A stretch of 64,000 bases of DNA from Leptolyngbyaceae cyanobacterium (GTDB lineage: Bacteria > Cyanobacteriota > Cyanobacteriia > Phormidesmidales > Phormidesmidaceae): NCBI GenBank assembly GCA_965263355.1, contig CBDHHL010000032.1, positions 448,001-512,000 on the forward strand, read 5' to 3'. The notes below the pieces were generated by a model, which saw nothing but the letters and a program-made list of their open reading frames with translations, searched no databases and had not been told where the DNA came from. Shown one piece after another: positions 1 through 64,000 of this stretch. The position numbers were made by a program, and so were the translations under genes. Position 1 is the stretch's first letter, and every line of letters starts with the position of its first letter.

Positions 1-645
1 ACCTGTTAACCCATGGATCGCCGTCATCCCCAAGGCAAAAATATCACTACTCAAACGCGGTTTACCCGCTAACTGTTCACTAGGGGTATATCCTTGAGTC
101 CCCACCCCTACCGTTAGGCCACTTAATTCACTATTGACGAGTTGGGTGCGGATTTCTTTGACTGCACCAAAGTCAATCAGACAGAGCTTGCCATCATGCC
201 TGCGCCGAATTAGATTGTCGGGTTTTAGGTCGCGATGAATCACCCGATTGTCATGAACAAATTTTAAGATACTTAGGGTTTCCTGTAATAAGGTGATGAT
301 CTGCGCTTCGCTCAGGCGACCGGCCCGACGAATTTCATCCCCTAGAGACTCCCCATCAATTAACTCCTGGACCAGATAAAACTCTTGCTGTTCTTCAAAT
401 GAGTCCAGCAGCTTTGGAATACAGCTATGGGTACCTAACCGTTGGAGGGTAGACACTTCTGTTTCAAACAGTCGTCGGGCCACCTTAAGAAAGGTGACAT
501 CACTGCTGGCTGGCTTGAGTTGTTTCACCACACAATCAGGGGTGTTGGCCTGAAACAAGTCTCTGGCCACATAGGTCTGACCGAAGCCCCCTGCCCCCAG
601 TACCCTGACTAACTGGTAGCGTTCCTTAAGAACCTGACCTAACAT
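1..645 (-). CDS. Ser/Thr protein kinase, N-terminal part (runs off the window)
   Basis: Own translation from ATG at 645: MLGQVLKERYQLVRVLGAGGFGQTY...VVKQL...IHRDLKPDN...LIDFGAVK...GTQGYTPSEQ...SDIFALG; open to position 1. Confidence 0.93.
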   Translation of the reverse strand, partial: MLGQVLKERYQLVRVLGAGGFGQTYVARDLFQANTPDCVVKQLKPASSDVTFLKVARRLFETEVSTLQRLGTHSCIPKLLDSFEEQQEFYLVQELIDGESLGDEIRRAGRLSEAQIITLLQETLSILKFVHDNRVIHRDLKPDNLIRRRHDGKLCLIDFGAVKEIRTQLVNSELSGLTVGVGTQGYTPSEQLAGKPRLSSDIFALGMTAIHGLTG

Positions 646-818
646 TGGCACTAGCAGTCCCTGAACAGCTTGCTGTAGCAAATATTCCAAGATGATTGGA
701 TATTTGCACGCCCCACTAGTCAATCATCCATGTAATGCTCATTACTGTCTATTTAACAGTGGGACCAGCATTATAGATAGTGTACCTGGACTCATCACCC
801 TAGGGTTGTGCCGCTGTT

Positions 819-3083
819 TTAACCCATAGGCAATGATTGAATTTTGCTGAGCAAGGTCGGTGGGTTAATGGGTTTAACCAGGTAATCATCAAAACTATCC
901 ATCGATGGCCCACCTGATGGTTTCCCTTCAGTTTCCATGTCCCTGGCATCCATCAAAGAAATGACTTTAATCCCAGATGTAGCAACATAGCGTTTGAGAT
1001 CATCCACAATATACTTGCTGTTGCCACTGACCAAATGGTGATTGAGAATAATGGCAACCGGTTGCAAAATTTCTACCTGGTGAACAATACGCGAGCCTTC
1101 AATTACCCAAATAACTTGGTAGTTGGCAGCTGTTAGTAAGTCACAGATTAAACTGGCACTACTTTCATCATCTTCCAGCAAGATAATGCGACCAGTAGTG
1201 GGTTCAACACTTTGTAGTGAGTTAGATAAATCGTCTGAGGGCTGGAGCGGAATCCGTACTGTAAACATAGCCCCTTTGCCTGGTGTAGACACCACCTGAA
1301 TAGAGCCATTGTGAAGTTCAATAAGTTGTTTGGTTAGGGCTAATCCTAGGCCGGCACCAGAATACTGGCGTTGACGGGCGGTTTCTAACTGTTTAAAGGT
1401 TTCGAATAGAACCGCCTGCTGAGCTTCCGGAATACCGATGCCCGTATCTTCCACCTGGAACATAACATTCTGCGGATCACGCCAAACCCGTAGGCTAATA
1501 CGTCCATTTGCATCGGTGAATTTGACAGCATTACTGAGTAAATTGGCTAAAATCTGACGTATGCGACGAGGATCAGCTCGAAAATTATCTTCAGCCCCTG
1601 ATAACCGTAAACTTATCCGTAGGTCAACACCTTTAGCTTGAGCTTCTTGACGAAAACTCTCTAAGCTACTGCGAGCCAGATTAGACAATGAGAAATCATT
1701 GATTTCGAGAACAGTTCGTCCAGCTTCAATTTTAGCGACCTCCAGAATGTCGTTAATGACATCTAATAACTGTTCTCCACTACTGTGAATAGTATTGAGG
1801 TAGTCACGCTGCCGAGGGCTAAGATCGCCAAAAGACCAACGTAATAGAGTGGCTGACATCCCGATGATGTAAGTCAGTGGTGTCCGTAGCTCATGGCTCA
1901 TGGTCGCCAAAAACTCACTTTTAGTTTTGTTAGCTGCCTCAGCTGCTATCAGGGCATCCTTCAGGTTCTGAGTGCGATCCTCTACTTGTTCCTCTAGCAT
2001 TAACTTTTGAGACTGAAGCTGATGTTGTAGATCTGTTTGGCGAATCGCGATGGCAAGATGCTCGGCTACACGGACAAGAAAGTTTCCCTCCCACGCTTGC
2101 CAATGACGAAAATGATTGGACACCCCTGTGGACTTGCCAACTTCATCAATACAGTGATGTCCAATTAAGAGTCCCCACAGGGTATCGTCCAGCCATATGG
2201 GTACGACTAGTTGAGAGCCAACACAGGCCTGTTTAAGCTTTTTGATGAAGCAAGGATGCTGTTGATAACGCTCTGTTACATCTTCGATAGCCTGATACTG
2301 TGGCTCACGGGATTGTTTTGCATACCGTCCATGTACCTGGCTATCGATAAAGCATTGGGAATCAGACCAATGCAGGATAGACACTATGTCTGCATTGCCT
2401 CTTGCTTCGTAAGTGATGCAGGGAGAATTCCTACCATCATTATTAGACGGCTGACTCGACTGATTGGGGAGGGGAGGAGGATTGGCTACCTGATAGATAA
2501 ATAATCGATCAAGGCATAGCCATTCACAAACTTCGTTTAGGGTAGATTGAATGAGAGAGGGCAGTGGGTCTAACTGATGTAAACGAGTAATAACACGCTG
2601 AAGAATAGCTGAGGAAGACAGGGTAGGATCTGAAGAAAGCTGCTTTAGACCGCTTACATCCAGCATGAGCTGATGAACCCATTGAATCAGGGTTTGATTG
2701 TTTATGGGGAGATTTGGGGATAGGTTAGTGGCAGCTGCCTGGGCATGTTGCTGTAGTTGTGCCCATGTGATGCGACTATTTTCACTCAAGCAATTCACCA
2801 ACCAAGATGAAGATAAAAACCGTGTAATGATGCTTGGATCAGTACAGAGGCAAACCAAGTAGCTATATCTGCCATCAGGCTGAGCTAAAAGCAAACAACT
2901 GGTTTGTGCTGTTGAAAGCAGTGTAAATTTCTCAATGTCGGCTTCTGCTGGCAGCTCATTTAGATCTTGCTCAGATAGATGATAAATTTCTCCTGTTAAC
3001 AGACAAAAGAGACTTCTACGCACCTGTTCAAAAACATGGTGTGGTATTCGTTGATACTCTAAAGCTGAGGAGATACTAGACAT
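819..3083 (-). CDS. cikA: Circadian input kinase CikA (GAF, HisKA, HATPase, pseudo-receiver)
   Basis: GAF domain, [27 protein letters not shown]-box, N/G boxes, C-terminal receiver lacking the phospho-Asp (IILNHHL). Confidence 0.85.
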   Translation of the reverse strand: MSSISSALEYQRIPHHVFEQVRRSLFCLLTGEIYHLSEQDLNELPAEADIEKFTLLSTAQTSCLLLAQPDGRYSYLVCLCTDPSIITRFLSSSWLVNCLSENSRITWAQLQQHAQAAATNLSPNLPINNQTLIQWVHQLMLDVSGLKQLSSDPTLSSSAILQRVITRLHQLDPLPSLIQSTLNEVCEWLCLDRLFIYQVANPPPLPNQSSQPSNNDGRNSPCITYEARGNADIVSILHWSDSQCFIDSQVHGRYAKQSREPQYQAIEDVTERYQQHPCFIKKLKQACVGSQLVVPIWLDDTLWGLLIGHHCIDEVGKSTGVSNHFRHWQAWEGNFLVRVAEHLAIAIRQTDLQHQLQSQKLMLEEQVEDRTQNLKDALIAAEAANKTKSEFLATMSHELRTPLTYIIGMSATLLRWSFGDLSPRQRDYLNTIHSSGEQLLDVINDILEVAKIEAGRTVLEINDFSLSNLARSSLESFRQEAQAKGVDLRISLRLSGAEDNFRADPRRIRQILANLLSNAVKFTDANGRISLRVWRDPQNVMFQVEDTGIGIPEAQQAVLFETFKQLETARQRQYSGAGLGLALTKQLIELHNGSIQVVSTPGKGAMFTVRIPLQPSDDLSNSLQSVEPTTGRIILLEDDESSASLICDLLTAANYQVIWVIEGSRIVHQVEILQPVAIILNHHLVSGNSKYIVDDLKRYVATSGIKVISLMDARDMETEGKPSGGPSMDSFDDYLVKPINPPTLLSKIQSLPMG

Positions 3084-3479
3084 AGCTATTGAATATCTTT
3101 ACAAGGGTGGCAAACTAGGTACTATTTTGATGGCTAGACACTCACAAAACATGACAGCCTATAGTGGTCTTCCCGTCAGCACATCTGTTCTGATCATTGT
3201 CACAGTAATTAGGTTTATTTTTTTCTGGATAACGTTCTCAAAGGCGCGAAATACCTCCTTAGTTTTGATAGTATTGTCTAACTAGATACTGTTGTGAAAA
3301 ACAGTAAACATAGTTTGCTGAAAAGTATGTTTTTTAAGGGGGATTTGTCACAAACCCTTAGAGTCTCCAACAAACTTAGCAAACATATCATTTACTTTTA
3401 GAGCAGTTCAATTCCTTAAGAATAAAACCAACATTAGTCTCTAAAGTACTGAGCTGAAAACAAGAGTTTTGACTGGCTA

Positions 3480-3552
3480 TAAACCTTATCCATTTCTAGA
3501 TCTGTGAGTTTCCCGTAGAAGAACTCACAAGTTTCAACCTGGACGCGGTTTA
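3480..3552 (+). repeat. ~72 bp TA-flanked dispersed repeat (MITE-like family A), degenerate copy
   Basis: TAAACC...TAGAAGAAC...GTTTCAACCTGGACGCGGTTTA; aligns with copies at 7835, 28731, 28803, 41534. Confidence 0.7.
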
Positions 3553-4062
3553 AATAAAAAATATCTTGTTAAAACCTAATCAGTCAGTCTTGATCTGATA
3601 TTGAGTAGTCTAGTGAAATGAACTATGAGGATTGGCCGTAATATAATTTTCAATGTTTATTTAAGATTAGTTTTTATTGATTGTTTCAGTAATCTCTATG
3701 GAAATATGTTGAATGTCAAATTCTTGAAAGTGCTACCATCCTAACTCTGCCGTTTTAAGTTAAGGATGAAACCCTATACTTCTTTCATAATTTCCAGAAA
3801 GCCTGTAGCTCCATTACGGAAATAAACATCGACTATTAATCGACAGCAAAAAATATCGTTGCTTAATCTATGGGAGAGTTGTTCTAGGGAAGACGTAACT
3901 CTAGATGATGTAGTAAGCAACATGACAAGCCCTTAGTTAATTTTATTTTTTTAGTAAAAAACTCAATCGCTCTACTGTCATTGATGAATATATTGTTACA
4001 ATACCCATCAAGTTTTGATGTGGCAGATATGTCAGTCTTCTTAGGGTCTTGGAGGTCCCGCA

Positions 4063-4452
4063 ATGGAACCTATCTCCGCTGAAGTTATCCAGCAGGTGGC
4101 CAATTATTTTAGCGTTCTGAGTGAGCCCATGCGGCTCAAAATTTTGAATCTGCTAGGCAGTGGTGAAAAATGTGTCCAAGAGCTGGTTGATGTTACTGAG
4201 ACTAGTCAGGCAAATGTTTCTAAGCATCTCAAAGTAATGATGCAGGCAGGCATTCTAACTCGACGGACTGAGGGAACATCATCCTTTTATCGGGTGGCGG
4301 ATGATCTAAGTTTTCAGCTGTGTAATTTGGTGTGCGATCGCATTGCCAGTCGGATTGAAGAGCAAGCTAAACATTTTCGTGCCTTCAGCTTTTCAAATCA
4401 AGAAATGAGTGCTCAGGAGGCAAACTCAACTGAAGCTGAAGTTGCAGGTTAA
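4063..4452 (+). CDS. ArsR/SmtB family transcriptional regulator
   Basis: FSVLSEPMRLKIL...SQANVSKHLKVM HTH signature. Confidence 0.92.
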   Translation: MEPISAEVIQQVANYFSVLSEPMRLKILNLLGSGEKCVQELVDVTETSQANVSKHLKVMMQAGILTRRTEGTSSFYRVADDLSFQLCNLVCDRIASRIEEQAKHFRAFSFSNQEMSAQEANSTEAEVAG

Positions 4453-4462
4453 GTGTAATTTT

Positions 4463-6604
4463 CTAAACGATACTGTAATGGCAGCCTACGGTTGCCCAGT
4501 GAGCTGTACTTAAAGTGTAGCTGTCAGAGTCAGTGCCTAAGTTTTCATAAGTGCATAAGTCGTTTAGCAGAGCTTGCACTAAAGGTAGGGCATTATTCCC
4601 CAGGGTAACTCTTTGATTGCTGGCTGTGTTAGCTACAGACAATAACTCTTGCCAACACTGGGTTAGAGGGCTTGTACTGCACACCAGGTAATTTTCTACC
4701 CTACCCTCAAGATCGTCTACTATCCAGGCATTTTGAAGCGGGAAATTGATTGATTCTCCAGGTGCTAGGGTCAAGGCAGTCTGCAATGAATCAAAGGAGT
4801 CGGGTTGGCCATCGCTGGGAGGAAAAAAGGCTAACATCCGATCACGAGTATCAAACCCTAACAACATTGCATATATGGGCTGATCACTAAAATTCAAGGC
4901 CTGATAACGCAGTTGGGAGCCTTTGGCTAACTCCACAGGTAGGATTTGACGGTTAACCGCCTCCGCTAAGCGACTTTTTGAGGCTTTATCTGAAGCTTGC
5001 CGAGTCTCCTGCTGTAGTAATAGTTTTTCTGTTGCTCCACCAGCTAAGAATAGGTTAAGCCGTACAGCCAAACGGGATGATGCCTGGTTTTCGCTCAATC
5101 GCAATAGCTTCATTGCCAGCATAGTTTTGAGCTGGGGCAAAAGACGACCGACGGCCATTTTGACCGCTTCATCTTGCTTTGCTAGGGTGTCAGCAATTGG
5201 AGCATGGGTGGGGGTGAACAGTCCATAGCCCTGTTTTACGATGGGCATGGCTGTTGTATCTATGGCTGTTTTCTCGTAATGACTTAACTCAGGCTTGCCC
5301 AAGATACAGTCAGCTGGATGGGCATCATCTGTAAACTCTACAAACGATATAGGCGCTAGGGCACTAGTCGCATCTACTCGCTCAATTCTTTCTAGATTTG
5401 AATCGAGGCCGACGATCAGTTTAATGCCTTTAGGCAACACACGTGTAACTTCATAGAGAGGCTGACCCACTGCCCAAGGGGCACCATCTGTCAATTTAAG
5501 TCGACCGGTAAGACCTGATTGCGCTCTCATCATCAGCAAGGGTTCATCGCCATCCAACTGGCGGGCGAACAAAAACTGCTCGCTATACTGCACCACATCT
5601 GCTGGTAAGCCCCCTAGCCAGAGACTAGCTGAACGACCTTCTACTGACGTAATTACCGCGTCTACATAAGGTAAATCAGCTTCTCCATAAATAATATGCT
5701 CATCAGCCGTTTGAGTAGTCCAGTAAGGTGTCTGGTTGGGTACCAACGGTAAAATTGCCTCCTGGGCCCCACGTATCGTCGCTGATAGCTGGGCTGGTAG
5801 TTGAGCATTCCACAGGTAGCGAGTCAGGCCATAGGTAAACAATCCAGCCCCAAAATCAGTCCACCTGCGTTCGATCACAGGTTGGCCGTTGCGGGCTGCC
5901 ATTAACAAATCACCTGGGAAAAATGGAGGTTCTGCACTGGTCTGTAATTGGCCTAACTCTGTAGCCACCGCCTCGGGTAGCTCAGGAAAATCGATTCCTG
6001 GAACCGTCAGTACATCGCTACGCGTTCGAGAGCGATATCCACTGGAAAGGGGATCACTAGGCTGACTGTAGCCAGCATCCACCACCGTAAACACCTGTTT
6101 AGTTTTGAGACGGGCCAAAATTTGCTTTACCCATGACACAGGCAAATCCCTGGACATTGGCTCAGCTGCCGTTGGTAGATAACCATCTACCGGTACCCAA
6201 GTTTTAATCGGTTTATCCTCTAGCAAGAGAGTGCTACCGTAACCACTGAAATGAACAACCACAAAGTCGTTGGCCATTGCTTGTTGGGTCAGTTGGTAAA
6301 GTGCTCCCAAAATAGCGGCCCGAGTTGCTTGGGTATCAACCAAGGTGACAATATTGTTGACAGTAAATCCAAACCTATACATTAGTAACTGACGCTGAAG
6401 CTCAACATCAGTTACGCAGCCTTGTAAAGGTTGACGAGTACCTCCCAATACGCTGCCTGGATATTGATTGATCCCAATCAAAAGGGCAAGTTTGCGACGA
6501 GAAGAGTCTGCCAGCGCCTGTTGCCAGCCAAGTAGTTGGGACTGACTCAGCCCCAATGCTCCTAAAATGACGCCTGTTGTTGACAAAAACTCCCGTCGCT
6601 TCAC
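4463..6604 (-). CDS. Caspase-family (orthocaspase-like) protein with substituted catalytic dyad
   Basis: KLALLIGINQYP, LQGCVTDV; HFSGYG and DAGYS where H and C are expected; N-terminal RR leader. Confidence 0.85.
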   Translation of the reverse strand: MKRREFLSTTGVILGALGLSQSQLLGWQQALADSSRRKLALLIGINQYPGSVLGGTRQPLQGCVTDVELQRQLLMYRFGFTVNNIVTLVDTQATRAAILGALYQLTQQAMANDFVVVHFSGYGSTLLLEDKPIKTWVPVDGYLPTAAEPMSRDLPVSWVKQILARLKTKQVFTVVDAGYSQPSDPLSSGYRSRTRSDVLTVPGIDFPELPEAVATELGQLQTSAEPPFFPGDLLMAARNGQPVIERRWTDFGAGLFTYGLTRYLWNAQLPAQLSATIRGAQEAILPLVPNQTPYWTTQTADEHIIYGEADLPYVDAVITSVEGRSASLWLGGLPADVVQYSEQFLFARQLDGDEPLLMMRAQSGLTGRLKLTDGAPWAVGQPLYEVTRVLPKGIKLIVGLDSNLERIERVDATSALAPISFVEFTDDAHPADCILGKPELSHYEKTAIDTTAMPIVKQGYGLFTPTHAPIADTLAKQDEAVKMAVGRLLPQLKTMLAMKLLRLSENQASSRLAVRLNLFLAGGATEKLLLQQETRQASDKASKSRLAEAVNRQILPVELAKGSQLRYQALNFSDQPIYAMLLGFDTRDRMLAFFPPSDGQPDSFDSLQTALTLAPGESINFPLQNAWIVDDLEGRVENYLVCSTSPLTQCWQELLSVANTASNQRVTLGNNALPLVQALLNDLCTYENLGTDSDSYTLSTAHWATVGCHYSIV

Positions 6605-6625
6605 TCTCTAGTTACTCCATTAGCT

Positions 6626-7792
6626 CTAGGCTTGCATGGCTCGAGCTAGCTCGGCAGCCACTTCTGGACGTGAAAACTCCGGTGGGGGTAACTCGCCACG
6701 ACGCAGCATTTCACGGACCTTAGTACCCGATAAATGAATCCGTTCTTCCTTACTGCTAGGACTAGTCTTGCTAGTTGCCATAGTACCGGTACGGGTGCAG
6801 TAGAAGGCGTGCTCGAACTTCATCGGTGTAATACCCATTTCACCAGGCTCAAACTGGTCAAAGATGTGCTGGGCATCATAAGTACCATAGTAGTCGCCGA
6901 CGCCAGCATGGTCACGACCCACAATAAAGTGAGTACAACCATAGTTCTTACGAATTAAGGCGTGAAAAATTGCCTCGCGAGGACCAGCGTAGCGCATAGC
7001 CGATGGATTAATTGCCAAAATCACCCGCTCTTGAGGGAAATAGTGTTCCATCATGATTTCATAACACCGCATCCGTACATCGGCAGGAATATCATCCTTT
7101 TTAGTTGCACCTACCAGCGGATGTAAGAATAGGCCATCTACCGTTTCCAAAGCACATTTTTGAATGTACTCATGGGCACGGTGGATAGGGTTACGGGTTT
7201 GAAAACCGACCACCGTCTGCCAACCGCGCTCGGCAAACATGGCCCGAGACGCTGTTGGATCAATCTGATACTTGGGGAATAGAGGATGAGGATCACGCTC
7301 TAGTAGCCATACAGGACCTGCCAGATTAATATCTCCCTGGTCGTAGACAACTTTTACACCGGGGTGCTTTTCTTCATCTGTACGATAGACATTGATCGCC
7401 TCTTTTTTCTTATCGTAAGTGTATTTCTCAGTCAATTCGAGAACACCAACATAGCGACCTGTTTTGTCATTAAGACGTACAAATGTACCTTCGTTTAGAG
7501 GGGCCGCAATCTCTTCTGAAACAGATAGAGTGACGGGGACCGACCAAGGTAAACCATTGGCCAGACGCATGTCAGTTACAACTGGCTCATAGTCAGCTTT
7601 GCCCATAAAACCAGTAAGTGGACTAAACCCACCAATGGCAATCATGACTAAATCTGATAAAGCCCGATCATCTAGGGTGATTTGAGGTAAAAAATCAGCT
7701 TTACTTATAAATTCTGCTTTTTGCTCACCAGAGGCTAACCGATCAATGAGTGTACCGCCATGAGCAGCAATAAGACCATTAGTTAATGTCAA
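6626..7792 (-). CDS. sat: Sulfate adenylyltransferase
   Basis: [30 protein letters not shown] motifs. Confidence 0.97.
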
Positions 7793-7834
7793 AATGACCT
7801 CTTTTCTTCTATATGGACTGCGTTATTGTTCATC

Positions 7835-7907
7835 TAAACCACGTCCAAGTTGGACCCCGTAGCTTCTTGATCAGAAAAACGACCGTGCTGGACGTGGAAA
7901 AGGTTTA
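7835..7907 (-). repeat. MITE-like family A copy (reverse orientation)
   Basis: Reverse complement reads TAAACCTTTTCCACGTCCAG...CAACTTGGACGTGGTTTA. Confidence 0.75.
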
Positions 7908-7908
7908 A

Positions 7909-8967
7909 TTAGGCGAACGGTCGAATCAGACCGCCACCGAGCACCCGATCATCACCGTCGTACCATACCGCGGCCTGACCTGGGGTTACACTAAACTGAG
8001 GTTCTTTAAACACAAGCTTTACAGAACCATTGTCTAGCGGTAACACAGTTGCAGCAACGGCTGGGGATCGATAACGAATTTGTACCCTGACCGCAATCGG
8101 TGTATCAGGGACCTCGATTGATACCCAATTCACCCGATCAATAATGCAGTCAGGTTGATGAACACTGTCTCGTTCACCCACAACTACCTGGTTGCGAGCA
8201 ACGTCTAAGGCCACTACATATAAGGGGGCTGGAGCGGCAATGCCTAACCCTTTACGTTGACCAATTGTGTAATGATGAATACCCGTATGTTGACCGAGTA
8301 CCTGGCCATTGGTATCCACAATATCACCGGGTTTAGGGGCTAGATACTTATCTAGAAAGGCTTGCATAGATCCATGTTGCTCAATCAGGCACAGATCCTG
8401 GCTCTCTGGTTTCTCCGCCGTATGGAGACCGAGTTTAGTGGCCATTGCCCGAGTCTGAACTTTGGTTTGATCCCCCAGGGGAAATTGGGTAGCGCCTAGC
8501 TGCTCTTGGGTTAAATCATAGAGAAAATAGGACTGATCCTTCCTTCGATCCACGGCCCGACGCAGCTCGTAGCGATGCGTGTCTGGGTTTTGGGTAATGC
8601 GGGCATAGTGACCAGTGGCAATCCTATCTGCGCCTAGCTCCTGGCGGGCGTACGTCAACATAGGGCCAAATTTGACACTGCGATTGCACTGAGAACAGGG
8701 TAAGGGGGTTACGCCATGGCTATACCCTTCAACCAAATAGTTGATGATTTTTTCTTCAAATAGCTCACGGGTATCAACAACGTGATACGGAATATCTAAA
8801 TCTTCACACAGTCGGGCGGCATCTACCATACCTTCAGAGCAGCATTGCCCTTTTCCCTTCATCAGCCATAGGGTGAGACCGATCACATCTTGCCCCTGCT
8901 GGTGTAGTGTGGCCGCAGCGACCGAACTATCTACGCCCCCAGACAGACCAACAACAACTTTGCCCAT
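7909..8967 (-). CDS. mnmA: tRNA 2-thiouridine(34) synthase MnmA
   Basis: SGGVDS PP-loop, [39 protein letters not shown]. Confidence 0.97.
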
Positions 8968-9117
8968 AGATGTTTGAATGTATCAAAATGCCATTTCTTA
9001 GGCTAGCATTCCATCTCCAAATCCGTGATGGCTCCCAAGCACTTTTGAGACTGGAAATAGGTTTAGGACTCAAGCCTAGACGACAAATTCCTAAAAGTTA
9101 CATCAAGCAATACGGTC

Positions 9118-10695
9118 ATGAAACCCTCAAATCCTGATGAAATGAGCGATAGACTTAGGCTGCAATCGTTCTGTGTTACGGCAGTGCAAATGCAAGCGAT
9201 CGAAGCCCAGCTATTTGAATCAGGGTTTCCGGTGGCGGCACTGATGGAAAAGGTGGCAGGGCGGATCACTGACTATTGGTTACAACATTGGGATCGGGGT
9301 CAGAAGGTTCTGGTACTGGTGGGACCAGGACACAATGGTGGTGATGCTTTGGTGGTGGCCCGTGAGTTGTACCTAAGTGGCTACAGTGTCTCTATCTATG
9401 CGCCGTTTGACCGATGTAAACCCTTGACGGCTGACCATGGTCGCTATTGCCAGAGTTTAGGGCTCCCTTGGTATGCCAATTGGGCTGAAGTAAAACCTGA
9501 GCTAGGCCAGTGTGATGTGATTTTAGATGGGGTGTTTGGGTTTGGCTTGAAACGTCCCTTAGAAGGAGAAATTGCCCTTGCCATTGATGAGATTAATCGT
9601 TGTTCTATCCCAGTGGTCAGCATTGATTTGCCCTCAGGTATTCATACCGATATTGGTCAGATTGGTCCAGCTATCATTGCAGAAACCACACTTTGTCTAG
9701 GGGTATGGAAACGGGCTTGTTTACAGGAATCGGCGCAGCCGTATTTAGGGCAGCTACATCTAATCGATTTTGATATTCCCCTGGCCAATATTGAGACAGT
9801 ACTGGGAGCTAATCCTCAGGTGCAGTGTTTGATACCTGAGCGGGCGATTCAGGCAATTCCCCTGAATCGGTCTCCTATTGCCTATAAATATCTATTGGGG
9901 CAATTGTTAGTGATTGCTGGCTCCAGGGAGTATGTAGGGGCAGCACTGTTGACAGGATATGGGGCTATGGCCAGTGGTGTCGGTATGGTGACGCTGATAG
10001 TGCCAGAAAGCATAAGATTACAAACCGTGGCTCAATTGCCGGGAGCATTGGTGATTGGTGCCAAGGAAACGTCTACGGGTAGGATTGTGGCTCTACCGTC
10101 ATTGGATCTGACCCGATATACAGCGATTGCCTGTGGCCCTGGTCTAGGGCGTCCAGTTGACTGGTTACCGGAGGTGTTAGCCCACCGTGCAGCACTAGTG
10201 CTAGATGCGGATGGCTTAAATGGTGTCATGGCAGAGCAGTTGGCAGCGCGTCAAGCACCTACGGTCATTACCCCCCATCCTGGTGAGTTTCGACGATTAT
10301 TTCCTGATTTAGAGGTAGGCCACGATGGAGCAATGCAGGCTGCTCAAATGACAGGAGCTACGGTGGTGCTCAAGGGGGCAAAAACGGCCATTGCTACGAA
10401 TGATGGTCATTTGTGGCTTAATCTTCAGAGCACGCCTGCCCTTGCCCGTGGTGGTAGTGGAGATGTATTGACGGGGTTGATGGGGGGATTATTGGCCCAG
10501 AAAATTATGGCAGCGAGTAATGCTAATGGGGCAATGCTCAATGCTACGTTGGGAGCAGTGTGGTGGCATGCTCAAGCTGGCCTATATGCTCACAAGCGAC
10601 GGACCGTGCTCGGTGTGGACCCACTGGAATTGGCTCGGTGTCTAAACCCGGCCTTGGCAGACTATTTGTGTGAAATGCAACATGGGTTACATTAA
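9118..10695 (+). CDS. nnr: Bifunctional NAD(P)H-hydrate epimerase/dehydratase
   Basis: LME.VA, GPGHNGGD, DLPSG, GPGLG, LDADGLN, TPHPGEF, GGSGDVLTG. Confidence 0.93.
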   Translation: MKPSNPDEMSDRLRLQSFCVTAVQMQAIEAQLFESGFPVAALMEKVAGRITDYWLQHWDRGQKVLVLVGPGHNGGDALVVARELYLSGYSVSIYAPFDRCKPLTADHGRYCQSLGLPWYANWAEVKPELGQCDVILDGVFGFGLKRPLEGEIALAIDEINRCSIPVVSIDLPSGIHTDIGQIGPAIIAETTLCLGVWKRACLQESAQPYLGQLHLIDFDIPLANIETVLGANPQVQCLIPERAIQAIPLNRSPIAYKYLLGQLLVIAGSREYVGAALLTGYGAMASGVGMVTLIVPESIRLQTVAQLPGALVIGAKETSTGRIVALPSLDLTRYTAIACGPGLGRPVDWLPEVLAHRAALVLDADGLNGVMAEQLAARQAPTVITPHPGEFRRLFPDLEVGHDGAMQAAQMTGATVVLKGAKTAIATNDGHLWLNLQSTPALARGGSGDVLTGLMGGLLAQKIMAASNANGAMLNATLGAVWWHAQAGLYAHKRRTVLGVDPLELARCLNPALADYLCEMQHGLH

Positions 10696-10741
10696 AGCGA
10701 TGATTGCTGATAGATAGCTAAATTTAGTAGTGAAACCCACA

Positions 10742-11833
10742 CTACAGGCCTTTGGAGCGGGGGGAGCTGAGGCGCGATCGCAACGTAATGGCCGTTAGCC
10801 CCACAATTGTAAGCGGCACAATTACATATTTTAAGGCTGAACCAAACAGGACTGTGTTGTCGTGCTCGGTAGATTTCATGACCAAATACAACGTATAGGC
10901 CACGTAGTATACCAGCAGTAAGAGGCCTTCCCAACGACTGACCAAATTGTCGTTAAAGCAAATGGGGAAACACATAATGGCCACCCCAATCATGACTGGG
11001 ATATCAAATGCTAAAACGGAAGGCTCAATGGCAATACCATTAGGGGCTAACGCGCTGGTCACCCCCAATACCACTAAAATATTGAAAATATTGCTGCCTA
11101 CCACATTGCCCACAGCAATATCGCGCTCACCCCGTAAACTGGCCACAATAGAGGTAGCTAACTCAGGTAAAGACGTGCCTAACGCCACAATGGTTAACCC
11201 AATGATTAATGGATTAACCTCCAAGGCGTTAGCAATAGTGATGGCACCGTTGACTAACAGCTGTGACCCGATCACTAGGCAGGCCATGCCGCCCAAAAAA
11301 GCAAGTACCTCAATACCTACCTTGGGCCAGGCAAATGCTTTAGGACCATACTCCTGGGCATACTCGTCCTGAACATCCGGGTTGCTCTCACGACGGCTTT
11401 GGACAAGCAAAAATACGGTGTAGGTCAGTCCACCTAAAAACAAAACGACACCATCAGACGTCCCGATAGCCCCATCCAGGCTAAATAGAAACACTAGGCC
11501 AGACACGCCAATCATGATGGGAACATCTAGGCGGATTAGCTGCTGAGCCACAACCAACGGAGCTACCAGAGCCGAAGCCCCCAAAATCAACAACACATTG
11601 CAAATATTGCTGCCGACTACGTTACCAACAGCAAGCTGGGCTTGATTATTAAACGTGGCGTGTAAGCTAACAGCAAGTTCTGGTGCACTCGTACCAAACG
11701 CAACGACGGTCAGACCAATCACCAGGGGGGAGATGCGCATCATGGCTGCTAAGTTGGAAGCACCCCGGACCAAGAAATCGGCTCCAACAACTAAGAAAAC
11801 TATCCCCAGTATGAGAAATACAGTGGCGGTCAT
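10742..11833 (-). CDS. Calcium/sodium antiporter (CaCA, YrbG-like)
   Basis: Two GTS(A/L)PE and GNVVGSNI repeats, many TM helices. Confidence 0.93.
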   Translation of the reverse strand: MTATVFLILGIVFLVVGADFLVRGASNLAAMMRISPLVIGLTVVAFGTSAPELAVSLHATFNNQAQLAVGNVVGSNICNVLLILGASALVAPLVVAQQLIRLDVPIMIGVSGLVFLFSLDGAIGTSDGVVLFLGGLTYTVFLLVQSRRESNPDVQDEYAQEYGPKAFAWPKVGIEVLAFLGGMACLVIGSQLLVNGAITIANALEVNPLIIGLTIVALGTSLPELATSIVASLRGERDIAVGNVVGSNIFNILVVLGVTSALAPNGIAIEPSVLAFDIPVMIGVAIMCFPICFNDNLVSRWEGLLLLVYYVAYTLYLVMKSTEHDNTVLFGSALKYVIVPLTIVGLTAITLRSRLSSPRSKGL

Positions 11834-11967
11834 GGCCTTACAGGCTATCTCCTTTCATCGGTTCCTTATCTAATTGTTGTCCAAAGTCAACTAAGCGACC
11901 AGCGATTTGAGTTGACTGGTTTTGTTAACCTGTTTCGGCAGTTTACTCTGAGCAATACATACCATGT

Positions 11968-12558
11968 ATGAATAATTACCCCCATGTAACCACGACACTA
12001 GCCCCTTGGCGATCTGCTTTAGCTCGAGCCCTTCATCGCAATCGTGCACGAGCCTACTGTCGTTACTTGCAGTTAGCCACTGTTAACCTAGAAGGTAAAC
12101 CCTCTAATCGTACCGTAGTTTTTCGTGGATTTGTTGATGAAAAACTGCAAATGGTGACCGATGGCCGCAGTGAGAAAGTCAACCAAATTCAAGCCTGCCC
12201 TTGGGCTGAAATTTGCTGGTACTTTACGGTAACCCGAGAACAGTTCCGGATCGCTGGCGAGTTGACTCTGATTGGCTCAGATAACGACGATCCGAAATCC
12301 ATACGTCTCAATGCTTGGCAAACCTTGTCAGCAACTGCCCACCAACAGTTTTATTGGCCCCATCCAGGCCATTTAAGAACAGATGAAAACACATTTGAGC
12401 CCACTAATATGGCGACGGAGCAGCCTCCAGATAGTTTCTCTGTACTGCTTCTAAATGCTAACCGGGTAGATTACTTGGTTCTGCGAGGCACACCCCAGAA
12501 TCGGTTTGTCTATGAATGGATGAATGGGGCATGGGTGGTTCAGGAGGTTAATCCTTAA
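11968..12558 (+). CDS. Pyridoxamine 5'-phosphate oxidase-like FMN-binding protein
   Basis: YLQLATV...P.NRTVVFRGF...TDGRSEK...EICWYF...REQFRI. Confidence 0.85.
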   Translation: MNNYPHVTTTLAPWRSALARALHRNRARAYCRYLQLATVNLEGKPSNRTVVFRGFVDEKLQMVTDGRSEKVNQIQACPWAEICWYFTVTREQFRIAGELTLIGSDNDDPKSIRLNAWQTLSATAHQQFYWPHPGHLRTDENTFEPTNMATEQPPDSFSVLLLNANRVDYLVLRGTPQNRFVYEWMNGAWVVQEVNP

Positions 12559-12579
12559 ACGGAGCAGTCCCCTTAAGTT

Positions 12580-13341
12580 CTAACTCTGGGGGCAGCCGTC
12601 TAAAAATTCTTCAATGATGCGATCCTGTAATCTACAGCAGTCACCTGCATCAGAGGCTTTTGGTTCAGTATGATCAGACGACTGTCTGGCGGATATGGGA
12701 GTAGGGAGCGATGCCTGCTGAAGTTGAGCAATTTTCTGCTCCAAGGTTTCGATCCGGTCTACGAGAGTGCGAATGACGGCTGCTTCCGAGTCAGGTAATT
12801 GGCCATGTTCCAGGGGACCTGGTCGACTTGACCGATGGACGATCCGACCAGGTATACCAACTACAGTGCAGTCAGAGGGGACATCTCTGAGCACAACGGA
12901 GCCTGCACCTACGCGAACATTGTTACCAATTTGAATGTTGCCTAAGACTTTGGCACCAGCGCCGACAACGACTTGGGTACCGACTGTGGGGTGTCGCTTA
13001 CCGGTTTCTTTGCCGGTTCCGCCCAGGGTAACCCCTTGGTAGATCAAAGAATAATCGCCCACAATGGCAGTCTCGCCAATGACAACGCCCATTCCATGAT
13101 CAATAAACACCCCACAACCAATGGTGGCACCTGGGTGAATTTCAATGCCTGTAATTAGTCGAGCGACATGGGATATAAACCTGGGTAAAAAGGGTAGGCC
13201 TAAATTCCATAAACCATGGGCTAAGCGATAAAGCGATAACGCATGCAGACCTGGATAGCAAAACAAAACTTCCAGCACGTTGCGGGCAGCTGGATCTCGT
13301 TCAAAAACGACTTTAAAGTCGGCAATAAAAGTTCGTAACAC
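12580..13341 (-). CDS. cysE: Serine O-acetyltransferase
   Basis: [39 protein letters not shown]; start placed at GTG 13341, which has a GAGGA RBS upstream. Confidence 0.95.
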
Positions 13342-13643
13342 GTAGACGTCCTCAAAGGTATTAGTTCGCTGCTGATTTTCAGTTAGGGCGGCAACTAGAA
13401 TGCGGTTTAAGTGGCACATTCGCCAGCGTCGCAACAGAGCCCTTGGATAAGATTAGCAACAGCGCAATGGACTCGTTGATAGATTTAGATATGACGCCAG
13501 TGCAAAGACACATTCAGGAACCAGCATACCGCAGGGAAAGAAGTTCAGCCTGAACGTTGCCTGAACTTAGTTGTGGAGCAACGCTAACTAAGGCGGTGGG
13601 TGTTGAGTGGTGTATTGAAAATTGTGTGAAGTGGAATTAAGTC

Positions 13644-14552
13644 ATGGTAGGTCCACAATCTTCCCGTTATATTCTTTTTGTGCAGCACGGTTGGCATGAT
13701 ACCAATCGCCGTATGCAGCGCCTTGGACATTCACTGGCAGATGACCAGACAGAAGTGATTGCGCCTAATCTGGGACTGATTAAAACCTGGTGGCGGATTG
13801 AACCGTTGATTAAACAGGTGGAACGGGTGGCGATCGCCACCCATCAACGCTACCCACATCGCCCCTGGCGCATTGTTGGTCATTCCATGGGCGGTCTGAT
13901 TTGGCTAGAACTGTTGCAGCGTCATTCTGAATGGTGGCCTCAGATCAATTCAGTTAGCTTGGTGAGTTCCCCCGTTGGTGGGGCAGATTTGGGCAGAATT
14001 TTTGATCCGTTCCGCTGGGGCATTGGCATTGCCAGGGATCTGGGCACCGACCGTCGAGCGATCGCAGAACAGTTGGCCCGACATATCCCGATGCAAACCA
14101 TTGCCAGCGATTACGATGGCGGCAGCGATGGCACGGTACCGATTCAGTGCTCCCAATTTCGCTATGCCAGCTACACCCAGCTTAGGGGTATTCGTCACGA
14201 CAATACCAAAGATCATCCCGATGTCACGTCAGCGATTCAAACCTTTTGGACCAGGCTGCCGATTGCGCCAGTGCGGCCTGTAGACCCGTTAGCAGACGCC
14301 ATAGTCGCCGACCTTCAAGCTATTCCAGGAATGACCGATGCCCACCCGCGTGACTTTAAACGAGCCACTGTCTGGGCCACCCTTAGGGATGGGTTCACCT
14401 TACGCACCTGGCGTCATCCCTTGGGCATCCACCATGTGTTTCTTGCTGATGCGTTGCAGCGCAGCTGTTTTGCTGGATTTGTCGGCTGGCCCGATACGCC
14501 CTATCTGTATGAACGATTAGCTGCGATTAAACAGCGATATGGCCAAAGCTGA
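13644..14552 (+). CDS. Alpha/beta hydrolase (lipase-like)
   Basis: QHG oxyanion motif, GHSMGG nucleophile elbow, SDGTVP, His near IRHD. Confidence 0.85.
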   Translation: MVGPQSSRYILFVQHGWHDTNRRMQRLGHSLADDQTEVIAPNLGLIKTWWRIEPLIKQVERVAIATHQRYPHRPWRIVGHSMGGLIWLELLQRHSEWWPQINSVSLVSSPVGGADLGRIFDPFRWGIGIARDLGTDRRAIAEQLARHIPMQTIASDYDGGSDGTVPIQCSQFRYASYTQLRGIRHDNTKDHPDVTSAIQTFWTRLPIAPVRPVDPLADAIVADLQAIPGMTDAHPRDFKRATVWATLRDGFTLRTWRHPLGIHHVFLADALQRSCFAGFVGWPDTPYLYERLAAIKQRYGQS

Positions 14553-14696
14553 TGTTGTTAATTTGTGAGCACATCAATTTACGATACTCTTGCTGAGTAA
14601 GCTCAGTTGGTGACAACCTAGGGCAGAACATGATGTATGTACTGTTTAAGGTGTGATGCCTGCTGAGTATATGTATGCGATGGCTGTTCAGCATAG

Positions 14697-15062
14697 ATGG
14701 AGAGGATATTGTCCCAGATGCCTACACCGTTTTTATTACCTATTCTTATTTTGGCTTCAGTCATCCTAAATACGTTAGGCCAAAGTTTATTAAAGCTTGG
14801 AGCGGGGCAAAATCCGTTTAATTTGTATCTGTTTAGTGGATTAGCTGCCTACGGTATCAGCACAGTTTTTTATGTGACGGTGTTGGGTAAACTCAATGTC
14901 TCGGTTGTTTATCCCGTGGTGATTGGTTTGACTATTCTCTCCACCACCTTTGCTGGCATGCTTCTATTAAAGGAACAGGTATCTGCTCTGCATTGGTTTG
15001 GCATTGGGCTGATGATAAGTGGTATTTCAGCCATTGCGGTTGGCAAAATAATTTCAATTTAG
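14697..15062 (+). CDS. SMR/EamA-like small membrane transporter (ArnE/F-like)
   Basis: 4 TM helices, GQSLLKLG, VSVVYP, LLKE. Confidence 0.75.
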   Translation: MERILSQMPTPFLLPILILASVILNTLGQSLLKLGAGQNPFNLYLFSGLAAYGISTVFYVTVLGKLNVSVVYPVVIGLTILSTTFAGMLLLKEQVSALHWFGIGLMISGISAIAVGKIISI

Positions 15063-15118
15063 CCCTACTTAAAGACTTAATGTCTTGGTGAATCTTACCC
15101 CCCTGAAGGAGATGTCCT

Positions 15119-16813
15119 GTGTCACAGCTTCCCCAATCGTCAGCAACCGGTTCTACTGGTCAAGGCCAGCATTTTATTGAGCAGATCCGGATTGAGTGGA
15201 TTTTGATTACGGCGATTGCGATCGCATGTCTGCTCCGAGTCATTTATGTAGGTGTGCGAGAACTTTGGTACGACGAAGTGTTGTCACTGTTGCTGTCTAC
15301 CAGCCAACGAGCGAGCTACACTGACCCACCGACTACACCCATTGCTCTGGCTAATTACAGTGCCCTGTTACAGCTCCCCAAGTTTAACGGTATTGGTGAT
15401 TTGATTAAAGCCATAAAGCCCCTATTACAAGGGCTGGTTGGTCGTGAACCCCATCCGCCATTGTTCTTTTTGTCCCAGTATTTGTGGTTACCCCTGACCG
15501 GCACTAAAGAAGCCGCCCTGCGTGGGCTCAACCTGTTGTTAAGTTTAGGCGCAATCTTAGGAGCCTATGGCATGGGCAAGGCCCTATTTAATCACCGGGG
15601 TGGGCTGGTGCTCGCAGCTTTACTAGGGTTAAACCCGTTTTACTGGTTTCACTCCCTCAATCTGCGCATGTACTGCCCAGCGGTTTTGTGGGTTACCCTG
15701 AGCGGCTGGGCGACACTACAGCTCTGTAATCAGCGATCTCCTCGTCCAATGCGACTATTGTGGTATCTGGTGCTTACCCTGTCTATTGCGGCTGGAATGT
15801 TAACCTATTATCTCTCTGCCCTATGGTTTTTATCATTGGGCTGTGTGATTCTCATCCAAGACCGCAAACGCTGGTGGCAGTACGCTCTGTGTGGCTTTGG
15901 TGCCATATTTTTAGCAGCACCCTGGTTTTATTGGGGGCTGCCCCAACAGCTGAGAAATGTAGACCTCAATCGTTTTGCCACTAAAAGTAGTTTGGGAGAA
16001 ACCATTGCCAAGCATACTCAAGGCGTATTAGAAGTACTTGGGATTCAACTCACGGTGGGCGATTGGGCAACAAGTTTGCCAGCTGCTGTTGTGTTAGGGA
16101 TGGGGGTACTTGCCATACTGTTATTAGCAACAGTTATCTGGCAGCTATGGCGGCTGTTACGCAATGATTCTCCTGCATTACTATTTTCTGTCATAATTTT
16201 AGGATGTTTGCCCTTATTGTTAATGCTAGGGTCTGATATTTTGTCGGGCAAATCTACATTGGCTTGGGGTTTTGGACGCAGTGCGATTTTTATTTTGCCT
16301 GGGTTTTTGTTGCTGGTGACAGCCTGGTTAATGAATCTGTCTAATACCTGGCAAAAACTAGCATTAATAGCAATCTTGGTTCTATATCTCGGGTTAAATG
16401 TGGGCGATATGGTTGGACGCAATCGCCAGGTATTTCAACAGATTTCTGCCACGGCAACAGCGTCAGACACTACGCTAATAGCTATGAATTCAAAGGCCTG
16501 GGGCCATGTGTTGCGGTTGGTTTACTATTTTCCTAGTGATACGCCTGTGAAGTTATTGGCGACTGATGCGGCTATGCTGCCTGATGCATTAGAGAGTGCT
16601 TTATCTGACTCAGGAGAAAAGTATGACCAAATTCTTTGGTTAGAATCGGGAAGACCGGTGTGGAATGCGCCAACAGAGGCTGAGGCTGAGCAAATTCGTC
16701 AGGCTATCGATGGTCTTTTGGGGGCTGATTATCGGGTGGTGGGGCAACAGGAATTGGTCGGTACGATGAAGTTGGATCGGTTTAGTTTAAAGACTTATGA
16801 GAAAGTATCTTAG
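15119..16813 (+). CDS. GT-C fold glycosyltransferase (GT39/ArnT-like)
   Basis: LWYDE motif, EPHPPLFF, RMY, multiple TM helices. Confidence 0.8.
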   Translation: MSQLPQSSATGSTGQGQHFIEQIRIEWILITAIAIACLLRVIYVGVRELWYDEVLSLLLSTSQRASYTDPPTTPIALANYSALLQLPKFNGIGDLIKAIKPLLQGLVGREPHPPLFFLSQYLWLPLTGTKEAALRGLNLLLSLGAILGAYGMGKALFNHRGGLVLAALLGLNPFYWFHSLNLRMYCPAVLWVTLSGWATLQLCNQRSPRPMRLLWYLVLTLSIAAGMLTYYLSALWFLSLGCVILIQDRKRWWQYALCGFGAIFLAAPWFYWGLPQQLRNVDLNRFATKSSLGETIAKHTQGVLEVLGIQLTVGDWATSLPAAVVLGMGVLAILLLATVIWQLWRLLRNDSPALLFSVIILGCLPLLLMLGSDILSGKSTLAWGFGRSAIFILPGFLLLVTAWLMNLSNTWQKLALIAILVLYLGLNVGDMVGRNRQVFQQISATATASDTTLIAMNSKAWGHVLRLVYYFPSDTPVKLLATDAAMLPDALESALSDSGEKYDQILWLESGRPVWNAPTEAEAEQIRQAIDGLLGADYRVVGQQELVGTMKLDRFSLKTYEKVS

Positions 16814-16855
16814 AAGAAGAAGACAAGAGAATGCATATAATCCAAATCATGGTTC

Positions 16856-17689
16856 TTAGGTTTCTTCTAGGACTGACAGCTGTTCGCCTCGCTGAGCATA
16901 AAAGACATCTTCTACATCGCCGCGACGAAATAGGGGTTGTTGTTGGCGTTTAGACAGTCGATGTTCCAGTCCAGCTTTAATGAGTAAATCTAGGATGTCT
17001 TTTTTGCGTTGACCAAACATGGCAGCTGCATCCTGGAGCCGAATCCATTGCTGGCGAAAGAGTCCTAGAATTTTTTCTTCGGGGTCTTGTTGGATTTGGG
17101 TGAGTAAAATCTTGGCTAGGAGCCAGCAGGCTTTGGTATCGGCCTCGGCGCGGTGGGATGTGCCGACGTCAAAGTTGAAGTGTTTGACTAAATTGGGCAA
17201 GCTGCGGGACGGCAGGTCTGCCAGTAGTAGCCGGGAAAGTAGGACGGTGCAAAAGCGGTGGCTGGGGGGACGATGGTAGTGAACGTCAAGGCGTTTGTAT
17301 TCGGATTGGAGAAAGCCGTAGTCAAAGTCCAGGTTATGGGCGGTGAGGACGTCTTGGCGGAGTAGGGATTCGTAGTCGGCCCACACTTCCTCGGGGTAGG
17401 GGGCTTTGCTGACCATGGCGGTGGTGATGCCGGTAATTTTGGTGATGAAGGGGGGCACCTTGCCAGTGGGGTTAATCAAGGAGGTTTCCTGCTGCAGGAT
17501 ACCGTCAGTGAGGTTGGCTTTGAGGACGGAAACTTCGATAACGTTGGATTTGTAGGCGACGGAGCCGGTGGTTTCGACGTCGACGACGGTAAGGGTGGAT
17601 TGGCTTACCCGCCGGTAAAAGGCCAGCAGTTGCTTGGACAAGAGGGAGGATTGGCCCTGGTATTTTTTGTCCGACGGTTGAGCGGCCAT
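16856..17689 (-). CDS. DEDDh 3'-5' exonuclease (DnaQ-like) with C-terminal extension
   Basis: VVDVETTG, AHNLDFDYGFL, HRAEADT. Confidence 0.9.
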   Translation of the reverse strand: MAAQPSDKKYQGQSSLLSKQLLAFYRRVSQSTLTVVDVETTGSVAYKSNVIEVSVLKANLTDGILQQETSLINPTGKVPPFITKITGITTAMVSKAPYPEEVWADYESLLRQDVLTAHNLDFDYGFLQSEYKRLDVHYHRPPSHRFCTVLLSRLLLADLPSRSLPNLVKHFNFDVGTSHRAEADTKACWLLAKILLTQIQQDPEEKILGLFRQQWIRLQDAAAMFGQRKKDILDLLIKAGLEHRLSKRQQQPLFRRGDVEDVFYAQRGEQLSVLEET

Positions 17690-17742
17690 AGTGGGTGGCG
17701 GGGACAGCGTAGTTATTTTAGCGTTACAACTATAGTCTGCCT

Positions 17743-17913
17743 TTGAACAGCCAAACTATTATACAAACTACGGGACGGGAGCAAGCGGGTAATGCTCGTC
17801 CTTGTTTGGTGCTTAGCCGTACTCAGTTTAATCAGGCGAGAAAAGGGATTGTGATTGTTTCTTCGATTACGAGTACGGTTAAGCCTGATATTAAAACGAT
17901 GATTGTTATTCCT
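17743..17913 (+). pseudogene. Truncated PemK/MazF toxin fragment
   Basis: GREQAGNARPCLVLS...FNQ...VIVSSITST; cut off by the MITE at 17914. Confidence 0.75.
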
Positions 17914-18051
17914 GGGACTGGTTCCGCCTGATGGGATGATTCAGCCAAAATGCTTGTAATGCAAGGGATACAGACGTTTTAGAAGAAGCTCGCTCAAATC
18001 GTTACTCTATAGGCCTTTCAGGCATTTTTCCCATTACACGGAACCAGTGCC
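17914..18051. mobile_element. ~138 bp MITE with ~23 bp imperfect terminal inverted repeats
   Basis: GGGACTGGTTCCGCCTGATGGGA ... TCCCATTACACGGAACCAGTGCC; no clear TSD. Confidence 0.7.
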
Positions 18052-18070
18052 CCCCCTTTTGCTTGGAGCT

Positions 18071-18761
18071 ATGTTGTCAAAACTTAAACTCGGACAAAAA
18101 TTTACCCTGATGCTGCTGGCCGTCTTTTTAGGCGGCATCCTGATGAGCGGTATTGCCCTATCCAAGCTGCTCAACTATACAGCCCAAGCAAAGTTAACCA
18201 ACAAAGCACTGATGCTGATGGAAACCATGAACTCCGTGCGTCAGTATACCGTTGAGGAGGTGAGACCAGAGTTAGCAGACCGTAGCGAAACCGAGTTTTT
18301 GCCAGAAACCGTCCCCAGCTACTCAGCCCATAGGGTGTTCGCAACACTCCAGGCCAGCCCAGATTACCAAGACTTCTTCTATAAAGAAGCCGTTCTTGAC
18401 CCCACGAACCCCAAGGACCAGGCCGATGAGTTTGAAATAGAGCTAGTGAACTCGTTTCAGCGTGAAATTCGCGAAGAATTACATGGGTTTAGAAATGTGT
18501 GTTTACAGGGTGTTTGCCCTTGCCATCTTTCTAGTTAACTTCTGGCTCAAACGCTATGTGGTGCGTCCTATAAACCGTATGGCTGCCACTGCAGAGGCCG
18601 TCAGTACTGGCGATACCCAAGCTGAATTTGTCAAATGGTCCGATGATGAGGTGGGTAACCTGACTGATTCGTTTAACCGTATGCGTCTGAGTTTGCAGAT
18701 GGCCATGCAGCGGTTAGAGCGCCATCGTCGTAAGCGTAAAGGGAGTCCAGGGGCAGGTTAA
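18071..18761 (+). pseudogene. DUF3365 (Tll0287-like)/HAMP protein gene with internal deletion and frameshift
   Basis: Similar to the N-terminus of 53132..56068 (ETVP.Y.A, YKEA.L.P.NP.DQAD.FE); CxxCH segment missing; TM/HAMP continues in another frame from ~18500. Confidence 0.8.
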
Positions 18762-18767
18762 AGGCAG

Positions 18768-18852
18768 GTAGGGGCAATCCCTTGTGGATGCCCGCACGGC
18801 TTGGGCTGGCACAAGGCACAGCCCCTACAAGATTGCAGCCCCTACAAGATTG
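18768..18852. repeat. GTAG-type REP-like palindrome pair
   Basis: GTAGGGGCAATCCCTTGTGGATGCCC followed by inverted ...CAGCCCCTAC halves; near-identical copy at 27769. Confidence 0.7.
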
Positions 18853-18888
18853 TTCTTTAAATGGTTTTACCTGACATAGGTTGCAACA

Positions 18889-20464
18889 TCATTTTGTCTT
18901 CACGCTAATCTCACTGCGTAGCTCTTTGCGAAACTCTTGGGCCTTTGCACCATCTGGAATTTCTCTAGCTAACCGGTCAACAAACCTGGGCGGACTCAGG
19001 TCTGGATAGTCCGCCAGGGTATCTTCCACAATCATGCTGGCCATGGGACCAATACAATGAGCCAGGGCCTGACGACAGCGAGTAATCAGCTCAGGCGTTA
19101 ACCCTTGCTGACGTTGTTGCAGTACGGTGTTAATCTCAGGCATTGTGTCGCTGGCGGCCAATGCTTCATCTGGGATACAAATGTGGCTTAAAAAGACCGT
19201 GGCCTGATCGGCGTCGGATATTTGTCCTGCTAGAATTTCAACAATTTCCTGGGGAGTTGCATGGGGATTGTCCTCTAATGTTTCTTCGATTACCATGTCG
19301 GCAATGGGGCCGATGCAGCGGCTAAGTTCATCACGACATTGGGCAATATAAAGACGGATCGGGTCGAGAGACATCTGCCTGCTTGGGAAGAACTGCGGCT
19401 GCAGGAAGGGGCTGAATAGGGGTGAGAGTTTTATTAAAGTCTTTAGGCAGTAACGGTGTGAGCCGCTCGAACACCTCCTGGGCAGATTGAAATCTATCCA
19501 GGGGCTGTTGCCGAGTCATGGTGGCTATAATTTTCCCCAGCTTTGGATTAATCTTTGCATGGGGTGTCCAGTCCATGTCCAGGGTATGCGAGTCCATTAG
19601 ATCGCGGGGATGCTTGCCTGTGAGGAGGACCAGCGCTGTTACTCCAAGGGCATATAAATCACCAGAGGGGGCGCATTTGCCAAACATTTGTTCTGGCGGG
19701 GAATAGCCAAATTTGCCGACGGCGGTTAATGCCTTTTGTGGAGTTTCATTCTGGGTCACTATGTCTGATAAGGAGTCAGACATAGTGTTGTTGACCAGGC
19801 CAAAGTCGATTAGGACAGGGAGGTTGCGATCGCGAGAATACATCACATTCTCAGGTGAAATATCGCGATGCATAATGTTTAGACTATGCAAGTAATCCAA
19901 CACCCTTAGCATATGGGCTAACCAGACGATCACCTCAGCTTCAGTGAACACCTTAGACTGCTTTTTGCGCTGCTGGAGCAGTTTTAGGTAGGTGACTCCG
20001 TTAATGTATTCCTGCACGATAAACAACCGTTTCGCCTGGGTAAAACAGGCCATAAACTTAGGAATTTGCGGATGGTCAATGCTGTGGAGCGTCTTTGCTT
20101 CCCGCTGAAACAGTTCAATCGCTTTTTTTAAGAATTTGCTTTGTTTTTGAATCGGGCGTAGCTCCTTGAGGACACACAGTTCACCAAACCGCTGGGTGTC
20201 TTCCGCCAGATACGAAAAGCCAAATCCACCCTGTCCTAACATCCGTTTGATGGTATAGCGCCCTGCTACTTTAGTGCCCTCAGCTAGCACTGGCGTTGGT
20301 GTTTGGGAGGCCGTTTGAACAGACGGCTGCCAATGTTTTGTTTTTTGTGCGTCAGTTGTAGCAACAGATACGGACATGCGGGCACTAAAGCCAACCGCAT
20401 CAGTCACAACAATAGCGGCTAGAGCACGCTGTCCTCGGCTAGGGGTGGGAAGGTCGCTGGGCAT
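18889..20464 (-). pseudogene. Ser/Thr kinase gene with a remnant adenylate-cyclase N-terminus and a frameshifted C-terminal repeat domain
   Basis: Kinase motifs (GQGGFG, HRDISPEN, DFG) in 19331..20464; N-terminal LAAIVVTDAVGFS matches the start of a class III cyclase; duplicated CR..L..CIGP.A domain in 18889..19374 joins if 1 nt is removed near 19350. Confidence 0.7.
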
Positions 20465-20957
20465 GGACGTAGGGGCGTTATAAAAACGTCACATTTTTGA
20501 ACAAATGAAATCAATGGTTAATGCCTTGTCTAAGGAGTCTACAAAGATGACATGAGACGGAGATGAACTGCCGTACGAAATATCATCAAGGGAACATCAC
20601 AACGCTATAACCTTCACGCAAAGGCTGGGCATTTTCCGATGAAATCCCCTGTGACGCCCTAGAAACCGTACATCCATACAAGTCAGTAAAAGTAACCAGA
20701 AAATTGGTTCCATGCGTAGGTCTTCAAGCTTGTACAGATTTGACAGTATAAGTTTCTATTTCAATTACAAAGCTTAATCACCCTGAATTGATAGATATCC
20801 GTAAATTTATGCTTATGGATAACCTGATGAGCAGTATCAAGGAAATGAGGGTTGATATCCAGTTAATTTGGACAAGGTTTAGCGATAGCATTTAAAAATT
20901 GACGTTTTTTAACCCCCTACTTTAGTGCAAACAGCAACCCCAAAGGGCACACAACCT

Positions 20958-21815
20958 ATGGACACACAGAACCTGAGCCGAATTATCGACACCGCCTGGG
21001 AAAACCGTAGTTCGATCAATTCCAGTACATCAGGCGAAACCCGTGATGCCATTGAATATGTAGTTAACGGTCTCGATAGTGGCCAGTATCGTATTTGTGA
21101 AAAATCAGGTGATGGCTGGAACGTCAACCAATGGCTAAAAAAGGCCGTACTGATGTCCTTTCGCCTGAATGACTCCACCGTTATTTCTAGCGGTTTAACC
21201 TATGCCGAAATGGGTGACGCTCCCTGGTTTGATAAAGTCCCTTCCAAGTTTTCCGGTTGGACCCAAGAGGACTATGCCCAAGCCGGTTTTCGTGCCGTAC
21301 CCAACTGCGTCGTCCGCCGGGGATCCTACGTTGCCAGTAACGTGGTGCTGATGCCCAGCTTTGTCAATATCGGCGCATACGTTGACAGTGGCACCATGGT
21401 AGACAGCTATGTCACTGTCGGCTCCTGTGCCCAAATTGGCAAAAACTGCCACCTATCTGCAGGGGTTGTCATTGGTGGTGTACTGGAGCCTATACAGGCC
21501 AACCCCGTCATCATTGAAGACAATGTCTTTGTCGGCGGCCAAAGCGAAGTTTCCGAGGGGGTCATTGTTAGAGAAGGAGCGGTGTTAGCCATTGGGGTGT
21601 ACCTAAGTCAGTCCACCAAGATTGTTAACCGCGACACAGGCGAGATTACCTATGGTGAGATTCCCCCATATTCTGTTGTTGTACCTGGAGCATTGCCTGG
21701 TAAGCCCCTAGCTGATGGGACCCCTGGCCCTAGCTTATATTGCAACGTAATTGTCAAGACTGTGGATGACAAGACCCGGTCAAAGACATCGCTCAACGAG
21801 TTGTTGCGAGATTAG
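20958..21815 (+). CDS. dapD: DapD-like tetrahydrodipicolinate N-acyltransferase (divergent)
   Basis: [56 protein letters not shown]. Confidence 0.9.
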
Positions 21816-21866
21816 GTTGAACCTGAAACAGTCTGTTTAGGAAAACTAATTTCTAACTAGTTCAAT

Positions 21867-21960
21867 CTCCCCTCTCGGGCGGGGTGCCTAGAGGGCGGGG
21901 TGGGTTGGCCGATAGCGCTCAATTTCGAAACCCACCCCGAAGCCCCTCCCAGGAAGGGAT
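21867..21960. repeat. GC-rich palindromic dispersed repeat between dapD and the aminotransferase
   Basis: TCCCCTCTCGGG...GGGGTGGGTT...AACCCACCCC...CCCCTCCCAGGAAGGGA. Confidence 0.55.
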
Positions 21961-21998
21961 GAATTATCGCCTAATGCATTCACTTTAAAGTCTAAATA

Positions 21999-22898
21999 AT
22001 GTCTCTTTTCCCCTTCGACCAAAAGGACGGATATCTGTGGCTCAACGGTGAAACCGTTGTCTGGAAAGATGCCAAAATTCATCCCTTGACCCACGGTCTC
22101 CACTACGCCAGTAGCGTTTTTGAAGGCGTTCGCATCTATAATGGCAAACCATTTTTACTGGCTGACCATATCGAGCGACTGCACCAGTCCACCAAAATTT
22201 TGGGCTTTGAAATTCCCTATTCCACAGATGATATTATTGCCGCTACCCACGATCTGCTCGCTAAAGAGTCCATTGATGTAGGGTATATCCGCCACTTTTC
22301 CTGGCGTGGTAGCGAACGCCTGCGGATTTATGCACCAGACACGTCCACCTGTGTAGCCATTGCCGCCTGGGCGTTTCCCACAACGTTATTTAGCATTGAG
22401 ACCAAGAAACCTTTAAAGCTCACTAGCCAGATTTCCTGGCGTAAGCCTGATCCAGCGACAGCACCTACCGTCAGTAAAGCTGGCTGTCTATATCCTATCT
22501 GCTTTATGAGCAAGCATGAAGCAGTCCAGCAAGGGTTTGATGATGCTCTAATGCTGGACTATCGAGGGCTGATTGCCGAGTCTACCGCCTCCAATGTGTT
22601 TCTGATTATGGATGGAGCTGTGCATACACCGATTCCAGACTGTTTCCTTAACGGCATTACTCGTCAAACAATTCTTAAGCTGGCAAAACAGCTTGGTATT
22701 CCTACTGTTGAGCGCCATATTAAACCAGAGGAACTAGCGCAGGCCCAAGAGGTCTTTTTAACTGGGACAACCTGTGAAATTGAGTCGATTAGCCAGATTG
22801 ATCAGCAGACATTTGCACCGTTTGGCCCAGTGACCATGCGTTTAATTGGGGCCTATAGGGACTTTGTAATGGAGCAAACGGCGGCAGTCGGTTTGTAA
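21999..22898 (+). CDS. Class IV PLP aminotransferase (IlvE-like, divergent)
   Basis: HGLHYASSVFEG, H..RL, catalytic K in SKAG, DALMLD, LNGITRQT, EVFLTGT. Confidence 0.9.
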   Translation: MSLFPFDQKDGYLWLNGETVVWKDAKIHPLTHGLHYASSVFEGVRIYNGKPFLLADHIERLHQSTKILGFEIPYSTDDIIAATHDLLAKESIDVGYIRHFSWRGSERLRIYAPDTSTCVAIAAWAFPTTLFSIETKKPLKLTSQISWRKPDPATAPTVSKAGCLYPICFMSKHEAVQQGFDDALMLDYRGLIAESTASNVFLIMDGAVHTPIPDCFLNGITRQTILKLAKQLGIPTVERHIKPEELAQAQEVFLTGTTCEIESISQIDQQTFAPFGPVTMRLIGAYRDFVMEQTAAVGL

Positions 22899-22942
22899 GG
22901 TTTGTACAATATCTAATCACTCTTCAAAAGAATTTCATTTCT

Positions 22943-24145
22943 ATGTCCGTTAGTACCGTCACTACCCCTATTTTCGATCCCGTAAACGTCACCCAAGAAC
23001 TTATCCGCTGTCCCAGTGTCACTCCCGACCGAGAAGGGGGCTTAGACGTGGTCCAACGTCACCTGGAATTGTTGGGCTTTACCTGTCACCGCATGACCTT
23101 CCACAATGAGCCAGGTAGTTATGAGGTAGACAACCTCTATGCTCGCCTGGGTACTGAGGGGCCAAATCTAGCCTTTGCGGGGCACACTGATGTAGTGCCT
23201 GAAGGTAATCGTGAGCGCTGGGGAGATATTGACCCCTACAAGGGAGAAATCCGAGACGGTATTTTGTGGGGGCGGGGGACTGTCGATATGAAAGCGGGTA
23301 TCGGCTGCTTTATTGCAGCTGTTTCATCGTGGCTGGCTAAGAACAAAGACAGCTTTGACAGCTTTAAAGGCTCGTTTAGTTTCATTATTACCGGCGATGA
23401 AGAACACGAGGCCATTAACGGGACCAAACCGGTAATGAGATGGTTAGAGGCACGAGGCGAGAAACTAGATGCCTGTGTTGTGGGTGAACCAACTAATCCT
23501 CTGGAAATGGGAGACTGTGTTCACATTGGCCGACGGGGTAGTATCAACACGTTTATTACGGTTAAGGGCAAGCAGGGACATGTGGCCTATCAGCGAAATG
23601 TGCTAAACCCGGTGCCTGCAGCAGTGGCGATGGTAGCTGCCCTGCAGAATCTAACGTTAGATCAGGGCAACGAATGGTTTGAACCGTCGAATCTGGAAAT
23701 GACCCAGTTTGAGACGGCCAAATGTGCGGAAAATGTGATTCCGGCTGAGGTGAAACTGCGGTTCAATATTCGCTTTAATGATGAACAAACGGGCGAAGGG
23801 TTACAACAGTTGATTTGTGAAACCGTTGACCCGATTGCCCGTGACCATGGCACCGAGTACGATATTCGCTTTCGAGTAAGTGGTGAAGCATTTCGTACCG
23901 ATCCACAAGATACTTTTGTAGCCTTGGTACAAGACGCTGTTGAAGAGATTGCTAACCGACGACCCAGGCTAAGCACAGAAGGCGGTATCACCGATGCCCG
24001 GTTTCTGGTTACCCACTGTGTGACTGTCGAGTATGGGCCGTTGGATAACACAATGCATCAGATTGGTGAGCATATTCCCATTGCCCATATTCATGAGCTG
24101 CACCAGGTGTACGAGCGAATTATCGACAAGTTTTTTGCCGATTAA
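22943..24145 (+). CDS. dapE: DapE-like M20 acyl-diaminopimelate deacylase (divergent)
   Basis: CPSVTP, AGHTDVVP, GRG.VDMK, TGDEE, GEPT, GRRGS, QGHVAY, NVIPA, NIRFND. Confidence 0.88.
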   Translation: MSVSTVTTPIFDPVNVTQELIRCPSVTPDREGGLDVVQRHLELLGFTCHRMTFHNEPGSYEVDNLYARLGTEGPNLAFAGHTDVVPEGNRERWGDIDPYKGEIRDGILWGRGTVDMKAGIGCFIAAVSSWLAKNKDSFDSFKGSFSFIITGDEEHEAINGTKPVMRWLEARGEKLDACVVGEPTNPLEMGDCVHIGRRGSINTFITVKGKQGHVAYQRNVLNPVPAAVAMVAALQNLTLDQGNEWFEPSNLEMTQFETAKCAENVIPAEVKLRFNIRFNDEQTGEGLQQLICETVDPIARDHGTEYDIRFRVSGEAFRTDPQDTFVALVQDAVEEIANRRPRLSTEGGITDARFLVTHCVTVEYGPLDNTMHQIGEHIPIAHIHELHQVYERIIDKFFAD

Positions 24146-24215
24146 TTTCTATGGGCACCTTTGGGGGATCAATGCAAAGCGGAACGATTTTCGCAAAAAT
24201 ATAGACTATCGGAGT

Positions 24216-24277
24216 ACTCTGCAAGAAGAACAAAGCTCTACGGAACACTCTGCGAGAAGGGCAAAGCTCTACGGAAT
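24216..24277 (+). repeat. Two tandem 31 bp repeat units
   Basis: ACTCTGCAAGAAGAACAAAGCTCTACGGAAC / ACTCTGCGAGAAGGGCAAAGCTCTACGGAAT. Confidence 0.75.
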
Positions 24278-24594
24278 GCGCGCCCTTTCTAAATTTCGAC
24301 TTTCGAATTCCGAATTCTGACCTGGTTGCCAGCAACTATCCTATGATAGAGAGCAGACTTATTTCCAATTGAGACAACGCTAATGACATTAGCAACGGCT
24401 CCCCAAATTCCCAAAGAAAATCGCCTACTTTTTAACAGCTGTTCTGTTCCTTCTTTGCTGGTACCCATAATATTCACCGACCTGGAAGCTTTATCAGAGT
24501 GAGATCTCACTAGCCAAAAGTCGCATTCTGTAAAGGCTATCCTGACTATTTCACAGTTCTGTTGAATACTTAGGGTATTGTCCAAACCGGAACT

Positions 24595-24930
24595 ATGCGA
24601 CTACTCATCCAACTCATTGGCTTAGCCCTGATGCTGCTAGGCATTTACTACTTAGGTAAGAATATATTCTTTACTACAAACGTTAGCCCCTATTTCTGGC
24701 GTGGCCTTGCAGCTGACGCGTCAATCTTCTTGCTGTGTGCAGGTATTTGTTTGCTGGTATTTATGCCGCTCGGCTTTATGAAACAGTTGGGCTGGATTTT
24801 TGTTGCTGGTGGAATTCTCTGCATTTTTATCAGCAGTCGCGCCATCCTCACTCCTACTAGCCTGTGGCAGTTTTTCGTTGCCACCTCATCTATGGCGTTT
24901 GGGTACCGGTTATTTGCGACTGGGCGCTAG
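24595..24930 (+). CDS. Small hypothetical membrane protein (about 4 TM)
   Basis: ATG start, four hydrophobic segments. Confidence 0.7.
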   Translation: MRLLIQLIGLALMLLGIYYLGKNIFFTTNVSPYFWRGLAADASIFLLCAGICLLVFMPLGFMKQLGWIFVAGGILCIFISSRAILTPTSLWQFFVATSSMAFGYRLFATGR

Positions 24931-25048
24931 TTGTTGACTATTCCCTGACCTTTCCACAACCCTGGAAAATGTGAGCGATAGCGGTTGGTGGGAAGTGAGT
25001 TGGGGACTAGAAAGCTTCTAACAGAAAGCACAAAAATGGCCCCACCCC

Positions 25049-26422
25049 TTAGTTCAAGCTTACAAAAGTCTCCTTATACTTTTTTCCCTTAAATCTCATT
25101 TTTACGCCATTGGCTGGAGCTAGGGTAACACCTCGCCGTTTTGGAGCTTCAGGGGTTTTATCGGCCCACTCTAGCTGATAGCGTGATACCAGTGTCGCCA
25201 AGACCAGCTTCATCTCAAACTGGGCTAAGACTTCACCAATGCATCTGCGGATGCCGCCGCCAAAGGGTAAAAACTCATAGTTAGAAAACTGACGTTCTAA
25301 AAAACGTTCAGGTCTAAACGACTTGGAATCTGGGTATAGGTCAGGACGATGGTGGGTGAGATAAATCGCTCCATATAGTCGGGTACCTGGTTCCAGGTCA
25401 TAGTCCATCAATCGCATCGGTGAGGTTACCTCACGGGGAACCGTTAGCATGGCAATGGGATAAATCCGCAGGGTTTCATTACAGACAGCAGTGAGATAGG
25501 GCAGTTTTGTAATCTCCATCGGGTCAGGTGATGGCCCTAAACTGTTTAGTTCAGCGATTAGGGTTTGGTAAATCTTTGGCTCTGTATAAATCCAATAGAG
25601 TGCCCAAGAGATAGCACTGGCGGTTGTTTCGTGACCCGCTAACAACATGGTCAATAGCTCATCATGGAGTTCAGTATCGTCCATGGGCTGACCCGTTTCA
25701 TCCCGTGTTGCGATCAAAAGGCTGAGGATATCGGTCTTTGTGGTGGTGTCTTGGACACGTCGTTCACTAATCTCAGCCAGCAGTAACTCACTCACCTGGT
25801 GGCGTATATGCTGAAAATGTCCCCATGGACTACGGGGTCCCCAATCAAGGCGCAGGGCTGGAAAAAATAAGGCAGCAGATACCAGGATGTTTTGAAAACA
25901 GTCGGTAAATTCGACGATTAAGGCTTTGAGCAGCTCAAATCGGGGACCATCACTGAGACCAAAGACTACCTTGAGAATGACCTCTAGGGAAATCGTTTGG
26001 GTTAGCGATCGCGCCAAAAATACATCCCCAGGGGACAGGTTTTGCATCGCATTCTCAGTTAGCTCAAGAATTAACTGACCGTATTGGGGAATCTGTTCCC
26101 GATGAAATGGCGGCATCAATAATTTGCGTTCGCGCCGATGCCGGTTGCCCTCTAAGCAAAAGATGGAATAATCCCCAACAACCGGATTGAGCAGTGGATT
26201 CGGCGGAGCCTTAATATTCTCGCCAGAGAACATTTGTTGAATCCCTTTGGGATGACTGACAAACAAAACGGTGTCATAGTTGCCCATCACTGGCGCATTA
26301 AAAAGATCCCCATCTCGTTTAGCCCCCTGTTCAATATAGGCCAATGGATTAATCGTGTAGTGCAACACCTGTAACCAGCGGGGAGCTGTCGAAGCTTGAG
26401 GAATAGACAAATAAGACGCCAT
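25049..26422 (-). CDS. Cytochrome P450 (CYP110-like)
   Basis: AGHETTA, ETLR, PERF, FGGGIRRCIG haem ligand. Confidence 0.95.
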   Translation of the reverse strand: MASYLSIPQASTAPRWLQVLHYTINPLAYIEQGAKRDGDLFNAPVMGNYDTVLFVSHPKGIQQMFSGENIKAPPNPLLNPVVGDYSIFCLEGNRHRRERKLLMPPFHREQIPQYGQLILELTENAMQNLSPGDVFLARSLTQTISLEVILKVVFGLSDGPRFELLKALIVEFTDCFQNILVSAALFFPALRLDWGPRSPWGHFQHIRHQVSELLLAEISERRVQDTTTKTDILSLLIATRDETGQPMDDTELHDELLTMLLAGHETTASAISWALYWIYTEPKIYQTLIAELNSLGPSPDPMEITKLPYLTAVCNETLRIYPIAMLTVPREVTSPMRLMDYDLEPGTRLYGAIYLTHHRPDLYPDSKSFRPERFLERQFSNYEFLPFGGGIRRCIGEVLAQFEMKLVLATLVSRYQLEWADKTPEAPKRRGVTLAPANGVKMRFKGKKYKETFVSLN

Positions 26423-26497
26423 AATGCAGGTTCAAACCACTCGCTAATACTTATGTTTAGTTGCTTGCGCTCGTAACATAGTATACCAGTATTAGTT

Positions 26498-27679
26498 TTA
26501 TGATTCCGATAAGCGCTTAACCTTGGCACCGGCCAGGCGTTTATGGATTTCAGCCAGGCGTTGGGGGATGACATCCTGGTGGGGACTGTGCTGTAGACAG
26601 CGGTTAAGGTCCAATGATTGTAGATTATCGGCCTGAGAGCCGGGAAACCAATGGCTAGCACCGCCTAGCAGGTTATAGCGGGCAGCGGCATATTCGGTCA
26701 TATCAAATGCATCCATTAGGTTGCCAAGCCACAGGATTATGGGGATATTTAAGTTGCCAGGGGTATTGTCTGGTTTGGGGAGACCCACATCCCAGGTTTT
26801 ATACCAGGTTTCGCCCAGGGTTGCGATCGCACTCTCTTCCAACCGTTTCAGAATCGGTGTTAGCACCTCATCCGCCTGATCGAGCAGAGGCAGTACGTTC
26901 ATATGCTCATCAAAGTCGCTTGGTTTAGCTGCCCCCAGGCTCAACGTATGCACCTGGCGATGACTCAAACAAAATAGGTCATTAAATACCATGGGGCTGA
27001 GCGGTGCGCACAAATCCACTAGCTTTTGGGGTGGGGCATACAGGTGACCGCCTTTATCCGAGGGGCTAATGATAAACACACCGATATCTTGTTGTTGGGC
27101 CGCTTCAATTGCAGGCCAGTTATTTTGAAAAATGTAGTACCAGTGTAGGTTCATGTAGTCGAACTGACCGGTATTCACCGTATCGACAATCACATCTGTG
27201 GGGCCATGGGTGGAAAAGCCCACGTAGCGCACTCGGCCCTGCTTTTGCAGGTCGCGTACCACATCCATACAGCCACCGGGACGCAGGGTCCAATCCAATA
27301 GCCCATGGGTGTTGATGCCATGGATACCCAGCAGATCCACATAGTCCATTTGTAGGTTTTTTATGGACTTATTGAAGGTGGCCAGAAATTCCTTGGGGTC
27401 TTCGCGGGGGGTGACTTTGGTTTGAACGATGATGCGATCGCGATCAAACGTTGGCAAAACCTTACCCAGCTGTATTTCAGATGTGCCATAACCACGGGCC
27501 GTTTCAATATGGTTGATACCCAGCTCAACCGCCCGTTTAATAGTAGCGTCTAAATTTTCCTGATTTTTAGCCGGAATTTGCCACTGCGGTATATCTTTCC
27601 AGGAGTGCTGGTACCGCATGCCACCGCAGGAAAATACCGGCATTTGTAATTCTGTGCGTCCAAATCGACGATATTGCAT
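26498..27679 (-). CDS. Aldo/keto reductase family protein
   Basis: MQYRRFGRTEL, GINHIETARGYG.SE, QTK, YVDLLGIHG, VGFSTH. Confidence 0.9.
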   Translation of the reverse strand: MQYRRFGRTELQMPVFSCGGMRYQHSWKDIPQWQIPAKNQENLDATIKRAVELGINHIETARGYGTSEIQLGKVLPTFDRDRIIVQTKVTPREDPKEFLATFNKSIKNLQMDYVDLLGIHGINTHGLLDWTLRPGGCMDVVRDLQKQGRVRYVGFSTHGPTDVIVDTVNTGQFDYMNLHWYYIFQNNWPAIEAAQQQDIGVFIISPSDKGGHLYAPPQKLVDLCAPLSPMVFNDLFCLSHRQVHTLSLGAAKPSDFDEHMNVLPLLDQADEVLTPILKRLEESAIATLGETWYKTWDVGLPKPDNTPGNLNIPIILWLGNLMDAFDMTEYAAARYNLLGGASHWFPGSQADNLQSLDLNRCLQHSPHQDVIPQRLAEIHKRLAGAKVKRLSES

Positions 27680-27768
27680 TCGCTGACTAAGAATGTATTT
27701 CTTGATTAGTATGCAAGATCTAAATCAATTCTGCTGTTGATGTAACGAATAACCTTGCAGGGCATAAC

Positions 27769-27794
27769 GGGCACCCACAAGGGGATGCCCCTAC
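27769..27794 (-). repeat. GTAG-type REP-like palindrome
   Basis: Reverse complement GTAGGGGCATCCCCTTGTGGGTGCCC, matching 18768. Confidence 0.65.
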
Positions 27795-27846
27795 ATACCC
27801 CAATCATTTAATCGAAAATTGTTTGGGGTTAAAAATTCAAACCAAT

Positions 27847-28554
27847 CTACATGGTGCGAACCGACGCCTTGCCATCAATTACCTCACCAATCAACACTTC
27901 ATCGGCCAGACCAACAAACAACCCATTCTCCAAAACACCTGGAATGTTGTTAACGGTCTTCTCCATCTCAGTGGGGTTATCAATGCTAGTAAACTTGACA
28001 TCCAGCACCATATTCCCCTGATCCGTAATCACTGGACCATCCTTATTCACACCCATGCGTAACTCAGGTGTACCTCCTAACGCTTCTAACGCCCGCGTAA
28101 CCGGCGCGACTGCCATCGGCAAAACCTCCACTGGCAGCGCAAAGGTGGAACCCAGCTTGTCAACGAGCTTAGAGCTGTCAACAACAACCACAAAGCGCTC
28201 GGCCAGACCATCCACAACTTTCTCACGAGTGTGGGCTGCTCCACCCCCCTTGATCAAATTTTGCTGAGGATCTACCTCATCGGCCCCGTCAATGGCAATG
28301 TCGATGCGAGGGGCTTCATCTAGCGTGGTTAGTGGAATACCGTGCTTTTTAGCCAGTACTGATGCCTGGAATGACGTGGGAATACCAACGATGTCAGTAA
28401 TTTCGCCAGCGGCCAGACGTTCGCCAATAAACTGAATGGCAAACGCGGTGGTAGAACCCGTGCCCAGACCCACAATTGAGCCGGATTTTACCTGGGCAGC
28501 GGCGGCGCGACCCACTTCTTGCTTCATTAACTTAACCGGGTCCATATCTCCCAT
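27847..28554 (-). CDS. rpiA: Ribose-5-phosphate isomerase A
   Basis: [37 protein letters not shown]. Confidence 0.97.
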
Positions 28555-28730
28555 GGGGTCGATAACTCCTGTAATTGTCTTAAAAGTAGCGTGCTAAACC
28601 GTGATCTAAACCAAGGTCTAAAGGACTAATGCAGTCAAAACGGACGTATTAATCATTCAATCAGCAACTACTAATCTTCGGTATCTAGCATGACGGAAAT
28701 TGGGTCGGCTGCATAGCCAGGAAATGAGTA

Positions 28731-28881
28731 TAAACTTTGTTCACCTCCAGAACTGGTGTTTTTCCATAGAAGAACCGATAGGTTTCAACTTGGACGTAGG
28801 TATAAACCATCTCCACATCCAGGACGGTCGTTTATTCGTATCTATAGAAGAACCGACAGGTTTCAATTTGGACGTGGTTTA
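28731..28881 (+). repeat. Two tandem copies of MITE-like family A (28731-28802, 28803-28881)
   Basis: Each reads TAAAC...CAC.TCCAG...ATAGAAGAACCGA.AGGTTTCAA.TTGGACGT.G.T(T)A. Confidence 0.8.
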
Positions 28882-29152
28882 TAAAAATCCATTAGTTAGG
28901 GTGGATCAACCGGTAAATGTATATGTACAAACCAGCAAAGTTAGTGGCATATACTGACCAAATTGTCTGGAATTATACGCCAGACAGTTTCAGACATTGG
29001 TGCAGATAGAAGCCTGGGACTCTGATTCTACCGTTTATAAATGTCTGTAGTTTAGAGTATCAGACATTTACTGCCCCTAGGCTGTAGTCAGACTCCATGC
29101 GGAGTCACGTTATCTTCTATGTAGTTGCCCCTACACACTTAGGAGTAGCATT

Positions 29153-30481
29153 ATGAATTTTTTACCTCGACCCCTATCCCTCCGATCATTACGGTGGCTG
29201 ATGGCTCCCCTAGCCTGTTTACCAATGATGATGCCATCACCTACCCTGGCTCAGGAACTTACCCTGAGTGAAAAAGTTCTGAATATGGAACTTAGGCTAG
29301 AGTCAGAGTATGAAACTTATTTTGGTGAAGACCTGGCTGATGTCACCCAGTCGCCCGAAGAGATTGCAACCACATTGGCTCGCATTGGTGAAGAAACAAA
29401 TACTACACCTGCTGTTATGTGGGCAATTCCGCGCGAGGATCATTTACATCTTGTGTTGATCATGCCCAATGGTGAACCGATTGTGCGGGATTTGTACGAT
29501 GTTCCTCGGGATCTCTTAGAAAAGACAACTGAGCAATTTCATCGCTACATTAGCCGCCCGTCTGGCAATGCTTACATGCCAGCTGCGCGCAAACTGTACG
29601 ATTGGCTGATTGGTACCTACGAAGAAGAGTTTTTAGTCCCCGCTGGCGTTGATACGTTATTGGTCTGTGCGGGGGATGGTCTTAGGGGAGTGGCCCTACC
29701 AGCCCTCCACGATGGAGAACAGTTTTTAGTTGAAAAGTACAGTACGACTAGCATTCCAGCGTTTAACCTAATCGATACAGACTATGAACCGATTGAACCA
29801 GGTAATCTCCTGGCCATGGGGGCATCTGAGTTTTCGGATCTAACGCCGTTGCCGGCTGTTCCTGTGGAGCTGTCGAGTATTGCTTGGCAGTTGAGAACGG
29901 CTGAAGGGAGCGATCGCAACTGGCAAGGCCGGTCTTTGCTCAACCAAAGCTTCACCATGGAGAACTTCAATACTCTGTTAAGCCGCCAATCCTATGACAT
30001 TGTTCACCTGGCTACCCATGCTGAATTTAAGCCAGGCAAACCAGAAAACTCTTACATTCAGCTATGGGACCAGCGACTGACCCTAGAACAGATGAATAAT
30101 TTGAACTGGCAGCTACCCGAGTTGGAATTGTTGGTACTGAGCGCCTGTGAAACAGCCGTGGGGGATAGCGACGCGGAGATGGGCTTTGCTGGATTAGCCC
30201 TTAGAGCGGGTGTTAAATCAGCTGTTGCCAGTCTATGGGATGTAAGCGATGTGGGCACCCTGGCCCTGATGAGCGAGTTTTATCACCAACTTCCGCAGTC
30301 AGCAACTAAGGCAGAGGCCCTGCGTCAGGCCCAGCTTAACCTGCTCCAAGATACAGCTAAAACAGTTGATATCAGCAGATTGCAGAAGTCGATAGGAACT
30401 GCTGATACAGCCCAAGCTAATACATCCCTATCCCACCCGTTTTACTGGGCTGGTTTTTCAATGATTAGCAGCCCTTGGTAA
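29153..30481 (+). CDS. CHAT-domain protein with N-terminal signal peptide
   Basis: ALHDGEQFLVEKY, HLATHAEF, LSACETAVG, ASLWDVSD, HPFYWAGF; AGGAG RBS. Confidence 0.9.
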   Translation: MNFLPRPLSLRSLRWLMAPLACLPMMMPSPTLAQELTLSEKVLNMELRLESEYETYFGEDLADVTQSPEEIATTLARIGEETNTTPAVMWAIPREDHLHLVLIMPNGEPIVRDLYDVPRDLLEKTTEQFHRYISRPSGNAYMPAARKLYDWLIGTYEEEFLVPAGVDTLLVCAGDGLRGVALPALHDGEQFLVEKYSTTSIPAFNLIDTDYEPIEPGNLLAMGASEFSDLTPLPAVPVELSSIAWQLRTAEGSDRNWQGRSLLNQSFTMENFNTLLSRQSYDIVHLATHAEFKPGKPENSYIQLWDQRLTLEQMNNLNWQLPELELLVLSACETAVGDSDAEMGFAGLALRAGVKSAVASLWDVSDVGTLALMSEFYHQLPQSATKAEALRQAQLNLLQDTAKTVDISRLQKSIGTADTAQANTSLSHPFYWAGFSMISSPW

Positions 30482-30615
30482 GCCGAGAAATAGGGTACAG
30501 TCAGGCACTCAAATGATACGGTCACATAGTGATTAATCGCTAGATGCCATAAGCAAGCCCTAATTGCTGGTATTCCCCTAGTCTTAGGCTATTGCTTGTG
30601 TCGAGTAATTGTGAA

Positions 30616-30653
30616 TGACGGATAAGATTCAGAATTTTGGATTCTATCCGTCA
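30616..30653. terminator. Inverted repeat, possible terminator downstream of the CHAT gene; followed by a 15 bp tandem duplication (30656-30685)
   Basis: TGACGGATA...TATCCGTCA; then TCTGACACTGAATAT twice. Confidence 0.4.
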
Positions 30654-30911
30654 GATCTGACACTGAATATTCTGACACTGAATATATGGTTAGGCGGCGA
30701 GGCGGCGATCATAGAGCTGTAGCCCTCGCTAAGGCAAGAACGCATTCAGCAAAATTTAAACCCATGGGCGGAGCAATTTTTACTAAATACAAGTCGACGA
30801 TAGCACCATGTCTAACGTATAAACGGATAAAGTCTACCAAATGGTTAGTCCTCGATCTCGTCACTGCTTGATATTGTGAAATGCTCTGTAAATTCTGTCA
30901 CTGTAAGTTGA

Positions 30912-31802
30912 ATGGAAAACACCCTCAAAAATAAGCCCGTTCCATCTCAAAGTCTTCTGGGGGGCTATTTTCAATTTTTGCGGACGCCAAATCTTATGGA
31001 AGCGCCTACGAATCTGGGCTTTAATCAAATTCGCAACCATATTCTGCGATTGTATACCCCTCATCTACTAGTCATCTTGTTAATCGGGACAGTGATCACT
31101 CAGGCGATAACGGAGACAGATAATATTCTCCTTGAGGATATCTTATCAGAGCTGTCTGCCTGGTTGATTCTCTTTTTGTTGGTGGTGATGGCCCCCGTTG
31201 TGGAAGAGATTATTTTTCGGTTACCGCTAAGGCCGATTGCACTTAGTCTTTCTATTCCAATTTCGATTGCGATTATCTATCTCTTAGGTCTCTTCAGGAT
31301 AAATCCAGCGATTTCATCTGTTGTTGGGTTTATGCTGTTGGGGTTTAATATTTACCTTGCTACAAGGCATCTCAAAATTCCCCGATTACAACAGTTCTAT
31401 ACGAGATTTCCCCGACCGATTTTCTACCTATCGGCCATTTTGTTTGGTGCTATCCACATTGGTAACTACAATAGTCGGGTGTGGGCATTGATGCCTCTAT
31501 TGGTTCTACCCCAATGTGTATTGGGTCTTTTGCTAGGGTTTGTGCGGGTACGATACGGGCTTGGTTGGGCGATTTTTACCCATGCGTTTCATAATGGCTG
31601 TGTGATGGCACCATTTATAGTGATGCTGGGGTTGGGGTCGTCGGAGTTGCGATCGCAAATGGGGCAAAACATGGACTTTGAAGCTCTCACCTTGCTCGAT
31701 AAGCTACTGACTGTTGGTCTGGGATTCTATTTTATCGGTGGGTTGGTACTTTGCGTTATAACGGCTTGGAACGTGATTCGAGAATGGCAGTCTGCTTCAT
31801 AA
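30912..31802 (+). CDS. CPBP/Abi (CAAX-like) intramembrane protease
   Basis: APVVEEIIFR, FGAIH, HAFHN motifs. Confidence 0.88.
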   Translation: MENTLKNKPVPSQSLLGGYFQFLRTPNLMEAPTNLGFNQIRNHILRLYTPHLLVILLIGTVITQAITETDNILLEDILSELSAWLILFLLVVMAPVVEEIIFRLPLRPIALSLSIPISIAIIYLLGLFRINPAISSVVGFMLLGFNIYLATRHLKIPRLQQFYTRFPRPIFYLSAILFGAIHIGNYNSRVWALMPLLVLPQCVLGLLLGFVRVRYGLGWAIFTHAFHNGCVMAPFIVMLGLGSSELRSQMGQNMDFEALTLLDKLLTVGLGFYFIGGLVLCVITAWNVIREWQSAS

Positions 31803-32068
31803 ATTATGATTATGTCACCACAGAACCCAAGGCTTTCTAGCAGGCTATGGCCACATTAAAAAGTCATTTAATTTTAATAGGGAGAATGATAAAAGTACCG
31901 AAAAGATGTTGGACCATAATCGGATTGGGCGTTACTTTGTTTGGGTCTGGCATCACGGCTGTGTTTGCAAAAATGCTCGAATTGCACCCACTGAGATTTC
32001 CCCTAAGCGTATTATCCTTACTGACTTTCATTTTTGTTGTAGTATTTATCATGATTTCAACCAGGTCA

Positions 32069-32147
32069 TTATGCGGGTTCAGTTGTTAGTGCACATACGA
32101 TCAAAAATCACTTGCTAGTATTCTAGAGGTTTATTGTGGCGGTCATA
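32069..32147 (+). repeat. ~78 bp imperfect direct repeat, copy 1
   Basis: GTTCAGTTGTTAGTGCACATACGATCAAAAATCACTTGCTAGTATTCTAGAGGTTTATTG; copy 2 at 34229. Confidence 0.85.
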
Positions 32148-32175
32148 CTTAGGGTTCAGTGGGGAGGTGAGGTCA

Positions 32176-32811
32176 GTGGATAAAGTATTTGTAAAAACCT
32201 TTTTAAAGCTTTGTTTAGATCAGCAAATTCAACAGATGCTTGATAAATCTTACAAGAACTATCATGTCAAGGGCTTCAATAGCATTATTCTCTCTTGTTC
32301 ACAGAACTTAACTGTAAGATTGTATGTTTGTCAGCCAGGTGAAACAGAGTTAAATCCAAACAACGATAACATTTTAGTCCATAATCACAGTTTTGATTTT
32401 CAAACCCAGGTTTTGACGGGGTATGTAGACAATGCTGTTTATGAAACATCCGACTTCGCAACAAAAGAAGGGATTTGGCATAAATATATCTATGAAAGTG
32501 CATTGAGAAGCAAAAAGCGAGAAATGAAGCTGACGTTCATTGAACAGACTAATTTAGAGCTGGTTGAAATTCAGCGAGTTGAGGCAGGATCATCCTATTT
32601 CTTAAATCATAAAAAATTTCATCGTATTTTTGTTCCTAATGATCGTTTGGTCTCCATGCTGTTTTGGCAGCATCAAAAAGTTGAGCAAACCCCTATCATC
32701 TTTAGCAAAATCCCACAGCCAGAAATTTTTCCAACAGACGGACTCTATCATCGTTTTTCTGGAGAAAACGAAATTCGTGATTTAGTTCATTTAATAATTG
32801 AGAGCTTGTAA
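32176..32811 (+). CDS. Hypothetical protein with cupin/cysteine-dioxygenase-like His motifs
   Basis: VHNHSFDFQTQVLTG ... GSSYFL...FHRI; GTG start after GAGG; stop overlaps the next ATG (TAATG). Confidence 0.65.
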   Translation: MDKVFVKTFLKLCLDQQIQQMLDKSYKNYHVKGFNSIILSCSQNLTVRLYVCQPGETELNPNNDNILVHNHSFDFQTQVLTGYVDNAVYETSDFATKEGIWHKYIYESALRSKKREMKLTFIEQTNLELVEIQRVEAGSSYFLNHKKFHRIFVPNDRLVSMLFWQHQKVEQTPIIFSKIPQPEIFPTDGLYHRFSGENEIRDLVHLIIESL

Positions 32812-33368
32812 TGCTACATTATGATTTCTGTTTGTGTATGGGGCGTTTTCAGCCCTTTCATGTAGGCCATTTTGATTTGGTACAAACGTCCTTAGAGAGG
32901 GGTAAACGGGTGATTATCCTTCTAGGCAGTCATCTAAGCCGCCAAACCCTCAGAAACCCCTGGATTTCTGAGGAACGAGAGCAGATGATTCAAATGTGTT
33001 TAAGCCCCACTGAACAGGCTCGGGTGGATGTAGTACCTATTTGTGATTACGAAGCTAATGAGGAATGGTCATCTACAATTCACAGGGAGGTTTACAGTAT
33101 TGCCGATTTTTCACATAAAATTGCTATCGTTGGTCACCATGATGGAGGGCAGAAATTTTTCTCTCAGTGGTTTCCTAAATGGAAATATGTTGAAAAATTA
33201 CGTCAGCCAAATCTCAATGCAACTGATATTCGCATTGCCTATTTTGGCGGACTTCCAGAAACTCACTACTGCCATAAGCTACCCGCTGGAACATTGGATT
33301 ATTTGAGAGAGTTTAAGACGCAATCAATTTATCAGCAGCTTTGCTCAAAATATAAAGAACAAGAATAG
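32811..33368 (+). CDS. Cytidylyltransferase-family NadM-like adenylyltransferase without a Nudix domain
   Basis: GRFQPFHVGH, RNPW..EER..MI, FPKW, NATDIR. Confidence 0.85.
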   Translation: MLHYDFCLCMGRFQPFHVGHFDLVQTSLERGKRVIILLGSHLSRQTLRNPWISEEREQMIQMCLSPTEQARVDVVPICDYEANEEWSSTIHREVYSIADFSHKIAIVGHHDGGQKFFSQWFPKWKYVEKLRQPNLNATDIRIAYFGGLPETHYCHKLPAGTLDYLREFKTQSIYQQLCSKYKEQE

Positions 33369-33487
33369 AGGTAGTTTAGTTTTGACTTTTGCATTACTGT
33401 CGGGTACAGAATCCGATTACTATATTTGCTGGATTGCATATAACATATATAACTATCATTTCCTGTCACTGTGACTGAAGCAGCCAT

Positions 33488-33568
33488 AGCATAACAACGA
33501 CGATAGAGCGGATAGAAAATCATGCCTAAGAGTTTAATATTGTTTTCTGCCACTCATCTTCATTAGGC
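33488..33568 (+). other. Degenerate integron attC-like site
   Basis: GCATAAC (R''), GAGCGGATAGAAAA pairing imperfectly with TTTTCTGCCACTC, ending CATTAGGC (degenerate R'). Confidence 0.5.
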
Positions 33569-34159
33569 ATGTTTATGAATTTACACATCCGCGACATGGA
33601 TGCAGAGGATTTTGAATCTGTTTTCGAAATTAACCAGGAGTCAATGCTGAATGTATTTGAATTAAACGCAAATGAGTTTTTCCACCTGTTTGAATTATGC
33701 GAGTATGCAAAGGTAATCGAAATAGATCATAAGGTAGCAGGTTACATATTTGTACTGGGGAAAGGGCTGGAGTATGACGGAGAGGAATATAACTGGTTCT
33801 GTGAAAATTTAGGAAATGATTTCTTGTACATTGATCAGGTGGCTATAGGAGGAATATGGAGAGGAATAGGTTGTGGTAAAAAACTCTATAAAGACCTGGA
33901 GAATTATGCGGCTCGAAATCAAAAGAATGCGCTAGTATGCGAAGTTAATTACAAACCATTAAATCAAGACTCGATGGCCTTTCACGAAAGATTGGGGTTC
34001 AAAGAGATATCTCGTATGGAGACGCGCGGCATAATTGTGTCATTGCTAGTAAAGCAAAACATCTTGAATGATGCCCAAGTTAATCTGACTGATAAACTTG
34101 GTGGAAAAGCCATCTCAACGTGCAGAAGTAAACTTTTTATAGCAGCTGACTCCGTCTAA
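33569..34159 (+). CDS. GNAT family N-acetyltransferase
   Basis: FLYIDQVAI...RGIGCGKKLY, CEVN..PLN..S.AFHERLGF. Confidence 0.88.
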   Translation: MFMNLHIRDMDAEDFESVFEINQESMLNVFELNANEFFHLFELCEYAKVIEIDHKVAGYIFVLGKGLEYDGEEYNWFCENLGNDFLYIDQVAIGGIWRGIGCGKKLYKDLENYAARNQKNALVCEVNYKPLNQDSMAFHERLGFKEISRMETRGIIVSLLVKQNILNDAQVNLTDKLGGKAISTCRSKLFIAADSV

Positions 34160-34228
34160 CATTCGCAGAATCGGCCAGATTGAACATTCTGGAGTTAATA
34201 ACACAATGTTGACCGCCGCCCAGCTACG

Positions 34229-34304
34229 TTACGCAGTTCAGTTGTTCGGGCACATACAACCAAAACTCACTTGCTAGTATTCTAGAGGTTTATTGGTAGT
34301 CATA
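34229..34304 (+). repeat. ~76 bp imperfect direct repeat, copy 2
   Basis: GTTCAGTTGTTCGGGCACATACAACCAAAACTCACTTGCTAGTATTCTAGAGGTTTATTG. Confidence 0.85.
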
Positions 34305-34914
34305 ATGGGTGGCCATCCAACTGCAGTCGAAGCGCCAAACAGTCCAGCTCCCTGTCTGTCACAAGTCAAAATATCGGATATATTGCCGTCTTGGCAGACA
34401 TCATTGTGGCAACATTCCGCGAGAACTGTTCGGCAGACGATTTCAGTTCCCATGATATCCACCTAAACCCATAGCCTGGTGGCTGGAATGAAGAAGAGTT
34501 GGAAGGCTTATCTATTCTTTTTCTTCAATTGAAGGCGTTTTTCAAAGTGGCACTCGAAGCAAATAAAGTTACACTTTTATTCTCTATATATACCTGCTTT
34601 TCAACATTTTTTCAACATTCTCTATTCCAGTTCAAAGCTTTTGTCTGCGCCGTTTGAGAGTTTTGTATATTTTGGTCGATCATTTTTGTCTTGAGTTAGA
34701 CGATCAGTTGTTCTGTACTTGTAAAATTAAAAAAAATAAATTAAAGTAAAGCCTGATTTTTTATCTTTTTCTGCTATGGTTTTAAACGGCTTCGACACTA
34801 TTGCACTTGATGCTTGATAAGCAGTCTGCTTGCTTCTTTATGTATCTTGAGATCGCACTGCTGCAGATTATTATTAGCATTGTTCATTTTAGGTGGTAGT
34901 GAAACAAAGAAGTT

Positions 34915-36378
34915 GTGATGATAAGCAAACAAAAGATTATGAGTGGTGTAGACAGTTGGGTTTCCTCGCCTTATCATGAGCATTCGGAGCGTGCAGTAAA
35001 TGCAGATGAGCTTCGTGATGTATATATGCATTGGGCAAGTTCTTATGATGATGAAATGCTTGCTAACAATTTGCAGTCTTACAAATCGGTGACACAGGTT
35101 TCACTTGAAATGTTATCCAAAATGGACGCTCCCGTAGCAGGTAGGCCGTTACGTGTGATGGATGCTGGTTGCGGCACAGGACTCCTTGGACAGTATTTTT
35201 CAAAATCGCTCCAGGTAAGCGAACTCAAATCTTGCCAAGTTTATCTTGTAGGTGTAGACCTCAGCCCAGATATGCTACATATCGCAGAGAAAAAAGGCTG
35301 CTTCGATGAACTCCATGAGGGAAGCTTGAAAGATCTGCAGGCATTTGACGCATCCAGCTTTGATTTGATTATTTCCTCTGGTGTTTTCCTGGCAGGGCAC
35401 TGTGGTCCCGAAACGCTAACCCCCTTACTGAGTCACCTATGTCCGGGAGGATATGCGGTTTTCACGGTTCGATCATCCTTATTTCGAGAACATGAGGCAA
35501 GCTTTCTCTCCGCCATCACAGATGCTGGCTGCTCACTTCTGCAAGCGACCACGATGCCCTATTATGGGGAAATTGAAGCCCGCGTGCTGACTGTAAGGAA
35601 GCTATTGCATGAAGCTGATAATGAGCCATGGATGGCATGGAAGCAGCATTACGAAGCACAAGGCTTTGCCCCATTAGAGTTCAAAGCAGAGTCAGCCGAA
35701 CTCGCTGATTTTGATGCTTATATTGCCTCGCGTGTACAAGCGCAGCATCCCGGAAATATCTTTGATGATGAAGGCAATCTGCGGGCTGTTCATGGTTATG
35801 AACGGGGACTTATTTCCACACTCATGGCTAAACTTGCCAACCAGGCCAAAGGATTACTCGACTGTCGCTCTGTTTACCTCTATCAATTTCGGGTCAACTC
35901 TAAGCATCCCTCTCAGCAAGGCCGTGGCGGTTGGGCCCCTCATCGCGACTACGACTTTTGGCAAAGGATGGATGGTCTGCCATTGCCGCGATTAGTAGTT
36001 TTCCATATCTTTCTGACAGAGCAAACCTCAGATAATGGTGCGCTCGTCTTGTGTGACGGTAGCCACAAAGCCAATGTCGAACTATGTATTATCGATGATC
36101 AGGATTGGCGCGGAGGTTTTGGAGAAGTACTAAGCTATACGATCCCACCTGAGGCCTATGAAGATTGGTCGAAGAAAACACCGATGTTTGGCTCAGCAGG
36201 CAGTATCGTTGCTATGCATCCATTGACATGGCATGCCTCATCGCCCAATCGATCCAACGCCAATAGGGTAATTGCTTCAATAATTTTTAATGATCTCGAC
36301 AATCTGCCCAAGGATAAAGAAATGATGGGTAATCGCCCAGATTTTATAGTACATCGTCCTGATCAGTATGTCTGGTGA
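34915..36378 (+). CDS. Fusion of a class I SAM methyltransferase and a PhyH/EctD-like Fe(II)/2OG dioxygenase
   Basis: VMDAGCGTG, GVDLSPDML; WAPHRDYDFW..MDG.P, DNGAL, GSH, WHASSPN...R. Confidence 0.85.
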   Translation: MMISKQKIMSGVDSWVSSPYHEHSERAVNADELRDVYMHWASSYDDEMLANNLQSYKSVTQVSLEMLSKMDAPVAGRPLRVMDAGCGTGLLGQYFSKSLQVSELKSCQVYLVGVDLSPDMLHIAEKKGCFDELHEGSLKDLQAFDASSFDLIISSGVFLAGHCGPETLTPLLSHLCPGGYAVFTVRSSLFREHEASFLSAITDAGCSLLQATTMPYYGEIEARVLTVRKLLHEADNEPWMAWKQHYEAQGFAPLEFKAESAELADFDAYIASRVQAQHPGNIFDDEGNLRAVHGYERGLISTLMAKLANQAKGLLDCRSVYLYQFRVNSKHPSQQGRGGWAPHRDYDFWQRMDGLPLPRLVVFHIFLTEQTSDNGALVLCDGSHKANVELCIIDDQDWRGGFGEVLSYTIPPEAYEDWSKKTPMFGSAGSIVAMHPLTWHASSPNRSNANRVIASIIFNDLDNLPKDKEMMGNRPDFIVHRPDQYVW

Positions 36379-36549
36379 AGTTTCTAGCTAGCTTAGGATA
36401 GAACCAGGGATGGCTTGTCATGTCCTCCGGCTACAGGGGTCGACCAAATTGGCTTTCTGTGATTTCAATGGCGACGACAAAATGGATATAGTTCTTTCCA
36501 AGATTTTTATGATCGCATTTCTATCCGTGTGACATTGAAAATTAAACCA

Positions 36550-37188
36550 TTAGAGTCTAACTTTGGGGCAGGCAGGTGCTTCTTTAGTAACCGTGCAGGC
36601 CTTTAAACAAGGCTGTTGGTAGGCATCTTCCGTCTCCAGGGGTGGGGGTATTTGACCAAATACCATATCGCAACTGAGGTCTTCAAAGTTGGGTGTCATC
36701 GTTAGGGGGATGCCAAACTTTTCAGTAAAAAACTGTTGTGTGGGTAGTTTACACATGTTGATACACATGCCCACACAGCTACTTTGCTCTAAATAACGAC
36801 ACTTTTCAATGTGTACCGCACTTTTCTGTTGACGCGCTTGTCCTGACGCTGTTGTTACCTCGGCAAATTCCACGCTACAGGGACCGACTAGCCATTCAAA
36901 CAGTTGGGTGGCAAACCAGGCATTGAGTTCACATACTAACTGAGTAGGAGAGAAAAATGTACGAATTCCCCACAACACAGGGGCTGGCACTAATGACTGT
37001 AAAACGACGGCAACAAGTTTTTGCTGCTGTTTTGAGTTACGGCCCTGCATAATCTTTTGCGACAGCTCAACAAACCCGTCGTAGCCAGACTGATTGCTCC
37101 GTTCGCCCACGGCCCTAGACATTTTCCAAGCGAACAGACGAATAAAGAGCTGGTCAAAAAAAGAATCGTGATAGGTCGTTTTTTCCAC
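36550..37188 (-). CDS. DUF4033 / DWARF27-like beta-carotene isomerase family protein
   Basis: WLVGPC, IEKCRYLE.S.CVGMCINMCK.PTQ.FF, PNFEDLSC. Confidence 0.88.
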   Translation of the reverse strand: MEKTTYHDSFFDQLFIRLFAWKMSRAVGERSNQSGYDGFVELSQKIMQGRNSKQQQKLVAVVLQSLVPAPVLWGIRTFFSPTQLVCELNAWFATQLFEWLVGPCSVEFAEVTTASGQARQQKSAVHIEKCRYLEQSSCVGMCINMCKLPTQQFFTEKFGIPLTMTPNFEDLSCDMVFGQIPPPLETEDAYQQPCLKACTVTKEAPACPKVRL

Positions 37189-37270
37189 TACTGATTTTGC
37201 GTTAGTTTAGCCGTGTGTCTAGTAGTAGACTAAATCGAATGGACTGATTACAGCAATAGATAATTTCTGA

Positions 37271-37313
37271 TAACCATAGCCACTGCTTCAATTAAGAACA
37301 GTGGCTATGGTTA
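37271..37313. terminator. Strong hairpin downstream of 37336..37551
   Basis: TAACCATAGCCACTG ... CAGTGGCTATGGTTA, 15 bp perfect stem. Confidence 0.65.
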
Positions 37314-37335
37314 AGGTAGGGTTGTATTTGAATTG

Positions 37336-37551
37336 TTAGCCCTTATTCCGAACTCTGCGATTATGGCGAATCAGATCATGGAAGGTTGCATTATCAGATA
37401 GTTCTGAGGGGCTGGACACCTGCCGATTGGAGCGGGCACTTTTAGCCTGAGTGTCTAACCGAGTAGCTGCGATTGTATTGGCCTGGGCAGACGATGTGAT
37501 GGCAGTCGCTGCAATTAAAACGGTCAAAGCAGTCAAAAGATAGTGTTTCAT
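37336..37551 (-). CDS. Small secreted hypothetical protein
   Basis: Signal peptide MKHYLLTALTVLIAATAITSSAQA; AAGGA RBS. Confidence 0.65.
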   Translation of the reverse strand: MKHYLLTALTVLIAATAITSSAQANTIAATRLDTQAKSARSNRQVSSPSELSDNATFHDLIRHNRRVRNKG

Positions 37552-37694
37552 GGGTCAAGTTCCTTATGAGTGAGATACACGCTGTTGAAACAACGGCATC
37601 GGATTATTTATTTGCTTGCTCACAAGGATGATTGCCGGATCTGAGTTGTCCCTTATACGAATCTGAATCAAATCGTAAATGTTGCTGTGGATGG

Positions 37695-37862
37695 CTGAGG
37701 AGGTGATTTATCTATGGCTCCAAAAGACGTCCGCGACTACATCTACGACATGCCAGACCACATCGCTACCGCCGAGCGACTAATGGAGGGATGACCTTTG
37801 AAGAATTTGAGCAGGATAAGAAGCCGGTTTTGGCCCTTACGCGTGCCGTTGAAATTGTGACG
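37695..37862 (+). pseudogene. Remnant of an MNT antitoxin C-terminus plus a frameshifted DUF86/HepT toxin N-terminus
   Basis: Own translation: AEEVIYL, then MAPKDVRDYIYDM..HI..AERLMEG / MTFEEFEQDKK.VLALTRAVEIV, ending at the aroC stop. Confidence 0.65.
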
Positions 37863-37864
37863 GT

Positions 37865-38953
37865 CTATAGCAGTTCGCATTGACCATGGTGACGCAGTAA
37901 ATGATCGCAAAGCACCAGGGCCATCATCGCTTCTACCATGGGAACCGCCCGAGGCAGCACACAGGGGTCATGACGCCCACGCCCCGACAGGGTTGTTTCA
38001 TTGCCTTGCTGATCGACGGTCTTCTGCTCTTTAAGAATTGTGGCTGTAGGCTTAAAGGCCACTCGGATAATAATGTTCTCACCGTTGGAAATTCCCCCCT
38101 GGGTCCCGCCTGACCGATTGGTGCGGGTACGAATCGAGCCGTCAGCATCGGTATAAAACTCGTCATTATGCTGACTACCGGTGAGCAAGGTGCCAGCAAA
38201 GCCTGACCCCAACTCAAACCCTTTACTTGCCGGTAACGACATCATGCCTTTGGCCAGGTCGGCCTCCAGTTTGTCAAACACAGGTGAACCCAACCCCTTA
38301 GGAACCTGACGCGCTACGCACTCCACCACCCCGCCGATGGAATCACCCTCTTTGCGCACTTGATCAATGCGGGCAATCATTTCCTGGGCAAAGTCAGGGT
38401 TGGGACAGCGGACAATGTTGCTTTCTACCTGGTCCAGGGTGACGCTATTGGGGTCGATGGGAGCTTCCATATCTTGGATGCGTTTGACATAGCCGACAAT
38501 TTCTACGCCTGCAACTTGATGGAGGATTTTTTTTGCGATCGCACCCGCTGCCACCCGACCAATGGTTTCCCGAGCCGAGGACCGTCCACCGCCCTGATAG
38601 TTGCGAATACCGTATTTAGCATCGTAGGTAGCATCCGCATGGGAAGGACGATACTTCGTCGCCATTTCCCCATAGTCTTGGGGCCGCTGATCCTTATTGC
38701 GCACCAGCACTGTAATCGGTGTGCCCAGGGTCTTTCCCTGGAACACCCCAGAAACGATCTCACAGGTATCCGTCTCCTTACGGGGTGTGGTAATTTTGCT
38801 TTGCCCCGGTCGCCGTCGATCTAAATCCACCTGAATTTCCTCAGCAGAAATCTCTAACTGAGGTGGACAACCATCAATAACTACGCCTACACCCCCACCG
38901 TGGGATTCGCCAAAGGTAGTAATGCGGAATAGGTGACCAAAGGTGTTGCCCAT
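37865..38953 (-). CDS. aroC: Chorismate synthase
   Basis: GESHG, RPSHAD, RSSARET, AFKPTAT, GRHDPCV. Confidence 0.98.
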
Positions 38954-39041
38954 GGGTTTTCTCTAATCAGGATTGATTTAAAAAGCTTTTCAATCCTACC
39001 GTAGGACGAGCCACCCTTGCGGAGGGCGAGTATGGCTTACC

Positions 39042-39953
39042 TTAGCGTAAACGCCAATACTCAACCAAACTCATGTCATGGTCCATTTTCATAACGTTGC
39101 GAGGATTAACAGCCTTGCCCTTGAAATAAACGCCGTAATGCAGATGAGGTCCAGACGAACGACCGCTATTGCCTAAGTAGCCAACAATATCGCCACGCTT
39201 AACCTTAACGCCAGATTCAACTGCAAGCTTGGACATATGGGCGTAAAGAGTTTCATAGCCGTAGCCATGTTTGATACTGACAGTATTGCCATAGCCACCG
39301 TAGTATTCGGCTCGACTAACCACACCATCTGCGGTGGCAAAGATTGCTGTGCCGTAAGGGCCAACAAAGTCGGTACCTTCATGGGTTTCGTACCCATAGC
39401 CACCAAATGGATTACGCCGTACTCCAAACTCAGACGAAATATCCAGGGGACCACCAATGGGTAATCCATCTGGGAAGGCGGAGACCTTGGCCTCTTCAGC
39501 CGCTAGTGTTTCTTCCAAAGCGGGTCTAATACTGCCGTCTAGCAGGCTACTTAGCTGAGGTAGCTTTTCACTGGCCTTCTCGTACAACTCAATACCACTA
39601 GCGACAACGGCCACCCCGCCCCGTGGAGAACCATCATCGGGAACAGTATCTGACTCACCAAGCTCAGGTAAACCGGCCCGTTCCCGCAAATTTTCAATTT
39701 CTGAATCTAAAGTATTCAGCTCAGTTAATACCTGATGGGCCTGATCCGTTAGCTGGCGATTTTCATCTGTAAGCTGAACATTGCTTTGAAACAACGAAAA
39801 GATAACGGCACCTAGCCAACCCAAGGGGACACCAAGCAGGACAAAGCCAGCGATTATTCCAGCGAGGGGAGTAAATGTAATCGTGACAGGGGTCTGCCCA
39901 GAACGTGTAACTAAAACCGTGTAACTTTTCAGCAATTGCCGACGCATAGGCAT
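39042..39953 (-). CDS. M23 family metallopeptidase with TM helix and coiled coil
   Basis: HEGTD, TLYAHM, SGRSSGPHLHY. Confidence 0.9.
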   Translation of the reverse strand: MPMRRQLLKSYTVLVTRSGQTPVTITFTPLAGIIAGFVLLGVPLGWLGAVIFSLFQSNVQLTDENRQLTDQAHQVLTELNTLDSEIENLRERAGLPELGESDTVPDDGSPRGGVAVVASGIELYEKASEKLPQLSSLLDGSIRPALEETLAAEEAKVSAFPDGLPIGGPLDISSEFGVRRNPFGGYGYETHEGTDFVGPYGTAIFATADGVVSRAEYYGGYGNTVSIKHGYGYETLYAHMSKLAVESGVKVKRGDIVGYLGNSGRSSGPHLHYGVYFKGKAVNPRNVMKMDHDMSLVEYWRLR

Positions 39954-40275
39954 TAAATCTAAGCGCTTAGCCCAAAAATGCCAGCCAAATGGCTAATACT
40001 TTGGAGCGCTATACCAATCTGTACGTTAAACAGCCTGATTATACGGGGATCATATCGATAAAATGAAAAGTAATTTGAAGAAACGTATGAAGTAGAGGAT
40101 GAGCATAAGTAAAACTTAATTGATCAGTATACGAACATAACTTAAGCTGTCCGGACTAACGTCTACTTCTTTAAAAATTGAGCAAATTGATCACTTTGAG
40201 CAGACTAGTGGTTGTGCATAGTCTGTGAAAATTTGGCTACAATACCTTAGATTAATAGGGTTTTCAGGCGTAGCT

Positions 40276-41073
40276 ATGTCAGAAAAAGGGTCAGGTGCGA
40301 TTACTTGGTTGGATGTTAATAGTTGGCAATTTAACCTATCAGGACGGTCCATCTTGGTAGACCCTTGGCTATTAGGGGATCTTGTTTTTAATAATTTGGG
40401 TTGGCTAATTCGTGGCATTAGACCCCAGCCAGTTCCCATGCCCCAGCAAATAGATTTATTACTCCTGTCCCAGGGATTGGCCGATCATGCCCATCCAGAC
40501 ACCTTAGAGGCTTTGGACAAGTCAATTCCAGTGGTGGCATCGGTATCCGGGGCTAAAGTAGCGGCGGACAAGGGGTTTACGACGGTCATATCTCTGGAGC
40601 CTGGACAGCGCTATCAGTTGGGGGACGATGTGTTGGTCGAGGCCTTACCAGGAGCCCCCATTGGGCCTATTGCCAAGGAAAATGCGTACATTATCACAGT
40701 ATTGCGCACAGGGTTACGCCTTTATTACGAACCCCATGGTTACCCTGCGGCTGAACTGGATGACTGCCCACCGGTGGATGTGGCCATTACTCCCCTAGTT
40801 AGTTTGACCTTGCCGGTATTGGGGCCTGTTATTCGGGGGGGTGAGGGGGCATTAGAGCTGGCGCAAAAGACGAAACCCCAGTGGTTGCTGCCTACGGCTG
40901 CGGGGGGGGATGTTACCTACGAAGGTCTGTTGGCTAAATTGTTGACGGCGACTGGTGGTGCGGATTGGGTGCGATCGCAGCTAGCCCAAGCTAACCTTTC
41001 TACCGAAGTCAAACTCCTACGCCCTATGGAGACTCTCTCTTTAGATTTACAACCTCAGTCCGTAGCTGTCTAA
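40276..41073 (+). CDS. MBL-fold metallo-hydrolase
   Basis: ILVDPWL, SQGLADHAH, YYEPHG. Confidence 0.85.
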   Translation: MSEKGSGAITWLDVNSWQFNLSGRSILVDPWLLGDLVFNNLGWLIRGIRPQPVPMPQQIDLLLLSQGLADHAHPDTLEALDKSIPVVASVSGAKVAADKGFTTVISLEPGQRYQLGDDVLVEALPGAPIGPIAKENAYIITVLRTGLRLYYEPHGYPAAELDDCPPVDVAITPLVSLTLPVLGPVIRGGEGALELAQKTKPQWLLPTAAGGDVTYEGLLAKLLTATGGADWVRSQLAQANLSTEVKLLRPMETLSLDLQPQSVAV

Positions 41074-41095
41074 GCTATCGCCTTACCCAGACTCA

Positions 41096-41536
41096 ATGGC
41101 CGTTACGATTAAATTTCAAAAACTCTTTCCTGCTGCCGTCATCCCCGCCTATACCCACCCTGGCGATGCTGGAGCTGATTTAGTAGCTATCTATCACCAC
41201 CAGCTGGAGCCGTTGCATCGGCTGGCTATTCCCACTGGATTAGCCGCCGAAATTCCCCAGGGCTATGAAATGCAGGTGCGGCCCAAAAGTAGTCTGGCGC
41301 TCAAGCATGGTGTTACCGTTCTTAACAGCCCAGGCACCGTCGATGCAGGCTATCGGGGCGAAATCAAAGTCATTTTGATTAATTTGGGGTCAGCAGCCTT
41401 TGCAATTACTCCAGGGCAGCGCATTGCTCAAATTGTGATTGCCCCAGTTACTCAGGCTGAATTTGCCGTGACAGACCAGTTAAGCGACTCACCGCGAGGC
41501 ACTGGTGGCTTTGGCTCTACTGGAACAAGCTATTAA
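41096..41536 (+). CDS. dut: dUTP diphosphatase
   Basis: AGADL, NSPGTVDAGYRGE, RIAQ, RGTGGFGSTG. Confidence 0.95.
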   Translation: MAVTIKFQKLFPAAVIPAYTHPGDAGADLVAIYHHQLEPLHRLAIPTGLAAEIPQGYEMQVRPKSSLALKHGVTVLNSPGTVDAGYRGEIKVILINLGSAAFAITPGQRIAQIVIAPVTQAEFAVTDQLSDSPRGTGGFGSTGTSY

Positions 41537-41606
41537 ACTTGGTTCACGTCCAGAACTGTAGTCTTGCTGTAGAGAAAACTCCAGGTTTCAACTTGGACGT
41601 GGTTTA
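41534..41606 (+). repeat. MITE-like family A copy filling the gap between two convergent genes
   Basis: TAAACTTGGTTCACGTCCAG...GGTTTCAACTTGGACGTGGTTTA; both ends coincide with TAA stop codons. Confidence 0.8.
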
Positions 41607-42155
41607 GAAATCATCCAACACATCAAGATCAATATCCTCATCTTCAAGCATGTCGGACAGGGATGTTGGATTAGCATCAATGGGCTTAGGCGATGTTATG
41701 TTTTCAAACATAGCTTCATGGGCTTGGGCCGAGTGGCCATTGGTCGAGTGGCCATTAGTTGAATGGCCGTTAGCCGAGTGGCCATTAACTGACGCATAGT
41801 CATTATTTGAAGCGGCTGCGCCCCCTCCTCCCAGGGATTCACTCAACTTGGGCCCGTAGGCCTCGCCAGTTAAAAAATGTCGTCGGATCTGAAAAATTCT
41901 AAACTCCAGTTCGTCGATGGCATTGCGAGCTATTACTTGGGCTTCTTCTTTGGAGACATCGTCTTCATAGGCCCAAGGTAGATAGTAGGCTTTCAGTGCC
42001 CGCACGACCGACTCTCGCATGTTCACCATTTTGTTGTCGCGCAGATAGTTAACGATGCGCCCTTCAACGGTGTCAGGGTCAGAACTAATGCTAAAAGAAA
42101 CGCGTTTTCTGGTGGCAGGTACTTCTTTCTTAGGGGTGCTTTTCTTTTTAACCAT
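41604..42155 (-). CDS. Hypothetical protein, ParR-like partner of the actin-like ATPase; contains 15 bp (NGHSA/T) tandem repeats
   Basis: Start overlaps the parM stop by 8 bp; basic N-terminus with beta-strand RVSFSI then helices; acidic tail. Confidence 0.6.
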   Translation of the reverse strand: MVKKKSTPKKEVPATRKRVSFSISSDPDTVEGRIVNYLRDNKMVNMRESVVRALKAYYLPWAYEDDVSKEEAQVIARNAIDELEFRIFQIRRHFLTGEAYGPKLSESLGGGGAAASNNDYASVNGHSANGHSTNGHSTNGHSAQAHEAMFENITSPKPIDANPTSLSDMLEDEDIDLDVLDDF

Positions 42156-43263
42156 GACTCTTCCCCGCAGCAACTTTTTGGAACTTTAATGCCAGCCACT
42201 TTGCCCCACCATAACAGTCACAGAACCGTAACTGATCGATGTCTGCTTCTATCTCTAGATTGGCGGCGACTTCGTCCTGCAAATCTTCCAACCAGTTAAC
42301 GGTACAAAAGGTAGAGCGCTCTTCAAAGTATTCTTCTAACTCGTCCTCTAACTGGCTGGCTGTTCCACCACTAATCAGAACTTCATAGTTAGGCACACTA
42401 ACTGACGCTAGCCATTCATTCAGGCGATATTTCACTAGCTCCCAATAGTAGGCGGTGGCTTTTTCCTTACGGTCTGCTAGGGGATACGCTTTTTTAGGAC
42501 GATTGGGAAAGACGACTCGAGCTGAATTGTTGATCAAGGCATCATAGAGAAATGGATCGTCTGAATTGCAAGGCAGATCTTGGGCAACGGCTTTTAACAG
42601 TTGCTGATAGCCAAGGCGTTCAGTACTACTGGGTTCTCCCTGGGGCGGACGGCCACCGTTAAATAGCAAAAAACTCAGATCTCTATGGCCAAACATCAGC
42701 ACGACAAAGGTCTGTTTAGAGCGTTCTTTTTGTTGCGATCGCTGCACCTTGCGCCACTGTACTAAACCCGCCGCCTCAGGTAACACTTTCACATGGCCAA
42801 AGTCTAGAAAAATATCCCGACCGCGATAGGTAAACATCTTATGGCCCAGAATTTCATTGGTAAGGGCCTTATAGTCCGTCAGGTATTCATTAAACGGGAG
42901 GGCAATACCCACATCCAATGTCAGCCGTTCCAAATCATGCTGATGGGCAAACTCACCAATCACCCCCAGTGCCCGAATATGGGCCAGAGCACTTTTGGGT
43001 AAACTGCTGGTGGCCTTATTAGGGCGACCTTGAGCGTCGATACCCAAGGCGTAAGCCGGGGTCTCTGGATCGAGCTGTAGATAGCCGACTGATTCTAGGC
43101 CAGAGCCTATTTGTTCACCCTGCGCTTCAATAATGGCTAGCTCAGAAGGGGGCATATCCGCCACTAGAGGAGGGCACTGATAGGCATAGAACCGTTCGCC
43201 GTTATTAAGGACGGCCTTTGTGCCAGAGCTACCTAAATCGATAAAACATTGATATTTGGCCAT
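42148..43263 (-). CDS. ParM/StbA-family actin-like ATPase
   Basis: IDLGSSGTK phosphate-1, ALPFNEY, LPEAAG connect-1, MFGHRD, SGGT adenosine motif. Confidence 0.85.
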   Translation of the reverse strand: MAKYQCFIDLGSSGTKAVLNNGERFYAYQCPPLVADMPPSELAIIEAQGEQIGSGLESVGYLQLDPETPAYALGIDAQGRPNKATSSLPKSALAHIRALGVIGEFAHQHDLERLTLDVGIALPFNEYLTDYKALTNEILGHKMFTYRGRDIFLDFGHVKVLPEAAGLVQWRKVQRSQQKERSKQTFVVLMFGHRDLSFLLFNGGRPPQGEPSSTERLGYQQLLKAVAQDLPCNSDDPFLYDALINNSARVVFPNRPKKAYPLADRKEKATAYYWELVKYRLNEWLASVSVPNYEVLISGGTASQLEDELEEYFEERSTFCTVNWLEDLQDEVAANLEIEADIDQLRFCDCYGGAKWLALKFQKVAAGKSHG

Positions 43264-43741
43264 GGGGATATGGGCAGAAACTTGCCAGGTAGTACGTTAG
43301 TACGCTTATTCTAGTGAATATATTTTAGTTCAACAGTGGCTGGCAATATATGGCAAACGATACGTTTGTTGGTAGCTTTCCCAAGCATGCCTACATATCG
43401 TTAATGGCCAGCAAAACCAAGTGAAACACTAACAGGAATTGACTAGATCCAGACAATTATAGATTCAGACACTACATATAGCGCTTGATTTGATATTGGA
43501 CTACTAAAGGGCACTATGATAACGTCCAAACGTAGTTTTGTGAAGTAATTTTTTGTGTAGTCGTCATCTAAGTGGATTAAGTGGAGTCAAATTCAGTTGG
43601 CTGAACGTAGTCGAAGCCAGCTGCTTTTCTGCTTTATGTTAGGTAGTAGCCCCTAAGCGGTGAGTTGTAATGGATCCGACTGCATAACAGACGCTTTTAG
43701 CAAAATGGCATGACCTATCAGCGGATCGACAGCAGGCCGTA

Positions 43742-44210
43742 TTGGATTTTGTGGAGATGCTCCACCAGCAGCAGTTTGTGAAAGCGATGCCCCAACCAAT
43801 GGCCCAGGCAAGTGCTCGTAAAACCGTGTCTGTACCAGAGTCTGAACGTCAGCGCATAATTGCCAGAGTCCAAGAGGCCTGGGCGCTGCGCCCCCAGATA
43901 CTAGAGCGGATGAAGATCAGGCAGGCGCAAAAATAGGAAGCAGCTCGTAAAACGGCTGAGGGATTGAAAAAGGATTTTGGTGTAACGCGCGTGGTATTGT
44001 TTGGCTCATTGCTGGACCACACACAGATGCATGATCGGTCGGATATTGACTTGGCAGTATGGAACTTACCCAATAATCAGTTATTTCAGGCGATGGCGGC
44101 AGTTAACTACATCCTTAGCCCCTATGATTTCCCACCGATTGATTTAGTCCCGATTGAGAAGGCTTATCCATTATTCGGCAGGTCATTGAGCTGGAAGGAG
44201 TAGAAATGTG
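43742..44210 (+). pseudogene. MNT (minimal nucleotidyltransferase) antitoxin pseudogene
   Basis: LFGS...SDIDLAV...IDLV motifs; in-frame TAG at 43934-43936 and frameshift near 44170. Confidence 0.8.
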
Positions 44211-44293
44211 AGCTACTGTGCGATGGTTGACCGAATCAGTGAGGCATATCATTTCAGTTCTTTTAGGACACTTGGCGTATCATTAGACTGAGC

Positions 44294-45287
44294 GGTAGTC
44301 CATTTTAGTAAAGGTCAGAGAAAATTAGGGGGTGAGCAGAGTCAATCAATCTCTCCCTAACCAATCGGTTGTACTCGTGGATGAAGGTCCAAATCGCACC
44401 ACTGTGGTTCTCCAGCTTATTCGAGAACGACAGTGGGTATCGCACCAGGCACGATACCCACTGTCGTAGCGTGTTGTTCAACCGCTCAATATAACTGGTT
44501 AATCCGCTATCTTTGTCCACCGCAAAGTGACGATTGCTTGGAATGATCGTTTCGTAAGCGTCCCAATGATCAGTGTAGACCTTGGCACACTGTCGGTAAA
44601 CACCGGGTAAGGATTGCCATAATTGCAGGACCGATGCCCGTGAACGGTCTCCGATATGACATCCCAGAATTTCTCTAAGTAGGTAGGCAAAATAACTTAC
44701 ACAAGAACTTTTCAAGGATGACACTTTTGAAAAGGCCCCCAACCCCCAATTCTGGGGGGCTTCGGAACTTAAAGTCCCCCAGAATTGGGGGATTTAGGAG
44801 GCTTCCAGGATTTTGAAATTAATTGTGCTCATCTATTTAGTATCTGCATCCGTCACCGGCCAGACCCACTGCTTATTGTCTTTGTCATCCAACAAACGAC
44901 CACAGTTCGTCTATCTGCACCGTCAGCTTGCCCTTGGGCTTAGGTACTACCGACGCACTTTCTTGGGAACCGTCGCATAGGTAGCGTTAACGTATGCTTG
45001 GAGCCATCGCTCTGAAACCTGGGTGACTCGGGCGATACCAGCCAATGGAATCTTCTCAAGCAGTAGCAAGTCGACCAAGCCAAAGGTGTCTTTATCTTTA
45101 GGTTTCCACTGAGGGTCTTCGACAAACTGTCGCCCTCAGTCCTTGCATTTGTAGTTCTGCTTGGCACGACGAGTCAGACCGTTTTTGATAATGTCATGGG
45201 AGCCGCAAGTCAGACACGTCATTCCCGTTTATTTGAGATCCTTTTGGGATTTTAAAGGCTAAGTCTGATATCTGATGCACCACTTAC
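44294..45287 (-). mobile_element. Degenerate IS1-family element (insA/insB pseudogene)
   Basis: MTCLTCGSHDIIKNG...KQNYKCKD zinc finger; YTDHW..Y, IERLNNTLRQ, LSFS; ends GGTAGTCC / GCACCACTTAC; frameshifts and stops. Confidence 0.85.
44676..44839. mobile_element. ~160 bp MITE inserted in the IS1 insB gene, TA target duplication
   Basis: TA|AGTAGGTAGGCAAAATAA...TTAATTGTGCTCATCTATT|TA; removing it restores DADTREILGCHIG. Confidence 0.8.
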
Positions 45288-45328
45288 AAAAAGTTGTCAC
45301 AATGATAGCAACTGAATTTTACTTAACC

Positions 45329-45649
45329 TCAAGCAGCTAAAACCTTAGACTCAAATTCTTGTTGATCTATAAAAGTTTTAAAGACTCGATCCATTTTTGT
45401 TAGTTCAAAGATGATTTTGACCTGCTCTGTCAGGCCGCAAAGATAAATCTGCTTCCCTTTGGCTCGAACAAGTTTTAGCATAGCGACCATGGCACCAATA
45501 CCAGTACTGTTCATAAATGTCACCTGTTTCATATCTAACAGAAAAATATCAATATCCTGATGTAGTAAGTCACTTACTTGAAGCTTGAGTTCGTTAGTTG
45601 TAGCACCATCTAGAATGCCTGTTGGTTCAAGTTTTTTAAGGTTAGCCAT
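45329..45649 (-). CDS. STAS anti-sigma-factor antagonist
   Basis: GILD, LLDMKQVTFMNSTGIG (conserved Ser), IFELTKMDRVF; AGGAG RBS. Confidence 0.92.
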   Translation of the reverse strand: MANLKKLEPTGILDGATTNELKLQVSDLLHQDIDIFLLDMKQVTFMNSTGIGAMVAMLKLVRAKGKQIYLCGLTEQVKIIFELTKMDRVFKTFIDQQEFESKVLAA

Positions 45650-45803
45650 TGTCGAAAGGATCTCCTAAATTGCGACAGTAATGTACTGAAAGATATTAGG
45701 CTAGAAGCTGGGTGCCTCTGATTGTGGCACTTAGTTGTGTCGTAGGAACTACAAAAATACTTTTGGTGAATTTTGTAGAAAGAACGGCCTCAAAAGTTAT
45801 GGC

Positions 45804-48206
45804 TTAAGAGACTGTCTCGGGTTGCCAATAGGCTGCCCGGATAACAACCCAAAGTAACGCTAAGTGATAGCATCCCCATCCAACATTGACCAGGTATGTT
45901 AAGGGATCTGGCCATTGTCCTAAAATTAGCTGTATTAGTCCCCACAGCATACCTGCAATAGTAAGGGTAAAAACAATTAACTGTATGCGTACAAGCCCCC
46001 AAAACACCCCAGATTTTCGTTGCTTGGGTGTAACCTTAAATGAGACTTTTTTACCAGTCAAAACACTCCAAACAGCCTGAATTTGCAATGGAAAAAGAGC
46101 GATAGCATATTGTTCATTACGCCATATTTCTTGTTTGGGCACTTCCCATGCTGCAGCCAGTAAGTTAAGACGGTTAATCAGATAAGTTGGGGCAAAGTGT
46201 AGTATAAATGCTGGGCCATAACTAGTCACAGGGCTAAGCCCTGTAAAGAATGAAATAATTGGGCAGACTAAAAAGATAATTACAAAAAAGCCTGCAAAAT
46301 AGCTGTACATCGTCTGAAAATACTGAAGCCGTTGCCAGAATGTGAGACCTGACTTGAATAAAGGATTATCTCTGACTAGTACCTGTATGGTTCCTTGAGC
46401 CCAGCGTAATTTTTGGGTTAGCGTGGAACTGAGGTCGTCAGGGGCAAGTCCCTCTGCCAAAACTTCATGGTGATAAACAGATTGCCAGCCAGCTGAATGG
46501 AGGCGCATCGCTGTATTCATGTCTTCTGTAATACTAATGCTTGAGACTCCACCAATTAGATCAAATTCATCCAATCGGCTTTCATCAGCTGCAAAATCAT
46601 CAGCAAAATGCTGCAATCCCATACTCACCAACGCTTCTCGTCGTAAAATTGCATTAGTTCCGGTATAAAAGGCGGCATTCATGCCATCCTTAGCTTGTTG
46701 AATAGGGCCATAGAAAAAATGAGCGTCATGGCCAAAGGGATCACCTTTAGGTAAGTTGTAAAATGCCTGAGGAGTCTGCACAAAGGCAACTTTATTTAAC
46801 TCATAGCGCCCTTGATCCAAATTAAAGTGGAAAAAGTTAGGCAGTACCCGCTGCAAAAATTGCGGCTTAGGAATATGGTCTGCATCTAAAGTAACAATAA
46901 AGTCACCCTGGGTTTCACCACAGAAAATAGCATGGTTAATATTCCCTGCTTTAGCATGGTGAGGACGATCTTTAGGCTTTTTGCGGGCAATGTAGCGACA
47001 ACGAGCTAAATCACTTAAAGCAAAGGTTTTCTTATCAATTTGTGCCTCTAACTTACGAATATTTGCTTCCAGCATTGCAGTTGCAGTAGAGTTTTCTGAC
47101 TGACTGAGTAACAGCAGCTGTCGTAGGCTTTGTATGTGCCCTTGAGTTTGCCAAGATTTCGAGTCTTCTAAGGAATCCTTTGAAACAAATTTCTTAATCA
47201 TTATCAGACAGTTGCGATCATCGGGATCACGGACATATGCCAAATGATCTGCAAGCTGTCTCAAAATGCTGATGCCACGACCACGTTCTGCATCTTGATC
47301 AATTTCATCCGGTAGTGTTTGCAAATGTTTCTCAAAATCAAAGGGAGCACCTCGATCCCAAATTCGTATGATAATTGCGAAGTTAAGAATGACGACTTCT
47401 AAATCGATCGGAGTCTCTGATACCAGATGCTTGTGGGCATGACTGACTACATTATCGAATCCTTCACCTAATAAGGTTTGAGCTGAAAACCAAGCATCGT
47501 CAGGGATTATAGACTGTTTTAGGGTGCTAAACCAATCCATGATTGACTCTAATTCATTAAAATCGGTTTTCACTCGAATTTTTTGACAGCTGAGATTCTT
47601 TTCTACAGTTTCTAAATCCTGTCGTAGATACTGTATTTGCTCTAGACGGCTGCTTAAATAATAGCGTTCAGCCTCTATCTGTTCAGCTGTGAGCTGTAAG
47701 GCAGGTGACTTAAGGTCTAGAAGACAGAGTTGTTCTGCCATAGCTCGCATATCCGGAGAATTTCCATCATCCAGTATATAAATCCGCAGCTTATTGGCAG
47801 GATAGGCCATCTTTAAAGCCGATTCCGCCGTTTCTTTGACAATGTCAACGGGCTCACTATAACAAGTGATAAAAATATCAACAGTTGGATAGTTAGCTTT
47901 CGGTAACGTTGGGGTGAGTTGATCAAGGTTTTTGACCCGACGCTCAATCGGTCGCCATAGCCCAACTAAAAAAAGTACGCCGCCAACGAACATGTATACT
48001 TCAGCTAATACCAGCGGCACTGAAAACCAGAGAGCATCTGTATTGAGGGACTGAGTTAACCGCCACTGCAAATACCATGCACCAACAATTAGATTTACTA
48101 AAACCAAGTAACGAAAAAGTAAGGTGCGATCGCGCAAACGCACTTGGATATTGTTCATCAGTGGTTTCTGATCCAGCTGACTAATAAAGCTACTCATTAT
48201 CAACAA
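45804..48206 (-). CDS. Cellulose-synthase-like processive GT2 with an inserted RsbW-type HATPase domain and no PilZ domain
   Basis: DDG, HAKAGN, DADH, QTPQ, GTN, TED, QKLRW, FKVTPK; insert contains EGFDNVVSHAH, IWDRGAPFD, ERGRG. Confidence 0.9.
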   Translation of the reverse strand: MLIMSSFISQLDQKPLMNNIQVRLRDRTLLFRYLVLVNLIVGAWYLQWRLTQSLNTDALWFSVPLVLAEVYMFVGGVLFLVGLWRPIERRVKNLDQLTPTLPKANYPTVDIFITCYSEPVDIVKETAESALKMAYPANKLRIYILDDGNSPDMRAMAEQLCLLDLKSPALQLTAEQIEAERYYLSSRLEQIQYLRQDLETVEKNLSCQKIRVKTDFNELESIMDWFSTLKQSIIPDDAWFSAQTLLGEGFDNVVSHAHKHLVSETPIDLEVVILNFAIIIRIWDRGAPFDFEKHLQTLPDEIDQDAERGRGISILRQLADHLAYVRDPDDRNCLIMIKKFVSKDSLEDSKSWQTQGHIQSLRQLLLLSQSENSTATAMLEANIRKLEAQIDKKTFALSDLARCRYIARKKPKDRPHHAKAGNINHAIFCGETQGDFIVTLDADHIPKPQFLQRVLPNFFHFNLDQGRYELNKVAFVQTPQAFYNLPKGDPFGHDAHFFYGPIQQAKDGMNAAFYTGTNAILRREALVSMGLQHFADDFAADESRLDEFDLIGGVSSISITEDMNTAMRLHSAGWQSVYHHEVLAEGLAPDDLSSTLTQKLRWAQGTIQVLVRDNPLFKSGLTFWQRLQYFQTMYSYFAGFFVIIFLVCPIISFFTGLSPVTSYGPAFILHFAPTYLINRLNLLAAAWEVPKQEIWRNEQYAIALFPLQIQAVWSVLTGKKVSFKVTPKQRKSGVFWGLVRIQLIVFTLTIAGMLWGLIQLILGQWPDPLTYLVNVGWGCYHLALLWVVIRAAYWQPETVS

Positions 48207-48509
48207 AAAATAATTATGTAAGTGACTCTAGGTTCTCTAAATTAATTGCCTCTATATTTCCATGACTCTCAAGCTCTTGAATCACATTAAGATTGAAAGT
48301 CAATTCCTAGTAATGGCAGCAGTAGACGCCTAAGTTAACAATCATTTGTGGGGCAGTACTAATGAGTTTTCCCGTTAGTCTAAATGGATGAACAATATTA
48401 CTTTATTAACCCCTAGAACCATAATGTTTTATTATCTGATGAGGTTGTAGACATCATTATTAAGCCTTTTACTCAGAAGACTGGTACGCCCCATGAACAT
48501 GGGCAATGC

Positions 48510-50246
48510 TTAACCATTGTCACCGATCAATAAACCAATAAGTCCAATGAGCGAAGCATTATAGTCGATAGCATATTCATTCGTTGCATACGACTTCTCA
48601 TCATCTAAGTAACTCAATATACCTAAGCCTTTTGGAGCAATATTATCTTGAGCATCAGAATTCGGACCTCCAACGACTAGACCAGGAATCAGTAAGCCTT
48701 TAGCACGGGCAAATAGATGGTTTACATGACGTACTGGACGAGCCCCAATACCTGTCACAAAAGTTTGATTAAAAGGATTACGACCTAGTAAGAAATGAAG
48801 CTGATCTAACGCAGCAATTTGGTAACGCTGATCCTGACTAATCTGGTATGCATAGACTAGGGTAATCCCCTCTTCTGCTGCCAGTTTATTAGAGCCCCAG
48901 ATAAAACGATGATTGGCTAAGCGGTAACCGTTATTTTCGACCCTCGCTAGAATCTCATTAGCTCTTTCTAGTAACTTTTTGTCAATGATGGCTTGAAACT
49001 CTCGTGAAATAGGCTGCCGCTGCTGCAATCGGTAATCTACTAACGCTAACGGTGATAAATTTTTCCATTCAAATAAGGTATAGGGGATCTTGGGTAAATA
49101 GAGTTCTACATACTGTTGGTATTTTTTAGCTCCAGTTGAAATATAGAGTTCTGTAGCTGCCCAGAAACGGTCATCAATATCAGTGTTAAGACTCTCTTCT
49201 TGATCAATATCTGAACCCAAGTATTTTCCTGAACCGCTATCATCACTTTCGATCCAATCAACCTGCATAGTAGATTGATTCTCCAAGTATTGCCAGGCTA
49301 GGTTTGCAGCGGTTTGATATTGATTAGCAAGGTTAGAATCAAATGTTTCAAAGACTCGGGCGGCCATGGCCATGACACCAGCAAACTTACCTGTTTCAGG
49401 GGTAGAAATCCCATAGATATAACGAATTTGTCGATCTTCATCAGGTGCTAATCCAATGGGCCATTCTGTTCCAGAAAGTTTTCGATAGACACCCCCATCG
49501 GACCGCTGCATCCTTAACATCCAGTCCAGTCCAAATTTCATTTCATCTAGAATATCGGGAGTGCCGTTACCGCTTTCTGGAATTGTCAATTGTCTATCCC
49601 AAAATAGACTGGGATTTTGTTCATAAAGACTCAGAATACGGGCAATCGTTGTCGCAGTTGTGGCAACATACTTGCCATAATCTCCTGCATCATGCCAGCC
49701 TCCTGTTGCGTCGATTTGATCGCTTGCTTGGTGTAAGTCATCGGCACGAGCTAAGTTGTGATCGTATAAGTGACAAGGAGCGTGGTACAAACCTGTAATA
49801 GGATCGTCTAGAATGACGCCACAACGTTGTAAATAATAAGATCTTAGCAATGATATAAATGTTGCTTGGTATGCATTAGTAGAAATACTAAATGGAGCAG
49901 ACTCTACAGAACCTGCTCGGACTAAGTATTCTCCAGGTTGCCGGAAATCACTCAAGTCAACGGATTGCAAGTTATCTCCACTCAGATGATCAGCCTGTAC
50001 TACAGTAGGTGTATCTAGTTCACTTATCTGTCCATCAGTTAAGCTAACCAACTCCAGAGGGATACTCTTAGGAGCATTGGCTAAAAAGACAACTTTTGGC
50101 CATTGTGGATGATATCCCACTTGGTTTAATAATACTTTCATAGGAGATTTCGGAGACTGAGCTTGCCCTGAAAATTTTGTACTACAAGCAATAATTAGAA
50201 AAATTGCAATGGTTGTTAAAATTAGGAGTTTATAAATACGTTGCAT
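48510..50246 (-). CDS. GH9 endoglucanase with Ig-like domain, putative lipoprotein
   Basis: NQVGY, YYLQRCG, GGWHDAGDYGKY, DD..WA, GRNP, TNEYAIDYNA; IIAC lipobox-like. Confidence 0.92.
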   Translation of the reverse strand: MQRIYKLLILTTIAIFLIIACSTKFSGQAQSPKSPMKVLLNQVGYHPQWPKVVFLANAPKSIPLELVSLTDGQISELDTPTVVQADHLSGDNLQSVDLSDFRQPGEYLVRAGSVESAPFSISTNAYQATFISLLRSYYLQRCGVILDDPITGLYHAPCHLYDHNLARADDLHQASDQIDATGGWHDAGDYGKYVATTATTIARILSLYEQNPSLFWDRQLTIPESGNGTPDILDEMKFGLDWMLRMQRSDGGVYRKLSGTEWPIGLAPDEDRQIRYIYGISTPETGKFAGVMAMAARVFETFDSNLANQYQTAANLAWQYLENQSTMQVDWIESDDSGSGKYLGSDIDQEESLNTDIDDRFWAATELYISTGAKKYQQYVELYLPKIPYTLFEWKNLSPLALVDYRLQQRQPISREFQAIIDKKLLERANEILARVENNGYRLANHRFIWGSNKLAAEEGITLVYAYQISQDQRYQIAALDQLHFLLGRNPFNQTFVTGIGARPVRHVNHLFARAKGLLIPGLVVGGPNSDAQDNIAPKGLGILSYLDDEKSYATNEYAIDYNASLIGLIGLLIGDNG

Positions 50247-50294
50247 AATCTTGGGAGTAAAGTATCGTCCTGAGACGCATTTGACTTGGTAAAT

Positions 50295-50460
50295 CCTGAC
50301 TTTTCCTGCTAAGTCCTATGACCGCCCAATATCAAGGATCTATAATCAGATTTTTCTCAATAAGGTTGATTTATTGAGAATAGCTCACGAGCTGATAGGG
50401 GTTTCACGTAGCGAAAATCGGGCAGATTTTTAGCTCCAAAAGATAACGGGAAAAGTCAGG
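50295..50460. mobile_element. 166 bp MITE with 12 bp TIR and 6 bp target-site duplication
   Basis: GTAAAT|CCTGACTTTTCC...GGAAAAGTCAGG|GTAAAT. Confidence 0.85.
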
Positions 50461-50486
50461 GTAAATCAATACATTTTACTGTGAAT

Positions 50487-52907
50487 TTAGCTAGATCCTT
50501 TAACGGAATTATGGCTAGTTGTAGGAGGGATAATTTGGAATAAGAACGAATTATCTGCTAGGAAGTTGTCGTGATCATCATGCAGAGTTACTGTGAACTC
50601 ATATTCACCCAATTGAGTAGGGGTATAGTGTGCTATCTCCAAACGTTGATTACTATCAGCAGCTACGTTATAGGTAAAGTGTTTAGTAGCAATCACCTCA
50701 TTTTGATAACTAAGCGTAAAGGTTATCTGTGTATTTGGAAAATCTTTCCATAGATCATTAATTATCCATACTGGCAAATCGACATTCTCACCAATATGCC
50801 AGTTCTGTTGAGTCCACTCGATACTCGGTAGCAATGGTTGATAGGCACGTCTAAGAGACTCAAAGGCAAGTTTTGGTGTGCGCCAATAGTCTACAATTCC
50901 CCAATTAATTGAAGGCCAGTTTTCAGTAAACATGAACTGGAAAATACCTGAAACCGGCTGATATTTCTGTCTCCGATAAGCTTCCGCAGCAAACTGGTTA
51001 ACTAAGGCCTGATACTGTTGAGTGTTCTTAACAAATTCGCTAGGGCTTTCCCCCATAGTTACTTGAGCTAGATTAAATGTCTCATGTTGCTGAAAATTGT
51101 GATATTCCCATTTAGCCCAGTCATGTTCGTTATCTGGCCAGAGTTCATCTTCTGAAAAGATACGACGAAGTGCACTAATACTGGGTAAAGCCTGGGCTCC
51201 AAATTCAGTAATCAGGGGTTCTTCTGTTGATTCAGCATACTTTTCAAACGTATTTGAATACCACCCCCACCATGGATGTTCTGAAGTTAACGAGGCTTTA
51301 TGTAAATAACGAGACGAATCGTATCCCTTTAAGGCATTGAACAGCGCACGGTCAAGCTGATAGTTTTGTTTAGGATTATAGGTCTTATATTTATATTGCA
51401 TCCAGTCTGCATCCCAGGGTGGTTCATTATGCATACTCCAGGCAAATATAGATGGGTGGTTATACAGTGTGTGGATCATCGCTTTCCCCTGACGAATTGC
51501 TTCTTTTTGGAAACTGCTGTCATCCACATATCCCCATTGCAAGGGGAAGTCTTGCCAAACTAAGATGCCGTTGCGATCGCATCCTTCATAAAACTCTTTA
51601 CCCGTAACATGAGCATGCACCCTGACTGCATTAATATTAGCTTTTTTTATCAGGCCAATATCAAAAAGATATTTATCTGCAGTCATTTCGCTCAGCCACT
51701 GGCTGGCTATGTAGTTAGTCCCTCGTAAAAATAATCTCTTTCCATTTAGTTTCCAGATCTGTTGTTTTTGATCCCACTCTACGGAACGAAAGCCAAAAAC
51801 AGTTTCATGTTGATCTAAAATCTTTGTAGAGTCAGTAATTTCTAACTTAAGACGATATAGATTGGGCTCACCATGCTCCCAGTCCCACCAAAGTTTAGGG
51901 TGGTCTTGCTTTAGATTAATTTTAAAAGAATTATACTTTGGATGAATACGACGTTGAATACGCACATGTTCCCCAGGATTACCTAAAAAATTTTCAGGCA
52001 TCAATTGAACATCCAAGGTAATTTTCTCGTTTTGTGTCCCTTGATAGTCAAGATTTATATCTAGCTCTGCTGTTGCCTCATTACTATTGTGATTCAATTT
52101 GGGTGTCACTCGTACATTATCAATTGCTAGCGTATATGAGCTTTTCAGGTAAACAGGGGCCCAAATACCTCCGGTATTTTTTTCTTGACCACGGTCTGTC
52201 CAAGCTCCTCCAGGACGAGTATCGTGATGAGTAAAAATTCCTTTAATAAGACGTTTATGTAAAGACCAATCCTGTCTCTGTTCTTCTAGGGGACTATTAA
52301 CTCGAACCATTAAAATATTTGAACCGTTTGAGTTTAGAAATCGATCAACTTGAAAATCGAAAGGTTCAAAGTAGCCCTGGTGTGAACCTAGATAATGACC
52401 ATTTAGCCAGACATCAGCTTCATAATCTACCCCCTCAAATACAAGCTTGACGACATTATCTCCAGGCATCAAACTCGGAGGCACTTCAAAAGCACGCTGA
52501 TACCACACAACACCATGCAGGTCCTGCCCCTGCAGATACCAGTTACCAGGCACATAAAGAGTTTGCCAGGTTATGTTTGTAAAATCAGGTAAAACCTCAT
52601 TGTGGGGAGCAAGGAGATATGAAGATTCATTTTGCTGCTCAATTGTCTCAGCCCAAAATTTCCAATCCCCATTTAAGGAAAACTGGTTGTTAATGTCATG
52701 ACCATTAGGCATAAAATGAGCATTAACCAATGACGTCGATTGAAAATTAAGACCCAGCACAGCTAAAATCACAACAATAGCAATGACTACTCGTTGACTT
52801 CCGAGCATAAGTTTACGAGTTATCCTAATAATCATTTTTATTTTTTCTTTCGCTATAAGGGCTTCCTTAGCATCTTTTCCCATTGAGACTAATCTTTCTG
52901 GCAGCAA
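50487..52907 (-). CDS. GH2 glycoside hydrolase (beta-mannosidase/galactosidase-like)
   Basis: SLNGDW, FEGVDY..VWLNG, GIW.PV, NAVRVHAH, WQDF, HPSI..W..HNEP, TEFG; true start may lie downstream. Confidence 0.9.
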   Translation of the reverse strand: MLPERLVSMGKDAKEALIAKEKIKMIIRITRKLMLGSQRVVIAIVVILAVLGLNFQSTSLVNAHFMPNGHDINNQFSLNGDWKFWAETIEQQNESSYLLAPHNEVLPDFTNITWQTLYVPGNWYLQGQDLHGVVWYQRAFEVPPSLMPGDNVVKLVFEGVDYEADVWLNGHYLGSHQGYFEPFDFQVDRFLNSNGSNILMVRVNSPLEEQRQDWSLHKRLIKGIFTHHDTRPGGAWTDRGQEKNTGGIWAPVYLKSSYTLAIDNVRVTPKLNHNSNEATAELDINLDYQGTQNEKITLDVQLMPENFLGNPGEHVRIQRRIHPKYNSFKINLKQDHPKLWWDWEHGEPNLYRLKLEITDSTKILDQHETVFGFRSVEWDQKQQIWKLNGKRLFLRGTNYIASQWLSEMTADKYLFDIGLIKKANINAVRVHAHVTGKEFYEGCDRNGILVWQDFPLQWGYVDDSSFQKEAIRQGKAMIHTLYNHPSIFAWSMHNEPPWDADWMQYKYKTYNPKQNYQLDRALFNALKGYDSSRYLHKASLTSEHPWWGWYSNTFEKYAESTEEPLITEFGAQALPSISALRRIFSEDELWPDNEHDWAKWEYHNFQQHETFNLAQVTMGESPSEFVKNTQQYQALVNQFAAEAYRRQKYQPVSGIFQFMFTENWPSINWGIVDYWRTPKLAFESLRRAYQPLLPSIEWTQQNWHIGENVDLPVWIINDLWKDFPNTQITFTLSYQNEVIATKHFTYNVAADSNQRLEIAHYTPTQLGEYEFTVTLHDDHDNFLADNSFLFQIIPPTTSHNSVKGSS

Positions 52908-53029
52908 AGAACGCTGACCTTTCTTCCTTAAGAATTCTGCTGTATTTTTCTATGTAAAAATATAACTTGTTTAAAGATACAAAAGGTGCGTAATTCTCCT
53001 AAATATTAGTAAGAATATAAGGATTTTGT

Positions 53030-53067
53030 TGAATGCTTTATCAGTGATTTAACTGATAAAGCGTTCA
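53030..53067. terminator. Hairpin downstream of the hybrid kinase
   Basis: TGAATGCTTTATCAGT ... ACTGATAAAGCGTTCA. Confidence 0.6.
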
Positions 53068-53131
53068 CTCTATGAGAGTCTAAACCTTGATTTTGTGTGA
53101 CTAAAATATTCCCACAAAGCTAATCCCTGTT

Positions 53132-56068
53132 CTATTCAATCATTGTTTGAAGGAGTCTTATTCCTTCACTAAGAGCCTCTTCAAGCTTTGGAATACAATT
53201 TTCAAGCACCATATTCCCAGCACGACTTTCATTCTCGATATCTTGACACAGATGTTGGACTGCAACCATGCCCAGTGCTGCGCTACTCGACTTTAAGGTA
53301 TGGGCCGCATAAGCAATTTGTTCAATATCTTGAGCATGTACAGCATTTTTAAGAGATTTTGCCAGCTGGGGACTTTCCTTTAAGTAAATCTCAACAAATA
53401 ATTTTAGATTTTCAGGCGTCAATCCACCTAAAGGAGCCAATGTCTTTTCTAGGATACTTTTATCCAGATAAGTTATCTGGTTATCAGTACCTAATACCGC
53501 TGAGGGTTCCTGGGAATCACCAAGTGTTTTATCAGAGGCGATATCCTCAAGCTGTGGAGCAGGATAAGAGTTTTCAATGGAGCAGCGTTCTAAAGCCTCT
53601 AGCAGTTCTTCAATTTGGAGAGGTTTACTAATATAGTCATCCATACCCGCTGCCAGAAATTTCTCCCGGTCTCCTGTCATAGCATTGGCTGTCACTGCAA
53701 TGATGTAAGGCTGCTCATCCTCTGACCATGATTGCCGGATGGCCTTTGTCGCGGCTAAACCGTCCATTTCCGGCATTTGAATATCCATCAAAATGACATC
53801 GTATGCTTGGCGTTTTAGACAGTCGAGTACCTCTAATCCATTGCTAACTAAGTCCGGACGGTATCCCAATTTAGCCAACCATTGCTGAGCAAGCTGTTGG
53901 TTCACCATATTATCTTCAGCTACCAAAATCTTACATGGCAACCTTTGGGCCATTGTACTATCTATCTGTTTGCCCTTGGTTACTAGGGGTTGGTAAGTTA
54001 CTTTACCCGTAATGCCATAGGTCAAAGCATTGTACAGATCATTTTGACGGCATGGCTTATTTAGAAAAACAGCAATTCCTGCCCGCAATGCTTTTTCCTT
54101 AAGATCATAAGTACGGACAGAAGTAAGCATTATCATTGGTAAATTAGGGCACTGATGCTTTAGTTTTGAAGCCAACGTTAGACCATCCATGCCCGGCATT
54201 TGCATGTCTAAAATAGCAACATCAAAAGGCCGTTCTATTTGCCCAATTACGCCTAAGGCCTCGTAGCCTGATCGAGCCGAAAATACATCCATCTCCCATT
54301 GTTCTACTTGATGAGTGAGGATCTTGCGATTAGTCTCATTATCATCCACAAGTAACAACCGCTTACCCTTAAGTTCAACTCTTGGCAGTTCTGAATTAAT
54401 CTCTGAAATAGCCTGGGCTTTGATAGTAAAGAAAAATTTTGATCCCTTATTCAGCTCACTCTCAACCCAAATATCTCCTCCCATGGCGTGACAAAGACGT
54501 CTACTAATCGCCAGCCCCAAGCCAGTCCCCCCATATTTACGTGTAGTTGATGAGTCAACTTGTTGAAATGCGTCAAAAAGCGACTCTACCCGATCTGCTG
54601 GAATTCCGATACCAGTGTCACTTACACAACAGCGAATAAGATATAGGGCTTTATCAGAAGTAGCCTCATCTGATATGGGCTCCGCAAAAACCCTGATCAC
54701 AATTTCACCTTCGTGGGTAAATTTAATAGCATTACCTAATAAATTCACTAGAATTTGGCGTAGCCTTGTTACGTCCCCAACCAAGCTCACAGGCACATCC
54801 AAATCAATCTGGTAGGCTAGTTCTAGCCGCTTTTCAGATGCCTTGGGTACAACTAAATCCAAACACTCTTCAATACAGGACCTTAAATTAAAAGGGCATT
54901 CTTCTAACTCTAGTTTGCCAGATTCGATTTTAGAAAAGTCAAGAATATCGTTAATAATACGTAGCAGGCTGTCACCACTATGACGAATAGTAGACGCAAA
55001 GCCAATTTGTTGATCATTGAGCTCAGTATCTAGCAACAGGCCCGTCATACCAATCACCCCATTCATGGGTGTACGAATTTCATGGCTCATGGTAGCCAGG
55101 AAATCACTTTTGGCCTGTGCAGCGGCTTCGGCTATATCTTTTGCTTCTTTAAGAGATTGTTCACGGGTAACTACCTCGTAGGCCATATGTTGAAAGGCAC
55201 GGGCAAGTTCTCCAGGTTCATCTGATCGTTTAGCAATAGGATTTAGAATAGTAAATTTCTGTTGCCAGTCGTCTAAAGTGGGAAGTGAACTTCCACGGAC
55301 CTGTTTTGCTAAATGGGTGAGTTTTTTCAGGGGGTGAACCACCTTCTGTTTTAGTAAGCGGTTCATAAGGAATATGATTGTAGCCATTATGCCAATAATG
55401 ATGGCCATAACCAGCTTCAGGTAATGGTACCCCTGCTGTAGTAACGTATCAGCAGGAATATAAATGGTTTGAGCAGCAACTACTTCGTTTAATTTCCAGT
55501 TATATCCTTGTTTACTGCCATAGGTCTTTATCATGCTTTGGGGAGCATCATCGACACGGCCATGACATTCTAAACAACTACTTTTCTTAATGGCTAAAGG
55601 ACGAGCTATATAAAAAAGCTCCTTACCATCCTGTTCTCGATATCCACTAAGTTCTTCAGGGGCATCATCCTGGCGAAAAGCATTGACTATATTGGTTTCA
55701 AAGTCATCTGCCTGGTCCCTAGGGTTTGATGGATTTAACGTCGCTTCTTTATATAGAAAATTACTATACTCAGGAGATTCTCGAAAATGTTCAAATACTT
55801 CTCTAGCACCATAGGCCGGTACAGTTTCTCTGATAAATGAGCTAGATTGAGCTAACTGATCAGCCAGTTGGGGTTTGATGCTTTCGCTTGTATAGTTCCG
55901 CACGGCATTCATGGTTTGAATCATCATATGTGCCCGTGCTTTGATCTCGACTTTGGCCAGCTGTTGCATTGCGCTAGAAAGTGCAAGGCCGCTAATGACT
56001 ATCCCACCAATAAAAACGATAGTAAAAAACAGTGTGAACTGTCTATTCAGCGTTTGATTTTTGGCCAT
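53132..56068 (-). CDS. Hybrid sensor kinase: DUF3365 (CxxCH)-HAMP-HisKA-HATPase-REC-REC-HPt
   Basis: [40 protein letters not shown]. Confidence 0.92.
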
Positions 56069-56291
56069 TGGTTGCCAGTAAGAGTTCTTATAGATCTTGA
56101 TAGTTCCGTAATTTAAAAGAAAACTATCTATTTCATTATTATGAAGTTAAATTACGCTGTCATCAGAATTAATGAGGAGTTATTGATTTTCCCTTTAAAT
56201 AACAATTTCCCTAGTATTTTTCTGGCCTACAGCCATATGGACTATAAATAGTTTTTTCAGGGGCGCACCGTGGTACTCCCCTAGCATCTAC

Positions 56292-58131
56292 TTACGCGAA
56301 GAATGAGAACCCTGCTCCAAAATTATTGATAACTTGCTGGTCTAAAACAGCAATTAACTCATTTTGGTTAGGCGATGTCTGATACCATAATTCAGTGGAG
56401 GCACCATCAGAAGAGATACCTAACTGATAAGCTGCAGCAGCATCTACTAGCTGAACAGTATCCTGTTGCAGGTCAAAGTCTGTAATAAGAGCATAGTCCA
56501 ATAACCCTAAGCTTGTACTGTCACCATCATCATAGAAAAGTTGACCTGCCTCACCTAGAACAAAGAGATCTGCCCCACTGCCACCCGTTAGAGTATCGAT
56601 TTCTCCCAGACCGGCATTGACCGTATCAGTACCGGTTAGGGTATCATCGCCGCTACCACCTAGGAGCGTGTTATTCCCATATCCACCTTGGAGAATGTCA
56701 TTACCTGCTTCACCGGCAATGTGGCCCAGTGCCTTTGAGAGGGTGTCATCCTTAGATCCCCCATGAAGAGTTCCTTCCTTATCTTGGTAAACGCGAATAT
56801 AATCAATTTCAAAAGCACTGGTCTCAGGCGTTGTCTCATCGGGGTTACCAGGCCAGTAACCACCGACAGCCATATTGGCTAATAGATACATAGAGACATC
56901 GGGAATATCATGGTCAATGCTATACAGGGCCTGATCGTCCACAAACCAGGTTAGTTCGTCAGCCGTCCATTCCACACCAAATGTATGAAAGCCAGCGGAG
57001 AAGTCCATACCGCTAAAGGTTTGCTCACCTTTTTCTAGGGCAATATTACCATTGTCGTCTGTGTAGTGGAGACTGTTGAACACCGTGTCAGTACGGTGCC
57101 CCAGGGTTTCCACGATGTCAATCTCAGGGGGCCAACCACCATGGGTAGGTAGCATCCAAAAGGCAGGCCATAGCCCCTGACCTGCAGCGACTTGAGCCCG
57201 CATTTCCATATAGCCATAGGTAAAGGCGTAGTTATCGTCACTGTTTAGGATGCCGGAGGTATAATCAAAGGTTTTAACCGGATAAAAGCCAGTAACTGTG
57301 TCTTGAACATCAAGGGTAAGGGGCTGATCAAGCTTTTCACTAACGATACTCAAGACACCGTCGTTAAAATCAAAGGCATCATACTCTACGCCGTCAATAA
57401 CCTCATTCTCTCCCACATAGGCCTGATGTTCACCGTTCCAGGGGTTAGTGCGACCACCGTAGACATTGTGACTATATTTGGTGCTCCACTTGCTACTGTC
57501 CAGGGTAGACAAATCAAACTCATCACTAAATACTAGTTCCCAATCGCTCTAAGGTGTCATTACCATCGCCGCCGAAAATGGTGTCATTATGTTCATCTCC
57601 CTGAATAAAGTCGTCCCCCCCATTGCCATAGAGAGTGTCTTCGTCTTCACCACCAGAAATTTCATCGTTATCGTTCCCCCCAAAGATGCGATCGCGACCA
57701 CGACCACCCCTTAATTTATTCCGACCACCCTCACCAAAGATCTCATCATCGCCATCATTGCTATCTATTTCGTCATCCCCCTCTCCACCAAAGAGTCTAT
57801 CGCGACCATTGCCACCTCGGATGCGATCACGACCATGGCCACCAAAGATTTCGTCATCGCCATCATCGCCATCTATTTTGTCATGACCCTCCCCACAAAA
57901 AAGTTTATCTTTGCCACGACCGCCAAAGAGACTATCGTTACCTAGACCTCCATAAACCTCGTCATCACCATCGTCTCCAAACAATGTGTCATTGCCGTTA
58001 TAACCATAAAGCCTATCGTTGCCACCTTTCCCTCGGACTTCATAGTCAACGTTGTCCTCCTATCCACCCCAAACATCATCACCGTCGTTAAGGTAAGAGA
58101 TGATTTTTCTTATTCTGGAAATTAGTGACAT
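56292..58131 (-). pseudogene. RTX-repeat GH16 beta-glucanase gene broken by a nonsense codon and a frameshift
   Basis: ATG 58131, TAG at 58060-58062, GGxGxD repeats, frameshift near 57547 just before DWELVFSDEFD; intact WPAFW and EIDIVE. Confidence 0.8.
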
Positions 58132-58592
58132 AATTCGCTGCGCTTTTGGTAGATAACTCGAAACAAGTATTAATCTCGACACTCAAATGTGCTTTGTGAT
58201 ACTTTTTCGCTGCTGTCACTATTAAAGCTTGTGTGGAATCAATAGCCCTTGAGGGATATTTGCCATATGGAATGGCTTTCATTATGTGGTTATCGTTAAC
58301 CTAAATTTTTCTACAGATAGGGTCAGATAAGTTTTAAGGTGTGTTAACTCTGATGGGATAACTCTGATGATTAATAGGCTTGAGGCTTGATAAGAGTTCT
58401 GAAGGGTTAAAATCAAGCTTTCTTTAAGGGAATGGGTAATATAAGAATAAATTAGTCAAGTTTAGGGAGTGCATTTTTCTAGAAACAAGGTATGAGAATA
58501 AACTAAAAGAAATCGGACAATAACCAATTTTACCTTTATCACTGGAACATTGCTTCAGCTTGTAATACTCAAAACAGGTAATAAATATGTAG

Positions 58593-59933
58593 ATGTTGCC
58601 TAGCAATTGCCCCCTCACATTTTTAAGGCTTACTGACTATCCGTGGAGGCAGTATTTTTTTTTGTGCCTGTTCCTTAGTGGTGTGATTTTCTCAGAAAAG
58701 GCGTGGGCCAAACCAGAATTGGAGGATTCAGTCCCCTACACCTTGCCAGCGAATATCGAAGCGTTATCCGATTTTTCAACATTACCAGTTTCGGAGTTAG
58801 AGATAACGTCAATACCCTATACGTTGCCGCCATCTGATTTATATACTTTAGAAGCTAGGGAAGCTGCCATAAATAGCAATCTGGAACTCAACTACAACCC
58901 AGAAAACACGGATGTTTTATACCTGGCTGCTCCGGAAAATCTTAACCCAGGTCTTTACATTCCACCACCGGTTGAGCCATTACCCGACGCCTCATCTCCA
59001 GAACCAGAAGAGTCTGAATCGGTTATGCCAGATTCTGAAGCTGTTGAATCTACAGAGTCTCCCTTTATTCCAATTTGGGAAGTCGATGGTTTAACGGTTA
59101 ATTTATCGGATGACTTTAGCAATTTTGATCAGGGTAATCGAATTATTGAACCAACTGTAACAGGTACGTTGCCCAATGGGGATAGCCTTGCCATCACCAC
59201 AGGTTTTAATAGGTATGCTCAACCAGATGTTGATACTGTCTTTAATATTCCTCTCAAGGCATCATGGACTGGAGAAATGGGCAACTTTACCACAAAGGCT
59301 GGGGGAGGTGTGGATCTCTTTAATCAGTTGCCGCTTGCCCTTAATCTTAATGCGAGTACATCTGTGCCCATAGGAAAGAAAGCTACACTTTCCTTCTTTG
59401 TAGACTATGAGCCCTATAAGTTTAATGCCACTACTATCAATAATCAGATAAAAGCCTGGCGATATGGTCCCAATCTGTATTGGCAGATTACTCCTGATAT
59501 GTACCTTTTTTCCCTGGTACGCTGGGGGCGCTACAACGATGGCAATCAAGAACAACAATCGTTTAGTCGAGTAGAAAAGAAACTCGGAGATTTTTATGTC
59601 GCCGGTAATTTGTTTACCTGGCAGTATCGAGAAGACGCTGAATCTGCCAGTGGCTACTTTTCGCCTCCTGATTTTTTAGTTACCAACGCTGAAGTTGGTT
59701 GGAAAGGAGAAGTTTTAGATTGGCTGGACTGTGGTGCAGCAGCTTCTTGGGGACGACAACGACTAAACAGCAGTTGGGCGTCAGCTTATAGTTACAACGC
59801 CAAATGCACCTTTGAGATTGCAGAGTCCCTTGAAATGGATTTGGGATATGCCTTTAGTAATGTGATTGCTCAAACAGGTGGCAGTGCCTTTAATAACCGT
59901 GCAATTACAGGCCAGGTGCGTGCTAAATTTTAA
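58593..59933 (+). CDS. Putative outer-membrane beta-barrel protein (polysaccharide export porin-like)
   Basis: Signal-like N-terminus, Pro/Glu linker, amphipathic strands, GYFSP motif, terminal Phe. Confidence 0.65.
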   Translation: MLPSNCPLTFLRLTDYPWRQYFFLCLFLSGVIFSEKAWAKPELEDSVPYTLPANIEALSDFSTLPVSELEITSIPYTLPPSDLYTLEAREAAINSNLELNYNPENTDVLYLAAPENLNPGLYIPPPVEPLPDASSPEPEESESVMPDSEAVESTESPFIPIWEVDGLTVNLSDDFSNFDQGNRIIEPTVTGTLPNGDSLAITTGFNRYAQPDVDTVFNIPLKASWTGEMGNFTTKAGGGVDLFNQLPLALNLNASTSVPIGKKATLSFFVDYEPYKFNATTINNQIKAWRYGPNLYWQITPDMYLFSLVRWGRYNDGNQEQQSFSRVEKKLGDFYVAGNLFTWQYREDAESASGYFSPPDFLVTNAEVGWKGEVLDWLDCGAAASWGRQRLNSSWASAYSYNAKCTFEIAESLEMDLGYAFSNVIAQTGGSAFNNRAITGQVRAKF

Positions 59934-60248
59934 AGCTTTGATTATGACCAACATTCTGTAGGGCATCACGCTTCAAAAGTCTTGCAGTATGAGAGTTACT
60001 GAATTTTGAAAACGTTCAGTGCAATCGTCGTTCTCTCTGAAGATTTACTAGAGCAATATGGTATTTGAAGGCACATCCTTTTTTTGCCTTTTGCATCTAT
60101 TAATTCGAAACAAAACTTTGATGGTCTGAGAGGACTAGTTAAGTCTTAAAGCAACTGTGCTTTACGCTTGTTCTTCTTGTTTTGTTTGAAATTTCCTGTC
60201 AGGAAATCTCTGGCCAATTTCAATCTGCTAATTCGATAATCCTTAATC

Positions 60249-63200
60249 ATGGGCTCAAAATCAAACTCTTCTGTTATTGATAATGTCCTGAGGGGCAGTG
60301 TCTTCAGTGATGTCCTCATCGGTCTAGAATTCAACGATGAGATTCAAGGATATGAGGAGAATGATGTTTGGCTGAGTGGTGAAGCCGGTAATGATCTGGT
60401 AGTCGGTGGGGCTGGTAATGATATTTTGTCAGGTGGTGAGGGAAATGATTTACTGCATGGAGATTTTTCGGAAGGAAGTGGTTGGGAGTTAGGTGATGAC
60501 GGTAATTATTCGTATACTCCTCTGAATTTTGTTACTAATTCGCTACAAAGTAGTGGATACGATGAGGCGTTTCCTCCTGGCGATAATTTAGCTATTTACA
60601 ACGATTTGATATTTGGTGGTTTGGGCAATGACATCATTCTTGGTAGTTGGGGCGATGATGCTATCTCAGGCGGCTTAGGTAATGACATTATCAATGGTGG
60701 CATTGGTAATGACTATTGGCTTGCAGGTGGAGCTGGCAACGACACTATCAATGGAGATGATGGGCACGACATTCTAGAGGGTGGAGCTGGCAACGATATT
60801 CTGAATGGTGGTAATGGTAACGATATTCTGACTGGTGGGACAGGTCAGGATACTCTTTATGCAGGCGATGGTGAAGATATCGCTGATGGTGGCGAGGGCT
60901 CTGACCTGGTTGACGGTGGGGATGGAAATGATCAGCTGACTGGTGGCCTTGGCAATGACAAGATTTTAGGTGGAGACGGGCATGACACCATGGATGGTGG
61001 GGATGGCGAAGATACTCTCATTGGCGGGGCCGGTGACGACTACTCCATGCTTGGCGGCAGTGGCAATGATGCCCTCTACGGTGAGGCTGGCCATGATTTT
61101 ATGGATGGTGGTGCTGGCAATGATGTCATGTACGGTGGCCGTGAAGATGATGTCATGCTGGGTGGTGAGGGTACTGACCATATCTACGGAGGGGAAGGCA
61201 TTGATCGTATCGATGGCGGTGCTGGTGTTGATGTGATCGAGGGTAACTCGGGTGATGATGACATCCACGGGGGAGATAACGATGATGAGATCGCAGGCGG
61301 CACCGGTCAAGACATCCTCTACGGTGACGCTGGTAATGACATTGTGAATGGCGGCGAAGGCCATGACTTTATAGATGGTGGCGAAGGCTCTGACACCCTG
61401 GACGGTAGTGCTGGCATGGATGTCATTGAAGGCGGCTCTGGTAATGACCTGATCCGTGGCGGTGCTGACAACGACAGCTGGTTATCCGGTGGCGCTGGCC
61501 AAGATGAGATATATGGTGATGCCGGTGACGATGTACTGTCCGGCGGTGACGATAATGACCAGCTCCAGGGCGGCATCGGAAATGACGTTCTTATGGGAGA
61601 TGGGGGCAACGACGTTCTCCTAGGTGGAGAAGGCGATGATTACTGGCTTGATGGGGGCGACGGTAATGACACTATTAACGCTGGTGCGGGCCATGATGTC
61701 GCCACGGGTGGAGTTGGTGATGATGTTGTTATCGGTGATGACGGTAATGACACCCTTTTAGGGGATACCGGTAACGATCAGCTTTTTGGTGACGCTGGTG
61801 ACGATATTCTCGATGGGGGTGACGGTGCGGACCGCCTCGAAGGGGATATCGGTAATGACACCCTCAAAGGGGGCGACGGTGCTGACCTGATCCGGGGTGG
61901 TGACGGGGTTGATTATGTTGAAGGCGGAGCGGGTGACGATAACATTACTGGCGATGCAGGTGACGATAGCCTACTGGGGGATGCAGGCGCTGACATTGTG
62001 GATGGGGGCACTGGTCACGATTACCTGGCCGGGGGAGCTGGGGCAGACATTCTGATCGGCGGTGCTGATAACGACACTATTCAAGCTGGAGACGACAACG
62101 ACACTCTCTACGGTGATGATGGTTACGACATTCTAGAAGGGGGCGACGGTAGTGACACCCTCAGTGGCGGTAACCAGGAGGATATTCTCAAAGGAGACGC
62201 TGGTAACGATGTTTTAGATGGGGGTGATGGCCATGATGTTTTAGACGGTGGGGCCGACAATGATTTACTCCAGGGGCAAACCGGTAATGATGCATTGACT
62301 GGTGATACAGGCAATGACACCCTGCAGGGTGGTCTCGGTGATGACTACCTCAGTGGCGGTGCTGATAATGATGTGCTTGAAGGCGGTGCCGGTATTGATG
62401 TCCTAGAAGGCGGTGACGGAGCCGATGCGCTCTATGGGGGAGCTGGTGATGATGGCTGGTTATCTGGACAAACTGGCGCTGATATCATTGATGGCGGTGC
62501 TGGCCATGATGTGTTGAGCGGTGGTGCTGGTGTCGATCAATTGCAAGGAGGAGCTGGCAATGACACCGTCTTCTTTGATGCCGCTGACACCGTAGTCAAG
62601 GGAGATGCAGGCTACGATGTGGCCATTGTGGAAACCGCTGACGGTGCTAGTTTAGACCTGGGCGCGAACAGCTTTAACGAGGCCCATGGTAATGCCGGTA
62701 ACGACACCTTTACTAATACGAATGGAGCAGGTGGTCCCAGCAGTGAGAGTGTTGCCATGTTTGGTAATGCCGGAGATGACGCCCTAACAGGTGGCTCTGC
62801 TAATGATTACCTAGATGCTGGTGCAGGAAATGACGTTGCCAGTGGCGGAGCGGGTGATGACTACGCTCTGGGTGGTGAAGGGGCAGATGCCCTTGGTGGA
62901 GACGCAGGCAACGATCTTCTAAAGGGTAACGCGGGCAACGATACGTTGGAGGGTGGTGATGGCCACGACACTATTGATGGCGGTGATGGAGCGGATATTC
63001 TTCTCGGTGGAGCAGGGCACGACACTGTAAAATTTGATGCGGCAGATACGGTAGACGGCGGTGCTGGTTACGATGTCGCCAAAGCCCAGGGAGATGTTGG
63101 TGTCACTCTAGATTTAGGCGCTAGCCAGATTGAGTTGGCCTACGGGACAGAAGGGGCTGATGTCTTTACCAATTCCAGTAACAACAGCGTTGAAATTCAT

Positions 63201-64000
63201 GGAGAAGGGGGTAACGACACCATCATTGGGGGAACTGGCCATGAGATTTTAGAGGGTGGTGCTGGGGATGATGAGATCGCAGCCGGAACTGGCAATGACG
63301 TCGTTCTAGGCGGTACCGGAGACGATGACCTCCAGGGAGAGGGCGGCAACGACACCATCACAGGTGGAGAAGGCGCTGATACTCTCTCCGGAGGCGACGG
63401 CAATGACACCCTGAATTTTGACGCCAATGACATCCTGGACGGCGGCAGCGGCAGTGATGTTGGTGTTTACCAGGGAACTACTGGCATTAACCTCAACATT
63501 GATGACGTCAGCCTGGAAGAAATTCACGGCAATATTGGGGATGACACCTTTAAATCAACCGTCGGTAATGCGGTCAAGATTTTCAGTGGTGCTGGTAACG
63601 ACACCCTAGAAACTGGTAACGGTAACGATCAGCTCTTTGGTGGCAAAGGTGACGACACCATTATATCCACAGGTGGTCACAACTACATCGAGGGTGGCAC
63701 AGGCAGCGATACCATCACCACAGGTGACGGTAACGATACACTAGTGGCCGATGCTGGAGATGATGTTTTGGTAGCTGGTGATGGCCATGATGTCTTAAAG
63801 GGCGGCGCTGGTGCCGATAGTCTTAATGCAGGTGCTGGCAATGACACCCTCTACTTTGATGCTGACGACACATTGGTAGATGCAGGTGCTGGCAACGAAG
63901 ATACAGCCTATTACGAGAGCAGTGATGCTCTCACCATTGATTTGGATGCGACAGGTATTGAAACACTCCACAGTAATGCAGGTGACGATATTATCACGGC
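60249..64000 (+). CDS. Giant RTX/haemolysin-type Ca-binding repeat protein (>1250 aa, runs off the window)
   Basis: Own translation from ATG 60249; dozens of GGxGxDxL nonapeptides; same frame at the window end. Confidence 0.9.
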   Translation, partial: MGSKSNSSVIDNVLRGSVFSDVLIGLEFNDEIQGYEENDVWLSGEAGNDLVVGGAGNDILSGGEGNDLLHGDFSEGSGWELGDDGNYSYTPLNFVTNSLQSSGYDEAFPPGDNLAIYNDLIFGGLGNDIILGSWGDDAISGGLGNDIINGGIGNDYWLAGGAGNDTINGDDGHDILEGGAGNDILNGGNGNDILTGGTGQDTLYAGDGEDIADGGEGSDLVDGGDGNDQLTGGLGNDKILGGDGHDTMDGGDGEDTLIGGAGDDYSMLGGSGNDALYGEAGHDFMDGGAGNDVMYGGREDDVMLGGEGTDHIYGGEGIDRIDGGAGVDVIEGNSGDDDIHGGDNDDEIAGGTGQDILYGDAGNDIVNGGEGHDFIDGGEGSDTLDGSAGMDVIEGGSGNDLIRGGADNDSWLSGGAGQDEIYGDAGDDVLSGGDDNDQLQGGIGNDVLMGDGGNDVLLGGEGDDYWLDGGDGNDTINAGAGHDVATGGVGDDVVIGDDGNDTLLGDTGNDQLFGDAGDDILDGGDGADRLEGDIGNDTLKGGDGADLIRGGDGVDYVEGGAGDDNITGDAGDDSLLGDAGADIVDGGTGHDYLAGGAGADILIGGADNDTIQAGDDNDTLYGDDGYDILEGGDGSDTLSGGNQEDILKGDAGNDVLDGGDGHDVLDGGADNDLLQGQTGNDALTGDTGNDTLQGGLGDDYLSGGADNDVLEGGAGIDVLEGGDGADALYGGAGDDGWLSGQTGADIIDGGAGHDVLSGGAGVDQLQGGAGNDTVFFDAADTVVKGDAGYDVAIVETADGASLDLGANSFNEAHGNAGNDTFTNTNGAGGPSSESVAMFGNAGDDALTGGSANDYLDAGAGNDVASGGAGDDYALGGEGADALGGDAGNDLLKGNAGNDTLEGGDGHDTIDGGDGADILLGGAGHDTVKFDAADTVDGGAGYDVAKAQGDVGVTLDLGASQIELAYGTEGADVFTNSSNNSVEIHGEGGNDTIIGGTGHEILEGGAGDDEIAAGTGNDVVLGGTGDDDLQGEGGNDTITGGEGADTLSGGDGNDTLNFDANDILDGGSGSDVGVYQGTTGINLNIDDVSLEEIHGNIGDDTFKSTVGNAVKIFSGAGNDTLETGNGNDQLFGGKGDDTIISTGGHNYIEGGTGSDTITTGDGNDTLVADAGDDVLVAGDGHDVLKGGAGADSLNAGAGNDTLYFDADDTLVDAGAGNEDTAYYESSDALTIDLDATGIETLHSNAGDDIIT

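Follow-up and report, generated by a model that had tools for sequence, protein, structure and literature searches.

A dapD–aminotransferase–dapE gene trio probably replaces dapL in several cyanobacterial lineages and may encode an acetyl-based route to LL-diaminopimelate

The 64,000 nt stretch of cyanobacterial DNA analyzed here (the window) contains three real and intact genes, uninterrupted and on the same strand, in the order dapD, a gene for a fold-type IV aminotransferase (AT) and dapE (Table 1), confirming the arrangement described in the original prediction, with a class IV enzyme in the middle. An alternative start for dapD, an in-frame GTG at 20925, would add 11 aa to its product. 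DapD and DapE exceeded the cut-offs of their NCBIfam families TIGR00965 (385.9 bits, cut-off 375.4) and TIGR01246 (384.3 bits, cut-off 361.8), respectively. The best NCBIfam family for AT was the branched-chain aminotransferase (BCAT) PRK07544, at 372.7 bits and below its cut-off of 396; likewise, AT reached 243 bits with ilvE_I, below the cut-off of 245.55. The genes flanking the trio match Leptothoe/Adonisia loci. In the window, the trio lies next to a P450 gene, which several other trio loci lack.

Table 1. Features of the dapD–AT–dapE locus in the window.
Feature	Position	Strand	Description
dapD	20958-21815	+	285 aa; TIGR00965
dapD-AT intergenic spacer	21816-21998	n/a	GC-rich hairpin, z -2.1
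Fold-type IV aminotransferase (AT), IlvE-like	21999-22898	+	299 aa; Aminotran_4 (Pfam)
dapE	22943-24145	+	400 aa; TIGR01246

The order of the genes is not due to chance, because dapD lies immediately upstream of AT in 13 of 14 cyanobacterial AT loci, the contig of the 14th beginning 157 bases before AT, and dapE lies immediately downstream in 11 of them (one contig ends, and two genomes have dapE elsewhere); a 15th locus from the AT search, containing a 37% identical actinomycete IlvE and no trio, was left out. The spacer between dapD and AT had no match in Rfam and differs in length among relatives, so that neither the spacer nor its hairpin is likely to belong to the mechanism; scans for Rfam families, promoters and terminators yielded no hit beyond chance. 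All three genes are under purifying selection, with median pairwise dN/dS values of 0.039 for DapD, 0.054 for AT and 0.037 for DapE (90, 38 and 37 unsaturated pairs, respectively, of 190).

The nearest relatives of DapD and DapE were 64–68% and 47–53% identical, respectively, and those with names were alphaproteobacterial. AT grouped with alphaproteobacterial IlvE (support 100/99) on a stem branch of 0.6 substitutions per site, and a grouping with the native IlvE was rejected (p-AU 8.7e-5). The alphaproteobacterial resemblance noticed originally is thus borne out for the three genes. One cassette tree was read for topology only, its printed support values having been displaced by re-rooting. 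The GC and GC3 contents of the trio are like those of host genes, so its composition shows no mark of recent transfer. Among the matches listed, none of 80 outside loci from metagenomes, 31 of them with full 4 kb flanks, had ilvE adjoining dapD or dapE, as sought in a possible donor. AT was also considered as a substitute for a lost native IlvE, and this was rejected since all five trio genomes still contain the native gene.

Excerpts of PMC4176475 and PMC7133116 present DapL, which converts THDP into LL-DAP, as the enzyme by which cyanobacteria make DAP. In the host family, DapL scored above its cut-off in 134 of 172 genomes and dapD was present in 21, the two never occurring together: dapL was found in 0 of the 21 dapD-positive genomes vs. 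134 of the remaining 151 (Fisher p 6e-17, a value that treats related genomes as independent and is given no weight here), a comparison that speaks strongly for the trio acting in DAP synthesis. Genes dapE and AT appeared in 20 and 19 genomes, respectively, all of them dapD-positive. In a second family, DapL occurred in 55 of 61 genomes and a trio carrier, G004, was among the six without it, dapD being absent from the other five; overall, dapL was found in 0 of 22 trio carriers. A class-wide sample of 401 genomes yielded dapD in three, every one an already known carrier. Neither dapL nor dapD was detected in 17 of the 172 host-family genomes, including 5 of the 21 of the host genus; these five are of 3.7–5.3 Mb and given without completeness, and even rpoC1 went undetected in 13 of the 172. 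From the lack of dapL in all 21 genomes of the genus, we infer that it is also absent from the genome of the window.

The trio appears at four separate places in an rpoC1 tree that holds 80 of the 172 genomes, and G004, from another family, represents a fifth lineage; conservation of the trio is supported. In two of the five lineages it occupies the chromosomal slot of dapL. Compared with its sister G157, genome G129 carries the trio at the position of dapL, with six shared genes on one side and four on the other; additionally, the nitroreductase gene located ahead of dapL in G011, G012, G014, G018, G022, G025, and G030 is located ahead of the trio in G160 and G162. The slot could not be demonstrated for the trio copies from Leptothoe, G034 and G004, and neither tblastn nor blastn found remnants of dapL near the trio that would fit a homing explanation. 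The three sequencing runs compared with the dapL-rpoC1 stretch of a relative came from mixed communities, and placement on it was uninformative; the dapL genes of other genera are only 70–73% identical, under the 80% floor for placing contigs on that stretch. The complementary distribution and the shared slot mark the trio as a probable non-orthologous replacement of DapL; it seems that an entire genus, and four lineages besides, traded DapL for a longer pathway. If this is true, an essential gene has been repeatedly displaced in place.

All five trio genomes retain dapF and lysA, and ddh was found in none of them. We consider it very probable that the trio is a DAP route, and reasonably probable that it is, as a whole, a housekeeping acyl route from THDP to LL-DAP that is acetyl-based and uses AT as DapC, with every enzymatic assignment inferred. 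In such a route, DapD would acetylate, instead of succinylating, a ring-opened substrate derived from tetrahydrodipicolinate; AT would aminate the C6 ketone with L-stereochemistry, instead of DapC; DapE would strip the acyl group to produce LL-diaminopimelate; and the retained DapF and LysA would yield meso-DAP for peptidoglycan, plus lysine. The predicted input and output are the same as in the DapL pathway of cyanobacteria and plants, whereas the trio comprises three unrelated enzymes and needs an acyl-CoA, and DapL is a single class I enzyme. The order of acylation, transamination and deacylation, and the families, folds and catalytic residues of DapD and DapE, are shared with the succinylase branch of Proteobacteria (DapD, DapC/ArgD, DapE), from which the trio differs in having a fold-type IV instead of a class I/II enzyme in the middle, a DapD with G163 and R187 replaced, and a host in which no source of succinyl-CoA was detected. 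In the acetylase branch of Bacillota, the corresponding enzymes are DapH, the class I aminotransferase PatA and an N-acetyl-DAP deacetylase; the trio is like this branch in its predicted acetyl chemistry, and differs in the ancestry of DapD, in its DapE-type deacylase and in its class IV aminotransferase.

DapD is altered in its putative acyl pocket. Residues A168, V171 and Q195 of the protein from the window correspond to G160, G163 and R187 of E. coli DapD, of which G163 and R187 are reportedly involved in succinyl binding. By E. coli numbering, 39 of 39 DapD sequences of the clade have V163 and Q187 and 38 have A160, vs. G163, R187 and G160 in 81 of 81 others; at these positions, four proteins annotated as DapH acetyltransferases carry A160, V/I163 and N187. 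The clade changed at 8 of the 37 core positions that separate alphaproteobacterial DapD from DapH and became DapH-like at four, sharing with DapH residues A160, V163, V182 and A203, together with an uncharged amide at 187, which suggests a partial convergence; changes T142S, W143Y, A186G and M204I are unlike DapH. What we take to be the acceptor-binding residues are unchanged in the clade. The protein retains the proteobacterial N-terminal domain and is 59–68% identical to succinyltransferases vs. 27–31% to DapH, and its score against the acetyltransferase family TIGR03532 was 105.9 bits, below the cut-off of 231.75; joining it with DapH was not rejected by the AU test (p 0.28), its branch being long. 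These family scores reflect ancestry and not the donor.

Searches for a source of succinyl-CoA ran on draft genomes, so that absence means not found. Cyanobacterial-type SucC was detected in 2 of 172 host-family genomes, with no trio carrier among them; 2-oxoglutarate dehydrogenase E1 and CoA transferase were each found in 0 of 5 trio genomes, and 2-oxoacid:ferredoxin oxidoreductase, methylmalonyl-CoA mutase and the acetyl-CoA hydrolase/transferase family in 0 of 21 genomes. G004, from the other family, contains sucCD and retains the altered DapD all the same. The acetyltransferase-like changes G163V, G160A and R187Q, together with the lack of a detected succinyl-CoA source in the host genus, indicate that the pathway probably does not run on succinyl groups. 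We predict that DapD, which descends from the proteobacterial family and has had its acyl pocket remodelled, is an acetyltransferase, and acetyl-CoA is probably the donor rather than succinyl-CoA, a point absent from the original prediction; we regard an acetyl group as likely, another non-succinyl group as unlikely, and succinyl as quite unlikely. If this is true, the clade offers a natural test of the determinants of succinyl vs. acetyl specificity on a succinyltransferase backbone, and a lysine route that spares succinyl-CoA.

The metal ligands, which are invariant, and the catalytic residues of DapE are kept (H81, D115, E153, E154, E182, H372, H213), and we predict it to be a di-zinc N-acyl-LL-DAP deacylase. 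Changes from K to H at 194 and from TS to IT at 349–350 are fixed across the clade. Comparison with the succinate contacts of the Acinetobacter baumannii enzyme, as they are described in part of PMC10809365, showed that R197, H213, Y216, and G348 are retained equivalents, whereas A. baumannii K176 and T326 are replaced. These retained contacts, the DapD score above the succinyltransferase cut-off and under the acetyltransferase one, and the four DapD changes unlike DapH would fit the same pathway operating with succinyl, from an undetected source, or with another dicarboxylic acyl group such as malonyl, Y151 and Q195 of DapD forming a new carboxylate site. Such a scheme is nevertheless improbable given the invariable G163V and loss of R187 in the clade, the lack of a detected succinyl-CoA source in the genus, and family scores that mirror ancestry.

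AT shares 53–58% identity, fold, PLP lysine (K160) and alpha-carboxylate pocket with alphaproteobacterial IlvE (PRK07544), from which it differs by lying under the family cut-off and by replacement of the hydrophobic side-chain residues and of the GTAA turn. With residue roles taken from Table 2 of PMC8320979, all 50 members of the clade have an intact L-type P-pocket (G43, R45, Y96, R98, G256, T257), while the side-chain pocket is rebuilt (H99, R109, Y111, F126, C163, P166, T258, C259), with R109, Y111, F126, T129, and C163 in place of the hydrophobic O-pocket of IlvE and a GTTC beta-turn. R109, on the O-pocket loop, is shared by all 50 members of the clade and occurs in 0 of 150 other rows of the alignment; C163, P166, T258, and C259 are also clade-specific. 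Residues 107–111 have a pLDDT under 50 in the AlphaFold model (pLDDT 79.8), and thus the model cannot place R109; the predicted complex of DapD and AT scored 0.00, which counts neither for nor against an interaction. The conserved carboxylate pocket and the side-chain pocket rebuilt with a new arginine suggest that AT is probably an L-selective N-acyl-2-amino-6-oxopimelate aminotransferase, that is, a likely substitute for DapC, as had been proposed, and not a bypass of DapF. Provided that the trio is a DAP route, we expect with good confidence that AT carries out its transamination.

ArgD, which is encoded away from the cluster in all five trio genomes, performs the DapC-step transamination in E. 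coli as a bifunctional enzyme, according to an excerpt of PMC9309667. The trio could accordingly replace DapL with ArgD or a class I paralogue as the transaminase, AT having a side role in amino donor supply or by-product clearance; an N-acetylated pathway substrate would resemble that of ArgD itself, the AT gene of MAG G048 has a TAG stop at codon 260, and a class IV DapC was not found among the matches listed. We consider this quite improbable, because AT directly follows dapD wherever the contig reaches far enough, has travelled with it through five lineages, and combines purifying selection with a rebuilt pocket. If AT does act at the DapC step, a fold-type IV enzyme would have entered it through a specificity change traceable to ~10 residues, useful for transaminase engineering, and this transaminase class has likely not been tied to the step before. 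Tentatively, and at somewhat short of even chances, the trio would represent a new version of the DAP pathway, in which a succinylase cassette from Proteobacteria was converted to acetyl-CoA use in hosts that lack succinyl-CoA, a BCAT re-evolved as acyl-DAP aminotransferase, and the cassette spread among marine cyanobacteria by taking the place of dapL. For the trio clade, database annotation as succinyltransferase, BCAT and desuccinylase is probably incorrect.

Paralogues of dap genes serve tabtoxin-type clusters. A secondary-metabolism role for the trio, also raised in the original prediction, would leave LL-DAP to retained class I paralogues, one of which exceeds the cut-off of the LL-DAP aminotransferase subfamily PRK09276 (513, cut-off 507), its best family being the aspartate aminotransferase PRK05942 and its DapC_direct score, 493, failing the cut-off of 593. 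The genomes with neither route, the changes in all three active sites and the adjacent P450 gene are in line with this role; however, it is very unlikely because the trio stands exactly where dapL stood in two lineages, and because no carrier has dapL, the trio is not accompanied by a ligase, synthetase or exporter at the loci compared, the P450 gene is not constant, and the presumed acceptor-binding residues of DapD are unchanged. Finally, the suggested R-selective AT, which would produce N-acyl-meso-DAP directly and skip DapF, is supported by the GTTC turn and by R109, since D-/R-selective fold-type IV enzymes use an arginine of the O-pocket loop in their carboxylate site (PMC8320979, in part), but it is highly improbable: such D-amino acid and (R)-amine transaminases have lost the BCAT P-pocket that AT keeps, with R109 leaving some doubt, the neighbours of AT by fold and sequence are BCATs, D-amino-acid transaminase models reached 126–134 bits on AT, below cut-offs of 277–320, all five trio genomes retain dapF, and part of PMC10809365 gives the L,L compound as the substrate of DapE.

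The dapD, class IV aminotransferase (AT) and dapE genes form a real, conserved and mobile three-gene module, which very likely stands in for DapL. The trio is flanked in the window by a Ser/Thr kinase gene upstream and by genes for a P450, an aldo-keto reductase and rpiA downstream, flanks that resemble loci of Leptolyngbya PCC 7375 and of its Leptothoe/Adonisia relatives; genome-level statements on the window's organism are drawn from its relatives. Searches with the AT retrieved 50 proteins with 72–100% identity, the named ones all cyanobacterial, and next matches of only 53–58%. Likewise, DapD and DapE returned a cyanobacterial clade followed by matches at 64–68% and 47–53%, respectively, the named ones outside the clade being nearly all alphaproteobacterial (one DapE among them was labelled Phormidium willei).

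Features of the trio region and of the rest of the window
Feature	Position in window	Strand	Remarks
Tll0287-HAMP partner gene	18047–18761	+	Split; about residues 159–239 of the 320-aa orthologue absent
Ser/Thr kinase	18889–20464	−	Broken with respect to the 692-aa orthologue in locus L003; residues 38–189 absent, frameshift near residue 540
dapD	20958–21815	+	Intact; above curated NCBIfam cut-off
GC-rich hairpin	21816–21998		Between dapD and AT gene; z −2.1
Class IV aminotransferase (AT)	21999–22898	+	Intact; highest-scoring NCBIfam family PRK07544 (branched-chain), below its cut-off
dapE	22943–24145	+	Intact; above curated NCBIfam cut-off
Tandem duplication, 31 nt	24210–24271		Shortly 3′ of dapE
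Low-GC island	32134–36378	+	225-aa protein without Pfam match, cytidylyltransferase-like gene, GNAT, methyltransferase fused to PhyH-type dioxygenase
Overlapping pair	41604–43263	−	371-aa protein without Pfam match (N-terminus presumably actin/ParM-like); 189-aa partner with low-complexity repeats
Fragment	44305–44742		Presumably transposase-like
Low-GC cluster	45804–56068	−	Cellulose-synthase-like protein with inserted HATPase_c (anti-sigma-like) domain, GH9 cellulase, GH2 hydrolase, hybrid histidine kinase
GH16 protein	56292–57512		Next after the low-GC cluster

Of 172 host-family genomes, 134 had a DapL scoring above the cut-off, and dapD, dapE and the AT were found in 21, 20 and 19, respectively; in the two dapD genomes without AT the contigs stop shortly after dapD. 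The original prediction of a variant route in place of the usual DapL agrees with both surveys, since the three genes are confined to the same 21 genomes of the family, none with DapL, and co-occur again in G004, a carrier from a second family that also lacks it. In that family DapL is present in 55/61 genomes, and dapD was not found in the other five DapL-negative ones; in a class-wide sample, dapD appeared in 3/401 genomes. Seventeen of the 172 host-family genomes (G035, G043, G045, G050, G051 and 12 others) gave no match to either DapL or the trio, five of the 17 being in the 21-genome host genus. Incomplete assembly, auxotrophy or a third route are each conceivable, and incomplete assemblies may explain part of these cases; rpoC1 itself was missed in 13/172 genomes. 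Extra DapL-family copies above the cut-off occur in G580 (two), and also in G590 and G583.

The trio falls into four places of an rpoC1 tree built from 80 of the 172 genomes (18 with the trio, 7 with neither route and 55 with dapL): the Leptothoe clade (support 1.0); G129, which branches within dapL genomes beside its sister G157 (0.97); G160/G162; and G034. G004 represents a fifth lineage. Assuming a dapL miss rate of around 0.1, the chance of dapL missing in all five lineages is roughly estimated at 1 in 100,000. Six genes on one flank and four on the opposite flank are common to G129 and G157, and between them the trio stands in the place of dapL and in the same orientation. The trio of G160 and G162 occupies a different slot, behind the nitroreductase gene that in seven relatives comes before dapL; in the remaining three lineages the position could not be linked to the dapL slot. 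No dapL remnant was found adjoining the trio. In G005 and G046, dapE is retained but lies apart from the AT gene. The dapE gene of Adonisia turfae CCMR0081 (L007, 8948–9985) is interrupted by an assembly gap of Ns rather than by a mutation, and the AT gene of the metagenome-assembled genome G048 (L013, 8001–8897) contains a single in-frame TAG.

The predicted alphaproteobacterial affinity was upheld by searches and trees for all three genes, each forming a single cyanobacterial clade with a long stem among alphaproteobacterial-type sequences (support 100/99 for this grouping of the AT). Grouping of the AT with native cyanobacterial IlvE was rejected (p-AU 8.7e-5). In the AT tree, G004 and G129 pair as sisters (97/93) despite belonging to different families, and the pair adjoins a Leptothoe sequence, which points to transfer between cyanobacteria. 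Neither dapD nor dapE lay near any of the 80 outside ilvE loci among the matches listed, and a donor arrangement was thus not encountered there. Median pairwise dN/dS values (unsaturated pairs) were 0.039 for DapD, 0.054 for AT and 0.037 for DapE.

The DapD residues that we take to bind the acceptor (R104, R112, M124, N129, M139, D141, S148, L168 and E169 in E. coli numbering, which is that of structure 1kgq) are unchanged in the clade. Close to them lie the changes G163V and R187Q, each in 39/39 members, and G160A, in 38/39, at positions where all 81 relatives have G, R and G, respectively. G163 and R187 are said, after work by Beaman in 2002, to be succinyl-specificity residues. Four annotated and two solved acetyltransferases show A160, V/I163 and N187; likeness to DapH is partial, with 8 of 37 diagnostic positions changed and 4 of the 8 matching DapH. 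The succinate contacts E221, R223, G238 and S241 given for P. aeruginosa DapD in PMC3281039 fall, by an approximate mapping from the offset between residue ranges, near E. coli 141–163. As for the donor, PMC7133116 describes cyanobacteria as lacking 2-oxoglutarate dehydrogenase, with succinyl-CoA in Synechocystis probably made via SucCD. SucC, the succinyl-CoA synthetase beta subunit, was found in only 2/172 host-family genomes (G171 and G172; L313 and L314), neither of which carries the trio, so most of the family may be devoid of succinyl-CoA; four other routes to it were also looked for, each in 5 or 21 genomes, and none was found, in which case a succinylase pathway would have no substrate available. 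The acyl group could still be succinyl: clade DapE still has all four residues that PMC10809365 gives as contacts to succinate in the A. baumannii enzyme, and G004 has sucCD, both counting against an acetyl group, although neighbouring DapE residues are swapped (T326 to I, K176 to H in 11/11; A. baumannii numbering).

Of the remaining pathway genes, each counted in five trio genomes (sets not identical between genes), dapF, lysA, argD and native IlvE were found in 5/5 and ddh in 0/5; G003 contains a second dapF-like gene. Class I paralogues, the top DapL-like matches in trio genomes, might be an alternative source of LL-DAP. They clear the cut-off of the LL-DAP aminotransferase subfamily PRK09276 by a small margin; they are below the DapC_direct cut-off, score highest with aspartate aminotransferase PRK05942, and have comparable secondary counterparts in dapL-positive genomes.

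Residues of the AT were assigned using the branched-chain aminotransferase (BCAT) and fold type IV pocket definitions given in PMC8320979, including its Table 2, and alignments to solved BCATs. The PLP lysine K160, with E194, Y36, F41 and Y165, and the L-type carboxylate site (G43, R45, Y96, R98, G256 and T257) are invariant in 50/50 clade members. Conversely, the side-chain region is rebuilt, with R109 in 50/50 members versus 0/150 other rows (K in three), alongside H99, Y111, F126, T129, C163, P166, T258 and C259. The predicted fold is closest to BCATs, the R109-bearing loop being of low confidence. R-selective fold type IV enzymes likewise use a loop arginine, but the intact P-pocket (50/50) and the retention of dapF argue against a D-selective AT, and the idea of an R-selective enzyme bypassing DapF was not borne out.

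PMC4176475 and PMC8396482 describe four DAP pathway variants: succinylase, acetylase, dehydrogenase and DapL. The trio would work like an acyl branch, but departs from the succinylase branch in its succinyl-pocket residues and in the lack of a detected succinyl-CoA source in the host family, and from the acetylase branch in the ancestry of its DapD. That the trio replaces DapL, that the AT takes over from DapC and that DapD has switched from succinyl to acetyl seems to us rather probable as a whole. A class IV aminotransferase as DapC and such a switch on a proteobacterial DapD would be new to the known pathway, and both are testable; searches of the open full-text literature showed us no description of the cassette, nor any of a class IV enzyme as DapC. 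Unlike clade DapD, a dapD paralogue from a biosynthetic-looking cluster of Nonomuraea retains G163 and R187; an aminotransferase-like gene (labelled by inspection) follows it. This cluster (N. gerenzanensis; L316, 844–8381), with TauD-type dioxygenase, methyltransferase, lysA, dapD, aminotransferase and asparagine-synthetase-like genes, also labelled by inspection, looks like secondary metabolism made of dap paralogues.

Follow-up and report, generated by a model that had tools for sequence, protein, structure and literature searches.

How are cellulose synthases that lack the c-di-GMP-binding PilZ domain switched on? The PilZ-less cyanobacterial enzymes are the proposed sister group of plant CesA, and the accessible part of a 2025 review gives no switch-on mechanism for them. 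We analyzed a 64-kb window of cyanobacterial DNA (the whole stretch of 64,000 nucleotides) that encodes a synthase of this type, with a kinase-like domain nested inside it and a STAS gene next to it. The features of this gene pair are as follows.

45329..45649 (-), single-domain STAS anti-anti-sigma-type protein of 106 aa with phospho-acceptor Ser48 (Pfam, 62 bits)
45804..48206 (-), PilZ-less processive GT2 cellulose synthase of the 'PCR-domain' (CcsA1) type, fused form (Pfam Cellulose_synt, 125.7 bits; BcsA structures, E 1e-46)
46023-46040 (-), gating-loop motif FKVTPK
46401-46415 (-), QKLRW
46521-46529 (-), TED
46875-46886 (-), DADH
46941-46958 (-), HAKAGN
47013..47162 (-), two returning stalk helices to RYIAR/HAKAGN (AlphaFold helices 346-365 and 372-395)
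47187..47582 (-), nested RsbW/SpoIIAB-type GHKL kinase domain, aa 209-340, 132 aa (Pfam, profile, fold model, conservation)
47583..47705 (-), outgoing stalk helix of about 41 residues, from the GT domain to the kinase (AlphaFold helix 165-205, pLDDT about 90)
47763-47771 (-), DDG

The synthase reading frame spans 800 aa when counted from a TTG codon, but its relatives start at the ATG at 48197, which gives 797 aa and is the likely start here too. An earlier note, made from the sequence alone, had described an 800-aa GT2 enzyme with all processive motifs, and each of the six can be placed by coordinate; the D,D,D,QxxRW and FxVTxK motifs of membrane-embedded processive GT2 enzymes are all present. 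The protein shares 58.6% identity over 787 columns with CesA of Synechococcus sp. PCC 7002 (P0121; 788 aa, ACB00100.1), which is of the same family and architecture (HATPase_c_2, 57.8 bits) and whose knockout loses a cellulase-sensitive, CBD-labelled wall layer (PMC4851311). Cellulose (beta-glucan) is the candidate product. Assignment to the 'PCR domain' (CcsA1) class follows from the lack of PilZ, a helical insertion between U1 and U2, and orthology to A2118 / alr3757; a tree clade of 38 cyanobacterial rows has support of 100/99.

The window synthase shares the GT2 core and its D,D,D,QxxRW and FxVTxK motifs with BcsA (R. sphaeroides 4HG6, E. coli 9FMZ; model Z 24), but differs in having no PilZ domain or RxxxR motif and in carrying a 245-aa insert. 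Its TIGR03030 score (310.7) lies under the cut-off of 699.1. No PilZ family occurs among its Pfam matches, the chain stops, short of the PilZ RxxxR, 8 residues beyond the final position that aligns (R. sphaeroides BcsA residue 573), and none of 113 homologues has RxxxR in its last 40 aa, in agreement with the earlier report of an end without PilZ. According to the accessible part of PMC8892547, the gating loop of BcsA is tethered by a PilZ arginine, with a role for R580-E371; the FKVTPK loop of the window synthase has no counterpart of this arginine. The insert, previously put at about 250 aa, measures about 245 aa, as DDG and HAKAGN are 271 aa apart here and 26 aa apart in an E. coli plasmid BcsA. 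Related loci also encode DUF3131 proteins and a separate barrel instead of BcsB/BcsC.

The insert contains the RsbW-type HATPase domain that had been proposed. Synthase residues 219-338 match HATPase_c_2 with 57.6 bits (cut-off 27.4, E 1.7e-15), and an insert profile run against solved structures recovered RsbW (6m36, E 5.2e-10) and SpoIIAB (E 4e-6), which a phmmer search of the same structures with the lone insert did not. The modelled domain adopts the Bergerat fold and superimposes on SpoIIAB 1til with Z 14.2 (rmsd 3.6, 131 aligned). Alignment to 6m36 and 1th8 matched the N-box Glu/Asn/His (E248, N252, H256), the G1 DxG (D284, G286) and the G2 GxG (E307, G309, R310, G311), although the NCBIfam RsbW score of 33.7 is far under the equivalog cut-off of 145. 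Among 113 fused homologues, all of which also keep every catalytic synthase motif, E248, N252, D284, G286, R310 and G311 are invariant, H256 is kept in 108 and G309 in 110. With a kinase dN/dS of 0.09 across six close relatives, these data support an intact RsbW/SpoIIAB-like domain under purifying selection, for which kinase activity is predicted. The fusion is not an assembly chimera, a possibility raised in the earlier note, since the domain is present in 120/120 of the best homologues; a contig from run X1 also covers 46107-49697 without a difference, but X1 may be the window's source and so is not independent.

AlphaFold places the kinase on top of a helical stalk, where the 41-residue helix ends, with a predicted reach of about 60 A from helix rise; contact between kinase and synthase active site within one molecule therefore appears unlikely. 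The insertion is internal and in frame, and occupies one and the same position in all 36 aligned inserts, whose N-terminal kinase helices contain invariant W225 and W239 and a near-invariant F226. The earlier note had placed the insert in the interval of the plant P-CR, itself a helical insertion. The position holds, and among whole-model matches aspen CesA8 (8g2j; Z 26.9, rmsd 4.8, 493 aligned) ranks first, but the link to P-CR is so far positional only. A stalk sequence search found no match to P-CR, and neither did two fold searches with the stalk of the short form (the form without the nested kinase, which retains the outgoing and returning helices), an absence still compatible with homology. 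In Foldseek the rmsd was 18-20; the model of the short-form stalk could be aligned with plant CesA over only 117-118 residues and with BcsA over 102 (about 15 extra), the other matches being generic hairpins.

The adjoining co-oriented gene encodes a STAS protein, as first read, on the agreement of Pfam, TIGR00377 (64.7, cut-off 53.45) and an alignment of its FMNSTG with FMDSSG of SpoIIAA (1th8_B). The Ser48 codon lies at 45506-45508, and this serine is invariant in 25/25 STAS proteins aligned from fused loci. A kinase domain and a STAS protein with its serine, two of the three parts of a serine partner switch, are present in the window cluster. The third, a PP2C phosphatase, is encoded nowhere in the 64-kb window (nor is DUF3131); each of the three nearest genomes tested has one 12-18 kb upstream. 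Scans for promoters and terminators did not rise above chance (26 vs 33.3 and 10 vs 10.8).

The survey of this architecture beside STAS genes that had been suggested covered 79 loci, 38 fused (kinase nested in the synthase) and 41 short. Of the 30 fused loci with enough flank, 25 have a STAS gene no more than 1.5 kb downstream; the five that lack it count against a dedicated switch. Free kinase genes occur in none of the 38 fused loci. Among short loci whose flank sufficed, 31 of 36 have one, encoded beside STAS and a REC-PP2C phosphatase, and PP2C was found in 12/38 fused and 35/41 short loci. An unbiased sample of 400 cyanobacterial genomes contained 21 short synthases, of which 19 have a free kinase no more than 7 kb away; the contigs of the other two stop just after the STAS gene. 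The fused form, with two occurrences, is the rarer one in that sample, yet it is kept across several cyanobacterial families. In alphaproteobacterial relatives with neither stalk nor PilZ, the cluster again includes STAS and a free kinase, and a phosphatase is present in the single locus whose flank extended far enough. The short and proteobacterial forms make do with a free kinase, so the link between synthase and switch would not require a fusion.

The cluster alr3757 (CesA) - alr3758 (STAS) - all3759 (REC-SpoIIE) - alr3760 (HATPase_c_2) of Anabaena PCC 7120 is of the short form, matches other short loci in order and sizes (STAS +, 396-aa phosphatase -, 138-aa kinase +), and differs from the window in that its kinase is a free gene. 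In the literature covered, its switch genes are described as partner-switch parts or sigma regulators, with no link to the synthase. The PCC 7002 insert appears in print as an insertion of '~90 amino acids' (PMC4851311) or as a 'PCR domain', and the word 'kinase' is absent from the main texts on PCC 7002 CesA and PCR-domain synthases. The view that no characterised example existed thus has to be abandoned, since PCC 7002 CesA, with its published knockout, has the same architecture, its kinase domain having gone unrecognised in the literature covered. The literature searched, which stopped short of Nobles 2001 and 2004, Maeda 2018, Riley 2018 and sheets 4-12 of Table S1 in PMC13712970 (which could list the architecture), nowhere described a cellulose synthase with a kinase domain.

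The intact synthase motifs, the lack of PilZ, the selected RsbW-type domain and the adjoining STAS protein with its serine, together with the receiver-PP2C phosphatase and hybrid histidine kinases of relatives and the free kinase found where the insert is missing, are best read as a c-di-GMP-independent cellulose (beta-glucan) synthase under post-translational control of a dedicated serine partner switch whose kinase half is part of the enzyme. We hold this reading with about as much confidence as doubt. From sequence, we infer that the kinase would bind and phosphorylate the STAS protein and that the synthase would be affected. A signal passing through a histidine kinase would activate the phosphatase, unphosphorylated STAS would bind the kinase domain stably, and phosphorylation of Ser48 by the nested kinase would reset the switch. 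The most tentative step is that STAS binding might alter the pairing of synthases through their stalks and so turn synthesis on; it is suggested by the fact that such kinases (SpoIIAB, RsbW) work as dimers or oligomers. By analogy with SypA, HmpV and All4160, the unphosphorylated STAS protein would be the on state.

Partner-switch control of a polysaccharide enzyme is itself already known. In the Anabaena All4160 / Alr3423 / HenR module (Harada et al. 2026, PMC13555669), a partner-switching-like system acting on a cyanobacterial polysaccharide enzyme, the serine switch, REC-SpoIIE phosphatase and active unphosphorylated state are shared, but there the STAS substrate forms one protein with a Bac_transf initiating transferase, whereas the window encodes a free STAS and a kinase nested inside a processive GT2 polymerase. 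The sigma-less switches SypA/SypE (Vibrio fischeri) and HmpU/V/W (Nostoc punctiforme) are likewise tied to polysaccharide output and, as far as the accessible parts of these sources go, are active when STAS is unphosphorylated; unlike in the window, their kinase is separate from the synthase. SpoIIAB/SpoIIAA/SpoIIE, RsbW/RsbV/RsbU and Anabaena NfsS/NfsR have the fold, N-box, G1, G2, STAS serine and PP2C partner in common with the window system, which differs in having no conserved sigma factor gene nearby and in embedding the kinase in a membrane enzyme. If the gating reading is true, it provides a specific candidate, a phosphorylation switch, for how PilZ-less cyanobacterial synthases are turned on. 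The arrangement, in which a processive polysaccharide synthase encloses a kinase domain, would mirror the STAS-fused transferase of 2026 and offer a means to increase the cellulose that cyanobacteria make natively. The idea is readily testable, as a knockout, its complementation and a YFP fusion have been published for PCC 7002 CesA, with Anabaena alr3757-alr3760 as unfused control.

The same domains could instead signal outward, with an ungated synthase serving the kinase as membrane anchor or activity sensor and the output lying elsewhere, for instance in a membrane-bound sigma factor or in transcription or export controlled through a STAS target. The long stalk would suit such a role, cyanobacterial RsbW-like kinases do bind SigC/SigE, and alr3758 has been interpreted as a sigma regulator and is HetR-dependent; NfsS and Slr1861 bind sigma factors, and unlinked sigma partners are known (PMC13712970). 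Decayed synthases that keep their kinase also make signalling to another target possible: P0134, P0136, P0138, P0146 (metagenome) and L110 retain few or none of the synthase motifs but a kinase that still exceeds the Pfam cut-off, and P0140 lacks two motifs. L110 still adjoins STAS and REC-PP2C, and DUF3131 was not found in its genome. These five or six cases are, however, single sequences from a 50%-cluster search, against 113/113 intact among the best homologues; of five genomes tested, just one has a sigma factor gene within about 11 kb, and in two phyla the switch accompanies genes for a glucan synthase and DUF3131. We regard outward signalling as possible but rather unlikely.

Alternatively, the kinase domain might chiefly serve dimerisation and thereby organise synthase complexes, in the manner of P-CR in plants, STAS phosphorylation being incidental or tuning assembly. 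Its location in the P-CR interval, the conserved W225, W239 and F226 and the oligomeric state of SpoIIAB/RsbW (RsbW is a tetramer in the accessible part of PMC7340262) would fit, but the ATP-binding residues are invariant, 41 of the 79 loci do without the insert yet keep a free kinase, and CesA-YFP in PCC 7002 is distributed uniformly and is not punctate (PMC4851311), which makes a chiefly structural role improbable. In a slightly longer shot, the synthase would be the 'sigma factor' of the switch, the PCR helices a docking stalk for an RsbW-type kinase, covalent when fused or in trans as in the Nostoc type, STAS-switched kinase dimerisation would assemble or disassemble synthase oligomers, and the plant P-CR oligomerisation helices would descend from the kinase-bearing regulatory stalk of a cyanobacterial CesA ancestor. 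That two operon neighbours simply fused, leaving a tolerated surface-loop domain that acts as a free kinase uncoupled from the synthase, seems very improbable: both forms exist, the fused one is the scarcer, and P0260 combines intact synthase motifs with a decayed kinase, but a single internal in-frame site is not what end-to-end read-through would leave, and retention across families argues against neutrality.

How the two forms arose is not established as a simple fission or fusion, since a tree with part of the stalk left in needs one change, whereas with stalk and insert removed and seven outgroups the fused form needs at least two, and a single clade is not rejected (p-AU 0.098). A 135-column tree did not resolve free cluster kinases and inserts as sisters. 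Ser replaces the G1 Asp in 29/32 free kinases. The residue before the STAS serine is Asn in 30/32 fused loci (two not parsed) and Asp in 38/40 short ones; it follows form but also kinship, and was not counted as co-evolution.

Other genes of the window are as follows.

48510..50246 (-), GH9 endoglucanase with CelD_N domain, accessory (Pfam, 266 bits; family F28)
50487..52907 (-), GH2 glycoside hydrolase, accessory (Pfam; family F48)
53132..56068 (-), hybrid histidine kinase with Tll0287 sensor, HisKA, HATPase_c, two receivers and Hpt (Pfam)
56292..57512 (-), GH16 glucanase with RTX calcium-binding repeats (domain matches)
58593..59933 (+), predicted outer-membrane beta-barrel, BcsC/PgaA-like, a lead (Atlas feature matches)

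The hybrid histidine kinase is a candidate upstream input to the REC-PP2C phosphatase, and kinases of its kind (family F5) occur in 42/80 loci. The GH9 enzyme, whose N-terminus looks by eye like an export or lipoprotein signal, belongs to a family found in 6/80 loci, and the GH2 family was mapped in L001, L006 and the window. Further RTX repeats lie at 57526-57984. The barrel, probably the export channel, has Atlas feature scores of 0.98 to cyanobacterial clusters and 0.95 to a PgaA-barrel cluster, and its family (F6) is present in 33/80 loci.

The locus under study consists of two adjoining genes:

45804-48206, minus strand: GT2 synthase ORF, 800 aa
45329-45649, minus strand: STAS ORF, 106 aa

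Synthase residues are numbered from the TTG codon, the start in relatives lying three codons later. The 800-aa ORF matches the Pfam profiles Cellulose_synt (125.7 bits) and, at residues 219-338, HATPase_c_2 (57.6 bits, cut-off 27.4), with no PilZ among its Pfam domains. Its alignment with R. sphaeroides BcsA is interrupted from query residue 158 to 410 and stops at BcsA residue 573, short of the RxxxR motif. The STAS protein scores above the TIGR00377 cut-off, and its FMNSTG motif aligns in register with FMDSSG of SpoIIAA. The description in the earlier note of a PilZ-less synthase with an RsbW-type HATPase insert, next to a STAS protein with a phospho-acceptor-type motif, is borne out by these matches, and all processive GT2 motifs lie where it had placed them. 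A 19-residue insertion relative to BcsA (residues 528-546, ~46570-46625), between the RREAL and GG-TED segments, occupies the position of the class-specific region of plant CesA.

A profile of 26 inserts matched RsbW 6m36 (E 5.2e-10) and SpoIIAB (E ~4e-6), with the N-box, DxG and GxG motifs in register. The AlphaFold model of the synthase, based on 113 rows, had a mean pLDDT of 74.9, with values of ~90 across most of the insert and <50 for some regions of the catalytic core. The insert was modelled as a 41-residue helix followed by a kinase fold and two returning helices, its kinase part superimposing on SpoIIAB (Z 14.2, rmsd 3.6, 131 aligned) and RsbW (Z 12.9, rmsd 1.9, 104 aligned). Profile and model alike indicate an intact RsbW-type domain carried on a stalk; a sequence search and two fold searches with the short-form stalk gave no match to plant P-CR.

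The homologue search scored 7998 proteins and found 732, of which the best 120 were listed; all 120 contain PF13581, and every name given is cyanobacterial. The conservation alignment comprised the window protein and 112 of these 120 (113 rows), leaving out P0001 (the window's own) and the mostly partial P0003, P0018, P0019, P0024, P0068, P0106 and P0112. Kinase residues E248, N252, D284, G286, R310 and G311 are conserved in 113/113 rows, as are the synthase motifs DADH, QTPQ, TED and QxxRW, with H256 conserved in 108/113 and G309 in 110/113. Among six close relatives, the kinase had a dN/dS of 0.09, the core one of 0.013-0.07 and the stalk one of 0.09-0.15.

The best 79 of 254 genome loci, a set biased toward the query, comprised 38 fused and 41 short forms. 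The DDG-to-HAKAGN spacing is 266-297 aa in the former versus 124-142 aa in the latter, which retain both stalk helices and are missing only the kinase. A free 138-aa HATPase_c_2 gene, its product 39-45% identical to the window's insert, occurs in 0/38 fused loci versus 31/36 short loci whose flank extends to 4 kb. Where flank sufficed, STAS genes lay within 1.5 kb downstream in 25/30 fused and 36/38 short loci. PP2C genes were found in 12/38 fused versus 35/41 short loci, and DUF3131 genes in 21/38 versus 40/41. Neither gene occurs within the window; in the three closest genomes tested, the distance upstream of the synthase is 12-18 kb for PP2C and 9-27 kb for DUF3131, and the source organism's copies could be located past the window's end. 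Across 400 evenly sampled cyanobacterial genomes and the centre genome of the sample, the short form was present in at least 21 genomes and the fused form in at least two (plus the centre), these being lower bounds because scoring was limited to 7-10 candidates per genome. By hand count from two tables, a free kinase lies within 7 kb of the short synthase in 19/21 of these genomes, and the remaining two contigs stop after the STAS gene. Two MAG loci (L020, L021) carry a fused synthase gene broken by a frameshift or stop.

The earlier note knew of no characterised example, but one exists. P0121 (788 aa, ACB00100.1; HATPase_c_2 57.8 bits), given as CcsA of Synechococcus sp. PCC 7002 in PMC6433935, has the same architecture, and its knockout is published. 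Zhao et al. 2015 (PMC4851311) describe this 788-aa protein, A2118, as exceeding the Nostoc enzyme by an insertion of "~90 amino acids", its loss abolishing a cellulase-sensitive wall layer and slowing growth at low salt. An identical protein is encoded in genome G162, which has one synthase of the fused PilZ-less type, in the order REC-PAS-PP2C, DUF3131, barrel, synthase, STAS (L109). A 2025 review (PMC12430437) classes A2118 under "with PCR domain", and a term search of it gave no match to kinase, phosphoryl or sigma. In Anabaena, alr3757 is followed by alr3758, all3759 and alr3760 (PMC4192349), encoding STAS, REC-SpoIIE (396 aa) and HATPase_c_2 (138 aa) proteins (PMC13712970); alr3757-alr3760 is a short-form cluster. 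Enzyme family and partner switch were already known; the nested architecture, of which our searches of the open-access literature found no description, is real, conserved and directly testable.

In BcsA, c-di-GMP frees the gating loop from an R580-E371 bridge that otherwise keeps it in place (PMC8892547). The window synthase, in contrast, lacks the bridge arginine, and would therefore be either constitutively on or gated by other means. That the partner switch acts on the glucan machine is suggested by the complementarity of inserted and free kinases, the regular presence of STAS next door, the phosphatase, and the scarcity of linked sigma genes (1/5 genomes tested). Such control has been shown for All4160, which is active when unphosphorylated and in which the STAS domain is fused to the enzyme itself (Harada et al. 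2026, PMC13555669); Alr3760 was among the five kinases tested, and not one of the two binding that STAS. We give roughly even chances to direct, post-translational control of the synthase by the partner switch. Coupling would more likely involve dimerisation or stalk movement than active-site contact, because the model places the kinase far out on the stalk. Alternatively, the kinase output could be directed elsewhere than at the synthase. A search of the DDG-HAKAGN stretch against 1.84 billion representatives gave 429 matches; among the best 150, listed, P0134, P0136, P0138 and P0146 combine decayed synthase motifs with a kinase above cut-off, and P0140 is partly decayed. At L110 (genome G202, of unstated completeness, in which DUF3131 was not found) a decayed synthase adjoins STAS and REC-PP2C genes, and cyanobacterial RsbW-like kinases can bind sigma factors (PMC13712970). 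On these grounds we keep outward signalling as a less likely alternative to control of the synthase.

The decayed proteins (L110:8583-13383 and the five matches) keep TM helices, stalk and kinase while losing catalytic motifs, and are candidate membrane-anchored kinases or regulatory subunits. P0260 is the reverse case: its synthase motifs are intact, the kinase at the tip of its stalk is a half-decayed remnant, and the protein may represent an intermediate of kinase loss. The G1 aspartate of GHKL proteins binds adenine. Free cluster kinases (L034-L079, e.g. L060:12532-12948) have Ser at this position in 29/32 cases (Gly, Cys and Asp once each), so Alr3760-like proteins may have little or no kinase activity; nested copies, unlike most of these, are canonical at G1.

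In Paracoccus seriniphilus and Pseudooceanicola algae, STAS, free kinase and DUF3131 genes share a plasmid with a 608-aa synthase relative that has neither stalk nor PilZ, the Paracoccus locus additionally having a receiver-phosphatase. The association of the glucan system with the partner switch thus predates the kinase-synthase fusion.

The product could be a mixed-linkage glucan, since a GH16 neighbour of the synthase resembles EglC, below cut-off. Other features of the window are:

58593-59933, plus strand: probable outer-membrane barrel for glucan export (predicted), conserved (33/80 loci), no Pfam match
60249-63998, plus strand: giant RTX-repeat protein with 33 stretches of HemolysinCabind, continuing past the window's end
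44305-45167: broken IS1-type element directly downstream of the STAS gene
41604-43263, minus strand: actin-like protein (ALP_N, weak Pfam match), then small unknown gene
34915-36378, plus strand: methyltransferase fused to PhyH dioxygenase

Similar giant genes also lie next to the barrel gene in four other loci (L003, L006, L007, L008). Where the window has the IS1-type element, L001, L003 and L006 have a hybrid histidine kinase after STAS; in 11-12 Nostoc loci (L043-L078), the genes after the cluster's histidine kinase encode a small Rab/Roc-like GTPase and an OmpA/BON protein. The ALP_N gene and its small partner form a ParM/ParR-like pair on apparently chromosomal DNA.
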